In this document: positions 1 to 64,000 of the stretch, in pieces | Position numbering within the stretch: position 1 is the stretch's first letter | How the letters are laid out: each line of letters starts with the position of its first letter | NCBI GenBank assembly: GCA_032718475.1 | Contig: JAUCBJ010007860.1 | Coordinates: 1 to 64,000, forward strand | Length of the DNA: 64,000 bases | Direction: 5' to 3' | From: Nemertoderma westbladi | Lineage: Eukaryota > Animalia > Xenacoelomorpha | The notes under the pieces: model-generated | What the model saw: the letters and a program-made list of their open reading frames with translations, nothing else | Told to the model about the DNA's origin: nothing | The model's database searches: none | Program-made: the position numbers and the translations under genes

Positions 1-1158
1 TATTCAGCATTAGATTACTGTATTATTTACTGTTACTTTAGATTGCTTGACTGCTTTAACAGTAAGGCACGTATATTGTCTGCTGTAGGCCTACTGCTTA
101 CAGAGACGAGTATATTCTTAGGCTGTTAGTTTAGATTACTGTATTCACTGGTCGCGTACAATAGTACAGTAGTACATTAGGCTGATTGCTGTTACTGCGT
201 ACAGTAGAAAAGACATTTGTTTTGCTGTACCGCACACAGTATTTATTAGGCTGTTAGGTTGGTGTACTGTTTTACTTACTGTATTGCGTACAGTGGATAT
301 ATGGTAGTGCGTTTACTAATCGCAAATACAGCGGTTCCTTAGGCCGTTAGGGCAGGCCGTAATTAGTAAGTTTTTTGAAAAATTTTAGCTAGGTTTGTGA
401 GAATTCAGTTTTGGTCAAAATTATTTGTAATAAAATCTAGAGTTTTGTACCGGTATGTTAGATAACCGCTTAGTTATTTTATACCATCTGGAGATACATG
501 GCAAGACGGAGCTTCTGAGTTTGGGGTTCGTGTGGGTCTGCGGGTTCGGTTTGCAATCAGCGAAAAGACTGAAACTTTGGACGCGGACGTGGAATCTCAC
601 AGCAAACAAGGTTAGTTGTTCTGTTGGCACCATTGTGTTTGTGGAAGCAGTAAAAAATTATCGGTTGTTTAACTGCGAAGCTGAACTCAATTTATTAGTT
701 AGGATATTTAGGTTTAGCCGACCATGGGTTTTTGAATCGCTCGAGTTGAGAGAGAGAGAGGAGAGAGAGTCGTAACCCGAAGATGTAGCCACGCGCTAGT
801 GGATACATATAATATTTGAAATTAAAATTGCGTTGATTAGAGTTATATATGTAAATTTAGAAATATTCTGGTGGCAAGTTTATTTTGAATATTTTGTATT
901 AGATTCAAAAAATTATTTGTGTCATACCGGTATTTAAATACTATATAATAACTATAGAATAATATTTTGTTTAAATATTGTACTGGTATTTGCTAAAATT
1001 AGACCCTATTAAATTCACAATATTGCATTGCGAATTTATTTTGACATTTTGGACAAACTAGATTATTTGACAATAATTTAATCATATTTCGATTAAATTA
1101 TATATATATCTCGAACTTTGCGAGATATTTTTGCCGGAAGGCAAATATTATTTAGACT

Positions 1159-2802
1159 ATGAGTGTCTCAGAGAAGGAGGCACTAGAGGACAGCTATGAG
1201 ATGGCGGCTGGACCGCTGACTGACGATTGCGTTAATATTACTGTTGACGACAATGCCGACTATGACGACGCAGCGAGCGAGGACGTAAGTGAACAGGAGG
1301 ACGAGACAGTAACTAGTGAGGAAGAACAACAACCTGAGGGAATAATATTAGGATCCCCTACCGCTACTGTAAGGAAGGATTGTACAACAACCCGACCAGA
1401 GGTGAGTGATAGGGAGGGTAGTGTAGCAGAAGCGAGAGCCCGGAGCCCGGTTTCCAGACCTGTAGGTATGGTAAGTGCAGTGGTCCCAGCGGCTGTAAGG
1501 AGTACCCGTAGTTCCTGAAATAATCCTTCAAGTCCACCAAGTGTGAGTCAGGTAAGCGAACAGCAACTGGACATCGCGATAAAGAAGAAACTTCGCGCGC
1601 ATGCCGGACATATAACCCGGACGGCGGACAAGGTAAGGAAGATGTTAGCCGACTCAGCGAACATCGGAAGGGAAGGATTAGTAGAGATTAGAAAAGGATA
1701 CAACTCAGCGTTATTCAAACAGACGGAGGAGCTTGCAGTCCTAGCAAAGAAGGCAGTAGAGTCTCAGTCGAGCGATGTGGCGACGAGGATTTACGATAGG
1801 GTTTTAGCAGCCTTGTTGGAGCACCGCGCATTATCGGAGCGATTTCGACGAGTTAGGACGGAGAACTGGCTGCTATGGGCATCACAAGCGCAGGCGACTC
1901 AGGTGAGTGACGCAGAGTCGAGAGATTTAGTGGAGCGGGAAGAAACGCAAGATAAGGAGGAGCGCCGTTATCAGCGGGAAGTTACCAGCTGGCTGATGCA
2001 GAGTGGAGTGGTGGTACCGGGCCAGGTGCTACCGACGACGGAGAACATCCAACAGAGAACGTTAACTCCACCCGATGATGCATCTAGAGACAGTGGGGAT
2101 TCCCAGGTTAGTCACGCACGAGGGAAAGTTATATGTGCTAGATCCCTCACAACTCGGCGGAGGAGAGAAGACACCGACTGGACAAACAACAGGCGGAAGT
2201 TTTGCGTGCATCGGAAGCACGGAAGGAAGCCGAGCGGGAATGCGAGTGCACACGGAAGTTGGACGCGGAGTTGCGAGAGTTGGAAGAAATAAGTAAGCGC
2301 GAACGGGCCGAACGCGAGCAAAAGGAGCGCGAGCTTCAAGCCGAACGCGAGCAAAAGGAGCGCGAGCTTCAAGCCAAACGCGAGCAAAGGGAGCGCGAGC
2401 TTCAAGCCGAACGCGAGCGCAAGAAACTCGAGCGGGAACAGAAGGAACGCGAGCTTCAACTCGAACGCGAGCGCAAGGAACGCGAACTCGAGATCGAGAA
2501 AAGGAGACGCGCGTTGTATGAAGAGAAGGCGCGAGTGGAAGAAGAGAGCGCAGCGAGACGAGCGAGGGAAGAAGAAGAACGTAAACTGGCGCAGTTGGAA
2601 AGTGCGAGATTAAATTTAGAGAGCAAAGAACGGACTAGAAAGGCGAATGAAATCGCCGAGAAGGGGATGCGAATGATCGAAGAATGTGGGGCGAGTGTAG
2701 GGACTGAGTTGCGAGAACTGTTCGCACTGCAGAAGGCCGAACAGGAAGCGAGAACTCCGACCATACGCGAGTCGACGACGACCAGAATTCCTATACCCGG
2801 TC
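1159..2802 (+). pseudogene. Degenerate LTR-retrotransposon gag 5' fragment (probably BEL/Pao-type), unit A
   Basis: ORF pieces 1159-1518, 1543-2292 and 2202-3005 join through an in-frame TGA (1516) and a 7-bp deletion relative to unit B. They show an acidic N-terminus, a KKKLRAHAGHITRTADKV helix resembling BEL gag N-termini and a long EREQKERELQA coiled coil. The fragment is cut off at about 2802 by an inverted LINE fragment. Confidence 0.6.
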
Positions 2803-4545
2803 CAGCTGCAATAATTTCATCAGGAATCCCATATAATGAAAGTATGCTGAACATACGTGAGCGGGAGACTGAATCAAAGGCCTTGAAAAAGTCAACAAAG
2901 ATAACAGCCAGGTGCCTGTCTTTCTTTTTTGATAACTCTTCAATTATCCTTCCAAGTGCCAAAATGGGCTCCATGGTCCCACGACCTTTATGGAACCCAT
3001 TCTGATTTCCACGGAGCAGTCTCTCAATGGGATCCCTGTTGCGATTTAATATAATTCTATTGTATAGCTTTGCTGCAATCGAGATCAATGAGATTCCCCG
3101 AAAAGAACCATATAGTGTTAGGTTGCCCTTCTTGGGAACTGGCTCCAACTTATTTGTTTTCATTTCTTGTGGGACTCTTGTTGTTCGGTACATGTCTACT
3201 ATGATGGGATAGATGAGCTTTAAACACTCAGGTATTTTAAAGACCTCAGGGAGAACACCATCTACTCCACTGGCACGATTGGTCTTAATGCTCTTTGCAG
3301 CAGCCTTCACTTCTGCAAAGGAGATATCGCCAATGGGAATATCTGGAAGTACAGACTCAGACACTTTTACTTCTATAAAGTTATCAGGCAATACCCTGTC
3401 ATTATTGAGGAGCTTTTCAAAGTGGACCTTCCAACCATTGAGGCGATCGGCTGGTGATTCATCCTTAACCTTGGTGGTTGGTTGGCTTTTCCGCCCAGTA
3501 AGCAAGTTGATCGATTTCCATGCCTGGGATGATTGCCTGCTGTCGTCAGCATCATTGATGGCATCAACCTGTTGGTTTGTTAGCTCCTGTAGATTAACAG
3601 AGTACTGCCTGTTCAGGGACCTAGATGCAGCCTTCAGCATTCTTGGCCGCTGTAGTCTGTTTGAGTTGGGACTCTTTCTGTGCCTTATATAGGTCATTTC
3701 GGCACTTCTGGATTTTGTTGTCAGTCCTTTTCCTGTTTCGAGGGTATACAGGAACTGTTTCTGCAGCTGCTAACTTAACTGCTTCTGTGAAGGCAGTATA
3801 GCCCTCACAGTGATCTGCCGCATCAGAGGCAAGAACCTCATACTTGTTGCTCAGCTGTAGTGTGAAGCTGGATCTCACACTTGGCTTTTGCAACAGAGAG
3901 GACCAGTTATGCCGCGGCAAGGAGGATTTCGTTGTTCTGATAGCACGCAGACTAAGTTTTACCTTGGCCAGAATAAGGCGGTGATCACTGGAGAAGGGTC
4001 GAAGTGTAAATGCATTACAGTCTTGTATAGAGCTCCTGTACTTCCTACAAACAGAATATGGTCTATCTGGGACTTGTGACCACTGGGTCCACTATGAGTC
4101 CATAGCTTTCCAGTTCGTTTCTTGAACTGGGTACCAGCCGAAAACAATCCATTTCCAGAGATAAAATCCTGAAGATGGACGGAATTACGGTTGACACTAT
4201 TGCTATAGAACCAGGGCGATGTAGGTAATTGATGCAGACTTGCATTAAAGTCTCCCAGGAATGTTAAGAATGCATGCTGATCCACTCCATCAGTAGCTGC
4301 TTGTAGTAGCTCCACTTGCCTGCCAGTCACTGTACGTACAGTGTACACCTGTAACACTAAGGCACCGTAGGCCGTAATGCGTGTGCAGTGTTGGGTTAGG
4401 GTACCGGCTGACTGGGCCGCTTCCTTCAACTTTACCCCTTCCGGCTGTACCATGCTTGTAATACACCAGAACACAGATCAGCTGATGCTGAATTGATTCA
4501 TCCAAGCCGCTATTGGTCAACACCCAACAACCAACCAGCAGACAG
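2803..4545 (-). mobile_element. Frameshifted non-LTR retrotransposon (LINE, APE endonuclease plus RT, RTE-like) fragment, unit A
   Basis: APE motifs LGDFNA and SQIDHIL are in ORF 3959-4474. RT N-terminal motifs PVPKKGN..FRGISLISIAAKLYNRII, QNGF.KGRGT and IFVDFFKAFDSV..YGIP are in ORF 2456-3697. The fragment stops before the YADD motif. Confidence 0.9.
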
Positions 4546-6509
4546 TATTTGGTATTAAATTATCTTTTAAAGTCGAAATTGGGGAGAAATTATCAGATTT
4601 TATAAATTATAAAATGCAAAGTGTGCCTTCTAATAATACCTATCGTACTGGAAAGCGAGAATTTGTAGATTATTTGATAAATTCGATATTTTCGTTGATA
4701 ATTGCGTATTTTTCGTTATTTTCGGGTTTTATAACTATCCCCAGTGATGCTAATGGTTTATATAAACACCCCAGTGCTATAAGGGTTAACGTATGTTAAT
4801 TAATGGAGACATTTCTTCATTAGTTGGGAGCGGGACATTTTCACAATACTTAAGTTACCGGGATATTTGGAAGAAATTCCTACTCTGTGATTGGCTTAAA
4901 CTCAAGGACTACTAAATATTTTAATTCTTCGGTACTGTGGGAAGTCTGATACTGATACGAACTGAACTGAATGAACATACTGGACGAAACCGGCATAGTT
5001 TGCATATATGTGAGATATAAATTAAAAAACAAATTTATTACTGGTATTCGTGTTACTTCTAAAACAAGACAAGTAGGATGCTGAGCTGCAGGCACCTAAC
5101 AACAACCCCAAGTAATTTTCATACAGCCAGCGCTTAAAATGCAACGGCAATATAATTTATTGTGCATAATTATTGATTGCCAGTGACATAGTCCTCAGAA
5201 AGAAACTTGAATGGAGAGTATCAACTTATCTTTGTAATTGACCGTTAAATCTAATCAATTGACTCAAATTGAAATCAATATTTGGATTTAGTGATAACAA
5301 TTACTAAATAATTGCAATAGTGTAGCATTAGCATCTAACTTTTACATTTCATTGTATGTAAATTAATTAATAGCAATGGGGTAGGCGACTCAAAAAATTT
5401 TATTTGAGTTATTGTTGATGTAATGTGAAAAATCATGTGAAAAAACCCCAGAGAGCCATTTGACTTCAAAAAAATTAATATTGGGGGAGTTATAGCGATT
5501 TTAAAAAGCAAAATTAGCAACATCGAAAAATCGGGCCGTTTTAGGAACTTGCGCATTTGACGTCAGCCATAACACAGCAACAGTTGTCAAGCGCAGTTGA
5601 TTGGTCAATATAAAATATAATACTTCAGTTATCTATAACAATAAAAATAATTAACGTAGCTAAGTAATTATTTGGATGTGTATTATATTCGTTAAATATT
5701 GTGTTAAAAAATACTCACAAGTAAACCGTTTTTTTTTATTTTTTTTTTAATATGATAAACCTTTAATAAGCAAAAAATACACAGCCTAGTAAACCAGTAA
5801 ACCGTTACATTGTCTGATTGTTTTCACGGTTCACAGTTCAGGTCGTCCCGGTTTGAGAAGCAAAGAATGATAATGTTTTAATATAGTCCTAATCAGCTAC
5901 GGTAATAATAGGTTACCGGTAATATTACAGTATTAAATACAGAAATAGGCCGCCTTTAAAAACTAGGATTGGAACGATGTTAAGAAGGTTGTTTCCAAGG
6001 CCGTTTTTTAGAAAGCACAATGACAATGGCCGACATCGCTCGAGGCATTAACATCAGCACAATTACTAAGGAAAAACCAAATAAACAAAGACGAAAAGAC
6101 GACATATATACTCCAGCCAGACAAAAGTGGAAAGTTGCAACGGAGTAGTGAGCAGCTTTCCATCAGGTACAACAAACAGCTATAAGGCTGAAGAATAACT
6201 ACGGTGTAATTGGTGCAATACTACTGTAATACAGATGGATACAGTTTTTAAAAGGTTGTAAATAAAGATAGAAAGCAAAAAAAACTCTGGCTCACCCACT
6301 AAGTGGTCGGAAAGTGAAACTCTCTCTGTTGGTGGTGTACGTAAATCCTAAGAACGTAAATCACAGACAAACTGAAAATGTGATCCGACACATAGAAAGG
6401 GATCAGTTAACAAAAAATGGTTTTCAACTTTTTTAAAACATGGGCAACATAACAATAAGTTATTCTAGAATTTATTAAAGGATTGAACGGACAAAATTTG
6501 GGAATACAC

Positions 6510-6541
<32 letters not shown>

Positions 6542-7024
6542 TGGACATGTCACTGAATTACGACATTATATTCCAGGACATGGTGTAATGCACAGAAAAG
6601 GAGGCACTACTATAGCTTGTGTGACCGACCATAAGGGAAAATTGTTGAAGACAATTTTTAGAGGTTTTCGCATGACTTTTTTCAATTTTTTTATGGATGG
6701 TGGTTGGTCATCTGGTATTCGATTGAGTGATAGCTCGTAAATTTTCTTAGGTAGCCAGTGTTTTTATAAGGTATAGCCAGGTGGTTGCCGTGTTTTTAAA
6801 AATACATGAGGATTTAATAAAAATTGCATTAGATTGCAATTACAATAGCTAAAATATGAATAATTTTTTTAGATATTTTAGGTATTTTAAAAACACTTGT
6901 TACCAAGCAAAATTTACAAGCTATTACTAAATCGAATGTCAGCCAATTGTTAGAAAATTGAAATGAAATGAAATTAATTAAATTAATTGCAACTTTAAAA
7001 TCTTCCCTTGAATGTTCGCGACCC

Positions 7025-7620
7025 GGCACTAGTATAGTATCGATGCCGAAATTTTAGATGTTTTTTGATTTTTTTCTTTTTAGATTAAAATATTTTTGAC
7101 ATGTTGTTTGGCTTTGTATTATCAATTTCATTCTAGAATTACCGGTATATATTTTTGTTGCTATGGTTACATAAATAAAATAAATTTCAAATTACTTAAA
7201 GAATAATGTATTTCTTTTTGTAATGCTTTTTTATTTCTTATTGTTATTGACAAATATATTTGAGGATTAAATGACACTTGTCATTTTTCACAATAAAAAG
7301 TACTAGCCAACACAAAATCAAAATTACTAGCTACCATCTTTTTGCCAGATGTTCAAATATTTGTTCTAGAACAAAAAACGTCATAATAAAAGACATTTTC
7401 ACAAGAAAAAATCGGTCAATTTTTTTTATTGTTTCAATTATGATTTTTTCACTAGCTAATATAAAGTAATAGCTAACACAAAATAAAAATTACTGGCTAC
7501 CATCTTCAGATGGTAAATATTTGTTCTAGAACAAAAAACCTCATGATAACAACCGATAATCACTAATATAATTAATCGATGTTTGTTTTTAAATTTGGGC
7601 ATAGATACTATACTAGTGGC
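7025..7620. mobile_element. MITE, Mutator-like (about 30-bp TIRs, 9-bp TSD), unit A
   Basis: TIRs ggcactagtatagtatcgatgccgaaattt / aaatttgggcatagatactatactagtggc are flanked by the direct repeat tcgcgaccc (7016-7024 and 7621-7629). Confidence 0.8.
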
Positions 7621-7919
7621 TCGCGACCCCACTAAAGATATCTAATTGCTTTATGTCTTCCAGTTCCTGCCCTCTGATGGTTTGCGTATGGTTCTCAGTT
7701 TTGCACATAATAATTTCAAGAATAATTGAAATTGGTGCAAGGAATTAATTAAAATAATTATAAAGTTCTCTGGCATGTCTGGTGTGTTCCAAAAGTTACT
7801 GAAGATGAACAATTTTGGTTGGAGTTGGACTACAACGTTTCCCGGTGGAGTTGTTTCCCACTGCTACCTTCGGGTAGCAGCTATCAAATGAGGAGCCTTA
7901 GGGTCGCCTCCGGCTTCGG

Positions 7920-8470
7920 CCGACTGCTTGCTTTACTTATAAATGAATTGTTGTGGGGTGGGTGACGGGGAATTAAATATATGTTATACAGTGTAGTACA
8001 TTATGATAATGTTTTCCATAGCGAAAAATATCAACCGCCCCTATTGGAACTCGAACCCGGTACCTAGGTTTCAAACTTACGGTTATCATCAGCCGAGTGT
8101 GTGTCCTAAGACCACTGAGCTACCAGGGCGGTAGAAGATTTATTCGCTATGGAGTGGGCTATCATATATTTAGGCCTTTTACAGTCACTCATAGGAAAGT
8201 ACAACGTTATTCCCGTGCTCTGCCAGAAATTGCAACCATACCTCAAAGAATAACTATTATACAGTGTTGTAGAAACCACTGATACCCCGTATGCTAGTGA
8301 ATTACCCGTCACTCACCCCACAACAATTCATTTATAATTAATTAACAAGCATGGCCGGTAATAGTAGTTTCTACCGCCCTGGTAGCTCAGTGATCTTAGG
8401 AGACACACTCGACTGATGATAACCGGAAGTTTGAAACCTAGGTACAGGGTTCGAGCCCCAATAGGGGCTA
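7920..8470. mobile_element. tRNA-promoter SINE/retrozyme-like element with hammerhead ribozyme, inverted plus partial-tandem arrangement, unit A
   Basis: Two inverted copies of a head (8038-8136 on -, 8369-8467 on +) carry an A box (TAGCTCAGTGG) and a B box (GGTTCGAG) flanking CTGATGA...GAAAC-CTAG-GTA. A second inverted pair lies at 7937-7974 / 8300-8337. The plus-strand monomer is about 335 bp. Confidence 0.75.
8055..8098 (-). ncRNA. Minimal type I hammerhead ribozyme
   Basis: The minus strand reads ACTCGG-CTGATGA-TAAC-CGTAA-GTTT-GAA-AC-CTAG-GT-A-CCGGGT. This gives a 6-bp stem I (one G-U), the conserved core, a short stem II (AAC/GTT), a palindromic ACCTAGGT stem III and a GUA cleavage triplet. 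Confidence 0.75.
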
Positions 8471-8999
8471 TGTTTGCTTTGATTTATCGTTCAGTTGATA
8501 TCCTCCTTGTTATGCTGCATAGTAATCAATCAGTTATAAACAACTTCCTGACTTCTTGAACATGTCTTGTGCACAGTGTTCGGTATCCTTCATTGCTCTA
8601 AGTGTATTATTGTTGGTAGGTTTACTACTATGTTTTGGGCCACCCACCTTCAATTTTTTTTATACTACTGTAGCTAGTTTTTGTGGCTAGGGTATATTTA
8701 TATGAATCTTCCCCGCATTGCTCGCTCGGTACATAAATACACTCGGATTACAACACCGAAATTTTTTACACAATGATGTTTGTTCGAATTTTATCAGACT
8801 CCCAGGTTGAAAACCCACCTCCTTTGAGGCACAAATACAAAGGGCCCCAAATATATTTTGTTCTATAACAATTTTTATACTATCTAATTTTGCAATTTTT
8901 TTTAAAAGATGTTACAGTAGCTACCGGAATATATTTAAATAACAATTAATATTCGGGAATCAATATTGCTTGTTCTGTAGAACATTTTGATTATAATAA

Positions 9000-11900
9000 C
9001 AAAATGAAACGCAGGCGGAATTATAAGAAAATATAGCCGCGGGCGGAACTATAGGAACGTAGACACAGGTGGATCTATAGGAAAAAAATGTAAGATACGG
9101 GCGGAACTATAATAACAGAATGTAGACACGGATGGAACTATAGGAACAAAATGTAGCCACGGATGGAACTATAGGAACAAATTGTAGCCACGGATGGAAC
9201 TATAGGAACAAAATGTAGCCACGGATGGAACTATAGGAACAAAATGTAGCCACGGATGGAACTATAGGAACAAAATGTAGATACGGGTGGAACTATAATA
9301 ACAGAATGTAGCCACGGATGGAACTATAAGAACAAAATGTAGACACGGATGGAACTATAAGAACAAAATGTAGACACGGATGGAACTATAAGAACAAAAT
9401 GTAGACACGGGTGGAACTATAAGAACAAAATGTAGACACGGGTGGAACTATAAGAACAAAATGTAGACACGGTTGGAACTATAAGAACAAAATGTAGCCA
9501 CGGATGGAACTATAAGAACAAAATGTAGCCACGGATGGAACTATAAGAACAAAATGTAGCCACGGGTGGAACTATAGGAACAAAATGTAGACACGGGTGG
9601 AACTATAAGAACAAAATGTAGATACGGGCGGAACTATAATAACAGAATGTAGACACGGATGGAACTATAAGAACAAAATGTAGCCACGGGCGGAACTATA
9701 GGAACAAAATGTAGACACGGGTGGAACTATAGGAACGTAGACACAGGTGGAACTATAGGAACAAAATGTAGATACGAGCGGAACTATAGGAACAAAATGT
9801 AGATACGGGCGGAACTATAATAACAGAATGTAGACACGGATGGAACTATAAGAACAAAATGTAGCCACGGGCGGAACTATAGGAACAAAATGTAGATACG
9901 GGCGGAACTATAATAACAGAATGTAGCCACGGATGGAACTATAAGAACAAAATGTAGCCACGGGCGGAACTATAGGAACAAAATGTAGACACGGGTGGAA
10001 CTATAGGAACAAAATGTAGATACGGGCGGAACTATAGGAACAAAATGTAGATACGGGCGGAACTATAATAACAGAATGTAGACACGGATGGAACTATAAG
10101 AACAAAATGTAGCCACGGGCGGAACTATAGGAACAAAATGTAGACACGGGTGGAACTATAGGAACAAAATGTAGATACGGGCGGAACTATAGGAACAAAA
10201 TGTAGATACGGGCGGAACTATAATAACAGAATGTAGACACGGATGGAACTATAAGAACAAAATGTAGCCACGGGCGGAACTATAGGAACAAAATGTAGAC
10301 ACGGGTGGAACTATAGGAACAAAATGTAGATACGGGCGGAACTATAGGAACAAAATGTAGATACGGGCGGAACTATAATAACAGAATGTAGACACGGATG
10401 GAACTATAAGAACAAAATGTAGCCACGGGCGGAACTATAGGAACAAAATGTAGATACGGGCGGAACTATAATAACAGAATGTAGCCACGGATGGAACTAT
10501 AAGAACAAAATGTAGACACGGATGGAACTATAAGAACAAAATGTAGACACGGATGGAACTATAAGAACAAAATGTAGACACGGGTGGAACTATAAGAACA
10601 AAATGTAGACACGGGTGGAACTATAAGAACAAAATGTAGACACGGTTGGAACTATAAGAACAAAATGTAGCCACGGATGGAACTATAAGAACAAAATGTA
10701 GCCACGGATGGAACTATAAGAACAAAATGTAGCCACGGGTGGAACTATAGGAACAAAATGTAGACACGGGTGGAACTATAAGAACAAAATGTAGATACGG
10801 GCGGAACTATAAGAACAAAATGTAGCCACGGGTGGAACTATAGGAACAAAATGTAGATACGGGTGGAACTATAGGAACAAAATGTATATACGGGTGGAAC
10901 TATAGGAACAAAATGTAGATACGGGTGGAACTATAATAACAGAATGTAGACACGGATGGAACTATAAGAACAAAATGTAGACACAGGTGGAACTATAGGA
11001 ACAAAATGTAGATACGGGTGGAACTATAGGAACAAAATGTAGATACGGGCGGAACTATAGGAACAAAATGTAGATCCGGGTGGAACTATAGGAACAAAAT
11101 GTAGATACGGGTGGAACTATAGGAACAAAATGTAGATACGGGTGGAACTATAGGAACAAAATGTAGATACGGGCGGAACTATAAGAACAAAATGTAGATA
11201 TGGGTGGAACGGAACTATAAGAACAAAATGTAGCCACGGGTGGAACTATAAGAACAAAATGTAGACACGGTTGGAACTATAAGAACAAAATGTAGCCACG
11301 GATGGAACTATAAGAACAAAATGTAGCCACGGATGGAACTATAAGAACAAAATGTAGACACGGGTGGAACTATAGGAACAAAATGTAGCCACGGATGGAA
11401 CTATAAGAACAAAATGTAGACACGGATGGAACTATAAGAACAAAATGTAGACACGGGTGGAACTATAAGAACAAAATGTAGACACGGGTGGAACTATAAG
11501 AACAAAATGTAGCCACGGATGGAACTATAAGAACAAAATGTAGACACGGATGGAACTATAAGAACAAAATGTAGACACGGGTGGAACTATAAGAACAAAA
11601 TGTAGACACGGGTGGAACTATAAGAACAAAATGTAGACACGGTTGGAACTATAAGAACAAAATGTAGCCACGGATGGAACTATAAGAACAAAATGTAGCC
11701 ACGGGTGGAACTATAGGAACAAAATGTAGACACGGGTGGAACTATAAGAACAAAATGTAGATACGGGCGGAACTATAAGAACAAAATGTAGCCACGGGTG
11801 GAACTATAGGAACAAAATGTAGATACGGGTGGAACTATAGGAACAAAATGTAGATACGGGTGGAACTATAGGAACAAAATGTAGATACGGGCGGAACTAT

Positions 11901-14630
11901 AATAACAGAATGTAGACACGGATGGAAATATAAGAACAAAATGTAGACACGGGTGGAACTATAGGAACAAAATGTAGATACGGGTGGAACTATAGGAACA
12001 AAATGTAGATACGGGCGGAACTATAGGAACAAAATGTAGATACGGGTGGAACTATAGGAACAAAATGTAGATACGGGTGGAACTATAGGAACAAAATGTA
12101 GATACGGGCGGAACTATAATAACAGAATGTAGACACGGATGGAACTATAAGAACAAAATGTAGACACGGGTGGAACTATAGGAACAAAATGTAGATACGG
12201 GTGGAACTATAGGAACAAAATGTAGATACGGGCGGAACTATAGAAACAAAATGTAGATACGGGTGGAACTATAGGAACAAAATGTAGATACGGGTGGAAC
12301 TATAGGAACAAAATGTAGATATGGGTGGAACTATAGGAACAAAATGTAGATACGGGCGGAACTATAAGAACAAAATGTAGACACGGGTGGAACTATAAGA
12401 ACAAAATGTAGACACGGGTGGAACTAACTATAAGAACAAAATGTAGACACGGTTGGAACTATAAGAACAAAATGTAGCCACGGATGGAACTATAAGAACA
12501 AAATGTAGCCACGGGTGGAACTATAGGAACAAAATGTAGACACGGGTGGAACTATAAGAACAAAATGTAGATACGGGCGGAACTATAAGAACAAAATGTA
12601 GCCACGGGTGGAACTATAGGAACAAAATGTAGATACGGGTGGAACTATAGGAACAAAATGTAGATACGGGTGGAACTATAGGAACAAAATGTAGATACGG
12701 GCGGAACTATAATAACAGAATGTAGACACGGATGGAACTATAAGAACAAAGTGTAGACACGGGTGGAACTATAGGAACAAAATGTAAACACGGATGGAAC
12801 TATAAGAACAAAATGTAGACGCGGATGGAACTATAAGAACAAAATGTAGACACGGGTTGAACTATAGGAACAAAATGTAGATACGGGCGGAACTATAATA
12901 ACAGAATGTAGACACGGATGGAACTATAAGAACAAAATGTAGCCACGGGCGGAACTATAGGAACAAAATGTAGACACGGGTGGAACTATAACAACAAAAT
13001 GTAGCCACGGGTGGAACTATAGGAACAAAATGTAGACACGGGTGGAACTATAGGAACAAAATGTAGATACGGGCGGAACTATAATAACAGAATGTAGCCA
13101 CGGATGGAACTATAAGAACAAAATGTAGACACGGATGGAACTATAAGAACAAAATGTAGACACGGGTGGAACTATAGGAACAAAATGTAGATACGGGCGG
13201 AACTATAATAACAGAATGTAGACACGGATGGAACTATAAGAACAAAATGTAAACACGGATGGAACTATAAGAACAAAATGTAGCCACGGATGGAACTATA
13301 AGAACAAAATGTAGATACGGGTGGAACTATAAGAACAAAATGTAGCCACGGGTGGAACTATAAAAACAAAATGTAGACACGGGTGGAACTATAGGAACAA
13401 AATGTAGATACGGGTGGAACTATAAGAACAAAATGTAGACACGGTTGGAACTATAAGAACAAAATGTAGATACGGGCGGAACTATAATAACAGAATGTAG
13501 ACACGGATGGAACTATAAGAACAAAATGTAGACACGGGTGGAACTATAGGAACAAAATGTAGATACGGGCGGAACTATAATAACAGAATGTAGACACGGA
13601 TGGAACTATAAGAACAAAATGTAAACACGGATGGAACTATAAGAACAAAATGTAGACACGGATGGAACTATAAGAACAAAATGTAGACACGGGTGGAACT
13701 AGAAGACCAACATGTAGATACGGGTGGAACTATAGGAACAAAATGTAGACACGGGTGGAACTATAAGAACAAAATGTAGACACGGGTGGAACTATAGGAA
13801 CAAAATTTAGACACGGGTGGAACTATAGGAACAAAATGTAGACACGGGTGGAACTATAAGAACAAAATGTAGACACGGGTGGAACTATAGGAACAAAATG
13901 TAGACACGGGTGGAACTATAAGAACAAAATGTAGACACGGGTGGAACTATAGGAACAAAATGTAGACACGGGTGGAACTATAGGAACAAAATGTAGACAC
14001 GGGTGGAACTATAGGAACAAAATGTAGACACGGGTGGAACTATAGGAACAAAATGTAGATACGGGCGGAACTATAAGAACAAAATGTAGCCACGGATGGA
14101 ACTATAGGAACAAAATGTAGATACGGGCGGAACTATAATAACAGAATGTAGACACGGATGGAACTATAAGAACAAAATGTAAACACGGATGGAACTATAA
14201 GAACAAAATGTAGACACGGGTGGAACTATAGGAACAAAATGTAGACACGGGTGGAACTATAAGAACAAAATGTAGACACGGGTGGAACTATAAGAACAAA
14301 ATGTAGCCACGGATGGAACTATAAGAACAAAATGTAGACACGGGTGGAACTATAAGAACAAAATGTAGCCACGGGTGGAACTATAGGAACAAAATGTAGA
14401 CACGGGTGGAACTATAAGAACAAAATGTAGCCACGGATGGAACTATAAGAACAAAATGTAGAAACGGTTGGAACTATAAGAACAAAATGTAGCCACGGAT
14501 GGAACTATAAGAACAAAATGTAGACACGGGTGGAACTATAGGAACAAAATGTAGACACGGGTGGAACTATAGGAACAAAATGTAGATACGGGCGGAACTA
14601 TAAGAACAAAATGTAGATACGGGCGGAACT
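9000..14630 (+). repeat. 31-bp tandem satellite, about 180 copies, unit A
   Basis: Consensus GGAACTATA(A/G)GAACAAAATGTAG(A/C)(C/T)ACGG(G/A)(T/C), period 31 bp. The left edge is degenerate; the right edge is sharp and lies about 145 bp upstream of the SAMHD1-like ATG. Confidence 0.97.
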
Positions 14631-14775
14631 CCAACCTTAAATGTATCCCTAATCTCCCACTTAGCTTCCCCAACGCACATTTGTAATAAAACTGAGTAAT
14701 TCTGAAACAATTTGCTCCAAATTATTGATTAATTTTATTCAAAATATAAAATAATATATTAATTTCAAAGAAAAT

Positions 14776-16200
14776 ATGGAATCTCAAGGAGATATTAACC
14801 TTTCTCCCAAAGTCTTTCAGGACAACGTACACGGACTCATCGAGCTCCATCCACTCCTGATCCGCTTCATCGACACGCCACAGTTCCAACGACTTCGGGA
14901 CATCAAGCAGCTCGGTGCTGTCTACTATGTCTTCCCAACAGCCTCACACAACCGATTCGAACATTCTCTCGGAGTCGCGCATCTCGCTAATATCGCACTC
15001 CTACAGTTACGTCAGGCACAGCCTGGACTTTCCATCTCCGACACTGACATACTCTGCGTCCAATTAGCCGGCCTCTGTCACGACCTAGGTCACGGCCCCT
15101 TCAGTCACACCTTCGATGTGGTCGTATCAAAACTTGCCAAAGCGAACTTTCTACCGAAAGAATTTGCAACATGGAGACACGAAGACTTCTCTTTGCTAAT
15201 GTTCGACCATCTCATAGAATCCAATAACTTATCCACTGAATTAGTAAAGTATGGGATAGGAGAAAAGGATCTAATCTTTGTTAAAGATTGTATTGTGGGT
15301 GTCCCCAGTCCTGGTTCAGACCGAATGAATGAAAAGTACTTCCTGTACCAGATAATCTCCAATAAAGCCACTGGAATAGATATGGATCGTTGCGATTACT
15401 TAGCTCGCGACTGCTTTCATTTAGGGATACAGAACAGTTTCGATCATAATCGTTTGATAAAGTTTACTCGAGTAATAAGAAACAGCGCAAAACAGCAGGT
15501 CTTAGCTTATCGTGATAAAGAATGGGACAACGTGAATGAGTTGTACAAAATGCTTGTTAGGCTGCATCGACGATGCTGTCCCTGTCAACATCCTGTTATA
15601 AAGAGCATTGAGTATATGATCACCGATATATTAATGTCCGCTAATCCGTATATAAAGTTACCCTCAGAAGTAGGTCAACCAATGATGACTATTGCACAGA
15701 CTATGGCCAATAAAAATATGACCATCTTTACTCATATAACAGATTCGATTTTGCGGCAAATTGAACTAAGTCAGGATTCTCTTTTGGTAAATTCAAAAAA
15801 TCTAATAAAAGACATTCGAAGTAGAAAATTATATTATTTCGTCGGAAAACATCTGCTAAACCTCGAAGATGTCAATAAAATATCGGATACAAAGAATAAT
15901 GTTAAGCAATATTTGTGTGACGTCACAGGACTAGATGAAAGTTTCTTCCTCGTTGATATGTACAAAGTGGATCTATACCGTAGAATAGATTCACACTTAG
16001 AAAGACTGCTTATGTACAACAAGACAAATGCAAACCTACTACAACCAATGAAATCTCTCAATTTCCTTGAAAAATCGTGGTCTAACATGTTTCCTACTAA
16101 AGATTGTGACACTTATATGAGAGTGTATTTGGTTAAAGACTATAACAAAGGCTATGATGCCAAAAAGGCTTTTGATAATTGGAGTCAACAGCACTCGTAA
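14776..16200 (+). CDS. SAMHD1: SAMHD1-like dNTP triphosphohydrolase, HD domain only (no SAM domain), intronless, copy A
   Basis: 474-aa ORF with HGLIELHPLL..IDTPQFQRLRDIKQLG, HNRFEHSLG, LCHDLGHGPFSH, WRHE, IDMDRCDYLARD and RDKE motifs matching the SAMHD1 HD domain. Confidence 0.93.
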   Translation: MESQGDINLSPKVFQDNVHGLIELHPLLIRFIDTPQFQRLRDIKQLGAVYYVFPTASHNRFEHSLGVAHLANIALLQLRQAQPGLSISDTDILCVQLAGLCHDLGHGPFSHTFDVVVSKLAKANFLPKEFATWRHEDFSLLMFDHLIESNNLSTELVKYGIGEKDLIFVKDCIVGVPSPGSDRMNEKYFLYQIISNKATGIDMDRCDYLARDCFHLGIQNSFDHNRLIKFTRVIRNSAKQQVLAYRDKEWDNVNELYKMLVRLHRRCCPCQHPVIKSIEYMITDILMSANPYIKLPSEVGQPMMTIAQTMANKNMTIFTHITDSILRQIELSQDSLLVNSKNLIKDIRSRKLYYFVGKHLLNLEDVNKISDTKNNVKQYLCDVTGLDESFFLVDMYKVDLYRRIDSHLERLLMYNKTNANLLQPMKSLNFLEKSWSNMFPTKDCDTYMRVYLVKDYNKGYDAKKAFDNWSQQHS

Positions 16201-16576
16201 GACTTGTAAATTTTTTGGTATAATTGTTACATAATTATTTAATAATATTTGATTATTTTATAATAATAATTTTAATTGCAACATTATATATACTTAGTGC
16301 CGTTTCTATGCGGCGAGTTGTTATATATCACAGTATATCTCTAGCAATATATCAAACATTACGGATGATGTAGTTAGCCAAGTACATAATTTAGACTTTA
16401 CAGCCCCAGACGAGTTACTTTGAAACATGACCTACTATAGTAGGTTATGACTAAAACATTAAATTATTTACAGTTGTCACAGCAACCTAATCAAACAAAT
16501 AAAATATTAGCCAACACCATCACTACTAATTTGAGAGATTCCACCAACATTTTACACATAATTTTTAATTACACAA

Positions 16577-18503
16577 TAATTGAAGAGATACGCCTATTCC
16601 TACTATTGGAAGAGACGGTAACAATACCTGCAATATCTTACTGTAAAGTTTGTAAATCAAATCATAAATCCGACCTTCTCACCAAAACAGTAAACTCTAA
16701 GTAAGCGAATATATTGCAGTATTGATCTCTTATAACCGGTGAGGCAGAAAACAGTCTACGAGCAGACAAACTTCGATGAAACAAAATCCCGCGCAGCGAA
16801 TCCTAAAATCAGGCTGACTCACTGACGGACTAAGGGGCTCGTATACTTTGCCGCGGTGTGATTTATATGGTTGGGCAAAGGGACGCTAGCTAGGTACAGG
16901 CAGAGATTTGGAGATGTCTAACTAGCGGGCAAAGCACAGTACGGACAAAGTTAATTTTATATATTTCGAGGTGTAAATAATTTCTAACGCGCGTGTGTTG
17001 ATTCTGAACGGTCAAAACAGTTTTGCTCCTTCACATATATAATTACTGGGTACGGTGTGCATTTTACGAATATTCTAATTTTATAACTTGTAGGTCCAAT
17101 ACTCACGAATGATAAGGTTCCTTCCCCTCTTGCGTATTTCCAGGACTCAAATTCAGGCATAAGGTTAATACTACGCCCAGAATTCGGCAATTTTAGGTAC
17201 CAGGTCCCTGATACTAAGAAGAGATGTGTTAGTTTACTACTGTAGGCGTACAGGTACTAATAGCTATCCTGGCTCCTATCTAGAATTTTAGTCACCCAGG
17301 TAGTCCGGGTAACTTCCTATTAGGGCGTTGGCGGGGACACGGTAGATGTTAGTATATCCCTGATAGCCTCAATTTATTTGCGCCTAGTGTAAACTGCCCT
17401 ACCGCCCGAACGGTACAATCCCAATTCAGGTGAAAACACAGCAACCCCCCTAGCCTACAAGTTCTAATGCAATGGACACTGTTGTACTGCAAATAGTCGC
17501 ACGCGCACCTGTACTTAGCAAGAGTTAAGCGTACAGTTTGCTGCACCCTAACCAATGTGTATGCCTTGTACCGGTGTGCCTACGTCCTATCTGCGTACTA
17601 GTATCTGCCTGCGCTCTCCCTCCCGTAGGAATGTGAAGGTCTACTGTGGGTTTTCCTGAATCAAGACAGTACAGTCCCTATGATGTAATTTTGGGCTTAC
17701 AGCGTGTCACTACGTCTACCTTTTGATCTTTTGGTCTTATACTTAGGTAGCAAGGATCGAACGCTGTCTAACCTTTCAGGCGATGGGCGAATAACTCTAA
17801 ATGGTATTGCGGGTTGTCTCTCGTCTACATTCCCGTGATGTTCCCGTTCATTGCTGCGGCCCGATCTCTAGCCGGCCATCCTGTCCCTGAGTTTGTTCAC
17901 CGTAGTGAATTCATAGTAAAACAGATAGAAAAGCTGAGAGAATATTCTGACTTTATTACAGAAGACACAATTATAATACAATGTAATCTGAGAATAAACT
18001 AAGCACGACAGAGAGATTGATTGAATGATAGATAGAATGTATAAGAAGTTTGTGTAAGTATAATAACTAATGAACGAAATCGCACCTTTATATACTAAAT
18101 TTGTGCCGCAATCAATCGAGAAAATTCTCGATTGTTCTATAGATTCTAACAAGGTTTTAAAGATAGCTATTGGTCCAGCTAATATATAACTTACACGACA
18201 TTGGTTACAATCAAATAACTACAGCCTTATTGGTACAGACAAATGCAATTAATTTGTAGCGGTTAATTTAAATGAGTTGAAATTCTGCACAAAAAATAAT
18301 TCGTACTTACTCGGATTCGAACTCGATACCTACTACACATATAATTTCCAACGCTCTACCAACTGAGCTACTGAACCACTTGACCGATAGATGTACAATA
18401 GATAGAACCAATACTAATGAGAACTCAAAGCAATCTTTACAAAGTTAATTCGAATAAAATAAAATTTTGAAAATCCACGGCATTTAAGGAATATAATTCT
18501 ATA
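16577..18503 (-). repeat. 3' LTR (1927 bp)
   Basis: Direct repeat of 34493-36421. By eye it differs by about 3 substitutions and one 2-bp indel. The preceding purine-rich GGAGCGG in element sense is a weak PPT candidate. Confidence 0.96.
18291..18377 (-). promoter_or_regulatory. tRNA-derived Pol III cassette inside the 3' LTR
   Basis: The minus strand reads GGTTCAG-TAGCTCAGTTGGTAGAGCG (A box/D-arm), then GAGTTCGAATCC (B box), then TTTTTT (terminator). There is no intact anticodon arm or acceptor stem. Confidence 0.65.
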
Positions 18504-20534
18504 CCGCTCCATGAAAACAGGATATTATCGTGCATAAAATATACGGTTTTCACCAATAATCAATCAAACTATAGAATACTTAGGGGCGTACTTACATATT
18601 TACAATTAAATTTCAAACAATACTTCCTTTCTACGTAATGATTCGATACAAAATAATTACAAATTCAAACCTTACGTATTTAAGGCTTTACTAAGTAAGT
18701 ACAATATAAATCTAAATTAAATTCACCAATATAAATCTATTGCATCTCAATATTGCATAAATTTAAACAATTACAAATACAAATAAATGAAAACAATAAG
18801 AAAGGCTCGCGAGTCTTCCATCTACTATTGCATCTCAAATATTGCATAAATTCAAGTAATTACAAATACTTGCGTACCTAAATGTAGATTGCATAAGTTT
18901 GGAATAATTACAAATGAGTCTTTCTGAGCACAAAATTTTCTAACTATAAAACTTTCTAAATACAAAATATAACACTTTACAAATGAAACTATAAGAAAGG
19001 CCCACGAGTCTTCCATCTACTCTTACTTTCTGTTTCACTGTAATACTGCTCATAAAATATAAATTGCATAATATTCGGAACAATATAAATTGCATAAGTT
19101 CGGAATAATATAAATTGCATAAGTTCGGAATAATCACAAATATAAAATATAAGTTTTACTAAATATAAGTTTTACAAAATATAAATTCTTATTTCTAAAT
19201 TTCATAAATTCGGAACAATACAAATTGCATAAGTTCGGAATAAGCACAAATATAAAATATACGCTTGTGTCCTTCTGGGCTCCTCCCCGAGGCGCACCCA
19301 CGAGGCGGACACCTTTCCACCACCCCTGGGGCCAGTCCGACTGCTTGTTATTATCAGACCGGGCCGGAGGGTGGCCTGATGCTTCCCGGGTTCAATTTTC
19401 AATTCCCCGATCACACCAGCACAGCTCGTCGAACATGTAGCCAGATGGGCGGCTACTGTCAACTTACTGTGGCCTGACTGTACATTGAGCCAACTCAAAG
19501 TATAACAAAGAGTCAACCGGCAGGTGGACCAGTCGATAGCGATCGAGCACCAAGGTCGCCCTTGGGCCTAACCGACGGTCTTGTCCCACGTGGGCTTGCG
19601 CTACCCAACATGGAATTTTGACTCGTTTTCACCTGCCTCGCCGGCAGTATTTAAAAAACAATACTGTCTGTAGCTCAAAAGCTACTGAACAAGTAACCAC
19701 TTACCAGTCACTGTACACGTGTACTCAACAGATGTTCACGAAATCAAGTACACAAACGGTAAGCACAAAATCGAACACATACCATGCACACACAGAGACA
19801 TAATCGGAAAGACAAAATCGGGTCAAAATCAGAAGGGACAAATTGTATCGACAAATAAAGAGTCGAGAGTACCTTATTTTACCGACAGGGTAAAATAACT
19901 TTGTGTGCACAAAGTATGCTGGGGCGCAGTAAAATATGGTCCTACTAATACCAGCGGCGTCTTGTCCAACTGGCAAGGGTTCCCATACTTACTCGCAGTG
20001 GCCACACATACAATCACGTGTACTCACGTACCTACAGCAACAGAAAGCTCAAAGACCCAAACAAATCCCAAAGACCAATCAGCTGAACATGGAGACAATA
20101 ACATATAGTATCAAAAAAACGGAACAGCTGATGGCCAAAGGAACCCATCCAAGCCCCAAGCAAACTGCCACTGGTTGCTCACATACAAAACATAGTTCAC
20201 ACCACATGAACCACAAATCACGCCATGCCACCACCCCTACTGTGTACAGGACTGGCAGTACGGCAACATGCCGACTAGACGGTACCACGGCACCATGGCA
20301 ATTCATGGTTCGTTAGACACGAGGGCCTTCAGTGACTCCCTAGCACTATATTAGTGATTTAACGTGCCCCCAGACCCTCACGAGTCCACCGCCGCCTGTT
20401 AAAACCACCCCTATAGAGACCTCACCTCTTTGGGTAGTTTTACTAAATTTTCTAAATATAAAACATATAATTCAAAATAAATCACAAATCATAAGAAAGG
20501 CCCACGAGTCTTCCGTCCACCCTTGCCCTCCCTT

Positions 20535-23500
20535 TTATCGCTTAGTAGATCGAGCCCTGCCGCGTCCTCGAAAACTGCGCACAGGTGACTTTGCTCGCGA
20601 TATGGGACTAATGGGGCGAGTCACTGGTTTACTTGGGACGTTGAGAGACGGTGCGACTATTTCCTCGCAAATTCGTCTATTTGGCATCCCAAAACCTCGA
20701 CCGATTCCTCGTGACCGATCAGTTGTCGCTACAGTTGGTAGAATGTCTGGGAACGCGCGAGAAGTGGACGACGCAGACCCAAGAGTAGCTTGCGCCCCCT
20801 GTTGATCAGCTGGTGTATGTCCCGATCCTCCTACCGGTTCTCTTGGAAGTGATACCGTATCCCGAGTAACTCGAATAGTCGGCTCAACTCCCTTGCGTTC
20901 TTCTACATTAATAATTTTCTTCAATTGTTGGCCCACCTTCTGGACCCGTATGATCCTACCCTGTCCGTCCTCCCGAGGGTGACGTGCAGACGGCGCAACC
21001 GGAGTGGCTGGTATATTTGTCGCCTCTAGGACCTCTTCTTCCTCGAATACGCTCGCTTGTATACGTTTGTGGTAAAACGCAGCTCGGTACGCCCATGCGA
21101 CGGTTAACCAAGCTCCCTTGTTCCGCTTTTCAGTTCGGAAACGATCGAATTCACCATACGTAATCCGATTAACGACTTTCTGAAAATTCCACGTGTTTTT
21201 GTTATCCGGGTGAATTTGTAACAGATACTCGCGCACCACTCGGAATCCGCTGTCGTGGGGCAAAATATCAACAACCTCGATAAGTTCGTCATATTGGGGC
21301 ATAGCGGAGATATATCCTTCCGACATCATCGTCTGGGGATTTACCGCCCAAAATCCGAGATGCGCTCTCATCGGAAACCGTCTTCTTTGTGCCGATACAT
21401 GTTCGTCGGCTAAATCTTCCCACTCATCAAATAACTTCCTCACGAGTTTTACAGATTCGTGTTCATAAGGTATGTCTCTCAGTTGGCATTCAGATGCTCG
21501 ATGTCCCTTTATATTGCAGTAAGTACATTGAGCCATAAATCTCCAGCAAGTATAAAAGGTATGAGACCCTTGATCCCCACACCATCCACAGATTAGCTGA
21601 GTCGTAGTAATGTGCTTTCCACTGCACTTTGCCATATGATGTCCAGCGACGCCACATTTACTACACATCGTATTGGCAGGGTACCACACTCGTTCGTATA
21701 TAAGATCTCCAATCGGTCGAGCGCTTCCTCCCATACTATAATCATAATCATCTGGGTCTATGGGTTGGTAGGTTTCTGAAGGTTGTATACAAACTATAGC
21801 ATCTGTTGCTTCAAGTTGTCGAATCTCCGTCTGAGATTTCTTCGGGAGGTTCCTTTCTATCTCAAGAAGTTCCTCTAAAGGATCGTCGGCGATCGTAGTA
21901 GTTACTTCGAATTCATCACCAAGGTGACCGATAGGCGCGCGCGTCTGCCGTGATTCATCCGTAATTTCCACGATACGTTCTCCTTCATAGGGTAACAATG
22001 TAAACATAGATGGTCTTTCGATAAGAGATCCCGCACAGCGAAGATACACGTCTCGAAATATGCTAAATCCTGCTCGAGTAAAGGCATTACACTGAGCGTC
22101 GGAGTTGTAGAAGGGTTCAAGGAATCGTCTAAACACGTCGGTACGAATTCTCCCTTCCATGTAGAACGTATGATCTTCTCCGAGACAAAGTGGATGTCTT
22201 TTGAGAGTCCGAGACACAATGTCGGCGATTAGGCAAACATTCACTGACGACTCTATCGCTAAATAATATTGTAAGACCGCTCTTGGAGGTGACGTAATAG
22301 CCCAATACACGCATCCTCTCCATTTAAGCTGTGATTCAAACTCACTCATATCTGGAGTATCACCTTCTCCATAAGTTTCAATATACTTGTTTCTTTTACC
22401 TTCCTTATAATCCCAATTGAATAACAGGTAGGAAATGTATCCAGTTCCAGTCTTCTGAGTATTATACTCACGAAAATATCCCTGTTCTATAGACCACAGA
22501 ATAAGAGGTCGAGTGTCGACGTATGGTGTCGGTAGTCGGTCATCGCTGTCCGTCATGCCGGCGAAGTCGCTAATTAAATCCTCCCTTACTCCTGATCCAA
22601 CCTTTACAACAGTTTTATCTAAAATCATGTTTCTTACCATCTTCGGTAACATTCTAGCGTCAATATTACAAGCTTGGTCCATCTTCTTTACTATATCGGT
22701 GATAAGATGGTGTCGCTTTGTATTCGCTGGAGGTATCGGCATTCGTTTGTCGCTCCTCTGTCTACTGAAAACGTGCAGGACTCCGTCCGCCGCTCTAATC
22801 TGTATAGTCTTAGAAGTCAAACTCTGCTGATGACTGCCGCCCTCGTTATCGTAAAACATATAACCGTTTTCCTGAAACGATCTAAACGTCCTAGTCCATT
22901 CATCCAACAATTCTTCCGAAGGTTGCCAAATCTTCTCTATATCCTTATCCTCATCGAAACGAATAACCTTACCTCGCCAATCTGCGGCAATATCTGTATC
23001 CGACTCGAAGGTTCCGGTTCCAATCCATAAACGAATCGTCTTGGTTAGATATCCTTTTAGATTACTCGGAGCTATGTCGGCACCAGCTCTATCCAGTTCC
23101 TTAAAATCTTGGATATGAGGTGGAACGTTGTTCACGACCTTTTGAGTAATATGTCTACGTAAATCATATATCTTACTCATATCGCTGAAAACAACTGCAG
23201 GAAGAAACTCCAAGTTTGAAATGATTTCTGGATGATCCACGATGGGTATTTCGTACGTCGTATCCTGTCGGACTGGTATACTAATAGGGAAATTGAGTGT
23301 CGTACTCAATGGTTTCGTAGCTGAAGTACTATACGGTTGCATTTCTCTTGGCCTCTCCGGGGATGCAATCTGTAGTCTCTGAATAACGTTTTGAGCAAAG
23401 TTTATGCTCTCGAAAACTTCCGGTGTCATCTCCTTAGCTGAAGTTTGATCGTGTGACGTCCAATGGCAAGGTAGGCTCGCGAGTCTTCCACCCCATTCTT

Positions 23501-24260
23501 CCATCTCACCTTTCTCGAAAGCCTTGTAGGCTCTGTATAGGCTAAGAGCTTCTTTCTTTTCGCGGGTTGACTGATTCGCCTCGTCCAGCGTAAGTTCAAA
23601 TACATCGGGTTCAACAACCTTAGGTGGGTAAATGACAGTTTCTCCCGCCTTTGGTCCGGTCATAGCAAATGAATGATATGGATTCGATAAAGGATACCCT
23701 CCTTCCTGGTAGCGTAGTTGTTGATGATTCGAACACCTCGCCAATATCGGTTCGGGATTTTCCTTATTCAAACGCATCGGAATCGCATTTCGTTGTTCGC
23801 GCATACAAGAACCGCATTGATAATAAAGTTTATAAACTGAAAATGCTTCCTTGGTTTCTCTATCGTCCCCTCGAGTTCGTCTGTAAAGATGCATTCCATC
23901 GAATTCATCGCGTACCGCGGGCATAGGTTCGTGCGCCTTTAGGTATTGCATGGTATGATACAAACGACTAATTTCAGTATCGGGGTCTTCGCTAATGTCT
24001 CCCGTATCACACAAAGCATCGTACGGGTAAAGTTCGTTGAAGGTTTGGCGCAAACTTTCGATTCTTTCGTTTAATGCGTTTTGCCTTCTCTTTAATACAT
24101 TCGAGTCATATTTAGTTCTCGCGAGTTTCGCTGTACTTTCCGATAATTCTTTTATACCGAATATAGTATAATCCTTGGCTCCAAATCTTTCGAATGGCGC
24201 TGCTGCCTCCTCTTGGATATCATATCCCCATCTCGGCTCTCCTTGTATCCCTTTCTCCAT
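20535..24260 (-). CDS. Retrotransposon accessory ORF2: DEDDy (WRN/EXD/RNase D-like) 3'-5' exonuclease-like domain plus three CCHC zinc knuckles
   Basis: Intact 1241-aa ORF. It has ExoI-like MFYDNEG, ExoII-like LPKMVRNMILDKTVVKVGSGVRED and ExoIII-like W..SPP..LQYYLAIE. The knuckles are CSKCGVAGHHMAKC, CGWCGDQGSHTFYTC and CTYCNIKGHRASEC, followed by an R/G-rich basic tail. Confidence 0.72.
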   Translation of the reverse strand: MEKGIQGEPRWGYDIQEEAAAPFERFGAKDYTIFGIKELSESTAKLARTKYDSNVLKRRQNALNERIESLRQTFNELYPYDALCDTGDISEDPDTEISRLYHTMQYLKAHEPMPAVRDEFDGMHLYRRTRGDDRETKEAFSVYKLYYQCGSCMREQRNAIPMRLNKENPEPILARCSNHQQLRYQEGGYPLSNPYHSFAMTGPKAGETVIYPPKVVEPDVFELTLDEANQSTREKKEALSLYRAYKAFEKGEMEEWGGRLASLPCHWTSHDQTSAKEMTPEVFESINFAQNVIQRLQIASPERPREMQPYSTSATKPLSTTLNFPISIPVRQDTTYEIPIVDHPEIISNLEFLPAVVFSDMSKIYDLRRHITQKVVNNVPPHIQDFKELDRAGADIAPSNLKGYLTKTIRLWIGTGTFESDTDIAADWRGKVIRFDEDKDIEKIWQPSEELLDEWTRTFRSFQENGYMFYDNEGGSHQQSLTSKTIQIRAADGVLHVFSRQRSDKRMPIPPANTKRHHLITDIVKKMDQACNIDARMLPKMVRNMILDKTVVKVGSGVREDLISDFAGMTDSDDRLPTPYVDTRPLILWSIEQGYFREYNTQKTGTGYISYLLFNWDYKEGKRNKYIETYGEGDTPDMSEFESQLKWRGCVYWAITSPPRAVLQYYLAIESSVNVCLIADIVSRTLKRHPLCLGEDHTFYMEGRIRTDVFRRFLEPFYNSDAQCNAFTRAGFSIFRDVYLRCAGSLIERPSMFTLLPYEGERIVEITDESRQTRAPIGHLGDEFEVTTTIADDPLEELLEIERNLPKKSQTEIRQLEATDAIVCIQPSETYQPIDPDDYDYSMGGSARPIGDLIYERVWYPANTMCSKCGVAGHHMAKCSGKHITTTQLICGWCGDQGSHTFYTCWRFMAQCTYCNIKGHRASECQLRDIPYEHESVKLVRKLFDEWEDLADEHVSAQRRRFPMRAHLGFWAVNPQTMMSEGYISAMPQYDELIEVVDILPHDSGFRVVREYLLQIHPDNKNTWNFQKVVNRITYGEFDRFRTEKRNKGAWLTVAWAYRAAFYHKRIQASVFEEEEVLEATNIPATPVAPSARHPREDGQGRIIRVQKVGQQLKKIINVEERKGVEPTIRVTRDTVSLPREPVGGSGHTPADQQGAQATLGSASSTSRAFPDILPTVATTDRSRGIGRGFGMPNRRICEEIVAPSLNVPSKPVTRPISPISRAKSPVRSFRGRGRARSTKR

Positions 24261-24928
24261 AATTAGGGTGTAGTTACATAATCATTACTACTAGAGGGAA
24301 TACAACAGAGTTTGTAGTTAGTTGTGAGGAGACGTGAGAGTTTCGTCTGCCCTTTGGGCTTCGACAACGCTCTAACCTCCTACCCATAGCCTAAGATCTA
24401 GGGTTTCTTTAATGACACGCTGCTTCTTATCTAAAATTTTTTTTTGCCGAAGTAAAAACGAATTTGGGCTAAACTGGCCGTGAGTCTAAAATACTCACCT
24501 TTTGATCCCAAACTATTATCAGAAAATAAGCAGTCAAGAATTAGTAATAAATATAGGGGAGTCTATTTTGACGTAACTTATTGAAACAAGACCGTGTAAA
24601 ATTTAATTAAAAAATTTTTAAGAAAGGCTCGCAAGATGGCTCGCCTCTCTTGTTTCTCTAATTTTAAGTTCCACCCGACTGTACCCTGAAATCTATTCAC
24701 TGGAGAAAATTTTAAAAATTTTCAAATCCAAATGGATTGTCTAAAATTTCGAAAATGTCTCAATATTGTGAGTTCCAAGTAGAATTCCATTTCTTATACC
24801 TACAAATCCCGCTCCTATGTGACACATAAGGGTACTACCCTCAATGTTCACATATAAAGACAATGGAATTCTACCGCTGTCCTTACTACGGTGTACAGGT
24901 ACGTGGAAATCTATTTGTAAACTCCTAA

Positions 24929-27900
24929 TTATTTACTAGTATTAGGTGGAGATTTGTAATCTCCAGACTCGTTACGAGTCTCTTCAAGAAGTACGAGACG
25001 TTGAGTCGGTCTGTCTACTGTACGACCGTCAATTGTCCGTACCATCACAGTTCTTGTCACTCCATCCATAGATGGATGTGTGGCTAAAATGACACCTGTT
25101 ATCCAGAAGCGTCTTTTTAGATTCACTTCTGCCAACAGCACGTGATCTCCCGGCTTTAATGCGCGGGTGTTATTATACCAAGTTGTTCTGGCAGAAATAG
25201 AGGGCAAATAATGGTTTTGCCATATTTCCCAGAATTTGTTAGCTAGTAGTTGCGTGATTTTCCACGCTTTTCTACCGTAACTGTCGCTTTCTATTGGAAT
25301 AGAAATAGGTGTCAAAGTTGTCGGTGCCTGCATAAGCAGGTGTGCCGGTGTCAAAGCAAACTGAGATTGTTTGTCATCGGGTACTAATACTATTGGTCTA
25401 GTATTTAGTATTGCCTCGATTTCAACAAACAATGTTGTCAGTTGGTCGTCTGTTAATATGTGGTTTACTGGAATGACCTTTGCCATTGCCGTCTTTATAG
25501 ATCTAATCAATCTCTCCCATACTCCGCCTCTCCAAGGACTATCTGGAGGATTGAACTTCCAAACAATCTTGTGAGGTTGTAGTTCGTTCGAGATTTGATC
25601 TTGATCTAATTTCTTAAAGGCTCTAGCAATTTCATTCCGAGCACCAACAAAGTTTGTCCCTTGGTCTGAGTACAAGCATTTTACTAGTCCGCGTCTAGCG
25701 ATAAATCGCCGCAGTGCTAGTATAAACGCGTTGGTGGAAAGATCCATCACACGTTCAATGTGAACTGCCCTACTGGACATACATGTGAAAATCAGTCCCC
25801 AGCGTTTTACTAGTATGCGTCCACGTTTCGTATGTATGGGACCAAAGCAATCAATTCCAGTCTCTGTAAAAGGTGGTCTGAATGCTTGAAGTCGTGCTTG
25901 TGGTAGTTCACTCATTTCTTGGGTACCTATTCTAGAATGTACCTTTTTACAAATAATACACGTACGTGTCACTGAACTTAATGCTTTACTGGGTCTAATT
26001 AATACAAATCTAGTACGTAAGTAGGAAAGACAGTGGTGTCTTCCAGCGTGTTTCAGATGTAGATGTGCGTCCAGTATCATTGCACGTTGTAGTTCGTGGT
26101 GTTGCGGTATTATTATTGGGTAACTAAAGTTTGTGTTAAAGTCAATGTTTTGAAGCCGAGATTTATGACAAATTAAGCCATTATAAATTATCGGACTCCA
26201 ACTCAGTATTGGTGACGACTTGATTGGTTGACCTTGACTTATAGATGTGAATTCGCGCGCGAAATATCGCAGTTGATAATGGCGAATTAATTTTATCTCA
26301 CACCTGTCAATCTCAGCCAATGTAAGTCGACGTGTAAAGTCGCGTTTGCCTTTAACGTATTGTACAAAACGTACAATCCACGCTAATTTTCGGCAAGCGC
26401 TTGTCCAAGAATCTGTTAAGTTTACAATACGGTCGACGTAAGTATTTGTGACGTCATCAGGTAAGTCAATTGAGAATTTGGAAGGTTTTGAATTACTAGA
26501 AGGGCCCACGGGTCCGCCGGTAAGTATTCCCTTGTTGACTGTTGATCCGTCCGGGTCTACAAGTAATTTGTCCTTCTTTGTCTTCTTACCTTGATTGTCA
26601 GTACTTTGTAAGTCGATCGTTAATGGTGGTTTGAACTCTATGGGATCAGTGGGTTTCGGTAAACTTATTTTTCTGCCGACATTAATCCCAGGTCTCACCA
26701 TAGGTTGCAAGTTCGGTATGTCTCTTGAGCGCAAAGTAACACCTGTATTTACATTAGCGTAGGTACTACCCACATCTGTAATACATGAGGTTTCACCGTG
26801 CTTATGGTTGCTCAAGTGTGTCAAAATTGGTAGTTTGTCAATACAAGGCCGCTCCAATAGGGAAACTGCGGCTTTATCGTTAGTCAATACATTACTAGTG
26901 TCTAGTCGACTGTCTAGTAATGTGTCTGGCGATACGTCTGGTAACGTATCTGGTTGTTTGTCAATAGAAGGCCGCTCCAATAGGGAAACTGCGGCTTTAC
27001 TGTTTGTCAGTGTGTTACTAGCGTCTGGTAGAATGTCTGGTTGACCGTCTAGTAACGTGTCTGGTTGACCGTCTGGTAACGTGTCTGGTTGACCGTCTGG
27101 TAACGTGTCTGGTTGACCGTCTGGCGATATGGCTGGTTGACCGTCTGGCGATATGTCTGGTTGACCGTCTGGCGATATGTCTGGTGTAGAAAGGCTCGCA
27201 AGTCTTCCTCTCTTGACCTTTGAAGTTATATCTTTCCATTTCGCCTTCGGTTTTTTCTTGAGTTTCGCCGCCGTCGTCTTTTTCTTTGTCTTCCCCTTTT
27301 TTGGTTTCTTGATTTCGGCGTCCTTGGGAATGGTGTTGGACTTGTTGTCGTATAACGGAGGCCAATCTTGTGTCGATTTCTGCAAGAATTGGGGTCCGTG
27401 TTGCCAAAATTCTTTGTTCTCCGGTTTACAGAATTCCTCAGGCATCATTCCTCGCGACGCAATATCAGCTGGGTTTTGTGGTCCGGGACAATGTCGCCAA
27501 TCCCCTTTTATTGAACGGTCTAGAATTTCCGCGCGACGGTTAGCAACGAATGTCTTGAATTCAAGTGTGTCGTTGTTTATGTAAAATAAAACCAACGTCG
27601 CGTCAGTCCAATAAAATATCTGTAAACTCGACTGTAGTTCTGTCTGTATGAGGTTCACGATGGTGGTTGACAGGGTTGCGGCTTGTAGCTCGGCTCGTGG
27701 TGTCGTCATATACTTAGTAGGCATGGTCTTAGCCTTAGAAGTAATGAGCGAAACATCGAACTCGTCTGATTCTACTTGTCTGCGTAAGTACGCTGCCACA
27801 CCAAAACCGTTGTCACTGGCGTCAGAAAAACAGTGTAGTTCCAAGTTGTCAGGAAATGTACTTTGCAATGGAAAGTAAACCCTGGGTATGAAATAATCCT

Positions 27901-30900
27901 CTAGCGAAGATAATTCCGCCTCCCAGGTCTTCCATAAGTCCACTTGGTCTGATGAGATCGGCTCGTCCCATGTTAGTCCATCTTTCCATATACTGCGCAT
28001 ATAAATGCGGGCTTGCAGTATCACTGGACTGATGAATCCTAACGGATCGAACAATCGGCTCAATTTTGACAAGCATGATCTCTTGGTCAGTGTGTTCCCT
28101 TGACTGTCCAGTCTCACCTTCACTCGAAAGTTGTCTGTGTTTGGGTCCCAAAAGAGCCCCAACACCTTAGTCGTCGGTAGTGGTTCGAACTCTAGGTCTA
28201 TGTCACCACCTCCACGCTCAGTAGTTCCGAATGAGTCTACTAATTCGGCACTGTTTGAGGCGAATTTGGTGAGGTTAAAACCTCCGCCCGCCAAGCAGTC
28301 CCGTAATTGATGTGCTACTGTTGTAGCACGTTCTACTGTGTCGCAACTCTGTAATCCGTCATCAACGTAAAAGTCACGCTCCACAATTCTAATTATCTCT
28401 GGGTCATATAGATGTTTCTGATCCCTAGCGGCCTGCTTTAGGGCGTACATCGTACAATTTGGGCTGTCTCTGGCACCGAAAACGCGAACTTGCATTTGGT
28501 AAGTCGCCGGTGGTAGACTTAAATCTCCTTCCGGGTACCAGAGGAACCGCAAACTGTCTCTGTCTCGCTCTAACGCTTTTACTTGGTGAAACATCGCTTC
28601 AACTTCGCAAGTAAAGGCTACTTGACGCTGACGGAAGCGCATAATCACCCCCATAAGATAATTATTCATGTTCGGTCCATCCATCAACTCACTATTGAGG
28701 GACATTCCCTCAAACAGAGCCGCACAGTCATTGACTACACGTACTTTGTCTGGTTTGTCGGGGTGTCTCACGTAGTGATGTGGCAAGTAATACGTTTGGT
28801 CGGTCACTCGCTCCGGGTTAGTCATTCGGATAGCGTATCCCTTTGTCAAATACGTCTCCATCTGAGTGTTATACTGCAGATGGGCTTTCTCGTCCTTTAA
28901 TAGACGTTGCCGTATTGAGTGTAGACGTCTTAAAGCCAGCGGATAGTTGTTTATAAGTTTAGGACTTTGGCTACGCCATAACATCCCTACCTCATAATGT
29001 CCGTCCTTCGTCTGGTGGATAGTATCTTCCATGATCTTCAGAGATTGTTTCTCCTGTTCCGACATGCAAGGTTCGTAGCTACCAGGTTCAGCTGTATCTT
29101 GTTCTAACCACCTGATAGTCTTCTCCGTTAATTCTTTGTCCAAGGCGGCTTGTTCCAACTGATGATTTCTCAACGCGTCATCATCGATATCGACTGGCAC
29201 TGTTGAGGTTATTGGGGTAGGTAGACTCGCAAGCCTATCATCTGTCGTCGATGGAATCTCTAGCTGACTCGTCTTCCCCCCAAGTTCTAAACTCACCTTG
29301 TGGGTTAGCTGCTCCTTGTGACTTATCATACTAGTTACACGTCTGTCGTGTTTGGTCGACTGTAGTGTAGTATGGTTCGCGTCGTGTGAGAAGGAATGAA
29401 TTGAATTTGTAGTTAATAAACTACATGTACTCTGTACATCGTCTTCCTCGTCACTTACGTCTAGTGTGCGCACAGGCGCTCGAGTATACCACCCTATCGG
29501 CGTTCTGCAGGCGTATGCGTTTCCCGCTACAACTGCCGATGGTCTGGTTTCCCACACCTGATGTAGGTTGAATTGGTCCGTCCCGATCAGCATGGCTACC
29601 GATCTATAATTGACAGGACATTCGGGTACACCAAGGTGTCTGAAATACTTACGGTCCTCTAGAGATTGTTCCGGCACTGGACCTAGTAGGTTACTAAAGT
29701 CCTTCGTGGCCGCAAAGGTTAGATCTCTAAAGGGTAACAAAGACCTCTCCCTCTCGCTGTGTTGCGATTTTGGAAGAAGAGAGTCTAAGTTTAACTTGAC
29801 TCGTGTCACTGGTATTGCACGCTGTCCGTGCATACTACTTACGGTATAACTGACACGCTTACCTTGTTTAAGATCCGTCACGACGTCAGCTATCTTTTCG
29901 TCCACGTAGCTATGAGATGAGGCTGAATCTAGAATCGCATAGATCCTCTTGCTCCCCTTTGTGCCAGTAACCTTAATCGGGATTACACTGAACCCCTTCA
30001 GTTGATCAGTAGTCAGGAGCGCGATCGACGGTTGTTCGTCTCCATTGGAATATTCATCGTCGTCTTCTGATTCTTCGTCCGACGATCCGGATTGTTCTGA
30101 GAAGCAATCCTCAATATGGGTCACGAAGGTTGGAGTCGTTTTCGATTCTCGTTTTCGGTAGGCCGCATCACATCTCGCTGCTGCTTCCGGGTGTTCCCTG
30201 GCGAAGCGTTTCGTCGGCGTGTGGCTGTCTGTGTGGAGCAGACCGTCATGGTTGCGTCCACAGGATGGACAAGTGTCGGTATTTGGGCAATCCTTACGCA
30301 CGTGTCCGTGTCGCGTACACCGCCAACAAGAGTCCAGTGGCCGTATCTGCAGCCGTCGTTCTTCCGAGTTCAACTCGCGAAATTGTCGACAACCTCGTAA
30401 CTTGTGACCAATATACCGCTTACCTAGATGCTCGCAGTATTGGCAGCCGTTGAAGTCGGTGCTGAGTTGCTGTCTCGTCTGTTTCGTCCCAATGGGCGCA
30501 GATACTCTATTACCGTCTGAGAATTGTCGTGATTCCGTCGGTGTGGCGTAAGTGGCCGTCTTAGTGGATGTTGTCTGGGGTTTTTGTCGGTTGGAGGATG
30601 GCAGCGTGATTCCTTCTGCCACGATGTGCTGGTCGGTGTAGTTAGATCGAGTTTCTACTACCGCCTCCCTGGATATTAAAAGGTACACATCTTCTAATTT
30701 TAAGAATCCTCCCCGCTCCTCTCGCTGGTATTCGACCTTCCTCCACTCCCGACGAAGTCGATGGTGGAGTCGTCCTATTATCTTTAATAGGACTGTAGGG
30801 GTATTCCCGTAATCAAGTTGTCCAATTGATCTTAAGGTAGTGATAGCGTTCTTGATCTCGTCAGCTAGTTTTAGTAAGTCGACGGGTTTAGTGATAGCCC

Positions 30901-33685
30901 CTCCCTTACAGAGTTCCTCTATTACTGACCTGGCCATGCTCACTGTACCTCCGTATATCGAAGTTAAACGATCGTACGCTAGTTCGAAAGCGTCCGGTAC
31001 ACCGACGAAAGTCTCCGCCAAACGTTTAGGTTCTCCTGACAACGTTTGGAGCAGGTAATTGAACTTCTCCCGTGATGTAAAGGCGCACACGGCGATCTGG
31101 GATTCGATATAGTCTACGAAGGTATGCCAGTGTTTTGAGCTACCGGAGAACTTCGGTGGTTGTTGTACCGGCAATCCCTGTCTGGCTGCGAATTTCGCTA
31201 TCTCCTCGGCAACGTTCAGAGTTTCGCGTCCTTGGTTGGTAACTTGGTTGATATCCCTTCTTGGCGCTTTTCCCTGATACGATGTGGGGTTTGAAGGTAC
31301 CGGTCTTTGTGGTTCCTTCGGGTGTCTATTGTGTTCGAATTCGGAATTTCTCGAACTGTCGGTGTAACCTTCCTCCAGACGTTCCTCGATCTGAGCCAAC
31401 TTATTGACAACTGGTCGCAGAATGTCGGCGAACTGTTGTGTACTAATTGCGTCCGTTGGTTGTAACGCCTTCGGTGTTGGTGTATTCTGTGGAGGATTGT
31501 CTGCAAAGGAGTTGTCTGAACGCTCGCGTTTATATTCATCGGCCCCCCCTGTTCTAAATACCTCGCGTTTCGGGTAATCCGATTCGCTCGAAGTACTACT
31601 ATCATCTGGATATGGTGGTCGACGTGCTCGCGTTCGTTGCGTCGTACGAATTCTCACGTTACGTTTCGGAACATCGTCCACTGATCTCCGTTGTTCGGTA
31701 GGCTCACAAGTCTTCCTCGAAGTCGTAGATTGCGATGTGAACTGGTTGAGCGGTCGCGTATCCACTGGTCTCCGTTGTTCGGTAGGCTCACAAGTCTTCC
31801 TCGAAGTCGTAGATTGCGATGCAAACTGAACCGGTGGACGAATGACAGCATTTGAATCAACTGGCCTTGTAGGTCGAAACGTCATTGGGTATTCGTAGTG
31901 CGTAACGGGTTTAGGTGTCAAAGGTGGACTCACCTGTTTTGTCGTCAGTAGTGCAGGTCCGGTCAATAAACTACTACGATCTGTAATCGGTGGGTTACTT
32001 ACCTTGACCCTCAAAATAGGCGACGACGTTGCTCTTGAAGGTATAAACTTGTCCGGAATAACAAACCTGTGTTCCGTCACACCATGGATAGGAGAGATAT
32101 CACTGCTACCAGCAATCGAAACAGGTTCCTTAGTCGTAACAGGTGCAAACATAGGAGTTACCTGAGGGAATCTTTGACATAAGTCCTTAACTAATTGTCT
32201 TTCTCGTCCAGGTGCCCCTACCGAACCTTCCTTCATTCGTTCCTGGATTTGGCGGTGCCTTACCTCTAACTGGTCTAGATCATGTCCATCACGAGATCTC
32301 ATCGATCGATCACGAGCTAGAAGATCCAGATTTTCCTTGGTTTCGGCTAATTCTCTCGCCCTTTTCTCAAGTTCGAAACGGAGTTTAACTTCCTTTTCTC
32401 GTTGTTCCGTTTGTTGTTGTTGCGCCTCCAACTCTGCTTGTCGTATCGCTTGTTGGGCTTTTATTTGCCGTGTCTTCATCTCGACTCTGGCTTCTGAAAC
32501 TAGTCGCTTTCTTTCTAACTCCGCCACTTCCGTTTGTCGCTCTAACTCGGCTGCCGCCGTTTGTCGCTCTAACTCGGCTGCCGCCGTTTGTCGCTCTAAC
32601 TCGGCTGCCGCCGTTTGTCGCTCTAACTCGGCCGTTGCCGTTCGTTGCGCTAACTCGGCCGCTGCCGCTTGTTGGTCCAACTGTCCAATGTCCAACTCTA
32701 ACCTTTCCATTTCGGCCGCTTCGAGTTCGGCTTGTTCCTGCAGATGAGAGATTCTCGCTACATTCGCGACACGTATTTTCTCTTCCTCTACCGCTGTTTG
32801 TATCATTAGAAGTTGAGCTTGTTCTTCCATATCGTGTTGCTGTCTGTAGAACTGTTGCTGTTGTCGAGCAACTTCTGACGTGACCATACTTCCCTCGCAG
32901 ATTTCGCTACGAATACTTACCAGCGATTGATTTAGTATTCCCGGTGCCGATTCGATTTGTGCAAATGAAGTTTCCCTCGTATATTCCGGCACGGTTTCCA
33001 AATCGCCGACGTCTTCGCCGCACATGCGTAAGTGGTCCGTCAGGTGTTTTAATTGTCCATCCAGTCGGTACAGTTCCTGTTCTTCCTCGGGTTGTAATAA
33101 TTCGTCCGAAACTGACTCACCTAACAACTGGTCCGCTTGTTCCTGTTGTATCTGTCTAATCGTCGACTTAAACTGAATCAGTTTCTCTCTAGTGGTCATT
33201 AGTTTCTCGAGGATTCTAAGTTGAGTATCCATGTCCTGTCTCTGTCTAGCTAGATCTTGTAGGCCAACTAGATTATCTACGGACTTATATACTTTACTCT
33301 GTACTCTAACCTGGAGGGTGTAGAACTCGAATCGAGACATCGGAGCGGTCAACCCGTCTAATATGCGTTGGCCTTCTCCAATACTCCTGGTTATATGCGC
33401 CATGTAGCCACCGACGCTTCTAACCACACTTTCTGTGCTTCCTGCTGAACTTACCATTTCCGTTTCCCTGTATCTAGGTTGCGGAACAGTTAGAAAGTCC
33501 TCGGTCCTGCCGTCACCTCGTACTACGGCATCCGGTACTCCCGTTGGATGTACTGGTGACGCACACGGTGTAGGTTCGGTAGGCTCGCGAGTCTTCCCCT
33601 GTTGTTCTTCCGCTGCTGACTTATCTCCGTCGCATGAGTCATAGTCGGTTTGTGTATTCTTCGTATAGTCTTGTTTGTCACTCAT
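24929..33685 (-). CDS. BEL/Pao gag-pol polyprotein (2918 aa)
   Basis: Motifs in order: coiled coil; PPKFSG (DUF1759-like); three Cys/His knuckles ending HDGLLH; protease ILDSAS; RT YYLPHH, KVRVV, FYVDD; RNase H LHCFSDAS, PRAELQAA, YWTD, NPADIASRG; integrase H..H..CIIC, GIDCFGP, YSDQGTNF, GVWERLI. Confidence 0.97.
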   Translation of the reverse strand: MSDKQDYTKNTQTDYDSCDGDKSAAEEQQGKTREPTEPTPCASPVHPTGVPDAVVRGDGRTEDFLTVPQPRYRETEMVSSAGSTESVVRSVGGYMAHITRSIGEGQRILDGLTAPMSRFEFYTLQVRVQSKVYKSVDNLVGLQDLARQRQDMDTQLRILEKLMTTREKLIQFKSTIRQIQQEQADQLLGESVSDELLQPEEEQELYRLDGQLKHLTDHLRMCGEDVGDLETVPEYTRETSFAQIESAPGILNQSLVSIRSEICEGSMVTSEVARQQQQFYRQQHDMEEQAQLLMIQTAVEEEKIRVANVARISHLQEQAELEAAEMERLELDIGQLDQQAAAAELAQRTATAELERQTAAAELERQTAAAELERQTAAAELERQTEVAELERKRLVSEARVEMKTRQIKAQQAIRQAELEAQQQQTEQREKEVKLRFELEKRARELAETKENLDLLARDRSMRSRDGHDLDQLEVRHRQIQERMKEGSVGAPGRERQLVKDLCQRFPQVTPMFAPVTTKEPVSIAGSSDISPIHGVTEHRFVIPDKFIPSRATSSPILRVKVSNPPITDRSSLLTGPALLTTKQVSPPLTPKPVTHYEYPMTFRPTRPVDSNAVIRPPVQFASQSTTSRKTCEPTEQRRPVDTRPLNQFTSQSTTSRKTCEPTEQRRSVDDVPKRNVRIRTTQRTRARRPPYPDDSSTSSESDYPKREVFRTGGADEYKRERSDNSFADNPPQNTPTPKALQPTDAISTQQFADILRPVVNKLAQIEERLEEGYTDSSRNSEFEHNRHPKEPQRPVPSNPTSYQGKAPRRDINQVTNQGRETLNVAEEIAKFAARQGLPVQQPPKFSGSSKHWHTFVDYIESQIAVCAFTSREKFNYLLQTLSGEPKRLAETFVGVPDAFELAYDRLTSIYGGTVSMARSVIEELCKGGAITKPVDLLKLADEIKNAITTLRSIGQLDYGNTPTVLLKIIGRLHHRLRREWRKVEYQREERGGFLKLEDVYLLISREAVVETRSNYTDQHIVAEGITLPSSNRQKPQTTSTKTATYATPTESRQFSDGNRVSAPIGTKQTRQQLSTDFNGCQYCEHLGKRYIGHKLRGCRQFRELNSEERRLQIRPLDSCWRCTRHGHVRKDCPNTDTCPSCGRNHDGLLHTDSHTPTKRFAREHPEAAARCDAAYRKRESKTTPTFVTHIEDCFSEQSGSSDEESEDDDEYSNGDEQPSIALLTTDQLKGFSVIPIKVTGTKGSKRIYAILDSASSHSYVDEKIADVVTDLKQGKRVSYTVSSMHGQRAIPVTRVKLNLDSLLPKSQHSERERSLLPFRDLTFAATKDFSNLLGPVPEQSLEDRKYFRHLGVPECPVNYRSVAMLIGTDQFNLHQVWETRPSAVVAGNAYACRTPIGWYTRAPVRTLDVSDEEDDVQSTCSLLTTNSIHSFSHDANHTTLQSTKHDRRVTSMISHKEQLTHKVSLELGGKTSQLEIPSTTDDRLASLPTPITSTVPVDIDDDALRNHQLEQAALDKELTEKTIRWLEQDTAEPGSYEPCMSEQEKQSLKIMEDTIHQTKDGHYEVGMLWRSQSPKLINNYPLALRRLHSIRQRLLKDEKAHLQYNTQMETYLTKGYAIRMTNPERVTDQTYYLPHHYVRHPDKPDKVRVVNDCAALFEGMSLNSELMDGPNMNNYLMGVIMRFRQRQVAFTCEVEAMFHQVKALERDRDSLRFLWYPEGDLSLPPATYQMQVRVFGARDSPNCTMYALKQAARDQKHLYDPEIIRIVERDFYVDDGLQSCDTVERATTVAHQLRDCLAGGGFNLTKFASNSAELVDSFGTTERGGGDIDLEFEPLPTTKVLGLFWDPNTDNFRVKVRLDSQGNTLTKRSCLSKLSRLFDPLGFISPVILQARIYMRSIWKDGLTWDEPISSDQVDLWKTWEAELSSLEDYFIPRVYFPLQSTFPDNLELHCFSDASDNGFGVAAYLRRQVESDEFDVSLITSKAKTMPTKYMTTPRAELQAATLSTTIVNLIQTELQSSLQIFYWTDATLVLFYINNDTLEFKTFVANRRAEILDRSIKGDWRHCPGPQNPADIASRGMMPEEFCKPENKEFWQHGPQFLQKSTQDWPPLYDNKSNTIPKDAEIKKPKKGKTKKKTTAAKLKKKPKAKWKDITSKVKRGRLASLSTPDISPDGQPDISPDGQPAISPDGQPDTLPDGQPDTLPDGQPDTLLDGQPDILPDASNTLTNSKAAVSLLERPSIDKQPDTLPDVSPDTLLDSRLDTSNVLTNDKAAVSLLERPCIDKLPILTHLSNHKHGETSCITDVGSTYANVNTGVTLRSRDIPNLQPMVRPGINVGRKISLPKPTDPIEFKPPLTIDLQSTDNQGKKTKKDKLLVDPDGSTVNKGILTGGPVGPSSNSKPSKFSIDLPDDVTNTYVDRIVNLTDSWTSACRKLAWIVRFVQYVKGKRDFTRRLTLAEIDRCEIKLIRHYQLRYFAREFTSISQGQPIKSSPILSWSPIIYNGLICHKSRLQNIDFNTNFSYPIIIPQHHELQRAMILDAHLHLKHAGRHHCLSYLRTRFVLIRPSKALSSVTRTCIICKKVHSRIGTQEMSELPQARLQAFRPPFTETGIDCFGPIHTKRGRILVKRWGLIFTCMSSRAVHIERVMDLSTNAFILALRRFIARRGLVKCLYSDQGTNFVGARNEIARAFKKLDQDQISNELQPHKIVWKFNPPDSPWRGGVWERLIRSIKTAMAKVIPVNHILTDDQLTTLFVEIEAILNTRPIVLVPDDKQSQFALTPAHLLMQAPTTLTPISIPIESDSYGRKAWKITQLLANKFWEIWQNHYLPSISARTTWYNNTRALKPGDHVLLAEVNLKRRFWITGVILATHPSMDGVTRTVMVRTIDGRTVDRPTQRLVLLEETRNESGDYKSPPNTSK

Positions 33686-34480
33686 TTCGGTAGTTGTAAG
33701 TCAAGTAAAGTGAGTGTCAAAGTATCGAGTTTACCGTATTTATATCTAAACGGTACTAATTACAGTCTTATAAAATTAGCCTACCGGCCGATTTTATAGC
33801 AGATGGATAAAATTAGCCTAAACGGCCAATTTTACAGCAAATAAATGTCACGGAATAAGTATATAATAAAATTAGCCTAGCGGCCAATTTTATAACAAAT
33901 AAATCAGATAACGATATGCGTTATCAAAAGGTAAATTAAATACAATAATACGGACTAATTCAGCAATGAACAAAGAAATCATACGGAATGCATAAATACT
34001 TGAGACAGTGGAACCCACAATAATTTTAACTAATACGGTAATGCCTAACTTATTTATGCAACTTTTCGAACTCACCCACTCCAATAATTCTCCAGAAAAC
34101 AGATTCCCAGATACAAACCGAACGTGAACCTTTCCGTTTTTAACGTTGCGGACGAAACGCGATTTTCCCAACCAAAGTTGTTGAGTTATCTATCTCCCAA
34201 ACTTGCTAAACACGGTCTTGCTCCCGTTACAGTCTAGAAATGAGTTCTGAATCCTGAAAAAACAAAAGAGTTAGGTTTTACTTTACGAAAAATTTTGTAC
34301 CGGTACAATATGGTATTTAAACCCTTTTAAACACCGGTATTCAATTCCAAAAATATTTTACACGCGGTTCAAATCAAATTTTATTTCAAAATTAGCACTT
34401 AGCTAATCAAATACAAATTTTTACCTCAAAATACAAAATTTTCAAATAACTTTAGTCCTACTGAACCGTAGTTCAGTAAA

Positions 34481-34492
34481 TCACATTCCTAC
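34481..34492 (-). promoter_or_regulatory. Primer-binding site, non-tRNA type (GTAGGAATGTGA), complementary to an LTR-internal 12-mer
   Basis: It is flush with the 5' LTR end and lacks the TGG start expected for tRNA-CCA pairing. The plus-strand sequence here is the exact reverse complement of 35543-35554. Confidence 0.7.
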
Positions 34493-36421
34493 TAATTGAA
34501 GAGATACGCCTATTCCTACTATTGGAAGAGACGGTAATAATACCTGCAATATCTTACTGTAAAGTTTGTAAATCAAATCATAAATCCGACCTTCTCACCA
34601 AAACAGTAAACTCTAAGTAAGCGAATATATTGCAGTATTGATCTCTTATAACCGGTGAGGCAGAAAACAGTCTACGAGCAGACAAACTTCGATGAAACAA
34701 AATCCCGCGCAGCGAATCCTAAAATCAGGCTGACTCACTGACGGACTAAGGGGCTCGTATACTTTGCCGCGGTGTGATTTATATGGTTGGGCAAAGGGAC
34801 GCTAGCTAGGTACAGGCAGAGATTTGGAGATGTCTAACTAGCGGGCAAAGCACAGTACGGACAAAGTTAATTTTATATATTTCGAGGTGTAAATAATTTC
34901 TAACGCGCGTGTGTTGATTCTGAACGGTCAAAACAGTTTTGCTCCTTCACATATATAATTACTGGGTACGGTGTGCATTTTACGAATATTCTAATTTTAT
35001 AACTTGTAGGTCCAATACTCACGAATGATAAGGTTCCTTCCCCTCTTGCGTATTTCCAGGACTCAAATTCAGGCATAAGGTTAATACTACGCCCAGAATT
35101 CGGCAATTTTAGGTACCAGGTCCCTGATACTAAGAAGAGATGTGTTAGTTTACTACTGTAGGCGTACAGGTACTAATAGCTATCCTGGCTCCTATCTAGA
35201 ATTTTAGTCACCCAGGTAGTCCGGGTAACTTCCTATTAGGGCGTTGGCGGGGACACGGTAGATGTTAGTATATCCCTGATAGCCTCAATTTATTTGCGCC
35301 TAGTGTAAACTGCCCTACCGCCCGAACGGTACAATCCCAATTCAGGTGAAAACACAGCAACCCCCCTAGCCTACAAGTTCTAATGCAATGGACACTGTTG
35401 TACTGCAAATAGTCGCACGCGCACCTGTACTTAGCAAGAGTTAAGCGTACAGTTTGCTGCACCCTAACCAATGTGTATGCCTTGTACCGGTGTGCCTACG
35501 TCCTATCTGCGTACTAGTATCTGCCTGCGCTCTCCCTCCCCCGTAGGAATGTGAAGGTCTACTGTGGGTTTTCCTGAATCAAGACAGTACAGTCCCTATG
35601 ATGTAATTTTGGGCTTACAGCGTGTCACTACGTCTACCTTTTGATCTTTTGGTCTTATACTTAGGTAGCAAGGATCGAACGCTGTCTAACCTTTCAGGCG
35701 ATGGGCGAATAACTCTAAATGGTATTGCGGGTTGTCTCTCGTCTACATTCCCGTGATGTTCCCGTTCATTGCTGCGGCCCGATCTCTAGCCGGCCATCCT
35801 GTCCCTGAGTTTGTTCACCGTAGTGAATTCATAGTAAAACAGATAGAAAAGCTGAGAGAATATTCTGACTTTATTACAGAAGACACAATTATAATACAAT
35901 GTAATCTGAGAATAAACTAAGCACGACAGAGAGATTGATTGAATGATAGATAGAATGTATAAGAAGTTTGTGTAAGTATAATAACTAATGAACGAAATCG
36001 CACCTTTATATACTAAATTTGTGCCGCAATCAATCGAGAAAATTCTCGATTGTTCTATAGATTCTAACAAGGTTTTAAAGATAGCTATTGGTCCAGCTAA
36101 TATATAACTTACACGACATTGGTTACAATCAAATAACTACAGCCTTATTGGTACAGACAAATGCAATTAATTTGTAGCGGTTAATTTAAATGAGTTGAAA
36201 TTCTGCACAAAAAATAATTCGTACTTACTAGGATTCGAACTCGATACCTACTACACATATAATTTCCAACGCTCTACCAACTGAGCTACTGAACCACTTG
36301 ACCGATAGATGTACAATAGATAGAACCAATACTAATGAGAACTCAAAGCAATCTTTACAAAGTTAATTCGAATAAAATAAAATTTTGAAAATCCACGGCA
36401 TTTAGGGAATATAATTCTATA
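34493..36421 (-). repeat. 5' LTR (1929 bp)
   Basis: Direct repeat of 16577-18503. It contains an element-sense AATAAA at 35289-35294 and the Pol III cassette at 36209-36295. Confidence 0.96.
36209..36295 (-). promoter_or_regulatory. tRNA-derived Pol III cassette inside the 5' LTR
   Basis: Same A box, B box and T6 layout as 18291-18377. Confidence 0.65.
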
Positions 36422-39400
36422 CACAAATTTTTCGTGCGGTTTGTTTACGCTAAGTATTTTAGAGTGTTATGAACCTCGTTCTTCACTCACTACGTCCGTT
36501 CGTGTAACAAACCATTCGAATCAGCGCACAGTAGATTTACGCTTTATACCTAACAATTATTATATTTAATTATTTAATTTAATATTTAATTTAATTATTA
36601 TATATTAACAATTATTATATTTTTCACTGTATAAGTGTTCATGACAACTTTTATGATAGTAATAATTATACATATCTACAGTAGCACAATATCTTTAAAT
36701 TGTACCCAATCGCGTTGTGTGTAACCGTCTCATTAATTCATATATTATTTTTATTCGAAATGTAAATATTATGTAACTACAAAGGTAGAGGTAGAAAAGG
36801 ATGTACAAAATGTAATTACCATAGTAAAACGGCGGGCGGGTGGGATACCAAAATAGTAGTAGCGTCCACAGGACCCAACATGTAGGCAGGGTCCGTTGCC
36901 GATACTTCCGCTACAGGCCAACCACTAATTACTTTCATTTTACTGATTATCTGCATACTGTACCGGTTACCGGTCCGATACAACAGTTGACCTACCTCAC
37001 ACGTCGTAGCTAAAATCATAAGCGTCAGACGTCAGTACCGGTATGTCAAAACAGCATTTTAACGTTATATATAATTTGTACCGGTACGAGTAGGCACAAG
37101 CGAAGCTATCTGTTTCTGTATACTGTCGCTACAATTAACACGCAACACGTACAGTAGCACCTAGTGAAATTTAATGTTAAATTTAACATTAGCGGCGTTT
37201 GTTTGATAAAAAAAATGTTAAAATTTTTGAATAAAATTAGATATTCCAAGTCTAATCTGGCACTCAGTTCTCGACTCTATCACAACCCTTGAAGAAATAA
37301 AATAGTTAAATTATTGATGATCAACTTCTGGCAACCCTAAAGTAATAATGCTTCCAATTACCTCACGAAGTCAAGAATAGTCGCATTCGTACCCAAGTTA
37401 TTAAGTGGGAGTTACTTCATCAAAACAACATGTGTAAGTATAGTTTTATATTTTTTGCAAAAATATATTAAATAGGCCTACTGTAGGATAGCCTGCCAAT
37501 TCAGCATTGGCAGTAGTGACGAGTGCGACGAGGTTTGGCATGTAATGGGATTTGGACTTGCGGGCACTTCATGAATTTGGATTGGGACAATTTTTTTTCT
37601 ACAACTTATACTGTAGTAGTATAACTAAAATTGGTTTACTTCCGCGCGATTGAAAGATATGAGAGTGAGAACCTCTAGCAGTTATGTAAGTTTTGTAAGT
37701 TTGTATCCACTTAAAAACCAAAGTAAAAAAGGTAAGATTTTATGATGTTAGAATTACAATTTTGGAATAATAATGAATAATAATTAATGTATTTGTTTAT
37801 GGATAGTCTAGGCAACTCACACTATGGTAACTAAATCAGCAAGCGCTATACAGTATAGTAGTAGCAATATAGTTAAGCAGACTGCTAGCTATCATTATAA
37901 TTAAGATTAGGGTTCAATGTTAGTAAACCAAACATCATTCGCAGATAATTTTATTGCTCTCCAAAATTTTTGTATGTGTAATTTATAAAAAAATTGTTGG
38001 GCTAGAAACAATGAATTAGGGTTAACAAGGTGTCCTGAATCGAGTTGCGGGGTGTGTTGTTGTAAAAAATTTGTTGGAACTGGTTGAAATGGCGGGATTG
38101 TAAGCGCAGGAAGCAAATTTTGAAAATCGACTGTGATTGGATGCTACATATTTGACATCAGTACAAAATGCTCTGATCTTTCTGATATTTTTCATCGTGG
38201 TTTCTATGGAGGGTGATTTTTGATCCATTCAATTACACATTAAATCTCAATCATTTCACACATAGCTAATATCAATTGAAAGTGGAGAGTCTTGCGCGTC
38301 TTTTGACACTACAATTAATTAAATTCATGATGGGGAAGATTGATTCGAGAATCAGCAACCCAGAATACCTAAAAAGGTGAAAATTTTCTAGTATGGTATA
38401 AGTAAATTTTGGGTACAAATTGAAAATTGCAGGTTATTAGTTTTCTTTTTCAATACCTTGCTTTGAAGCATTTATGGAAACACCCCTGACACAGGACTGG
38501 TGGATCGACAGACAGCACAGTGATGCACCACATGTTAACTGGACTGGGATAGATTCGTTCCAATATCGGTGACGTCGGTACTTAAATATATGTTTGGGGG
38601 GGGGGGGGGGGGGGCTCCAGTTTTCACAAATTCTGCGGGGGTTGTCATGATTGGTAACATAACAACAAAAATCCGTCCGTTGTAAAACTACTCTGATTGC
38701 ACACCACACTTGGTCTTTGGTCTTCGCTTGTGCAAAGGGAGCCAATACACGTCCTATTAGGCTCTCCAGTATGGATATCCCACTTTTGTAAGGACCCAGC
38801 GATGAAGTCATTGGAATTGACATAAATGTTGTGATTAATTGTTGAAGTTAGCCGCTACTGTATCTATTTAAAGGGTAGGACATGTGTTACGGTATATGGC
38901 GCTGTACCTACATTATGTAATATATTAGTCCGTTATACTGTACATATATTAGTCCATCATACAGTATAATATATTAGTCCATTATATAGTATCATATATT
39001 AGTCCGTGATGCAGTATAATTATTTAGATAAGGCATAACGCGCAATGATATTTAGATAAGGAAATTGAAACGCCCATATATTTTGACTCACCCATTTTGT
39101 ATAGTATGTAGCCCTACCTATGTAATTTTGTAATAGGATATAAGTAGATAGTTCCAGGGTAGCAAGTCCTTGTTGGACCCTGGATATGGGCTTGCCGTTA
39201 TTAGCCTTGATGAGGCTAGCTACTGGTTTTAATTTCTCTATAATTGCGGTAAATTAATATTTGTGCATGATATTATTAGTACCGCCAAATTAAGCATCGG
39301 GAAAATTACCTTTTATGGTGGCAATTTGCGATTTCAGGGAGCAATAGGTTCACAATCCGGCTCTCTTATTGGCCTAACTGCTTCCAGGTTGGTCTAATGG

Positions 39401-39994
39401 TAGCTCGGATTGGGGAGCCAATGAGAGATCGATTGCATCACCCTTCTCAAATCACCTATAAATTGGCGTACTTCCATTGTACCACAACCTTCCACAACCA
39501 CACCCCACACAGCTCACCTTCACCTTATTCCTGTTCAACTATTATTCGATGCTTAGTTTTTCTGTGTAAATTACTGCCCTTTTGATTTTCTTGCAATTAT
39601 TCGCTAATTTGCAATTTCTGTTTGATTCTTGTTTATGTTTCTCAATCAATCTCAACGATCACTGTTAATTACAAATTGGAACTATGATTTCTACCCTTTA
39701 GTAAATGGTTCTATGTGATTCCTTTCGACAATAATCCTACAGGATTTCTTAGACTGTCAGACTTTGTGATTTGCATGTGCCGCTACGGTAGCTATTCATT
39801 CTGATGGAGGGCTAGGGTACCGGTAAGCGCGGCGGGCGCATTGGGGGGTTAGCGACGCGGGAGTGCGGAGGATTCAAAGACAAGCAACATTGGGGGGATT
39901 ACTATTGCGTGTGCAAGTTTGCAGCGTAGAGTGAGTCAGGTACGCCGGTTCAGTAATTAGGGGCTGATGATCCAGATTTTGTCTCTATTTTGTA

Positions 39995-42900
39995 CAGTCC
40001 AGCTCACCAACAGAGTGCCGTCGGATCCGATCTGAACCGATCGGATCCAACAGCTTCAAACACTTTCAGACAAACTCCAACAGTCCAACAACTTCAAACA
40101 GATTCAGACAGTTTCAAACAGATTCAGACAGTTTCAAACAGAATCAGACAACTTCCAACAACCTGTCAATCACTTCACCCACACTCAACCGCAACCCCAA
40201 CTCAACTCCCATCTTCTTGTGCGCAGATAGAATGAAAGCGTTTGAAACTACTAAAGGAACTCCATTCATAAAGCCACAATAACGACAGAGTGGACTGGCC
40301 ACTGGCGGCGCCCTTGAACATTCACACTGTAACTTAAGCTGACCTGAAGGAACAGCCCATTAGTGAGGTCGGTATTTCTCTTTATTCCTGCCGCTATCTT
40401 TGAATAACACAATAGCAGAAAGCTAACCAGTGGTCTACCCCCAACACAAGAAAGACAAGTTGGCTACCATTGAAATGAATGGGGAATGGAATTCTGTGTT
40501 CACATACTAATGTTGCTTTGGGTTGGTCTAGAGCCATACAATAGAGCTATACGGAAATACACTTCCAAAGAGCCAAGCAGTGGCGGTATAGGTCCAAAAT
40601 GCCCATGTAGAATTTCTTCGAATAAGGCTCAATTTCTTTAAGTTACATTAATTAAAATACTGATAAATATATTTTGCTTTTCGCAGGAGGGACAGTATCC
40701 CCCTCTACAGTTAACATAGTGTACGTACATGTGTTAGTTATATCGTTGCGTTTATTTATATTTATACAGGTTTGGATATGATCTCTACTAGTTTGATTTT
40801 TGTTTTGTCAATTAATTAATTGTGCGGTTAATTTGTCAATCACAGCCTTAATTGGCTACATTGCTTATTGTATGAATGAATATAATTTAGTTATTAAGAC
40901 ATTATTTTAATTAGTATCTGGTGTGATTAGGTCTACCTTTTACATAACAACAGTACATCAATGGCGGATATACTACTACTACTAAGTCGAGCGAACTCGG
41001 ACAGTGGAAATGAGATCCTTCCAGGCTTCCCGATTCTCCATAGTTGTCGCAATTGCGTTTCTCCCAAGTTCAGAGATGGCGGATATACATTACACATCAT
41101 AATATGGCATGGCAGTCACGTGAAAACAAGGGCCTTCACATTCCCAATTCTCTATCTAATCTATTATGGTTGTGCGTAATGCTCAATACTACTTTATGAT
41201 ATTAATTCATTCACGTTTAACATTAACAGCCATACGTTTCATCAACCCCCTCCCCTTCCAATGTGACAAACTATCACGATATGTTGGCGTTGGGCCCCGT
41301 CCCTACGTCCACCCTCCCTTGTGAAGGGCTAGGGGGGACTTTCGACCCATCATTACTAAAGGGTAGTGATAATATTCAAAATAAGTTTTCCCATGTATAC
41401 GTAATTTTATTCTTAAATAGGTACTTGTTTGTTCCTAAATTCTGCCTAAATGCTGCCTTACTCAATGTTAACTAATTTATTGTTCTCGAATATTTAATTC
41501 GTAACTAGGGAACCGCTTAACTACAAACCAATATTGGATATGGAGTTCCGTTTCGAAGTTCGCCTTGCAGAGACTAAAGTTGCAATAACTTTTGAGGGTG
41601 TGAATGTAATTTACTCAAATAGGGTAGGTGCGCGAAAAAATAGTTGGGCTAGAAGTATTATGTACAAACCTTTTCATTACGATGCTCTTTCAACACAACT
41701 AATAAAATTAACCAAAAATATTTTTTTCACTCATTGTGGGGCGAGCCACGAAGTGAGTGAGCCTTAGCGTAGTGGTACCATTAATCAACCTGTCGTTCTG
41801 TCGTTCTGTCGTTCTGTCGTGTTCAATTTTAAACGTTAATAACTCGGCCAATCTTTGATGAAATCTATCCAAACTTGGTACACATGTTGTTTGGCAAAAG
41901 TTTAGAAATTTTCCAAGTAGAATTTCCGTGTGGCCTTCGAGAAGCTAAGATAATAGCAGTTAATTAGTTAATTAAGTTGATTGCGGTGAAAACGCCATTT
42001 TCAACCTGCCTTTTAAAGGAAATTAATTGTTTTACAGTATAAGATTTAAATAATTATACTTAAAAATTATACAGATATAATCCCCATACGCCATTCTATT
42101 ATAGTTTTTAATTAGTTTAAGTGATTTGCTTTAATAAATGTGTCTTTAATTGATCTAAACGTAATTAAACCGCACAATTATTGAGTACAAATTTAATCCT
42201 TCCCATTATTGGTCAAGTCTCTGCTGGTGTGGAGCTAGCTGCTGGGAGTTGTGGCTGTAGACTAACCTGAGAGGAATTGTAATAGAGGCAACCAGTATTG
42301 CTATTCCAGCCCAATCACTGAATTGTGTTTATTATAGGCTGGACGGGCCGCATAACCGTTCGACTATTACTACTATTGCTATCTCAGTTAAATGACAGAT
42401 ATAATAACATAAATACAATCCATGGCATGGCTGTTGAAGTCTTCTGAAATAGTTTATTCCACAATGTATATGTCTGGTTATTTTTTAATTGAATTTTTGC
42501 AAAGTAGTAAAATTAATGTTCTTAAAAATAATATTATTATTTTATATGTAACCTAGGAAATTAGCTACATTTTTTCGCTGCAGCTTTAAGAGTGTACATT
42601 GATTTAATATTATTTCAATACCCATATTACTACATCGGCATAAGATGCGTTGGCGTTGTATCACACATCTCCACATATCACACATCTCCACATAGATGTA
42701 TCAACAGTTACTCGCACAGTTTCGAAACTTCGCATAGTTATAACTGTATAAAGATCGTCAGTCTGCGTTTAGGAAAAATATTTTATGACAAAACAGGACA
42801 AGCGACGAGCGCAACGAGGCATATAATGAAGACGAGTACTGCGTTGACTAAATTATTATATAAACCACCTGGCTTCACATATTGATCGCATCCCTAGTTA

Positions 42901-43941
42901 TTATTATTATAAAGATCGTCCTAGCTTGCGTTTAAGAAATATATTTAAATACAAAACAGGACGAACGCAAAGAGGCTTATAATGAAAACGAGTACTGCGT
43001 TTATTATATTCCTATAAACCACCTGGCTTTGCATATTTAACGTGCGATTGGAAATAAGTTCGTGCTACCCTTCCGTGGGTGGTAGATGTCGCGGTTATGT
43101 ATTGGTGGTTGGGAAGGGTGGGGGGGGGGGGGGGGGGAGATTAAAAGGGGTGAACACGTACTGTCCACCTTTCTTTGATTGATTGGTGGTGTGGGTAAAT
43201 TTCTCAAAACCTGATTTTGTGATACAGTCGCTGCATTTTAATTTGTATATAATAACTAGGCCTCGTGCTGCGCGAAGTCCCCACGAACGTGTAATTATAT
43301 TTACTGTTTGCTTAATCTGTTTGTGTTTATATCTGTTTATGTGCAGTATTTAGGAAGACGTCAAAGAAACTAATATATTTATAGCATTATTTACATTTCT
43401 AATTAAATTAAGGAATTAAAAACGTGTTGGTGTTATTATATTCATTTATCGGAATTTATATTATAGGAATTTATTATTCGTTTATGCATTCTAGTTAATT
43501 AATTGATATAATTAACGACATAATTATGTAAATAAAAATTGTTAAATGAAACAAATCTTTGTTTCGGTTTATAATTGACAATAGCACACCCTCACAATCA
43601 CTTCAAATTGAGAGTTAAAGTGATTGACATTTTGTTAATGAACTACGCTTTTGTAAGGCATTGGCAAATTCCAACAAATTCCGATGGCGTCAAACATCTT
43701 CAGACAACTTCAAACAACTTCAGATAGCTTCCAACAACATCCAACAGAAATTTCAAACACTTTCAGACGGATTTCAGACAGATTCAGATGGGCTCCAACA
43801 GACTAAACTTGTTGGAAATATTTTCTCCAACAGAATCAAACAGTACTAAATCTCCGTAGGTTAGCATTGTGCTTGTTTGAAGCTGTCGGAGTGTGTTGGA
43901 TCCGATCGGATCCGATGGCACTCTGTTGGTGAGCGGGACTG
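39995..43941. mobile_element. Non-autonomous Tc1/mariner-like DNA transposon (TA TSD)
   Basis: TIRs CAGTCC(A/C)GCTCACCAACAGAGTGCC(G/A)TCGGATCCGATC at both ends, each flanked by TA. Subterminal repeats of ttcaaacagattcagacag type are present. There is no transposase ORF. Confidence 0.82.
41735..42899 (+). mobile_element. Probable Helentron/DINE-like non-autonomous element nested in the Tc1-like element
   Basis: It starts ttgtggggcgagccac, has a (ctgtcgtt)n microsatellite and aaacttggtacacatg, and ends ...ccctagtt. A related 5' end occurs reversed at about 58580-58607. Boundaries are approximate. Confidence 0.45.
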
Positions 43942-45805
43942 TAGTATTAGGGGGACAGGAATTGGGTTAGTTAGGAAGCCTAGAGATCTGCGTGCTTTAC
44001 AGTACGTTGCGAGTTGCAATTGCTATCTGACTGCTGATTGTGAATTTCTGCGTTAAGAACTAAAATTGGTAAGTATAAACTATAGATTGTTACGCTGATT
44101 GGTGTGTTACTAAAGTGTGCCTAATAAATCACGAATGCTTGGATAGGTGCTCTTTTCCCTTTGATTGATTTCTATTTCTTAGTTTACTGTAATTAATTTC
44201 TGATTAGGTCGAAAATAATACGGTATTTTAGGCTGTTGCTAGTGTGACCCGTTGCGTAATAAATTAGAATTACGCACTCTGGAATACTTAGTAATTAGTA
44301 CGCCGTTACATATTTGTGACTGTAATTAATTAGTAAAATTAAGAATTTGTACGCTGCATAGCGGAGGGTAGTTAAGGTAATAATTTTAGAGTACCGTACA
44401 CTATTCACGCTGGGCGGTTATTTGAATTAGCGGACAAAATTCACATCGTAGTATACAGTATACAGCGCGCATCAGTAAATTGCTGGTCTAAAGCCAGCCG
44501 CAGATAAGTTGAGTCCCGAAATAAACGCTGCATCGATTTTTGATTATTTTAAATATTCTCACATTCACACATTCCGTTAGGGAACCCCAGTATTGCGATT
44601 AGATGCGATTAGATTAGATTAGAAAGGACGTAGTTGTTAGCACATTTTACAGTAAGATTAGGCTATAAAAATACACTCTGAGTGTCAAATCTCTCACACT
44701 CGTCTTAAGTCAGCTTAGGGAGCCGATTCGGGTTTATTGTTTTGGTTATTCCCGAGTGGCTCATATATTCGAACAGTTAGCTCTCTATCGAGTAATTGGT
44801 AGAGAAAGGAACGAGAAATTAGCAGGAGCCGTAGAAAATTAGGAAATATATTAGCGGACGGCAGATTAGCGCCATCCAACGGTAAGTAGCGGTTTTGTAT
44901 TTAGCAGCCCTACATTAGCAATTATATGCTCCTGATTGCCCTGTCTAGTAAATAGAGCAGTTTTGTGTCTTTATTGGTTAGGCTGGGTAGTTTGTTCGTA
45001 ACAGTAAAGCACGTTTTGTTTTGCTGTACTGCGTACTGTACTGCGTACAGTGACGAGTGTATTCAGCATTAGATTACTGTATTATTTACTGTTACTTTAG
45101 ATTGCTTGACTGCTTTAACAGTAAGGCACGTATATTGTCTGCTGTAGGCCTACTGCTTACAGAGACGAGTATATTCTTAGGCTGTTAGTTTAGATTACTG
45201 TATTCACTGGTCGCGTACAATAGTACAGTAGTACATTAGGCTGATTGCTGTTACTGCGTACAGTAGAAAAGACATTTGTTTTGCTGTACCGCACACAGTA
45301 TTTATTAGGCTGTTAGGTTGGTGTACTGTTTTACTTACTGTATTGCGTACAGTGGATATATGGTAGTGCGTTTACTAATCGCAAATACAGCAGTTCCTTA
45401 GGCCGTTAGGGCAGGCCGTAATTAGTAAGTTTTTTGAAAAATTTTAGCTAGGTTTGTGAGAATTCAGTTTTGGTCAAAATTATTTGTAATAAAATCTAGA
45501 GTTTTGTACCGGTATGTTAGATAACCGCTTAGTTATTTTATACCATCTGGAGATACATGGCAAGACGGAGCTTCTGAGTTTGGGGTTCGTGTGGGTCTGC
45601 GGGTTCGGTTTGCAATCAGCGAAAAGACTGAAACTTTGGACGCGGACGTGGAATCTCACAGCAAACAAGGTTAGTTGTTCTGTTGGCACCATTGTGTTTG
45701 TGGAAGCAGTAAAAAATTATCGGTTGTTTAACTGCGAAGCTGAACTCAATTTATTAGTTAGGATATTTAGGTTTAGCCGACCATGGGTTTTTGAATCGCT
45801 CGAGT

Positions 45806-45843
<38 letters not shown>

Positions 45844-45997
45844 TAACCCGAAGATGTAGCCACGCGCTAGTGGATACATATAATATTTGAAATTAAAATT
45901 GCGTTGATTAGAGTTATATATGTAAATTTAGAAATATTCGGGTGGCAAGTTTATTTTGAATATTTTGTATTAGATTCAAAAAATTATTTGTGTCATC

Positions 45998-47585
45998 TGA
46001 CGATAGCGTTAATATTACTGTTGACGACAATGCCGACTATGACGACGCAGCGATCGAGGACGTAAGTGAACAGGAGGACGAGACAGTAACTAGTGAGGAA
46101 GAACAACAACCTGAGGGAATAATATTAGGATCCCCTACCGCTACTGTAAGGAAGGATTGTACAACAACCTGACCAGAGGTGAGTGATAGGGAGGGTAGTG
46201 TAGCAGAAGCGAGAGCCCGGAGCCCGGTTTCCAGACCTGTAGGTATGGTAAGTGCCGTGGTCCCAGCGGCTGTAAGGAGTACCCATAGTTCCTGAAATAA
46301 TCCTTCAAGTCCACCAAGTGTGAGTCAGGTAAGCGAACAGCAACTGGACATCGCGATAAAGAAGAAACTTCGCGCGCATGCCGGACATATAACCCGGACG
46401 GCGGACAAGGTAAGGAAGATGTTAGCCGACTCAGCGAACATCGGAAGGGAAGGATAGTAGAGATTAGAAAAGGATACAACTCAGCGTTATTCAAACAGAC
46501 GGAGGAGCTTGCAGTCCTAGCAAAGAAGGCAGTAGAGTCTCAGTCGAGCAACGTGGCGACGAGGATTTACGATAGGGTTTTAGCAGCCTTGTTGGAGCAC
46601 CGCGCATTATCGGAGCGATTTCGACGAGTTAGGACGGAGAACTGGCTGCTATGGGCATCACAAGCGCAGGCGACTCAGGTGAGTGACGCAGAGTCGAGAG
46701 ATTTAGTGGAGCGGGAAGAAACGCAAGATAAGGAGGAGCGCCGTTATCAGCGGGAAGTTACCAGCTGGCTGATGCAGAGTGGAGTGGTGGTACCGGGCCA
46801 GGTGCTACCGACGACGGAGAACATCCAACAGAGAACGTTAACTCCACCCGATGATGCATCTAGAGACAGTGGGGATTCCCAGGTTAGTCACGCACGAGGG
46901 AAAGTTATATGTGCTAGATCCCTCATTTCTCACAACTCGGCGGAGGAGAGAAGACACCGACTGGACAAACAACAGGCGGAAGTTTTGCGTGCATCGGAAG
47001 CACGGAAGGAAGCCGAGCGGGAATGCGAGTGCACACGGAAGTTGGACGCGGAGTTGCGAGAGTTGGAAGAAATAAGTAAGCGCGAACGGGCCGAACGCGA
47101 GCAAAAGGAGCGCGAGCTTCAAGCCGTACGCGAGCAAAAGGAGCGCGAGCTTCAAGCCAAACGCGAGCAAAGGGAGCGCGAGCTTCAAGCCGAACGCGAG
47201 CGCAAGAAACTCGAGCAGGAACAGAAGGAACGCGAGCTTCAACTCGAACGCGAGCGCAAGGAACGCGAACTCGAGATCGAGAAAAGGAGACGCGCGTTGT
47301 ATGAAGAGAAGGCGCGAGTGGAAGAAGAGAGCGCAGCGAGACGAGCGAGGGAAGAAGAAGAACGTAAACTGGCGCAGTTGGAAAGTGCGAGATTAAATTT
47401 AGAGAGCGAAGAACGGACTAGAAAGGCGAATGAAATTGCCGAGAAGGGGATGCGAATGATCGAAGAATGTGGGGCGAGTGTAGGGACTGAGTTGCGAGAA
47501 CTGTTCGCACTGCAGAAGGCCGAACAGGAAGCGAGAACTCCGACCATACGCGAGTCGACGACGACCAGAATTCCTATACCCGGTC
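45998..47585 (+). pseudogene. Degenerate gag fragment, unit B
   Basis: Copy of about 1220-2802 with the start region deleted. It keeps the 7 bp missing in unit A, giving the continuous ORF 46553-47788. Confidence 0.6.
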
Positions 47586-49328
47586 CAGCTGCAATAATTT
47601 CATCAGGAATCCCATATAATGAAAGTATGCTGAACATACGTGAGCGGGAGACTGAATCAAAGGCCTTGAAAAAGTCAACAAAGATAACAGCCAGGTGCCT
47701 TTCTTTCTTTTTTGATAACTCTTCAATTATCCTTCCAAGTGCCAAAATTTACTCCATGGTCCCACGACCTTTACGGAACCCATTCTGATTTCCACGGAGC
47801 TGTCTCTCAATGGGATCCCTGTTGCGATTTAATATAATTCTATTGTATAGCTTTGTTGCAATCGAGATCAATGAGATTCCCCGAAAAGAACCATATAGTG
47901 TTAGGTTGCCCTTCTTGGGAACTGGCTCCAACTTATTTGTTTTCATTTCTTGTGGGACTCTTGTTGTTCGGTACATGTCTACTATGATGGGATAGATGAG
48001 CTTTAAACACTCAGGTATTTAAAAGACCTCAGGGGGAACACCATCTACTCCACTGGCACGATTGGTCTTAATGCTCTTTGCAGCAGCCTTCACTTCTGCA
48101 AAGGAGATATCGCCAATGGGAATATCTGGAAGTACAGACTCAGACACTTTTACTTCTATAAAGTTATCAGGCAATACCCTGTCATTATTGAGGAGCTTTT
48201 CAAAGTGGACCTTCCAACCATTGAAGCAATCGGCTGGTGATTCATCCTTAACCTTGGTGGTTGGTTGGCTTTTCCGCCCAGTAAGCAAGTTGATCGATTT
48301 CCATGCCTGGGATGATTGCCTGCTGTCGTCAGCATCATTGATGGCATCAACCTGTTGGTTTGTTAGCTCCTGTAGATTAACAGAGTACTGCCTGTTCAGG
48401 GACCTAGATGCAGCCTTCTGCATTCTTGGCCGCTGTAGTCTGTTTGAGTTGGGACTCTTTCTGCGCCTTATATAGGTCATTTCGGCACTTCTGGATTTTG
48501 TTGTCAGTCCTATTCCTGTTTCGAGGGTATACAGGAACTGTTTCTGCAGCTGCTAACTTAACTGCTTCTGTGAAGGCAGTATAGCCCTCACAGTGATCTG
48601 CCGCATCAGAGGCAAGAACCTCATACTTGTTGCTCAGCTGTAGTGTGAAGCTGGATCTCACACTTGGCTTTTGCAACAGAGAGGACCAGTTATGCCGCGG
48701 CAAGGAGGATTTCGTTGTTCTGATAGCACGCAGACTAAGTTTTACCTTGGCCAGAATAAGGCGGTGATCACTGGAGAAGGGGTGAAGTGTAAATGCATTA
48801 CAGTCTTGTATAGAGCTCCTGTACTTCCTACAAACAGAATATGGTCTATCTGGGACTTGTGACCACTGGGTCCACTATGAGTCCATAGCTTTCCAGTTCG
48901 TTTCTTGAACTGGGTACCAGCCGAAAACAATCCATTTCCAGAGATAAAATCCTGAAGATGGACGGAATTACGGTTGACACTATTGCTATAGAACCAGGGC
49001 GATGTAGGTAATTGATGCAGACTTGCATTAAAGTCTCCCAGGAATGTTAAGAATGCATGCTGATCCACTCCATCAGTAGCTGCTTGTAGTAGCTCCACTT
49101 GCCTGCCAGTCACTGTACGTACAGTGTACACCTGTAACACTAAGGCACCGTAGGCCGTAATGCGTGTGCAGTGTTGGGTTAGGGTACCGGCTGACTGGGC
49201 CGCTTCCTTCAACTTTACCCCTTCCGGCTGTACCATGCTTGTATTACACCAGAACACAGATCAGCTGATGCTGAATTGATTCATCCAAGCCGCTATTGGT
49301 CAACACCCAACAACCAACCAGCAGACAG
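47586..49328 (-). mobile_element. LINE (APE-RT) fragment, unit B
   Basis: Copy of 2803-4545 with additional disruptions. Confidence 0.9.
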
Positions 49329-51297
49329 TATTTGGTATTAAATTATCTTTTAAAGTCGAAATTGGGGAGAAATTATCAGATTTTATAAATTATAAAATGC
49401 AAAGTGTGCCTTCTAATAATACCTATCGTACTGGAAAGCGAGAATTTGTAGATTATTTGATAAATTCGATATTTTCGTTGATAATTGCGTATTTTTCGTT
49501 ATTTTCGGGTTTTATAACTATCCCCAGTGATGCTAATGGTTTATATAAATACCCCAGTGCTATAAGGGTTAACGTATGTTAATTAATGGAGACATTTCTT
49601 CATTAGTTGGGAGCGGGACATTTTCACAATACTTAAGTTACCGGGATATTTGGAAGAAATTCCTACTCTGTGATTGGCTTAAACTCAAGGACTACTAAAT
49701 ATTTTAATTCTTCGGTACTGTGGGATGTCTGATACTGATACGAACTGAACTGAATGAACATACTGGACGAAACCGGCATAGTTTGCATATATGTGAGATA
49801 TAAATTAAAAAACAAATTTATTACTGGTATTCGTGTTACTTCTAAAACAAGACAAGTAGGATGCTGAGCTGCAGGCACCTAACAACAACCCCAAGTAATT
49901 TTCATACAGCCAGCGCTTAAAATGCAACGGCAATATAATTTATTGTGCATAATTATTGATTGCCAGTGACATAGTCCTCCGAAAGAAACTTGAATGGACA
50001 GTATCAACTTATCTTGACCGTAATTGACCGTTAAATCTAATCAATTGACTCAAATTGAAATCAATATTTGGATTTAGTGATAACAATTACTAAATAATTG
50101 CAATAGTGTAGCATTAGCATCTAACTTTTACATTTCATTGTATGTAAATTAATTAATAGCAATGGGGTAGGCGACTCAAAAAATTTTATTTGAGTTATTT
50201 TTGATGTAATGTGAAAAATCATGTGAAAAACCCCAGAGAGCCATTTGACTTCAAAAAAATTAATATTGGGGGAGTTATAGCGATTTTAAAAAGCAAAATT
50301 AGCAACATCGAAAAATCGGGCCGTTTTAGGAACTTGCGCATTTGACGTCAGCCATAACACAGCAACAGTTGTCAAGCGCAGTTGATTGGTCAATATAAAA
50401 TATAATACTTCAGTTATCTATAACAATAAAAATAATTAACGTAGCTAAGTAATTATTTGGATGTGTATTATATTCGTTAAATATTGTGTTAAAAAATACT
50501 CACAAGTAAACCGTTTTTTTTTATTTTTTATTTTTTAATATGATAAACCTTTAATAAACAAAAAATACACAGCCTAGTAAACCAGTAAACCGTTACATTG
50601 TCTGATTGTTTTCACGGTTCACAGTTCAGGTCGTCCCGGTTTGAGAAGCAAAGAATGATAATGTTTTAATATAGTCCTAATCAGCTACGGTAATAATAGG
50701 TTACCGGTAATATTACAGTATTAAATACAGAAATAGGCCGCCTTTAAAAACTAGGATTGGAACGATGTTAAGAAGGTTGTTTCCAAGGCCGTTTTTTAGA
50801 AAGCACAATGACAATGGCCGACATCGCTCGAGGCATTAACATCAGCACAATTACTAAGGAAAAACCAAATAAACAAAGACGAAAAGACGACATATATACT
50901 CCAGCCAGACAAAAGTGGAAAGTCGCAACGGAGTAGTGAGCAGCTTTCCATCAGGTACAACAAACAGCTATAAGGCTGAAGAATAACTACGGTGTAATTG
51001 GTGCAATACTACTGTAATACAGATGGATACAGTTTTTAAAAGGTTGTAAATAAAGATAGAAAGCAAAAAAAATTCTGGCTCACCCACAAAGTGGTCGGAA
51101 AGTGAAACTCTCTCTGTTGGTGGTGTACGTTAATCCTAAGAACGTAAATCACAGACAAACTGAAAATGTGATCCGACACATAGAAAGGGATCAGTTAACA
51201 AAAAATGGTTTTCAACTTTTTTAAAACATGGGCAACATAACAATAAGTTATTCTAGAATTTATTAAAGGATTGAACGGACAAAATTTGGGAATACAC

Positions 51298-51329
<32 letters not shown>

Positions 51330-51796
51330 TGGACATGTCACTGAATTACGACATTATATTCCAGGACATGGTGTAATGCACAGAAAAGGAGGCACTACTA
51401 TAGCTTGTGTGACCGACCATAAGGGAAAATTGTTGAAGACAATTTTTAGAGGTTTTCGCATGACTTTTTTCAATTTTTTTATGGATGGTGGTTGGTCATC
51501 TGGTATTCGATTGAGTGATAGCTCGTAAATTTTCTTAGGTAGCCAGTGTTTTTATAAGGTATAGCCAGTGTTTTTAAAAATACATGAGGATTTAATAAAA
51601 ATTGCATTAGATTGCAATTACAATAGCTAAAATTTGAATATTTTTTTAGATATTTTAGGTATTTTAAAAACACTTGCTACCAAGCAAAATTTACAAGCTA
51701 TTACTAAATCGAATGTCAGCCAATTGTTAGAAAATTGAAATGAAATTAATTAAATTAATTGCAACTTTAAAATCTTCCCTTGAATGTTCGCGACCC

Positions 51797-52402
51797 GGCA
51801 CTTGTATAGTATCGATGCCGAAATTTTAGATGTTTTTTGATTTTTTTCTTTTTAGATTAAAATATTTTTGACATGTTGTTTGGCTTTGTATTATCAATTT
51901 CATTCTAGAATTACCGGTATATATTTTTGTTGCTATGGTTACATAAATAAAATAAATTTCAAATTACGTATTACGTAAAAATAATGTATTTCTTTTTGTA
52001 ATGCTTTTTTATTTCTTATTGTTATTGACAAATATATTTGAGGATTAAATGACACTTGTCATTTTTCACAATAAAAAGTACTAGCCAACACAAAATCAAA
52101 ATTACTAGCTACCATCTTTTTGCCAGATGTTCAAATATTTGTTCTAGAACAAAAAACGTCATAATAAAAGACATTTTCACAAGAAAAAATCGGTCAATTT
52201 TTTTTATTTTTTCAATTATGAGTTTTTCACTAGCTAATATAAAGTAATAGCTAACACAAAATAAAAATTACTGGCTACCATCTTCAAGATGGTAAATATT
52301 TGTTCTTGAACAAAAAACCTCATGATAAAACCGATAATCACTAATATAATTAATTAATAGATGTTTGTTTTTAAATTTGGGCATAGATACTATACTAGTG
52401 CC
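51797..52402. mobile_element. Mutator-like MITE, unit B
   Basis: GGCAC...GTGCC termini with TSD tcgcgaccc (51788-51796 and 52403-52411). Confidence 0.8.
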
Positions 52403-52496
52403 TCGCGACCCCACTAAAGATATCTAATTGCTTTATGTCTTCCAGTTCCTGCCCTCTGATGGTTTGCGTATGGTTCTCAGTTTGCACATAATAATT

Positions 52497-53609
52497 AGCA
52501 AGTCGTTAGACTTGATTACTGTAAGAAAAAAAGGCTACTGACTACTGGCTACTGGCTACTGACTACTGGCTACTGACTACTGACCTAGAGCAAAAACGGC
52601 TCTAACGATTTTGATGAAATTTTGCATGGACCATGAAAATGGATTTCTAAGGGTACTTGTGAAATCGCGGTTTAAATTGAAACATCTCAAATTGTTTTAT
52701 TTCGAGAAATAGCCCCAAAACACTAAAATTGCCATAGGCGCAATGATAAAACACCAGCTGGCACTCATGAAAAATGTATAGAGATGGCCTGGTAATGCAT
52801 TCAATAGGAAGGGCAACTAACAAAGAAGTACTTTGTGTGCCAAGTTTTATTATCACTCTATTCTACAACTACAACCCAGACAGTAATCAAACAAAACATT
52901 AACTGGTTTAGCTGGCTATTACAGTCTCAGCTGAATTACTCTTCCCAATGCATCATTGCTATGCTAATTAATTGGCGTGCAAGCTAAATGACTGTTAGTT
53001 AAACAGTGTTTTGGCTACACAGTGTATTGTACTATGCTCTCATCGCATTATTGTTTTATTTTGAAATCTTTGTGCCAACATTAATACTGTGGAGGGTGTA
53101 TGCTTATAAGGCTGAATGTTTACTCAGCCTCATAATGATTCTCCATAAGGCTAACATTATAGTTTGAAATATAAAAATCTGTTATAATAATAATATAAAT
53201 GTTGTAAATTGTTAATCGCGGTTTACATTGAAACATCTCAACCTGTTTTATTTATTACAAAAATAAGAATTAATTTGTCTTATCACTTCTTTTGCGCGAT
53301 TGTATATTGAATTCATGGCAACTGCTGTTATTATTATTAAACAACGACTCGACTACTCTAACTCTCTGACTACTCTATCATATAGAACAAAATAATCAAT
53401 TCGCTAACTGCTCTCTATCTTCTATAATCACAACAGCTTTTATAATTCATTAGATGATTACAACATAATAATTATAGTTCGAAGTTGTCTAGAAAATTTC
53501 TCGTACACCACCAGGACTAATAATTGATTATCAGACAGAACAAAAAGCTTTTACTTGACTCGTACTGTCTCCTACGACTTGCTTCACGGGCCGCTAGGCC
53601 CGTCTCTAG
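52497..53609 (+). mobile_element. Helentron/DINE-1-like (HINE) insertion specific to unit B
   Basis: It is absent from units A and C, where the site reads aataatttcaag. It has subterminal inverted repeats AGCAAGTCG / CGACTTGCT, a (ctactg[a/g])n microsatellite, a 3' hairpin acgggcc-gcta-ggcccgt and a CTAG end, and it is inserted in a T run. Confidence 0.82.
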
Positions 53610-53814
53610 TTTCAAGAATAATTGAAATTGGTGCAAGGAATTAATTAAAATAATTATAAAGTTATCTGGCATGTCTGGTGTGTTCCAAAAGTTACTGAAG
53701 ATGAAAAATTGTGGTTGGAGTTGGACTACAACGTTTCCCGGTGGAGTTGTTTCCCACTGCTACCTTCGGGTAGCAGCTATTAATTGAGGAGCCTTAGGGT
53801 CGCCTCCGGCTTCG

Positions 53815-54375
53815 GCCGACTGCTTGCTTTACTTATAAATGAATTGTTGTGGGGTGGGTGACGGGGAATTAAATATATGTTATACAGTGTAGTACATTAT
53901 GATAATGTTTTCCATAGCGAAAAATATCAACCGCCCCTATTGGGACTCGAACCCGGTACCTAGGTTTCAAACTTACGGTTATCATCAGCCGAGTGTGCGT
54001 CTTAAGACCACTGAGCTACCAGGGCGGTAGAAGATTTATTAGCTATGGAGTGGGCTATCATATATTTAGGCCTTTTACAGTCACTCATAGGAAAGTACAA
54101 CGTTATTCCCGTGCTCTTGCCAGAAATGGCAACCATGCTTCAAAGAATAACTATATTCAGTGTTGTAGAAACCACTGATACCCCGTATGATAGTGAATTA
54201 CCCGTCACCCACCCCACAAGAATTCATTTATAATTAATTAACAATCATGGCCGGCATGGCCGGTATTAGTGGTTTCTACTGCCCTGGTAGCTCAGTGGTC
54301 TTAGGACACACACTCGACTGATGATAACCGGAAGTTTAAAACCTAGGTACCGGGTTCGAGCCCCAATAGGGGCTA
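53815..54375. mobile_element. tRNA-promoter/hammerhead element, unit B (intact minus-strand ribozyme at 53951-53994)
   Basis: Copy of 7920-8470. The plus-strand ribozyme copy has a GAAA to AAAA core change. Confidence 0.72.
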
Positions 54376-54669
54376 TGTTTGCTTTGATTTATCGCTCAGT
54401 TGATATCCTCCTCGTTATGCTGCAAAGTAATCAATCAGTTATAAACAACTTCCTGACTTCTTGAACATGTCTTGTGCACCGTGTTCGGTATCCTTCATTG
54501 CTCTAAGTGTATTATTGTTGGCAGGTTTACTACTATGTTTTGGGCCACCCACCTTCAATTTTTTTTATACTAGCTAGTTTTTGTGGCTAGGGCATATTTA
54601 TATGAATCTTCCCCGCATTGCTCGCTCGGTACATAAATACACTCGGATTACAACACCGAAATTTTTTCG

Positions 54670-55575
54670 AGGGCGGAACTATAGGAACGTAGACAAAGGT
54701 GGAACTATAGGAACAAAATGTAGATACGGGCGGAACTATAAGAAAAAAATGTAAGGTACGGGCGGAACTATAATAACAGAATGTAGACACGGGTGGAACT
54801 ATAAGAACAAAATGTAAACACGGATGGAACTATAAGAACAAAATGTAGCCACGGGTGGAACTATAAGAACAAAATGTAGATACGGGTGGAACTATAAGAA
54901 CAAAATGTAGCCACGGGTGGAACTATAGGAACAAAATGTAGACACGGGTGGAACTATAAGAACAAAATGTAGACACGGATGGAACTATAAGAACAAAATG
55001 TAGACACGGGTGGAACTATAGGAACAAAATGTAGACACGGGTGGAACTATAGGAACAAAATGTAAACACGGATGGAACTATAAGAACAAAATGTAGACAC
55101 GGGTGGAACTATAAGAACAAAATGTAGCCACGGGTGGAACTATAAGAACAAAATGTAGCCACGGATGGAACTATATGAACAAAATGTAGACACGGGTGGA
55201 ACTATAAGAACAAAATGTAGCCACGGATGGAACTATAAGAACAAAATGTAGACACGGGTGGAACTATAAGAACAAAATGTAGACACGGGTGGAACTATAG
55301 GAACAAAATGTAGATACGGGCGGAACTATAAGAACAAAATGTAGATACGGGCGGAACTATAAGAACAAAATGTAGACACGGGTGGAACTATAAGAACAAA
55401 ATGTAGATACGGGCGGAACTATAGGAACAAAATGTAGACACGGGTGGAACTATAAGAACAAAATGTAGATACGGGCGGAACTATAAGAACAAAATGTAGA
55501 TACGGGCGGAACTATAAGAACAAAATGTAGATACGGGCGGAACTATAAGAACAAAATATAGATACGGGCGGAACT
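54670..55575 (+). repeat. 31-bp satellite, about 29 copies, unit B
   Basis: Same monomer as 9000-14630. About 270 bp of the left flank is deleted relative to unit A. Confidence 0.96.
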
Positions 55576-55726
55576 CCAACCTAAAATGTATCCCTAATCT
55601 CCCACTTAGCTTCCCCAACGCCAACGCACATTTGTAATAAAACGGAGTAATTCTGAAACAATTTATTCCAAATTATTGATTAATTTTATTCAAAATATAA
55701 AATAATATATTAATTTCAAAGAAAAT

Positions 55727-57139
55727 ATGGAATCTCAAGGAGATATTGACCTTTCTCCCAAAGTCTTTCAGGACAACGTACACGGACTCATCGAGCTCCA
55801 TCCACTCCTGGTCCGCTTCATCGACACGCCACAGTTCCAACGACTTCGGGACATCAAGCAGCTCGGTGCTGGCTACTATGTCTTCCCAACAGCCTCACAC
55901 AACCGATTCGAGCATTCTCTTGGAGTCGCGCATCTCGCTAATATCGCACTCCTACAGTTACGTCAGGCACAGCCTGGACTTTCCATCTCCGACACTGACA
56001 TACTCTGCGTCCAATTAGCCGGCCTCTGTCACGACCTAGGTCACGGCCCCTTCAGTCACACCTTCGAGGTGGTCGTATCAAAACTTGCCCAAGCGAACTT
56101 TCTACCGAAAGAATTTGCAACATGGAGACACGAAGACTTCTCTTTGCTAATGTTCGACCATCTCATAGAATCCAATAACTTATCCACTGAATTAGTAAAG
56201 TATGGGATAGGAGAAAAGGATCTAATCTTTGTTAAAGACTGTATTCTGGGTGTCCCCAGTCCTGGTTCAGACCGAATGAATGAAAAGTACTTCCTGTACC
56301 AGATAATCTCCAATAAAGCCACTGGAATAGATATGGATCGTTGCGATTACTTAGCTCGCGACTGCTTTCATTTAGGGATACAGAACAGTTTCGAGCATAA
56401 TCGTTTGATAAAGTTTACTCGAGTGATTAGAAACAGCGCAAAACAGCAGGTTTTAGCTTATCGTGATAAAGAATGGGACAACGTGAATGAGTTGTACAAA
56501 ATGCGTGTTAGGCTGCATCGACGATGCTGTCAACATCCTGTTATAAAGAGCATTGAGTATATGATCGCCGATATATTAATGTCCGCTAATCCGTATATAA
56601 AGTTACCCTCAGAAGGAGGTCAACCAATGATGACTATTGCACAGACTATGGCCAATAAAAATATGACCATCTTTACTCATATAACAGATTCGATTTTGCG
56701 GCAAATTGAACTAAGTCAGGATTCTCTTTTGGTAAATTCAAAAAATCTAATAAAAGACATTCGAAGTAGAAAATTATATTATTTCGTCGGAAAACATCTG
56801 CTAAACCTCGAAGATGTCAAAAAAATATCAGATACAAAGAAAAATGTTAAGCAATATTTGTGTGACGTCACAGAACTAGACGAAAGTTTCTTCCTCGTTG
56901 ATATGTACAAAGTGGACTACGGCATAGATTCACCCTTAGAAAGACTGCTTATGTACAACAAGACAAATGCAAACCTACTACAACCAATGAAATCTCTCAA
57001 TTTCCTTGAAAAATCGTGGTCTAACATGTTTCCTACTAAAGATCGTGACACTTATATGAGAGTATATTTGGTTAAAGACTATAGCAAAGGCTATGATGCC
57101 AAAAAGGCTTTTGATAATTGGAGTCAACAGCACTCGTAA
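55727..57139 (+). CDS. SAMHD1: SAMHD1-like dNTP triphosphohydrolase, HD domain only, intronless, copy B
   Basis: 470-aa ORF with the same HD motifs as copy A. It is closer to the canonical sequence (QLGAGYY, MRVRLHRR). Confidence 0.93.
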   Translation: MESQGDIDLSPKVFQDNVHGLIELHPLLVRFIDTPQFQRLRDIKQLGAGYYVFPTASHNRFEHSLGVAHLANIALLQLRQAQPGLSISDTDILCVQLAGLCHDLGHGPFSHTFEVVVSKLAQANFLPKEFATWRHEDFSLLMFDHLIESNNLSTELVKYGIGEKDLIFVKDCILGVPSPGSDRMNEKYFLYQIISNKATGIDMDRCDYLARDCFHLGIQNSFEHNRLIKFTRVIRNSAKQQVLAYRDKEWDNVNELYKMRVRLHRRCCQHPVIKSIEYMIADILMSANPYIKLPSEGGQPMMTIAQTMANKNMTIFTHITDSILRQIELSQDSLLVNSKNLIKDIRSRKLYYFVGKHLLNLEDVKKISDTKKNVKQYLCDVTELDESFFLVDMYKVDYGIDSPLERLLMYNKTNANLLQPMKSLNFLEKSWSNMFPTKDRDTYMRVYLVKDYSKGYDAKKAFDNWSQQHS

Positions 57140-60100
57140 GACTTGTAAATTTTTTGGTATAATTGTTACATAATTATTTAATAATATTTGATTATTTTAT
57201 AATAATAATTTTAATTGCCAACAGTGCCGTTTCTATGCGGCGAGTTGTTATATATCACAGTATATCTCTAGCAAGATATCAAACATTACGGATGATGTAG
57301 TTAGCCAAGTAATTTAGACTTTACAGCCCCAGACGAGTTACTTTGAAACATGACCTACTATAGTAGGTCATGACTAAAACATTAAATTATTTACAGTTGT
57401 CACAGCAACCTAATCAAACAAATAAAATATTAGCCAACACCATCACTACTAATTTGAGAGATTCCACCAACAGTTTACACATAATTTTTAATTACACAAA
57501 TTTTTCGTGCGGTTTGTTTACGCTAAGTATTTTAGAGTGTTATGAGCCTCGTATCTTCACTCACACGTCCGTTCGTGTAACAAACCATTCGAATCAACAC
57601 ACAGTAGATTTACGCTTTATACCTAACAATTATTATATTTAATTATTTAATTTAATATTTAATTTAATATTTAATTTAATTATTATATATTAACAATTAT
57701 TATATTTTTCACTGCATAAGTGTTCATGACAACTTTTATGATAGTAATAATTATACATATCTACAGTAGCACAATATCTTTAAATTGTACCCAATCGCGC
57801 TGTGTGTAACCGCCTTATTAATTCATATATTATTTTTATTCGAAATGTAAATATTATGTAACTACGAAGGTAGAGGTAGAAAAGGATGTACAAAATGTAA
57901 TTACCATAGTAAAACGGCGGGCGGGTGGGATACCAAAATAGTAGTAGCGTCCACAGGACCCAACATGTAGGCAGGGTCCGTTGCCGATACTTCCGCTACA
58001 GGCCAACCACTAATTACTTTCATTTTACTGATTTATCTGCATACTGTACCGGTTACCGGTCCGATACAACAGTTGACCTACCTCACATGTCGTAGCTAAA
58101 ATAATAAGCGTCAGACGTCAGTACCGGTATGTCAAAACAGCATTTTAACGTTATATATAATTTGTACCGGTACGAGTACTGTAGCTGTAGGCACAAGCGA
58201 CGCTATCTGTTTCTGTATACTGTCGCTAGAATTAACACGCAACACGTACAGTAGGACCTAATTCAATTTAATGTTAAATTTAACATTAGCAGCGTTTGTT
58301 TGATAAAATAAATATTAAAATTTTAGAATAAAATTAGATACTCCAAGTCTAATCTGGCACCCAGTTCTCGACTCTATCACAAGCCTTGAAGAAATAAAAT
58401 AGTTAAATTATTGATGATCAACTTCTGGCAACCCTAAAGTAATAATGCTTCCAACTAGAAAGCCAGCAAGCTGGCTGGAAGGAACCCGGGGGAAAAATCC
58501 TAGCCAAGACTATTACAAAGAACTATGTCAGTCAGCAGTAAGTAAACTAAAATTGTCTAAACTGCAAGACGTGAGGCTAGCTGACTTTGTGGCTCGCCCC
58601 ACATAATAAAAAATGCAACTTAGCTACCACTAACAAAAATATAATATGAAGCAAATAATTTCATTATCAAGAACGTTTACAAGATATAAGATGCGATTAC
58701 CGAATATTTATAAAAAATGCCCGTTTTGTAAGTTTGTATCCACTTAAAAACCAAAGTAAAAAAGGTAAGATTTTATGATGTTAGAATTACAATTTTGGAA
58801 TAATAATGAATAATAATTAATGTATTTGTTTATGGATAGTCTAGGCAACTCACACTATGGTAACTAAATCAGCAAGCGCTATACAGTATGTATAGTAGTA
58901 GCAATATAGTTAAGCAGACTGCTAGCTATCATTATAATTAAGATTAGGGTTCAATGTTAGTAAACCAAACATCATTCGCAGATAATTTTATTGCTCTCCA
59001 AAATTTTTGTATGTGTAATTTATAAAAAAATTGTTGGGCTAGAAACAATGAATTAGGGTTAACAAGGTGTCCTGAATCGAGTTGCGGGGTGTGTTGTTGT
59101 AAAAAATTTGTTGGAACTAGTTGAAATGGCGGGATTGTAAGCGCAGGAAGCAAATTTTGAAAATCGACTGTGATTGGATGCTACATATTTGACATCAGTA
59201 CAAAATGCTCTGATCTTTATGATATTTTTCATCGTGGTTTCTATGGAGGGTGATTTTTGATCCATTCAATTACACATTAAATCCTTTGGGGGGGGGGGGG
59301 GGGGGGGTGGACATGTCACTGAATTACGACATTATATTCCAGGACATGTCACTGAATTACGACATTATATTCCAGGACATGGTGTAATGCACAGAAAAGG
59401 AGGCACTACTATAGCTTGTGTGACCGACCATAAGGGACAATTTTTAGAGGTTTTCGCATGACTTTTTTCAATTTTTTTGTGGATGGTGGTTGATTATCTG
59501 GCATTCGATTGAGTGATAGTTCGTAAATTTTCTTAGGTAGCCAGTGTTTTTATAAGGTATAGCCAGTGTTTTTTTTAAAAATACATGAGGATTTAATAAA
59601 AATTGCATTAGATTGCAATTACAATAGCTAAAATTTGAATAATTTTTTTAGATATTTTAGGTATTTTAAAAACACTTGTTACCAAGCAAAATTTACAAGC
59701 TACCACTAAATCGAATGTCAGCCAATTGTTAGAGAATTGAAATGAAATGAAATTAATTAAATTAATTGAAACTTTAAAATCTTCCCTTGAATGTTCGCGA
59801 CCCGGCACTAGTATAGTATCGATGCCGAAATTTTAGATGTTTTTTGATTTTTTTCTTTTTAGATTAAAATATTTTTGACATGTTGTTTGGCTTTGTATTA
59901 TCAATTTCATTCTAGAATTACCGGTATATATTTTTGTTGCTATGGTTACATAAATAAAATAAATTTCAAATTACTTAAAGAATAATGTATTTCTTTTTGT
60001 AATGCATTTTTATTTCTTATTGTAATGCTTTTTTATTTCTTATTGTTATTGACAAATATATTTGAGGATTAAATGACACTTGTCATTTTTTTACAATAAA

Positions 60101-60721
60101 AAGTACTAGCCAACATAAAATCTAAATTACTGGCTACCATATTTTTGCCAGATGTTCAAATATTTGTTCTAGAACAAAAAACGTCATAATAAAAGACATT
60201 TTCACAAGAAAAAATCGGTCAATTTTTTTTATTGTTTCAATTATGATTTTTTCACTAGCTAATATAAAGTAATAGCTAACACAAAATAAAAATTACTGGC
60301 TACCATCTTCAGATGGTAAATATTTGTTCTAGAACAAAAAACCTCATGATAAAAACCGATAATCACTAATATAATTAATCGATGTTTGTTTTTAAATTTG
60401 GGCATAGATACTATACTAGTGGCTCGCGACCCCACTAAAGATATCTAATTGCTTTATGTCTTCCAGTTCCTGCCCTCTGATGGTTTGCGTATGGTTCTCA
60501 GTTTTGCACATAATAATTTCAAGAATAATTGAAATTGGTGCAAGGAATTAATTAAAATAATTATAAAGTTCTCTGGCATGTCTGGTGTGTTCCAAAAGTT
60601 ACTGAAGATGAACAATTTTGGTTGGAGTTGGACTACAACGTTTCCCGGTGGAGTTGTTTCCCACTGCTACCTTCGGGTAGCAGCTATCAAATGAGGAGCC
60701 TTAGGGTCGCCTCCGGCTTCG

Positions 60722-61272
60722 GCCGACTGCTTGCTTTACTTATAAATGAATTGTTGTGGGGTGGGTGACGGGGAATTAAATATATGTTATACAGTGTAGT
60801 ACATTATGATAATGTTTTCCATAGCGAAAAATATCAACCGCCCCTATTGGAACTCGAACCCGGTACCTAGGTTTCAAACTTACGGTTATCATCAGCCGAG
60901 TGTGTGTCCTAAGACCACTGAGCTACCAGGGCGGTAGAAGATTTATTCGCTATGGAGTGGGCTATCATATATTTAGGCCTTTTACAGTCACTCATAGGAA
61001 AGTACAACGTTATTCCCGTGCTCTGCCAGAAATTGCAACCATACCTCAAAGAATAACTATTATACAGTGTTGTAGAAACCACTGATACCCCGTATGCTAG
61101 TGAATTACCCGTCACTCACCCCACAACAATTCATTTATAATTAATTAACAAGCATGGCCGGTAATAGTAGTTTCTACCGCCCTGGTAGCTCAGTGGTCTT
61201 AGGACACACACTCGACTGATGATAACCGGAAGTTTGAAACCTAGGTACAGGGTTCGAGCCCCAATAGGGGCT
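60722..61272. mobile_element. tRNA-promoter/hammerhead element, unit C (intact minus-strand ribozyme at 60858-60901)
   Basis: Copy of 7920-8470. Confidence 0.72.
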
Positions 61273-61784
61273 ATGTTTGCTTTGATTTATCGCTCAGTTG
61301 ATATCCTCCTCGTTATGCTGCAAAGTAATCAATCAGTTATAAACAACTTCCTGACTTCTTGAACATGTCTTGTGCACCGTGTTCGGTATCCTTCATTGCT
61401 CTAAGTGTATTATTGTTGGTAGGTTTACTACTATGTTTTGGGCCACCCACCTTCAATTTTTTTATACTAGCTAGTTTTTGTGGCTAGGGTATATTTATAT
61501 GAATTTTCCCCGCATTGCTCGCTCGGTACATAAATACACTCGGTTTTTTACACAATGATGTTTGTTCGAATTTTATCAGACTCCCAGGTTGAAAACCCAC
61601 CTCCTTTGAGGCACAAATACAAAGGGCCCCAAATATATTTTGTTCTATAACAATTTTTATACTATCAAATTTTGCAATTTTTTTTAAAAGATGTTACAGT
61701 AGCTACCGGGATTATTAATTAATTATTATCAATTAATATTCTGGAATCAATATTGCTTGTTCTGTAGAACATTTTGATTATAAT

Positions 61785-64000
61785 AACAAAATGAAACGCA
61801 GGCGGAATTATAAGAAAATATAGCCGCGGGCGGAACTATAGGAACGTAGACACAGGTGGAACTATAGGAACAAAATGTAGATACGGGCGGAACTATAATA
61901 ACAGAATGTAGACACGGGTGGAACTATAGGAACAAAATGTAGACACGGGTGGAACTATAGGAACAAAATGTAGATACGGGCGGAACTATAATAACAGAAT
62001 GTAGACACGGATGGAACTATAAGAACAAAATGTAGACACGGGTGGAACTATAGGAACAAAATGTAGATACGGGCGGAACTATAATAACAGAATGTAGACA
62101 CGGATGGAACTATAAGAACAAAATGTAGACACGGGTGGAACTATAGGAACAAAATGTAGATACGGGCGGAACTATAATAACAGAATGTAGACACGGGCGG
62201 AACTATAGGAACAAAATGTAGACACGGGTGGAACTATAAGAACAAAATGTAGCCACGGGTGGAACTATAGGAACAAAATGTAGACACGGGTGGAACTATA
62301 GGAACAAAATGTAGATACGGGCGGAACTATAATAACAGAATGTAGCCACGGCTGGAACTATAAGAACAAAATGTAGACACGGATGGAACTATAAGAACAA
62401 AATGTAGACACGGGTGGAACTATAGGAACAAAATGTAGATACGGGCGGAACTATAATAACAGAATGTAGCCACGGATGGAACTATAAGAACAAAATGTAG
62501 ACACGGGTGGAACTATAAAAACAAAATGTAGACACGGGTAGAACTATAAGAACAAAATGTAGACACGGGTGGAACTATAAGAACAAAATGTAGACACGGG
62601 TGGAACTATAAGAACAAAATGTAGCCACGGGTGGAACTATAGGAACAAAATGTAGACACGGGTGGAACTATAGGAACAAAATGTAGATACGGGTGGAACT
62701 ATAGGAACAAAATGTAGACACGGGTGGAACTATAGGAACAAAATGTAGATACGGGCGGAACTATAATAACAGAATGTAGACACGGATGAAACTATAAGAA
62801 CAAAATGTAGCCACGGGTGGAACTATAGGAACAAAATGTAGACACGGGTGGAACTATAGGAACAAAATGTAGATACGGGCGGAACTATAATAACAGAATG
62901 TAGACACGGGTGGAACTATAAGAACAAAATGTAGACACGGATGGAACTATAAGAACAAAATGTAGACACGGGTGGAACTAGAAAACCAACATGTAGATAC
63001 GGGTGGAACTATAGGAACAAAATGTAGACACGGGTGGAACTATAAGAACAAAATGTAGACACGGGTGGAACTATAGGAACAAAATATAGACACGGGTGGA
63101 ACTATAAGAACAAAATGTAGACACGGGTGGAACTATAGGAACAAAATTTAGACACGGGTGGAACTATAAGAACAAAATGTAGACACGGGTGGAACTATAG
63201 GAACAAAATGTAGACACGGGTGGAACTATAGGAACAAAATGTAGACACGGGTGGAACTATAGGAACAAAATGTAGACACGGGTGGAACTATAGGAACAAA
63301 ATGTAGATACGGGCGGAACTATAAGAACAAAATGTAGCCACGGATGGAACTATAGGAACAAAATGTAGACACGGGTGGAACTATAGGAACAAAATGTAGA
63401 CACGGGCGGAACTATAAGAACAAAATGTAGACACGGGTGGAACTATAAGAACAAAATGTAGCCACGGATGGAACTATAAGAACAAAATGTAGACACGGGT
63501 GGAACTATAGGAACAAAATGTAGATACGGGCGGAACTATAAGAACAAAATGTTGACACGGGTGGAACTATAGGAACAAAATGTAGACACGGGTGGAACTA
63601 TAGGAACAAAATGTAGATACGGGCGGAACTATAATAACAGAATGTAGACACGGATGGAACTATAGGAACAAAATGTAGACACGGGTGGAACTATAGGAAC
63701 AAAATGTAGATACGGGCGGAACTATAAGAACAAAATGTAGCCACGGATGGAACTATAGGAACAAAATGTAGATACGGGCGGAACTATAATAACAGAATGT
63801 AGACACGCATGGAACTATAAGAACAAAATGTAAACACGGATGGAACTATAAGAACAAAATGTAGAGACGGGCGGAACTATAATAACAGAATGTAGACACG
63901 GATGGAACTATAAGAACAAAATGTAAACACGGATGGAACTATAAGAACAAAATGTAGATACGGGCGGAACTATAATAACAAAATGTAGACACGGGTGGAA
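61785..64000 (+). repeat. 31-bp satellite, more than 70 copies, unit C (runs off the window)
   Basis: Same monomer as in units A and B. Confidence 0.96.

Follow-up and report, generated by a model that had tools for sequence, protein, structure and literature searches.

What does a long open reading frame do in the env position of a retrotransposon if it encodes a predicted nuclease instead of an envelope protein? The question arises in a 64,000-nucleotide stretch of Nemertoderma westbladi DNA (contig JAUCBJ010007860.1, positions 1 to 64,000; here the window). An intact, unusually long Bel/Pao retrotransposon of 19.8 kb (19,845 bp) occupies positions 16577-36421 on the minus strand (Table 1). 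Its Bel/Pao membership is given by the domain order of gag-pol, the Bel/Pao-specific domains Peptidase_A17 (E 1e-41), DUF1759 and DUF5641 (Pfam), two LTRs and a target-site duplication (TSD). The element is young; 5' and 3' LTR, compared with each other, are 99.7% identical and differ by three substitutions and one 2-nt indel. The TSD sequence is compatible with 4-6 bp, the ends being symmetric at 5 bp, and the LTR termini differ from TG...CA. A weak purine run precedes the 3' LTR. The ICTV profile of Belpaoviridae lists elements of 4.2-10 kb with LTRs of 0.2-1.2 kb (PMC8742986), ranges exceeded here by both the element and its 1.9 kb LTRs.

Table 1. Features of the Bel/Pao element (positions in the window)
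Feature	Position	Strand	Description
5' LTR	34493..36421	-	1929 bp; TA...TA termini if TSD read as 5 bp
3' LTR	16577..18503	-	1927 bp
TSD, 5' LTR side	36422..36426	.	compared with empty site near 57493, duplicated host unit
TSD, 3' LTR side	16572..16576	.	
tRNA-like stretch in LTR	36209..36295	-	A box 36288, B box 36240, T6 run 36214
Candidate self-primer	35543..35554	-	12 nt complementary to PBS; duplex -17.5 kcal/mol; second copy 17625-17636, 3' LTR
Purine tract	35527..35542	-	just 3' of candidate primer; predicted pairing with last ~17 nt of LTR, stacked beside PBS duplex
Primer-binding site (PBS)	34481..34492	-	directly after 5' LTR; no TGG start; 12/12 complement of LTR-internal 12-mer
9-bp hairpin, C(UACG)G loop	34458..34479	-	immediately 3' of PBS; 8 Watson-Crick pairs
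gag-pol	24929..33685	-	2918 aa, single frame, PR-RT-RH-IN order, catalytic motifs present
ORF2	20535..24260	-	1241 aa, open frame; env position, 668 nt past pol stop
CxxC...CxxH pair, N-terminal	23724..23816	-	aa 149-179; CxxC 23816-23805, CxxH 23735-23724
EXD2/WRN-type DEDDy exonuclease domain	22191..22898	-	aa ~455-690: D471, E473, D561, Y666, E670
CCHC zinc knuckles, three	21486..21665	-	aa 866-879, 891-905, 912-925; 21665-21624, 21590-21546, 21527-21486
Post-knuckle motif	21351..21422	-	aa 947-970; invariant E, A, R, G
3' untranslated region	18504..20534	-	2 kb; short internal repeats

A sequence-only reading had described ORF2 as an intact frame between pol and the 3' LTR on the same strand, and as something other than env. 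The frame is indeed open throughout (24260-20535). A membrane anchor is absent, since the top 19-residue hydrophobic window of the protein reaches 1.38 (Kyte-Doolittle) and no furin-type RxKR/RxRR site was found. Pfam detected no fusion-protein homology either, and an env function is rejected on these three grounds. Frames of the ORF2 family are separate from pol, and the spacers of 570-930 nt contain splice-acceptor-like or TATA-like sites. The N-terminal CxxC...CxxH region has no counterpart in any homolog.

Profile comparison identifies the central domain as homologous to EXD2/WRN-type DEDDy exonucleases, beyond chance. The ExoI, ExoII and ExoIII motifs named in the earlier reading were located (codons of D471 and E473, 22850-22842; KVGSGVRED, 22604-22578; LQYYLAIE, 22274-22251). 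They make up a DEDDy signature of ExoI D-x-E, ExoII D and ExoIII Y-x3, in which the last D is replaced by E670. A three-sequence alignment matched 78 bacterial EXD2-like proteins with 95% probability in hhalign (E 3.6e-8). Probabilities of the profile-profile comparisons ranged from 95 to 97%, those of the controls stayed under 4% (0.06% for the reversed alignment, up to 3.8% in 100 column shuffles), and ORF2 as a single sequence reached 41%. The seven-sequence family profile retrieved human EXD2 (6k17) from the PDB with an E-value of 1.7e-5. The proposed combination of a WRN/EXD-type DEDDy exonuclease with three CCHC knuckles is upheld. Local hhalign alignments span ExoI to ExoII; ExoIII was aligned in global mode only. 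The exonuclease domain of EXD2 and WRN (PDB 6K17, 2E6L), the best structural-database match of the family, aligns at ExoI and ExoII, but ORF2 lacks a membrane anchor as well as HNH-like and helicase parts, and is retroelement-borne. Pfam alone misses the domain, ORF2 not reaching the PF01612 cut-off, and a single-sequence PDB search with ORF2 yielded a chance match only. PF01612 is present in 50% of the members of the Atlas neighbours (score 0.92). Two AlphaFold models, with a pLDDT of 30 and 34, yielded no fold.

A full HMMER scan gave three matches, of which P0002 and P0003 were retained; P0001 was dropped, its match being confined to the knuckles. Among 54 fetched loci, six encode homologs, and in five of these the gene follows a Bel/Pao pol of the same strand. 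The other 48 pattern-matched loci were set aside as cellular exonucleases or chance. Word-indexed searches with ORF2 returned no homologs, and plasmid and phage collections held no meaningful match. Exonuclease, three knuckles and C-terminal motif are common to eight homologous sequences. RT/RH/IN of the five Bel/Pao relatives is 32-36% identical (~33%) to that of the element, and the seven aligned homologs are 22-28% identical to ORF2 of the window. The ExoI D and E and the ExoII D are invariant, and ExoIII Y-x3-[DE] is kept in all seven aligned proteins; the last acidic residue is D in five and E in ORF2 and P0003. Within the relatives, as distinct from the window's own lineage, dN/dS of the exonuclease is 0.07-0.15 (6/6 pairs) and that of knuckles plus motif 0.14-0.23. 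The exonuclease of the relatives is under strong purifying selection. It is 83-91% identical among them, against 77-85% for pol, whose dS is saturated so that no dN/dS was derived.

ORF2 might act as an RNA-binding scaffold or decoy with weak or lost nuclease activity, like Maelstrom or EXD1. This would agree with the ExoIII E for D in two of the seven aligned proteins and with long insertions in the exonuclease domain of the window. Retention of the four acidic positions and the tyrosine in 7/7 proteins, just distantly identical to the window's, makes such a role unlikely, however.

The three CCHC knuckles reported earlier are present and nucleocapsid-like. The unnamed C-terminal motif behind them occurs in all seven aligned homologs and matches nothing in Pfam or the PDB; for the region of knuckles and motif the Atlas returned no family (best score 0.79). 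A cellular enzyme has a similar layout. RNase D of Trypanosoma brucei (TbRND, PDB 7C42) consists of a DEDD exonuclease followed by four CCHC fingers, which hold the RNA at a distance of 5-9 nt from its 3' end (PMC7797062). Both of its parts match the three-sequence profile weakly (E 0.35). TbRND trims guide RNAs in the cell and belongs to the RNase D group (PMC7797062), whereas ORF2 has three fingers and resides in a retroelement. The seven-sequence profile does not match TbRND at E<=1, so the two fusions are probably convergent. The knuckle fusion had been thought new; as an architecture it is not, given the trypanosome enzyme, while no description of it in a retroelement was found, nor of the exonuclease-knuckle family in the Bel/Pao literature searched.

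A capture of DEDDy ORFs by bdelloid retroelements had been named as precedent, correctly: the LTR elements Juno and Vesta and the Athena/Terminons carry a DEDDy ORF3 (Rodriguez et al., 2017, PMC5408684). ORF3 is likewise a separate ORF after pol with intact acidic residues, lacks a membrane anchor and occurs in young elements, but its hosts are Gypsy-like or Penelope-like (same source). By published description it is RNase D-like with DEED residues, whereas the ORF2 family is EXD2-like with DEDE/DEDD; the published text consulted describes no knuckle array in ORF3, in contrast to the three knuckles plus extra motif of ORF2 (PMC5408684). The bdelloid env-slot genes were described without demonstrated function or selection signal (PMC5408684). 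With ORF2, genes of this kind extend to a second LTR superfamily, where they form a conserved family on which purifying selection is strong.

The sequence-only reading had further noted a self-complementary PBS, and the 12 nt at 34492-34481 do pair with 35554-35543. An LTR complement exists for just three others among the 15977 internal 12-mers, and no TGG occurs within ~90 nt after the LTR. The Bel/Pao PBS is described as 18 nt complementary to a host tRNA (ICTV profile, PMC8742986). The PBS of the element is an exception to this trait, not to the RT-based membership, and adds candidate tRNA-independent priming to a family that is tRNA-primed in that profile. Tf1, Tf2 and Tj1 (Tf1/sushi group) also have a PBS complementary to 11-12 nt of their own LTR and no tRNA site. 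They are Ty3/gypsy elements in which the primer is the mapped RNA 5' end and no extra nuclease is described, whereas the element is Bel/Pao. In Tf1-type self-priming RNase H cuts to give the 3'-OH, and an exonuclease is not part of the described mechanism (PMC7175516). The element likely self-primes like Tf1, in which case RNase H and not ORF2 would generate the 3'-OH.

The predicted pairing of the purine tract has -15.3 kcal/mol, equalled by 2% of 3965 windows of 20 nt within the element. The hairpin beside the PBS (34458-34479) has the longest UNCG stem of the element. The candidate 12-mer lies 870 nt into the LTR. Whole-leader folds keep the PBS duplex for six of nine starts (35552, 35554, 35575, 35600, 35700, 35900); it is missing from the best fold for 35750, 35800 and 35990 (within 1.3-3.5 kcal/mol). 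Such modelled folding cannot place the transcript start. By eye, an initiator-like pyrimidine-A motif is seen at 35554. A splice-built primer is rejected, because all 12 nt lie uninterrupted in the DNA and no AG stands just before them.

The earlier reading had tied ORF2 to the self-complementary PBS and proposed that ORF2 could trim an LTR-derived RNA to the 12-bp PBS duplex, yielding the primer 3'-OH. The comparison covered the PBS type of ORF2-bearing relatives, the converse of self-priming relatives without ORF2; a search for close self-priming relatives yielded none. In all four relatives whose PBS is readable, the site begins with TGG, resembles that for tRNA-Lys(1,2) and has a self-complement of at most 7 nt. 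ORF2 thus does not track self-priming, its function appears independent of the priming mode, and the proposed tie is not supported. For trimming, for instance of a folded-back genomic RNA 3' end, the 12-nt duplex is real and the geometry would be possible, because the 12-mer is followed after 250 nt by a poly(A) signal and preceded by a TATA box at a distance of 460 nt. DEDD enzymes commonly stall at duplexes, which would suit such trimming as well. Against it stand the four tRNA-type relatives and the bases 3' of the 12-mer, whose predicted pairing with the U5 end better suits an endonucleolytic cleavage as in Tf1. Trimming by ORF2 is quite improbable.

ORF2 may instead be a replication helper that trims the element's own 3' ends (genomic RNA, remnants left by RNase H, or overhanging cDNA ends prior to integration) and enters particles via its knuckles. 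The very strong conservation of the exonuclease domain and the nucleocapsid-like knuckles are consistent with this role, as is a U5 that apparently ends in TA against the PBS in element and relatives, although the relatives' LTR ends are inferred from single-LTR contigs. Processing of 3' ends has been proposed for the bdelloid DEDDy ORFs (PMC5408684). However, ORF2 lies outside the polyprotein, and gag and pol alone suffice for most Bel/Pao elements (PMC8742986), which leaves this role possible but doubtful. Proofreading of reverse transcription in trans, like that of ExoN for large RNA virus genomes, would fit the DEDD class and a length of 19.8 kb against 4.2-10 kb for the family. The ORF2-bearing relatives measure only about 10.8 kb, the three knuckles point to RNA, and a contact with the RT is not indicated, so proofreading is highly improbable.

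The reading tentatively favoured, at somewhat under an even chance, is that of a long-retained accessory 3'-5' RNase directed most likely against host small-RNA silencing, not primer making. Degradation of small RNAs used in silencing was the second role suggested by the sequence-only reading, and this suggestion stands as a candidate. Distant relatives with tRNA-type sites keep ORF2, which points to countering host RNA defence rather than to primer making. DEDDy genes also occur in the Penelope-like Terminons, which replicate differently (PMC5408684); this favours a function outside replication chemistry. ORF2 may be expressed from its own transcript, spliced or internally started. Like trypanosome RNase D, the protein would grip single-stranded RNA a few bases from the 3' end, here by knuckles and basic tail, and deliver the strand to a two-metal active site. 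The substrates would be small silencing RNAs or their precursors, and their degradation would protect the element from the host. Mature piRNAs, however, are 2'-O-methylated and resist such exonucleases. The relatives' exonuclease is also more conserved than pol, a pattern for which a fixed replication task is no worse an account than an arms race, and the last acidic residue is E, not D, in ORF2 and P0003. According to Rodriguez et al., small RNAs cover ORFs of every type, and the presence of DEDDy ORFs shows no clear relation to copy number (PMC5408684), which likewise speaks against counter-defence.

Should ORF2 indeed attack silencing RNAs, it would be an enzyme by which an animal transposon suppresses RNA silencing. 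The RNA-gripping module gives a clear biochemical prediction, and the role of such captured nucleases is testable with one purified protein. A wider view is rather doubtful: a deep animal Bel/Pao lineage in which an EXD2-derived, knuckle-guided RNase takes the place of env as a dedicated silencing suppressor, this member being in addition Tf1-like in self-priming and grown to 20 kb.

The LTR also contains a tRNA-like stretch, in which neither ARAGORN nor Rfam called a tRNA; an Rfam search found no ribozyme. Helenus TRIMs similarly carry tRNA-derived A and B boxes within the LTR and no working cloverleaf, but are non-autonomous and under ~1.3 kb, whereas the Nemertoderma element is autonomous (Kojima, 2024, PMC10886601).

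Self-comparison of the window gives two long direct repeats, 99.7% identical, which enclose the two frames of the Bel/Pao retrotransposon. Its gag-pol contains PR, RT, RH and IN in this order, all present, and Pfam assigns the Bel/Pao domains Peptidase_A17, DUF1759 and DUF5641. The element comprises 19,845 bp with LTRs of 1.9 kb, about twice the upper size limit in the ICTV profile of Bel/Pao (4.2-10 kb, LTR 0.2-1.2 kb; PMC8742986). The second copy of the host unit, without the insertion, represents the empty site. Target-site duplications of 4, 5 or 6 bp are each compatible; symmetric TA...TA ends occur with 5 bp. The element inserted recently and retains two open frames.

Features of the retrotransposon and its surroundings in the window
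Feature	Position	Strand	Remark
Direct repeats	16577-18504; 34493-36422
gag-pol	33685-24929	minus	2918 aa, between LTRs
ORF2	24260-20535	minus	1241 aa, between LTRs
LTR 12-mer pairing with PBS	35554-35543
Purine run after candidate primer	35543-35536	minus
LTR end with first 8 PBS nt	34530-34485	minus	near-duplicate upstream in LTR
tRNA-like A box, B box, T6 terminator	36295-36209	minus	in LTR; also at matching place in 3' LTR
TATA-like box	36012		in LTR; others elsewhere
Poly(A) signals	35875; 35294		in LTR
Motif of ~14 nt	24632; 20505; 19005; 18810	minus	once before ORF2, three times in 3' UTR
Empty site	near 57493
SAMHD1-like dNTPase genes	14776-16200; 55706-57139	plus	intronless
Duplicated block	1220-7715; 45997-52496		6.5 kb, 98.6%
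RVT_1 of broken element	2456-3769		in duplicated block
MITE-like element	7933-8468; 53829-54373; 60736-61271		~540 bp
Third satellite array	from near 61800

ORF2 has no furin-type site, and its top hydrophobic 19-mer scores 1.38, in agreement with the sequence-only reading that it is not env; every motif named there was found at its stated position. Pfam returned weak knuckle matches and nothing else, a PDB search with the single ORF2 sequence gave no convincing match, and AlphaFold models stayed at pLDDT 30 (single sequence) and 34 (three sequences), too low to establish a fold. In the atlas, ORF2 aa 400-760 adjoins 30 clusters (score 0.92, 168 features in common); PF01612 is present in 24 of them, a placement that served as no more than a lead. 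A full HMMER scan yielded three proteins, two of which (P0002 and P0003) resemble ORF2 in exonuclease motifs, three knuckles and one further motif. Bacterial EXD2-like proteins, gathered by an ExoI motif, served as reference set; of 120 loci, 78 were usable. Profile-profile alignment of the ORF2 group with these 78 scored 95% (E 3.6e-8), pairing D471/E473 with the reference ExoI and D561 with ExoII; the global mode placed Y666-x3-E670 on the reference Y-x3-D. The reversed and 100 column-shuffled controls reached a maximum of 3.8%, the remaining ORF2 segments stayed below 2%, and the exonuclease segment as single sequence gave 41%. A seven-sequence profile scored 96.6% against the EXD2-like set and found human EXD2 as top PDB match (E 1.7e-5); neither RNase D nor Rrp6 matched at E<=1. 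At the level of sequence profiles, the proposed homology to DEDDy exonucleases is borne out.

An ExoII pattern from the three-protein alignment yielded 54 loci, 49 from metagenomes and 5 viral. Six of these 54 encode ORF2 homologs, five with a whole frame (E 1e-26 to 2e-29) and one with a split frame. The search presupposes the ExoII match; independent evidence comes from the genomic context and from the match of the knuckle-plus-motif domain (E 1e-14 to 1e-18). A same-strand pol lies upstream at five of the six loci and is Bel/Pao by Pfam in both cases tested. The remaining locus, L138, is 98% identical to L160, and the six loci represent four families; in L138 and L160, two copies of one family, ORF2 occupies two frames in L138 and gag is split in L160. 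RT, RH and IN of the relatives share 32-36% identity with the window's element, the exonuclease 27-28% over the aligned part. All seven aligned proteins possess the ExoI D and E, the ExoII D, the ExoIII Y-x3-[DE], the knuckle array and the post-knuckle motif (aa 947-970). In comparisons among the four families (6/6 pairs each), the exonuclease has dN/dS values of 0.07-0.15, knuckles plus motif 0.14-0.23 and the basic tail 0.31-0.43. The N-terminal ~430 aa of the window's ORF2, including CxxC...CxxH, have no match in the relatives' homologs. The ORF2 observation stands and is stronger than first reported, because a conserved accessory-gene family has been defined. In L129, L135, L159 and L160, synonymous divergence (pS) is 0.75-0.81 in pol but 0.42-0.63 in ORF2; the lower ORF2 values may point to constraint on codons or to ORF2 exchange between families.

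DEDDy ORF3 proteins with a DEED motif are described for Juno, Vesta and Terminons, in the available part of that report with no activity demonstrated and no clear selection (Rodriguez et al., 2017, PMC5408684); excerpts of PMC6431247 and PMC6338049 repeat this account. The word 'exonuclease' is absent from the available main text of a Bel/Pao survey of 62 genomes (PMC3118150), and the available parts of PMC3601003, PMC3286476 and PMC11662393 mention for Bel/Pao neither self-priming nor an ORF for an exonuclease. Neither was found in the literature searched, mostly without subscription papers. Early papers on the BEL-like Cer elements of C. elegans reportedly mention a domain resembling an exonuclease, and a primer encoded by the element itself; if so, exonuclease capture by Bel/Pao elements has in part been published before.

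The window's element has no TGG-type PBS directly 3' of its 5' LTR. Instead, the first 12 nt after this LTR are the exact complement of an LTR 12-mer; 3 other internal 12-mers of 15977 have a complement in the LTR. A purine tract 3' of the LTR 12-mer is predicted to pair with the LTR end beside the PBS duplex, as 2% of windows do equally well, and a UACG hairpin lies 3' of the PBS. The arrangement appears Tf1-like; there, according to excerpts, the PBS duplex is formed by the initial 11 bases, which RNase H separates from base 12 onwards (PMC7175516, PMC4600332). The LTR signals are compatible with more than one transcript-start model, and whole-leader folds keep the PBS duplex for 6 of 9 candidate starts.

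The sequence-only reading had tied ORF2 to such a self-complementary PBS, as possible maker of the self-primer. Among the relatives, the PBS was reached at four of six loci (three families), with LTR limits deduced from single-LTR contigs, and starts with TGG in all four. It equals the tRNA-Lys(1,2) site over 13 nt in L135 and matches with one extra base in the others (site as quoted in an excerpt of PMC8775094); self-complements within the own contig do not exceed 7 nt. ORF2 is thus independent of PBS type: strong selection maintains it even in elements for which a tRNA should supply the 3'-OH. Its proposed part in making the self-primer, the most striking inference, is not supported. A secondary priming use in the window's element is compatible with the data, though the reason to suppose it is removed.

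ORF2 would be made from its own transcript; the spacer ahead of it measures 570-930 nt in these elements and carries sites that are acceptor-like or TATA-like. Its knuckles may grip single-stranded RNA close to the 3' end, in the manner described for the fingers of trypanosome RNase D in the available part of PMC7797062. Host silencing RNAs are the favoured, if tentative, target, because 3'-5' exonucleases recur across elements of differing replication chemistry, including Penelope-like Terminons (PMC5408684, in part), and most Bel/Pao elements replicate without one. The high conservation of the exonuclease speaks against this target. Mature piRNAs are methylated, which also counts against it. 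The main rival, somewhat less likely, is that ORF2 trims RNA or cDNA ends of the element itself.

The tRNA-like boxes in the LTR are reminiscent of Helenus, for which such boxes are already known (PMC10886601, in part); the window's element differs in being autonomous. The first 10 nt of this stretch reappear in the 3' arm of the PBS-adjacent hairpin. The LTR end and first 8 PBS nt have a near-copy 26 nt upstream, inside the LTR, which looks like the trace of an earlier transfer of part of the PBS into the LTR. The purine run that follows the candidate primer opens with the same 8 letters as the relatives' polypurine tract, which sits just before the LTR start in L128, L129, L135 and L138; the actual 3' LTR of the window's element is preceded by a weak tract only. 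A shifted plus-strand start may have lengthened the LTR by ~880 bp. The relatives' LTRs measure ~290 bp (L128:883-1174, L138:2791-3080, element orientation), and in those of L128 and L138 the start forms an inverted repeat of 10-11 bp with a stretch ~30 nt short of the LTR end.

The two SAMHD1-like genes (E 1e-98 to human SAMHD1) share 452 identical residues of ~470. Each follows a 31-bp satellite array inside the duplicated host unit, and the retrotransposon lies 376 bp beyond the first copy's stop codon. The 6.5-kb block contains a broken reverse-transcriptase element, and the three MITE-like copies have long inverted arms.

What the first reader, a model, noticed from the sequence alone, without database searches (positions are those of the whole stretch)
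34481..35554. Apparent self-priming (tRNA-independent) BEL/Pao retrotransposon
Seen: in element sense the 12 nt directly after the 5' LTR are GTAGGAATGTGA, with no TGG. The LTR itself contains the exact complement TCACATTCCTAC (35554 to 35543, and also in the 3' LTR near 17625-17637). The pairing ends exactly at the LTR boundary, with the primer 3' end facing U5, which is the correct polarity for minus strong-stop DNA. The 12-mer starts with an initiator-like TCA and lies about 260 nt upstream of an AATAAA, so it could be the first bases of R. Rough chance expectation for such a match in one LTR strand is about 1900/4^12, or 1e-4. Known: S. pombe Tf1 (Ty3/gypsy group) primes from the first 11 nt of its own mRNA; BEL/Pao elements are generally described with tRNA PBSs. 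Inference: self-priming has arisen independently in a BEL/Pao lineage. I do not know of a described case.
Basis: partly seen in the sequence, partly recalled or inferred. Interest (0 to 1): 0.9.

Follow-up and report, generated by a model that had tools for sequence, protein, structure and literature searches.

The report
Self-priming site in BEL/Pao retrotransposon
A young, intact BEL/Pao jumping gene has no tRNA landing site but a 12-letter stretch that pairs exactly with its own terminal repeat, and most distant relatives show the same pairing with different letters, so this group likely starts copying itself with its own RNA instead of a host tRNA.

Summary
Observation confirmed. The element is a 19.8 kb BEL/Pao retrotransposon (LTRs 99.7% alike, TA..TA ends, 5-bp target duplication, intact pol). 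The 12 nt after the 5' LTR are the exact complement of LTR position 868-879 (4 of 15,978 internal 12-mers do this).

Comparative test, in relatives only 31-43% identical in RT/RNase H: 16 of 17 with cleanly resolved LTR ends and no TGG have a 10-15 nt complement of their own, different primer site inside the LTR. Ten of these appear only across a GT-AG intron junction; six are contiguous, as here. Two relatives with a tRNA-Tyr site show none. Self-priming therefore looks like a property of a broad BEL/Pao assemblage, not a one-off.

Not shown: cleavage, priming, or the start site. The 'first bases of R' claim is untested. A common primer-site variant (34484) would mismatch unless the LTR co-varies, which stayed unresolved.

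Self-priming is published for Tf1/sushi and predicted for copia TAR; ten searches found no BEL/Pao case. This scan noted the same signature before in other genomes.

The parts
34493..36421 (-). 5' LTR, 1929 nt, ends TA..TA
   Evidence: self-BLAST and LTR alignment
34481..34492 (-). Primer-binding site position: 12 nt directly after the 5' LTR, no TGG
   Evidence: a C>T variant at 34484 (site position 9) in three DNA runs
35543..35554 (-). Candidate self-primer, exact complement of the primer site; predicted cut between 35543 and 35542 leaves 1050 nt to the LTR end
   Evidence: predicted duplex -17.5 kcal/mol
17625..17636 (-). Copy of the candidate self-primer in the 3' LTR
34457..34480 (-). 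Predicted 10-bp hairpin with a C(UACG)G loop right after the primer site
   Evidence: -10.0 kcal/mol; no shuffle control for this hairpin; likeness to UNCG tetraloops is recalled
34508..34531 (-). Imperfect U5 duplicate of the LTR-end/primer-site junction
   Evidence: sequence; role unknown
35562..35618 (-). Possible short intron (GTAAGC donor at 35618; CAG acceptors at 35574 or 35562) ending 19 or 7 nt before the primer; untested
   Evidence: motifs; holding it unpaired restores predicted primer pairing from 0.01 to 0.98; chosen after the fact
35653..35659 (-). TATA-like motif 105 nt upstream of the primer (candidate promoter B)
36003..36012 (-). Best TATA box of the LTR, 458 nt upstream of the primer (candidate promoter A)
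35870..35875 (-). AATAAA upstream of the primer; if used for polyadenylation it would be incompatible with self-priming
35289..35294 (-). AATAAA downstream of the primer; the signal the model needs
36210..36295 (-). tRNA-like stretch in U3 (A-box-like, B-box-like, T run; motifs recalled); not called by ARAGORN or Rfam
24929..33685 (-). Single gag-pol ORF, 2918 aa, BEL/Pao type, with low-complexity insertions; YVDD, RNase H and integrase acidic motifs present by eye
   Evidence: Pfam Peptidase_A17 9.7e-42, DUF5641, DUF1759; translation
20535..24260 (-). Second ORF, 1241 aa, three CCHC-like knuckles by eye; no homologue found
18504..18512 (-). Short purine-rich tract before the 3' LTR (candidate PPT)
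16577..18503 (-). 3' LTR, 1927 nt
16572..16576 (+). Target-site duplication CACAA (second copy 36422-36426)

Best explanation
This intact BEL/Pao element carries in its LTR the exact 12-nt complement of its primer site, and likely primes minus-strand DNA synthesis with that piece of its own RNA instead of a tRNA. Shown: the complement, its register at the LTR boundary, and the same relation with different letters in 16 distant relatives. Inferred, by analogy with Tf1: the transcript folds back so that 35554-35543 pairs with 34492-34481; the element's RNase H cuts after the twelfth base; reverse transcriptase extends the freed 3' end over about 1050 nt; the product transfers to the 3' end, which needs polyadenylation downstream of the primer (AATAAA at 35294). 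Inferred from relatives: the lineage commonly builds the primer by splicing an intron in the LTR, and this element is an intron-less form with the primer ready-made. Where transcription starts is open. My split: within about 30 nt of the primer 35%; near 35630 with a short intron removed 40%; from the upstream TATA box 25%.
For: Exact boundary match, chance about 2e-4. Metagenome set: 12 of 79 loci had both LTR 3' ends inside the contig, and all 12 have a 10-15 nt complement (7 across an intron junction, 5 contiguous); random internal positions reached the same length in 0-1 of 100 (L001 0 of 50). Genome-contig set: of 25 loci, 9 had a resolved repeat pair; 4 of the 5 clean non-TGG elements pass (11, 11, 11, 14 nt; controls 0-2 of 50), and the 2 TGG elements do not. 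That TGG site is the tRNA-Tyr(GUA) 3' end in a published table (PMC13524379 supplement). The search accepted any GT..AG, yet the 7 metagenome junctions all have GTAAG or GTACG donors and pyrimidine-rich YAG acceptors. Compensatory change between sister families L084 and L088. L001 keeps the primer unchanged in two LTRs only 74% alike. The primer site starts with GT, or one base before it, in 14 of 16 positives, as in the window. A polyadenylation-like hexamer lies downstream of the primer in 10 of 11 relatives examined. The window groups with these elements against the TGG set (SH-like 100, FastTree).
Against: No RNA or cDNA data. Position 9 of the primer site is changed (34484 C>T) in the majority of contig depth in three DNA runs (27,958 of 43,988; 33,960 of 45,592; 43.6 of 63.2). 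This leaves a C-A mismatch (-11.3 against -17.5 kcal/mol) unless the LTR co-varies at 35551. No such row was shown, and in run X4 the one contig over 35551 is unchanged. The relatives are distant (31-43%) and the window sits on a long branch. The two side duplexes of the Tf1 'pretzel' are not above shuffles in the window (42 of 60, 16 of 60) or, with two marginal exceptions (3 and 5 of 60), in 11 relatives. Predicted pairing falls to 0.29 and 0.01 if the RNA starts 50 or 75 nt upstream unspliced, and to 0 from the upstream TATA box. The best TATA box and an AATAAA both lie upstream of the primer. Counting the four doubtful loci (L030, L058, L097, L098) as misses gives 16 of 21.
Confidence: 0.74

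Rival explanations
1. A host RNA (half-tRNA, tRNA fragment or other small RNA) primes at this site, and the LTR match is incidental. A G/A polymorphism at site position 9 would fit a primer with U opposite it.
For: The 34484 variant is common in three runs. Half-tRNA priming is known in copia lineages (PMC6317226 passages). The host tRNA set could not be examined: no genome is held.
Against: No TGG, so no mature tRNA 3' end; neither 11-mer form of the site occurs in the 7 supplementary files searched, which include a table of tRNA 3' 12-mers (it covers 3' ends only). A host primer would not explain why 16 relatives, with mostly different sites, each match their own LTR, 10 only after splicing.
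Confidence: 0.08
2. The pairing is real and selected but is not the primer: a long-range RNA duplex for packaging, dimerisation, translation control or a splice-state check, with priming by another route.
For: Pairing by itself does not show cleavage. Side duplexes of the Tf1 type are not supported. A 1050-nt strong-stop product would be far longer than the 62-203 nt in 11 relatives.
Against: The duplex sits at the primer-site position (0-4 nt from the LTR end) in all 16 positives and the window, in the polarity needed, and appears only where a tRNA site is missing. No other primer candidate was found.
Confidence: 0.11
3. In this element the match is chance or a relic that is no longer used.
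For: Position-9 variant without shown co-variation; U5 holds a duplicate of the junction sequence, so related words are locally enriched; 2 of 40 controls reach 12 nt under the permissive search.
Against: Strict chance about 2e-4; LTRs 99.7% alike, so the element replicated recently with this site; the feature fits the pattern in relatives, including the GT start.
Confidence: 0.07

Closest known systems
Tf1/Tf2 (Schizosaccharomyces pombe), Tj1 and the Tf1/sushi group of Ty3/gypsy chromoviruses
   Same: Primer site directly after the 5' LTR is complementary to a short LTR segment in place of a tRNA (PMC4600332, PMC10085805, PMC5341516; passages).
   Different: Different superfamily. [quoted passage not shown] In 10 of 16 positive relatives the primer spans a splice junction.
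TAR lineage of Ty1/copia (Houba, Osr-1) and Tcn1 chromoviruses of plants
   Same: Self-priming predicted from sequence complementarity (PMC6317226, passages).
   Different: Plant elements of other superfamilies; no splice-built primer is mentioned in the passages read.
Belpaoviridae (BEL/Pao) as described by ICTV
   Same: Single gag-pol ORF with Pao peptidase/RNase H, DUF1759 and DUF5641 domains, LTRs, 5-bp target duplication.
   Different: ICTV gives an 18-nt site for host tRNA-Arg or tRNA-Gly, LTRs of 0.2-1.2 kb and genomes of 4.2-10 kb (PMC8742986, whole text). This element has no tRNA site, 1.9 kb LTRs, 19.8 kb length and an unknown second ORF; its TA..TA ends also differ from the TG..CA of most relatives fetched.

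Membership tests
BEL/Pao (Belpaoviridae) | Pol with Pao-type RT/RNase H and integrase in PR-RT-RH-IN order | tested here: met
   Pfam hits in order; 761 proteins at E<=1e-30, and all 120 listed carry PF05380
BEL/Pao (Belpaoviridae) | LTRs with target-site duplication | tested here: met
BEL/Pao (Belpaoviridae) | 18-nt site complementary to a tRNA 3' end (ICTV description) | tested here: not met
   No TGG after the LTR; not in the tRNA 12-mer table searched. This is the finding; membership rests on Pol.
BEL/Pao (Belpaoviridae) | Named clade (Sinbad, Sparrow, Surcouf, Suzu, Tas, Pao, BEL) | not testable with these tools
   No named reference elements were available. Top hits are from marine invertebrates and fish, where the Sailor lineage dominates in molluscs (PMC6238403 passages); a lead only.
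Tf1-type self-primed elements | Primer site complementary to an LTR segment in priming polarity | tested here: met
Tf1-type self-primed elements | [quoted passage not shown] | not testable with these tools
   Only contigs were served. TATA motifs: one relative at -31, two at -124 and -133, eight none; window -105 and -458.
Tf1-type self-primed elements | Three-duplex pretzel structure | tested here: inconclusive
   A weak U5-end duplex next to the primer appears in the fold but neither side duplex beats shuffles.
Tf1-type self-primed elements | RNase H cleavage releases the primer | not testable with these tools
   RNase H acidic residues present by eye in the translation; needs a biochemical test.
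Tf1/sushi group (Ty3/gypsy chromoviruses) | Ty3/gypsy Pol with chromodomain | tested here: not met
   Pol is BEL/Pao type and no chromodomain was detected. It may work like Tf1 but is not a member.

The most novel reading that the evidence does not exclude
A large, widespread branch of BEL/Pao retrotransposons has given up tRNA priming for a self-primer that the host spliceosome assembles across an intron in the LTR, so that only spliced RNA can be reverse transcribed. This giant TA..TA element is an intron-less descendant whose primer is ready-made but still gated by splicing: a short intron just upstream masks the primer until it is removed, and priming then yields a strong-stop DNA of about 1 kb.
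Probability: 0.3. Interest if true: 0.88.

Novelty: new variant of a known kind. Interest (0 to 1): 0.68.

Why it matters
The ICTV description says BEL/Pao elements are primed by host tRNA and that their replication is poorly understood. If a broad branch self-primes, this is a further independent origin of tRNA-free priming, in an animal-only superfamily. It would explain why these elements show no tRNA site, and it would remove them from control by tRNA fragments (inference). The splice-built form in relatives would tie reverse transcription to splicing. The prediction is precise (a cut at 35543/35542) and testable.

Tried and rejected
No whole genome is held, so host tRNAs and other copies could not be searched. 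No RNA holder was listed among sequencing runs; all were contigs. The second read-laying showed 16 rows and left out variants that one search had shown at 99% (35323, 35419) and the 34484 variant, so the missing row at 35551 says nothing. Viral contigs gave no relatives. An exact 25-nt junction pattern had no match in genome contigs. ORF2 had no homologues at 682-2172 aa; the Atlas was unavailable. Rfam and ARAGORN found no tRNA in the LTR region. A splice-extended primer in the window was rejected: best spliced match 8 nt, 48 of 150 controls. A boundary-free scan of 39 further loci (26 more had too little upstream DNA) gave 11 hits of 11 nt or more against 16 of 195 shuffles; it is noisy, several hits are likely chance, and apart from L001 (retested) it is not counted. 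L030 and L058 were tested and negative, but their 3' LTR copies run to the contig end. L097 does not look like an LTR pair and L098 has a decayed end. L085 is a strict miss (8 nt); by eye it has a spliced 11-nt match with one mismatch. The careful IQ-TREE search did not finish; quick and FastTree trees were used. Levin 1995 and Lin and Levin 1998 were not held and are known here only through other papers. De la Chaux and Wagner 2011, the Sinbad paper and the mollusc survey have no hit for the primer-site and tRNA terms searched in their main text; their supplements were not read. Repbase Reports and most subscription journals are not searchable, so a prior description there cannot be excluded.

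Full report
The element. Self-comparison of the window shows one direct repeat pair around the finding: 34493-36421 and 16577-18503, 99.7% alike. On the minus strand these are the 5' and 3' LTRs of a 19,845-nt element with TA..TA ends, a 5-bp target duplication CACAA, and an empty site in a duplicated segment near 57495. It holds a 2918-aa gag-pol ORF with Pao peptidase/RNase H, DUF1759, DUF5641 and integrase zinc-finger domains and a 1241-aa second ORF with no homologue found. The best Pol hits are BEL/Pao proteins of marine invertebrates and fish at 38-44% identity. The host is an unidentified animal; no genome is held. The family is abundant and variable in DNA runs of the host.

The observation. 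The 12 nt after the 5' LTR are the exact complement of LTR positions 868-879 (35554-35543), with the primer 3' end at the LTR boundary. Expected count is 1.3e-4 by a Markov model, and 4 of 15,978 internal 12-mers have a complement in the LTR. Folding from 35554 predicts the helix, with pair probability near 1.

Test in relatives. A scan of metagenome contigs kept the best 80 of 550 matches (79 loci). Twelve had both LTR 3' ends inside the contig. None of the twelve has TGG after the LTR. All twelve have a 10-15 nt exact complement of the site, 0-4 nt from the LTR end, in their own LTR: seven only across an intron junction (L015, L019, L031, L033, L041, L057, L063) and five contiguous (L001, L047, L060, L074, L077). 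Random internal positions reached the same length in 0-1 of 100 (0 of 50 for L001). The offset range was widened from 0-2 to 0-6 after a first pass that gave 4 of 13; controls used the same range. Two more loci (L030, L058) were negative but their ends are not fixed. A second set, 25 BEL/Pao loci from host DNA in prokaryote genome bins, was analysed after the method was set. Nine had a resolved repeat pair. L081 (contiguous), L084, L088 and L103 (spliced) pass; L085 fails strictly; L097 and L098 are doubtful; L095 and L096 have a TGG site and no self-complement. That TGG site is listed as the tRNA-Tyr(GUA) 3' end in the supplement of PMC13524379. In sum, 16 of 17 clean non-TGG elements pass (16 of 21 with the doubtful four), and 0 of 2 TGG elements. 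Nearest-neighbour RT identities among the metagenome positives are 50-81% apart from one duplicate family; several may share a host, so they are not fully independent.

Features that were not searched for. The search accepted any GT..AG pair, yet the seven metagenome junctions have GTAAG or GTACG donors with pyrimidine tracts and YAG acceptors. Sister families L084 and L088 differ in three primer bases and in the three matching site bases (the better donor for L084 was read). L001 keeps its primer in two LTRs that are 74% alike. In L077 the 5' LTR copy has an acceptor-like sequence at the junction and the 3' copy is contiguous, which suggests intron loss, though the contig may mix copies. Fourteen of 16 sites start with GT or one base before it, as does the window's. 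Contiguous forms are scattered among spliced forms in the trees. The window groups with these elements against the TGG set with SH-like support 100, on a long branch and with a midpoint root; this shows kinship, not the order of events.

How it likely works. By analogy with Tf1 (PMC4600332, PMC5341516, PMC10085805; passages), the transcript folds back, RNase H cuts after the primer, and reverse transcriptase copies 1050 nt to the cut. Strand transfer needs the RNA 3' end to lie downstream of the primer. The window has AATAAA 248 nt after the primer end, and 10 of 11 relatives have AATAAA or ATTAAA downstream of theirs. Sequence upstream of the cut would be copied from the 3' LTR, which would let an LTR intron persist or be lost if that copy is also spliced (inference). 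None of these steps was observed.

Where the primer lies in the RNA. TATA-like motifs lie at -105 and -458. Predicted pairing holds with up to 30 nt of 5' extension, then drops to 0.29 at 50 nt and 0.01 at 75 nt. The competing sequence lies inside a possible 45-57 nt intron; holding it unpaired restores 0.98. That intron was picked after the fact and folds of over 1 kb are unreliable, so it is a hypothesis. Relatives are mixed: TATA at -31 in L019, at -124 and -133 in two others, none in eight.

Results against. A C>T change at 34484 is the majority in three DNA runs. It would put a C-A mismatch in the duplex unless 35551 changes too. No row for 35551 was shown, but hid 65 rows and omitted known variants. 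In run X4 the one contig over 35551 is unchanged, while a diverged contig of similar depth to the variant (45.7 against 43.6) does not align across 35525-35662, so a matched primer could be hidden there (speculative). About half of Tf1 cDNA retains a primer-site copy (PMC11042837, passage), so a lasting mismatch would need explaining. The pretzel side duplexes are not supported. The best TATA box and an AATAAA with a U-rich follower both lie upstream of the primer. Host half-tRNAs could not be checked.

What is known. ICTV describes the family as tRNA-primed, with smaller LTRs and genomes (PMC8742986, whole text). Self-priming is shown for Tf1 and predicted for Tf1/sushi, Tcn1 and copia TAR elements (PMC6317226, passages; PMC3601003, passages). 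Ten full-text searches (listings, plus the passages named) showed no report of self-priming or of a splice-built primer in BEL/Pao. The library lacks most subscription journals and Repbase Reports. Earlier notes of this scan describe the same signature in other genomes; they gave me the idea to test splice junctions, which I then tested on other loci, and they are not counted as evidence.

Verdict. The feature is real and most likely a self-priming site (0.74). It is a known mechanism in a superfamily where it appears undescribed, and the relatives add a splice-built form. Novelty: new variant of a known kind. Interest 0.68.

Noticed in passing
window 14755-16200 and 55706-57139 (+): Intronless SAMHD1-like HD-domain ORFs (about 40% to animal SAMHD1) inside a segmental duplication with a 31-bp satellite; the retrotransposon inserted about 380 nt downstream of one copy. 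SAMHD1 is recalled as an anti-retroviral dNTPase.
   Followed up: partly
window 20535-24260 (-): 1241-aa second ORF of the element, three CCHC-like knuckles, no Pfam family above threshold and no homologue found; no envelope match.
   Followed up: partly
window 36295-36210 (-): tRNA-like stretch in U3; in run X4 the region 36004-36358 has about 30 times the depth of the mid-LTR, so it may be a separate high-copy repeat. Its first bases recur in the hairpin after the primer site.
   Followed up: partly
window 34663-35363, run X4 contig 18: A 701-nt copy with 94 differences, the listed ones mostly T>C on the plus strand (A>G in element sense), suggesting ADAR-type hyper-editing or a diverged subfamily.
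   Followed up: no
window 1220-7715 and 45997-52496: A 6.5 kb duplicated segment with a reverse transcriptase ORF on the minus strand (2456-3769) and overlapping ORFs on the plus strand; type not determined.
   Followed up: no
window 8037-8468, 53933-54373, 60840-61271: Three copies of a roughly 430-nt unit with 100-nt inverted arms, MITE-like.
   Followed up: no
L103 6020-6724; L001; L033: Other non-canonical LTR ends among relatives: L103 starts with TA, and L001 and L033 end in TATA.
   Followed up: no
L080-L104: Twenty-five BEL/Pao loci lie in GTDB prokaryote genome bins, most likely host-animal contamination of those bins.
   Followed up: no
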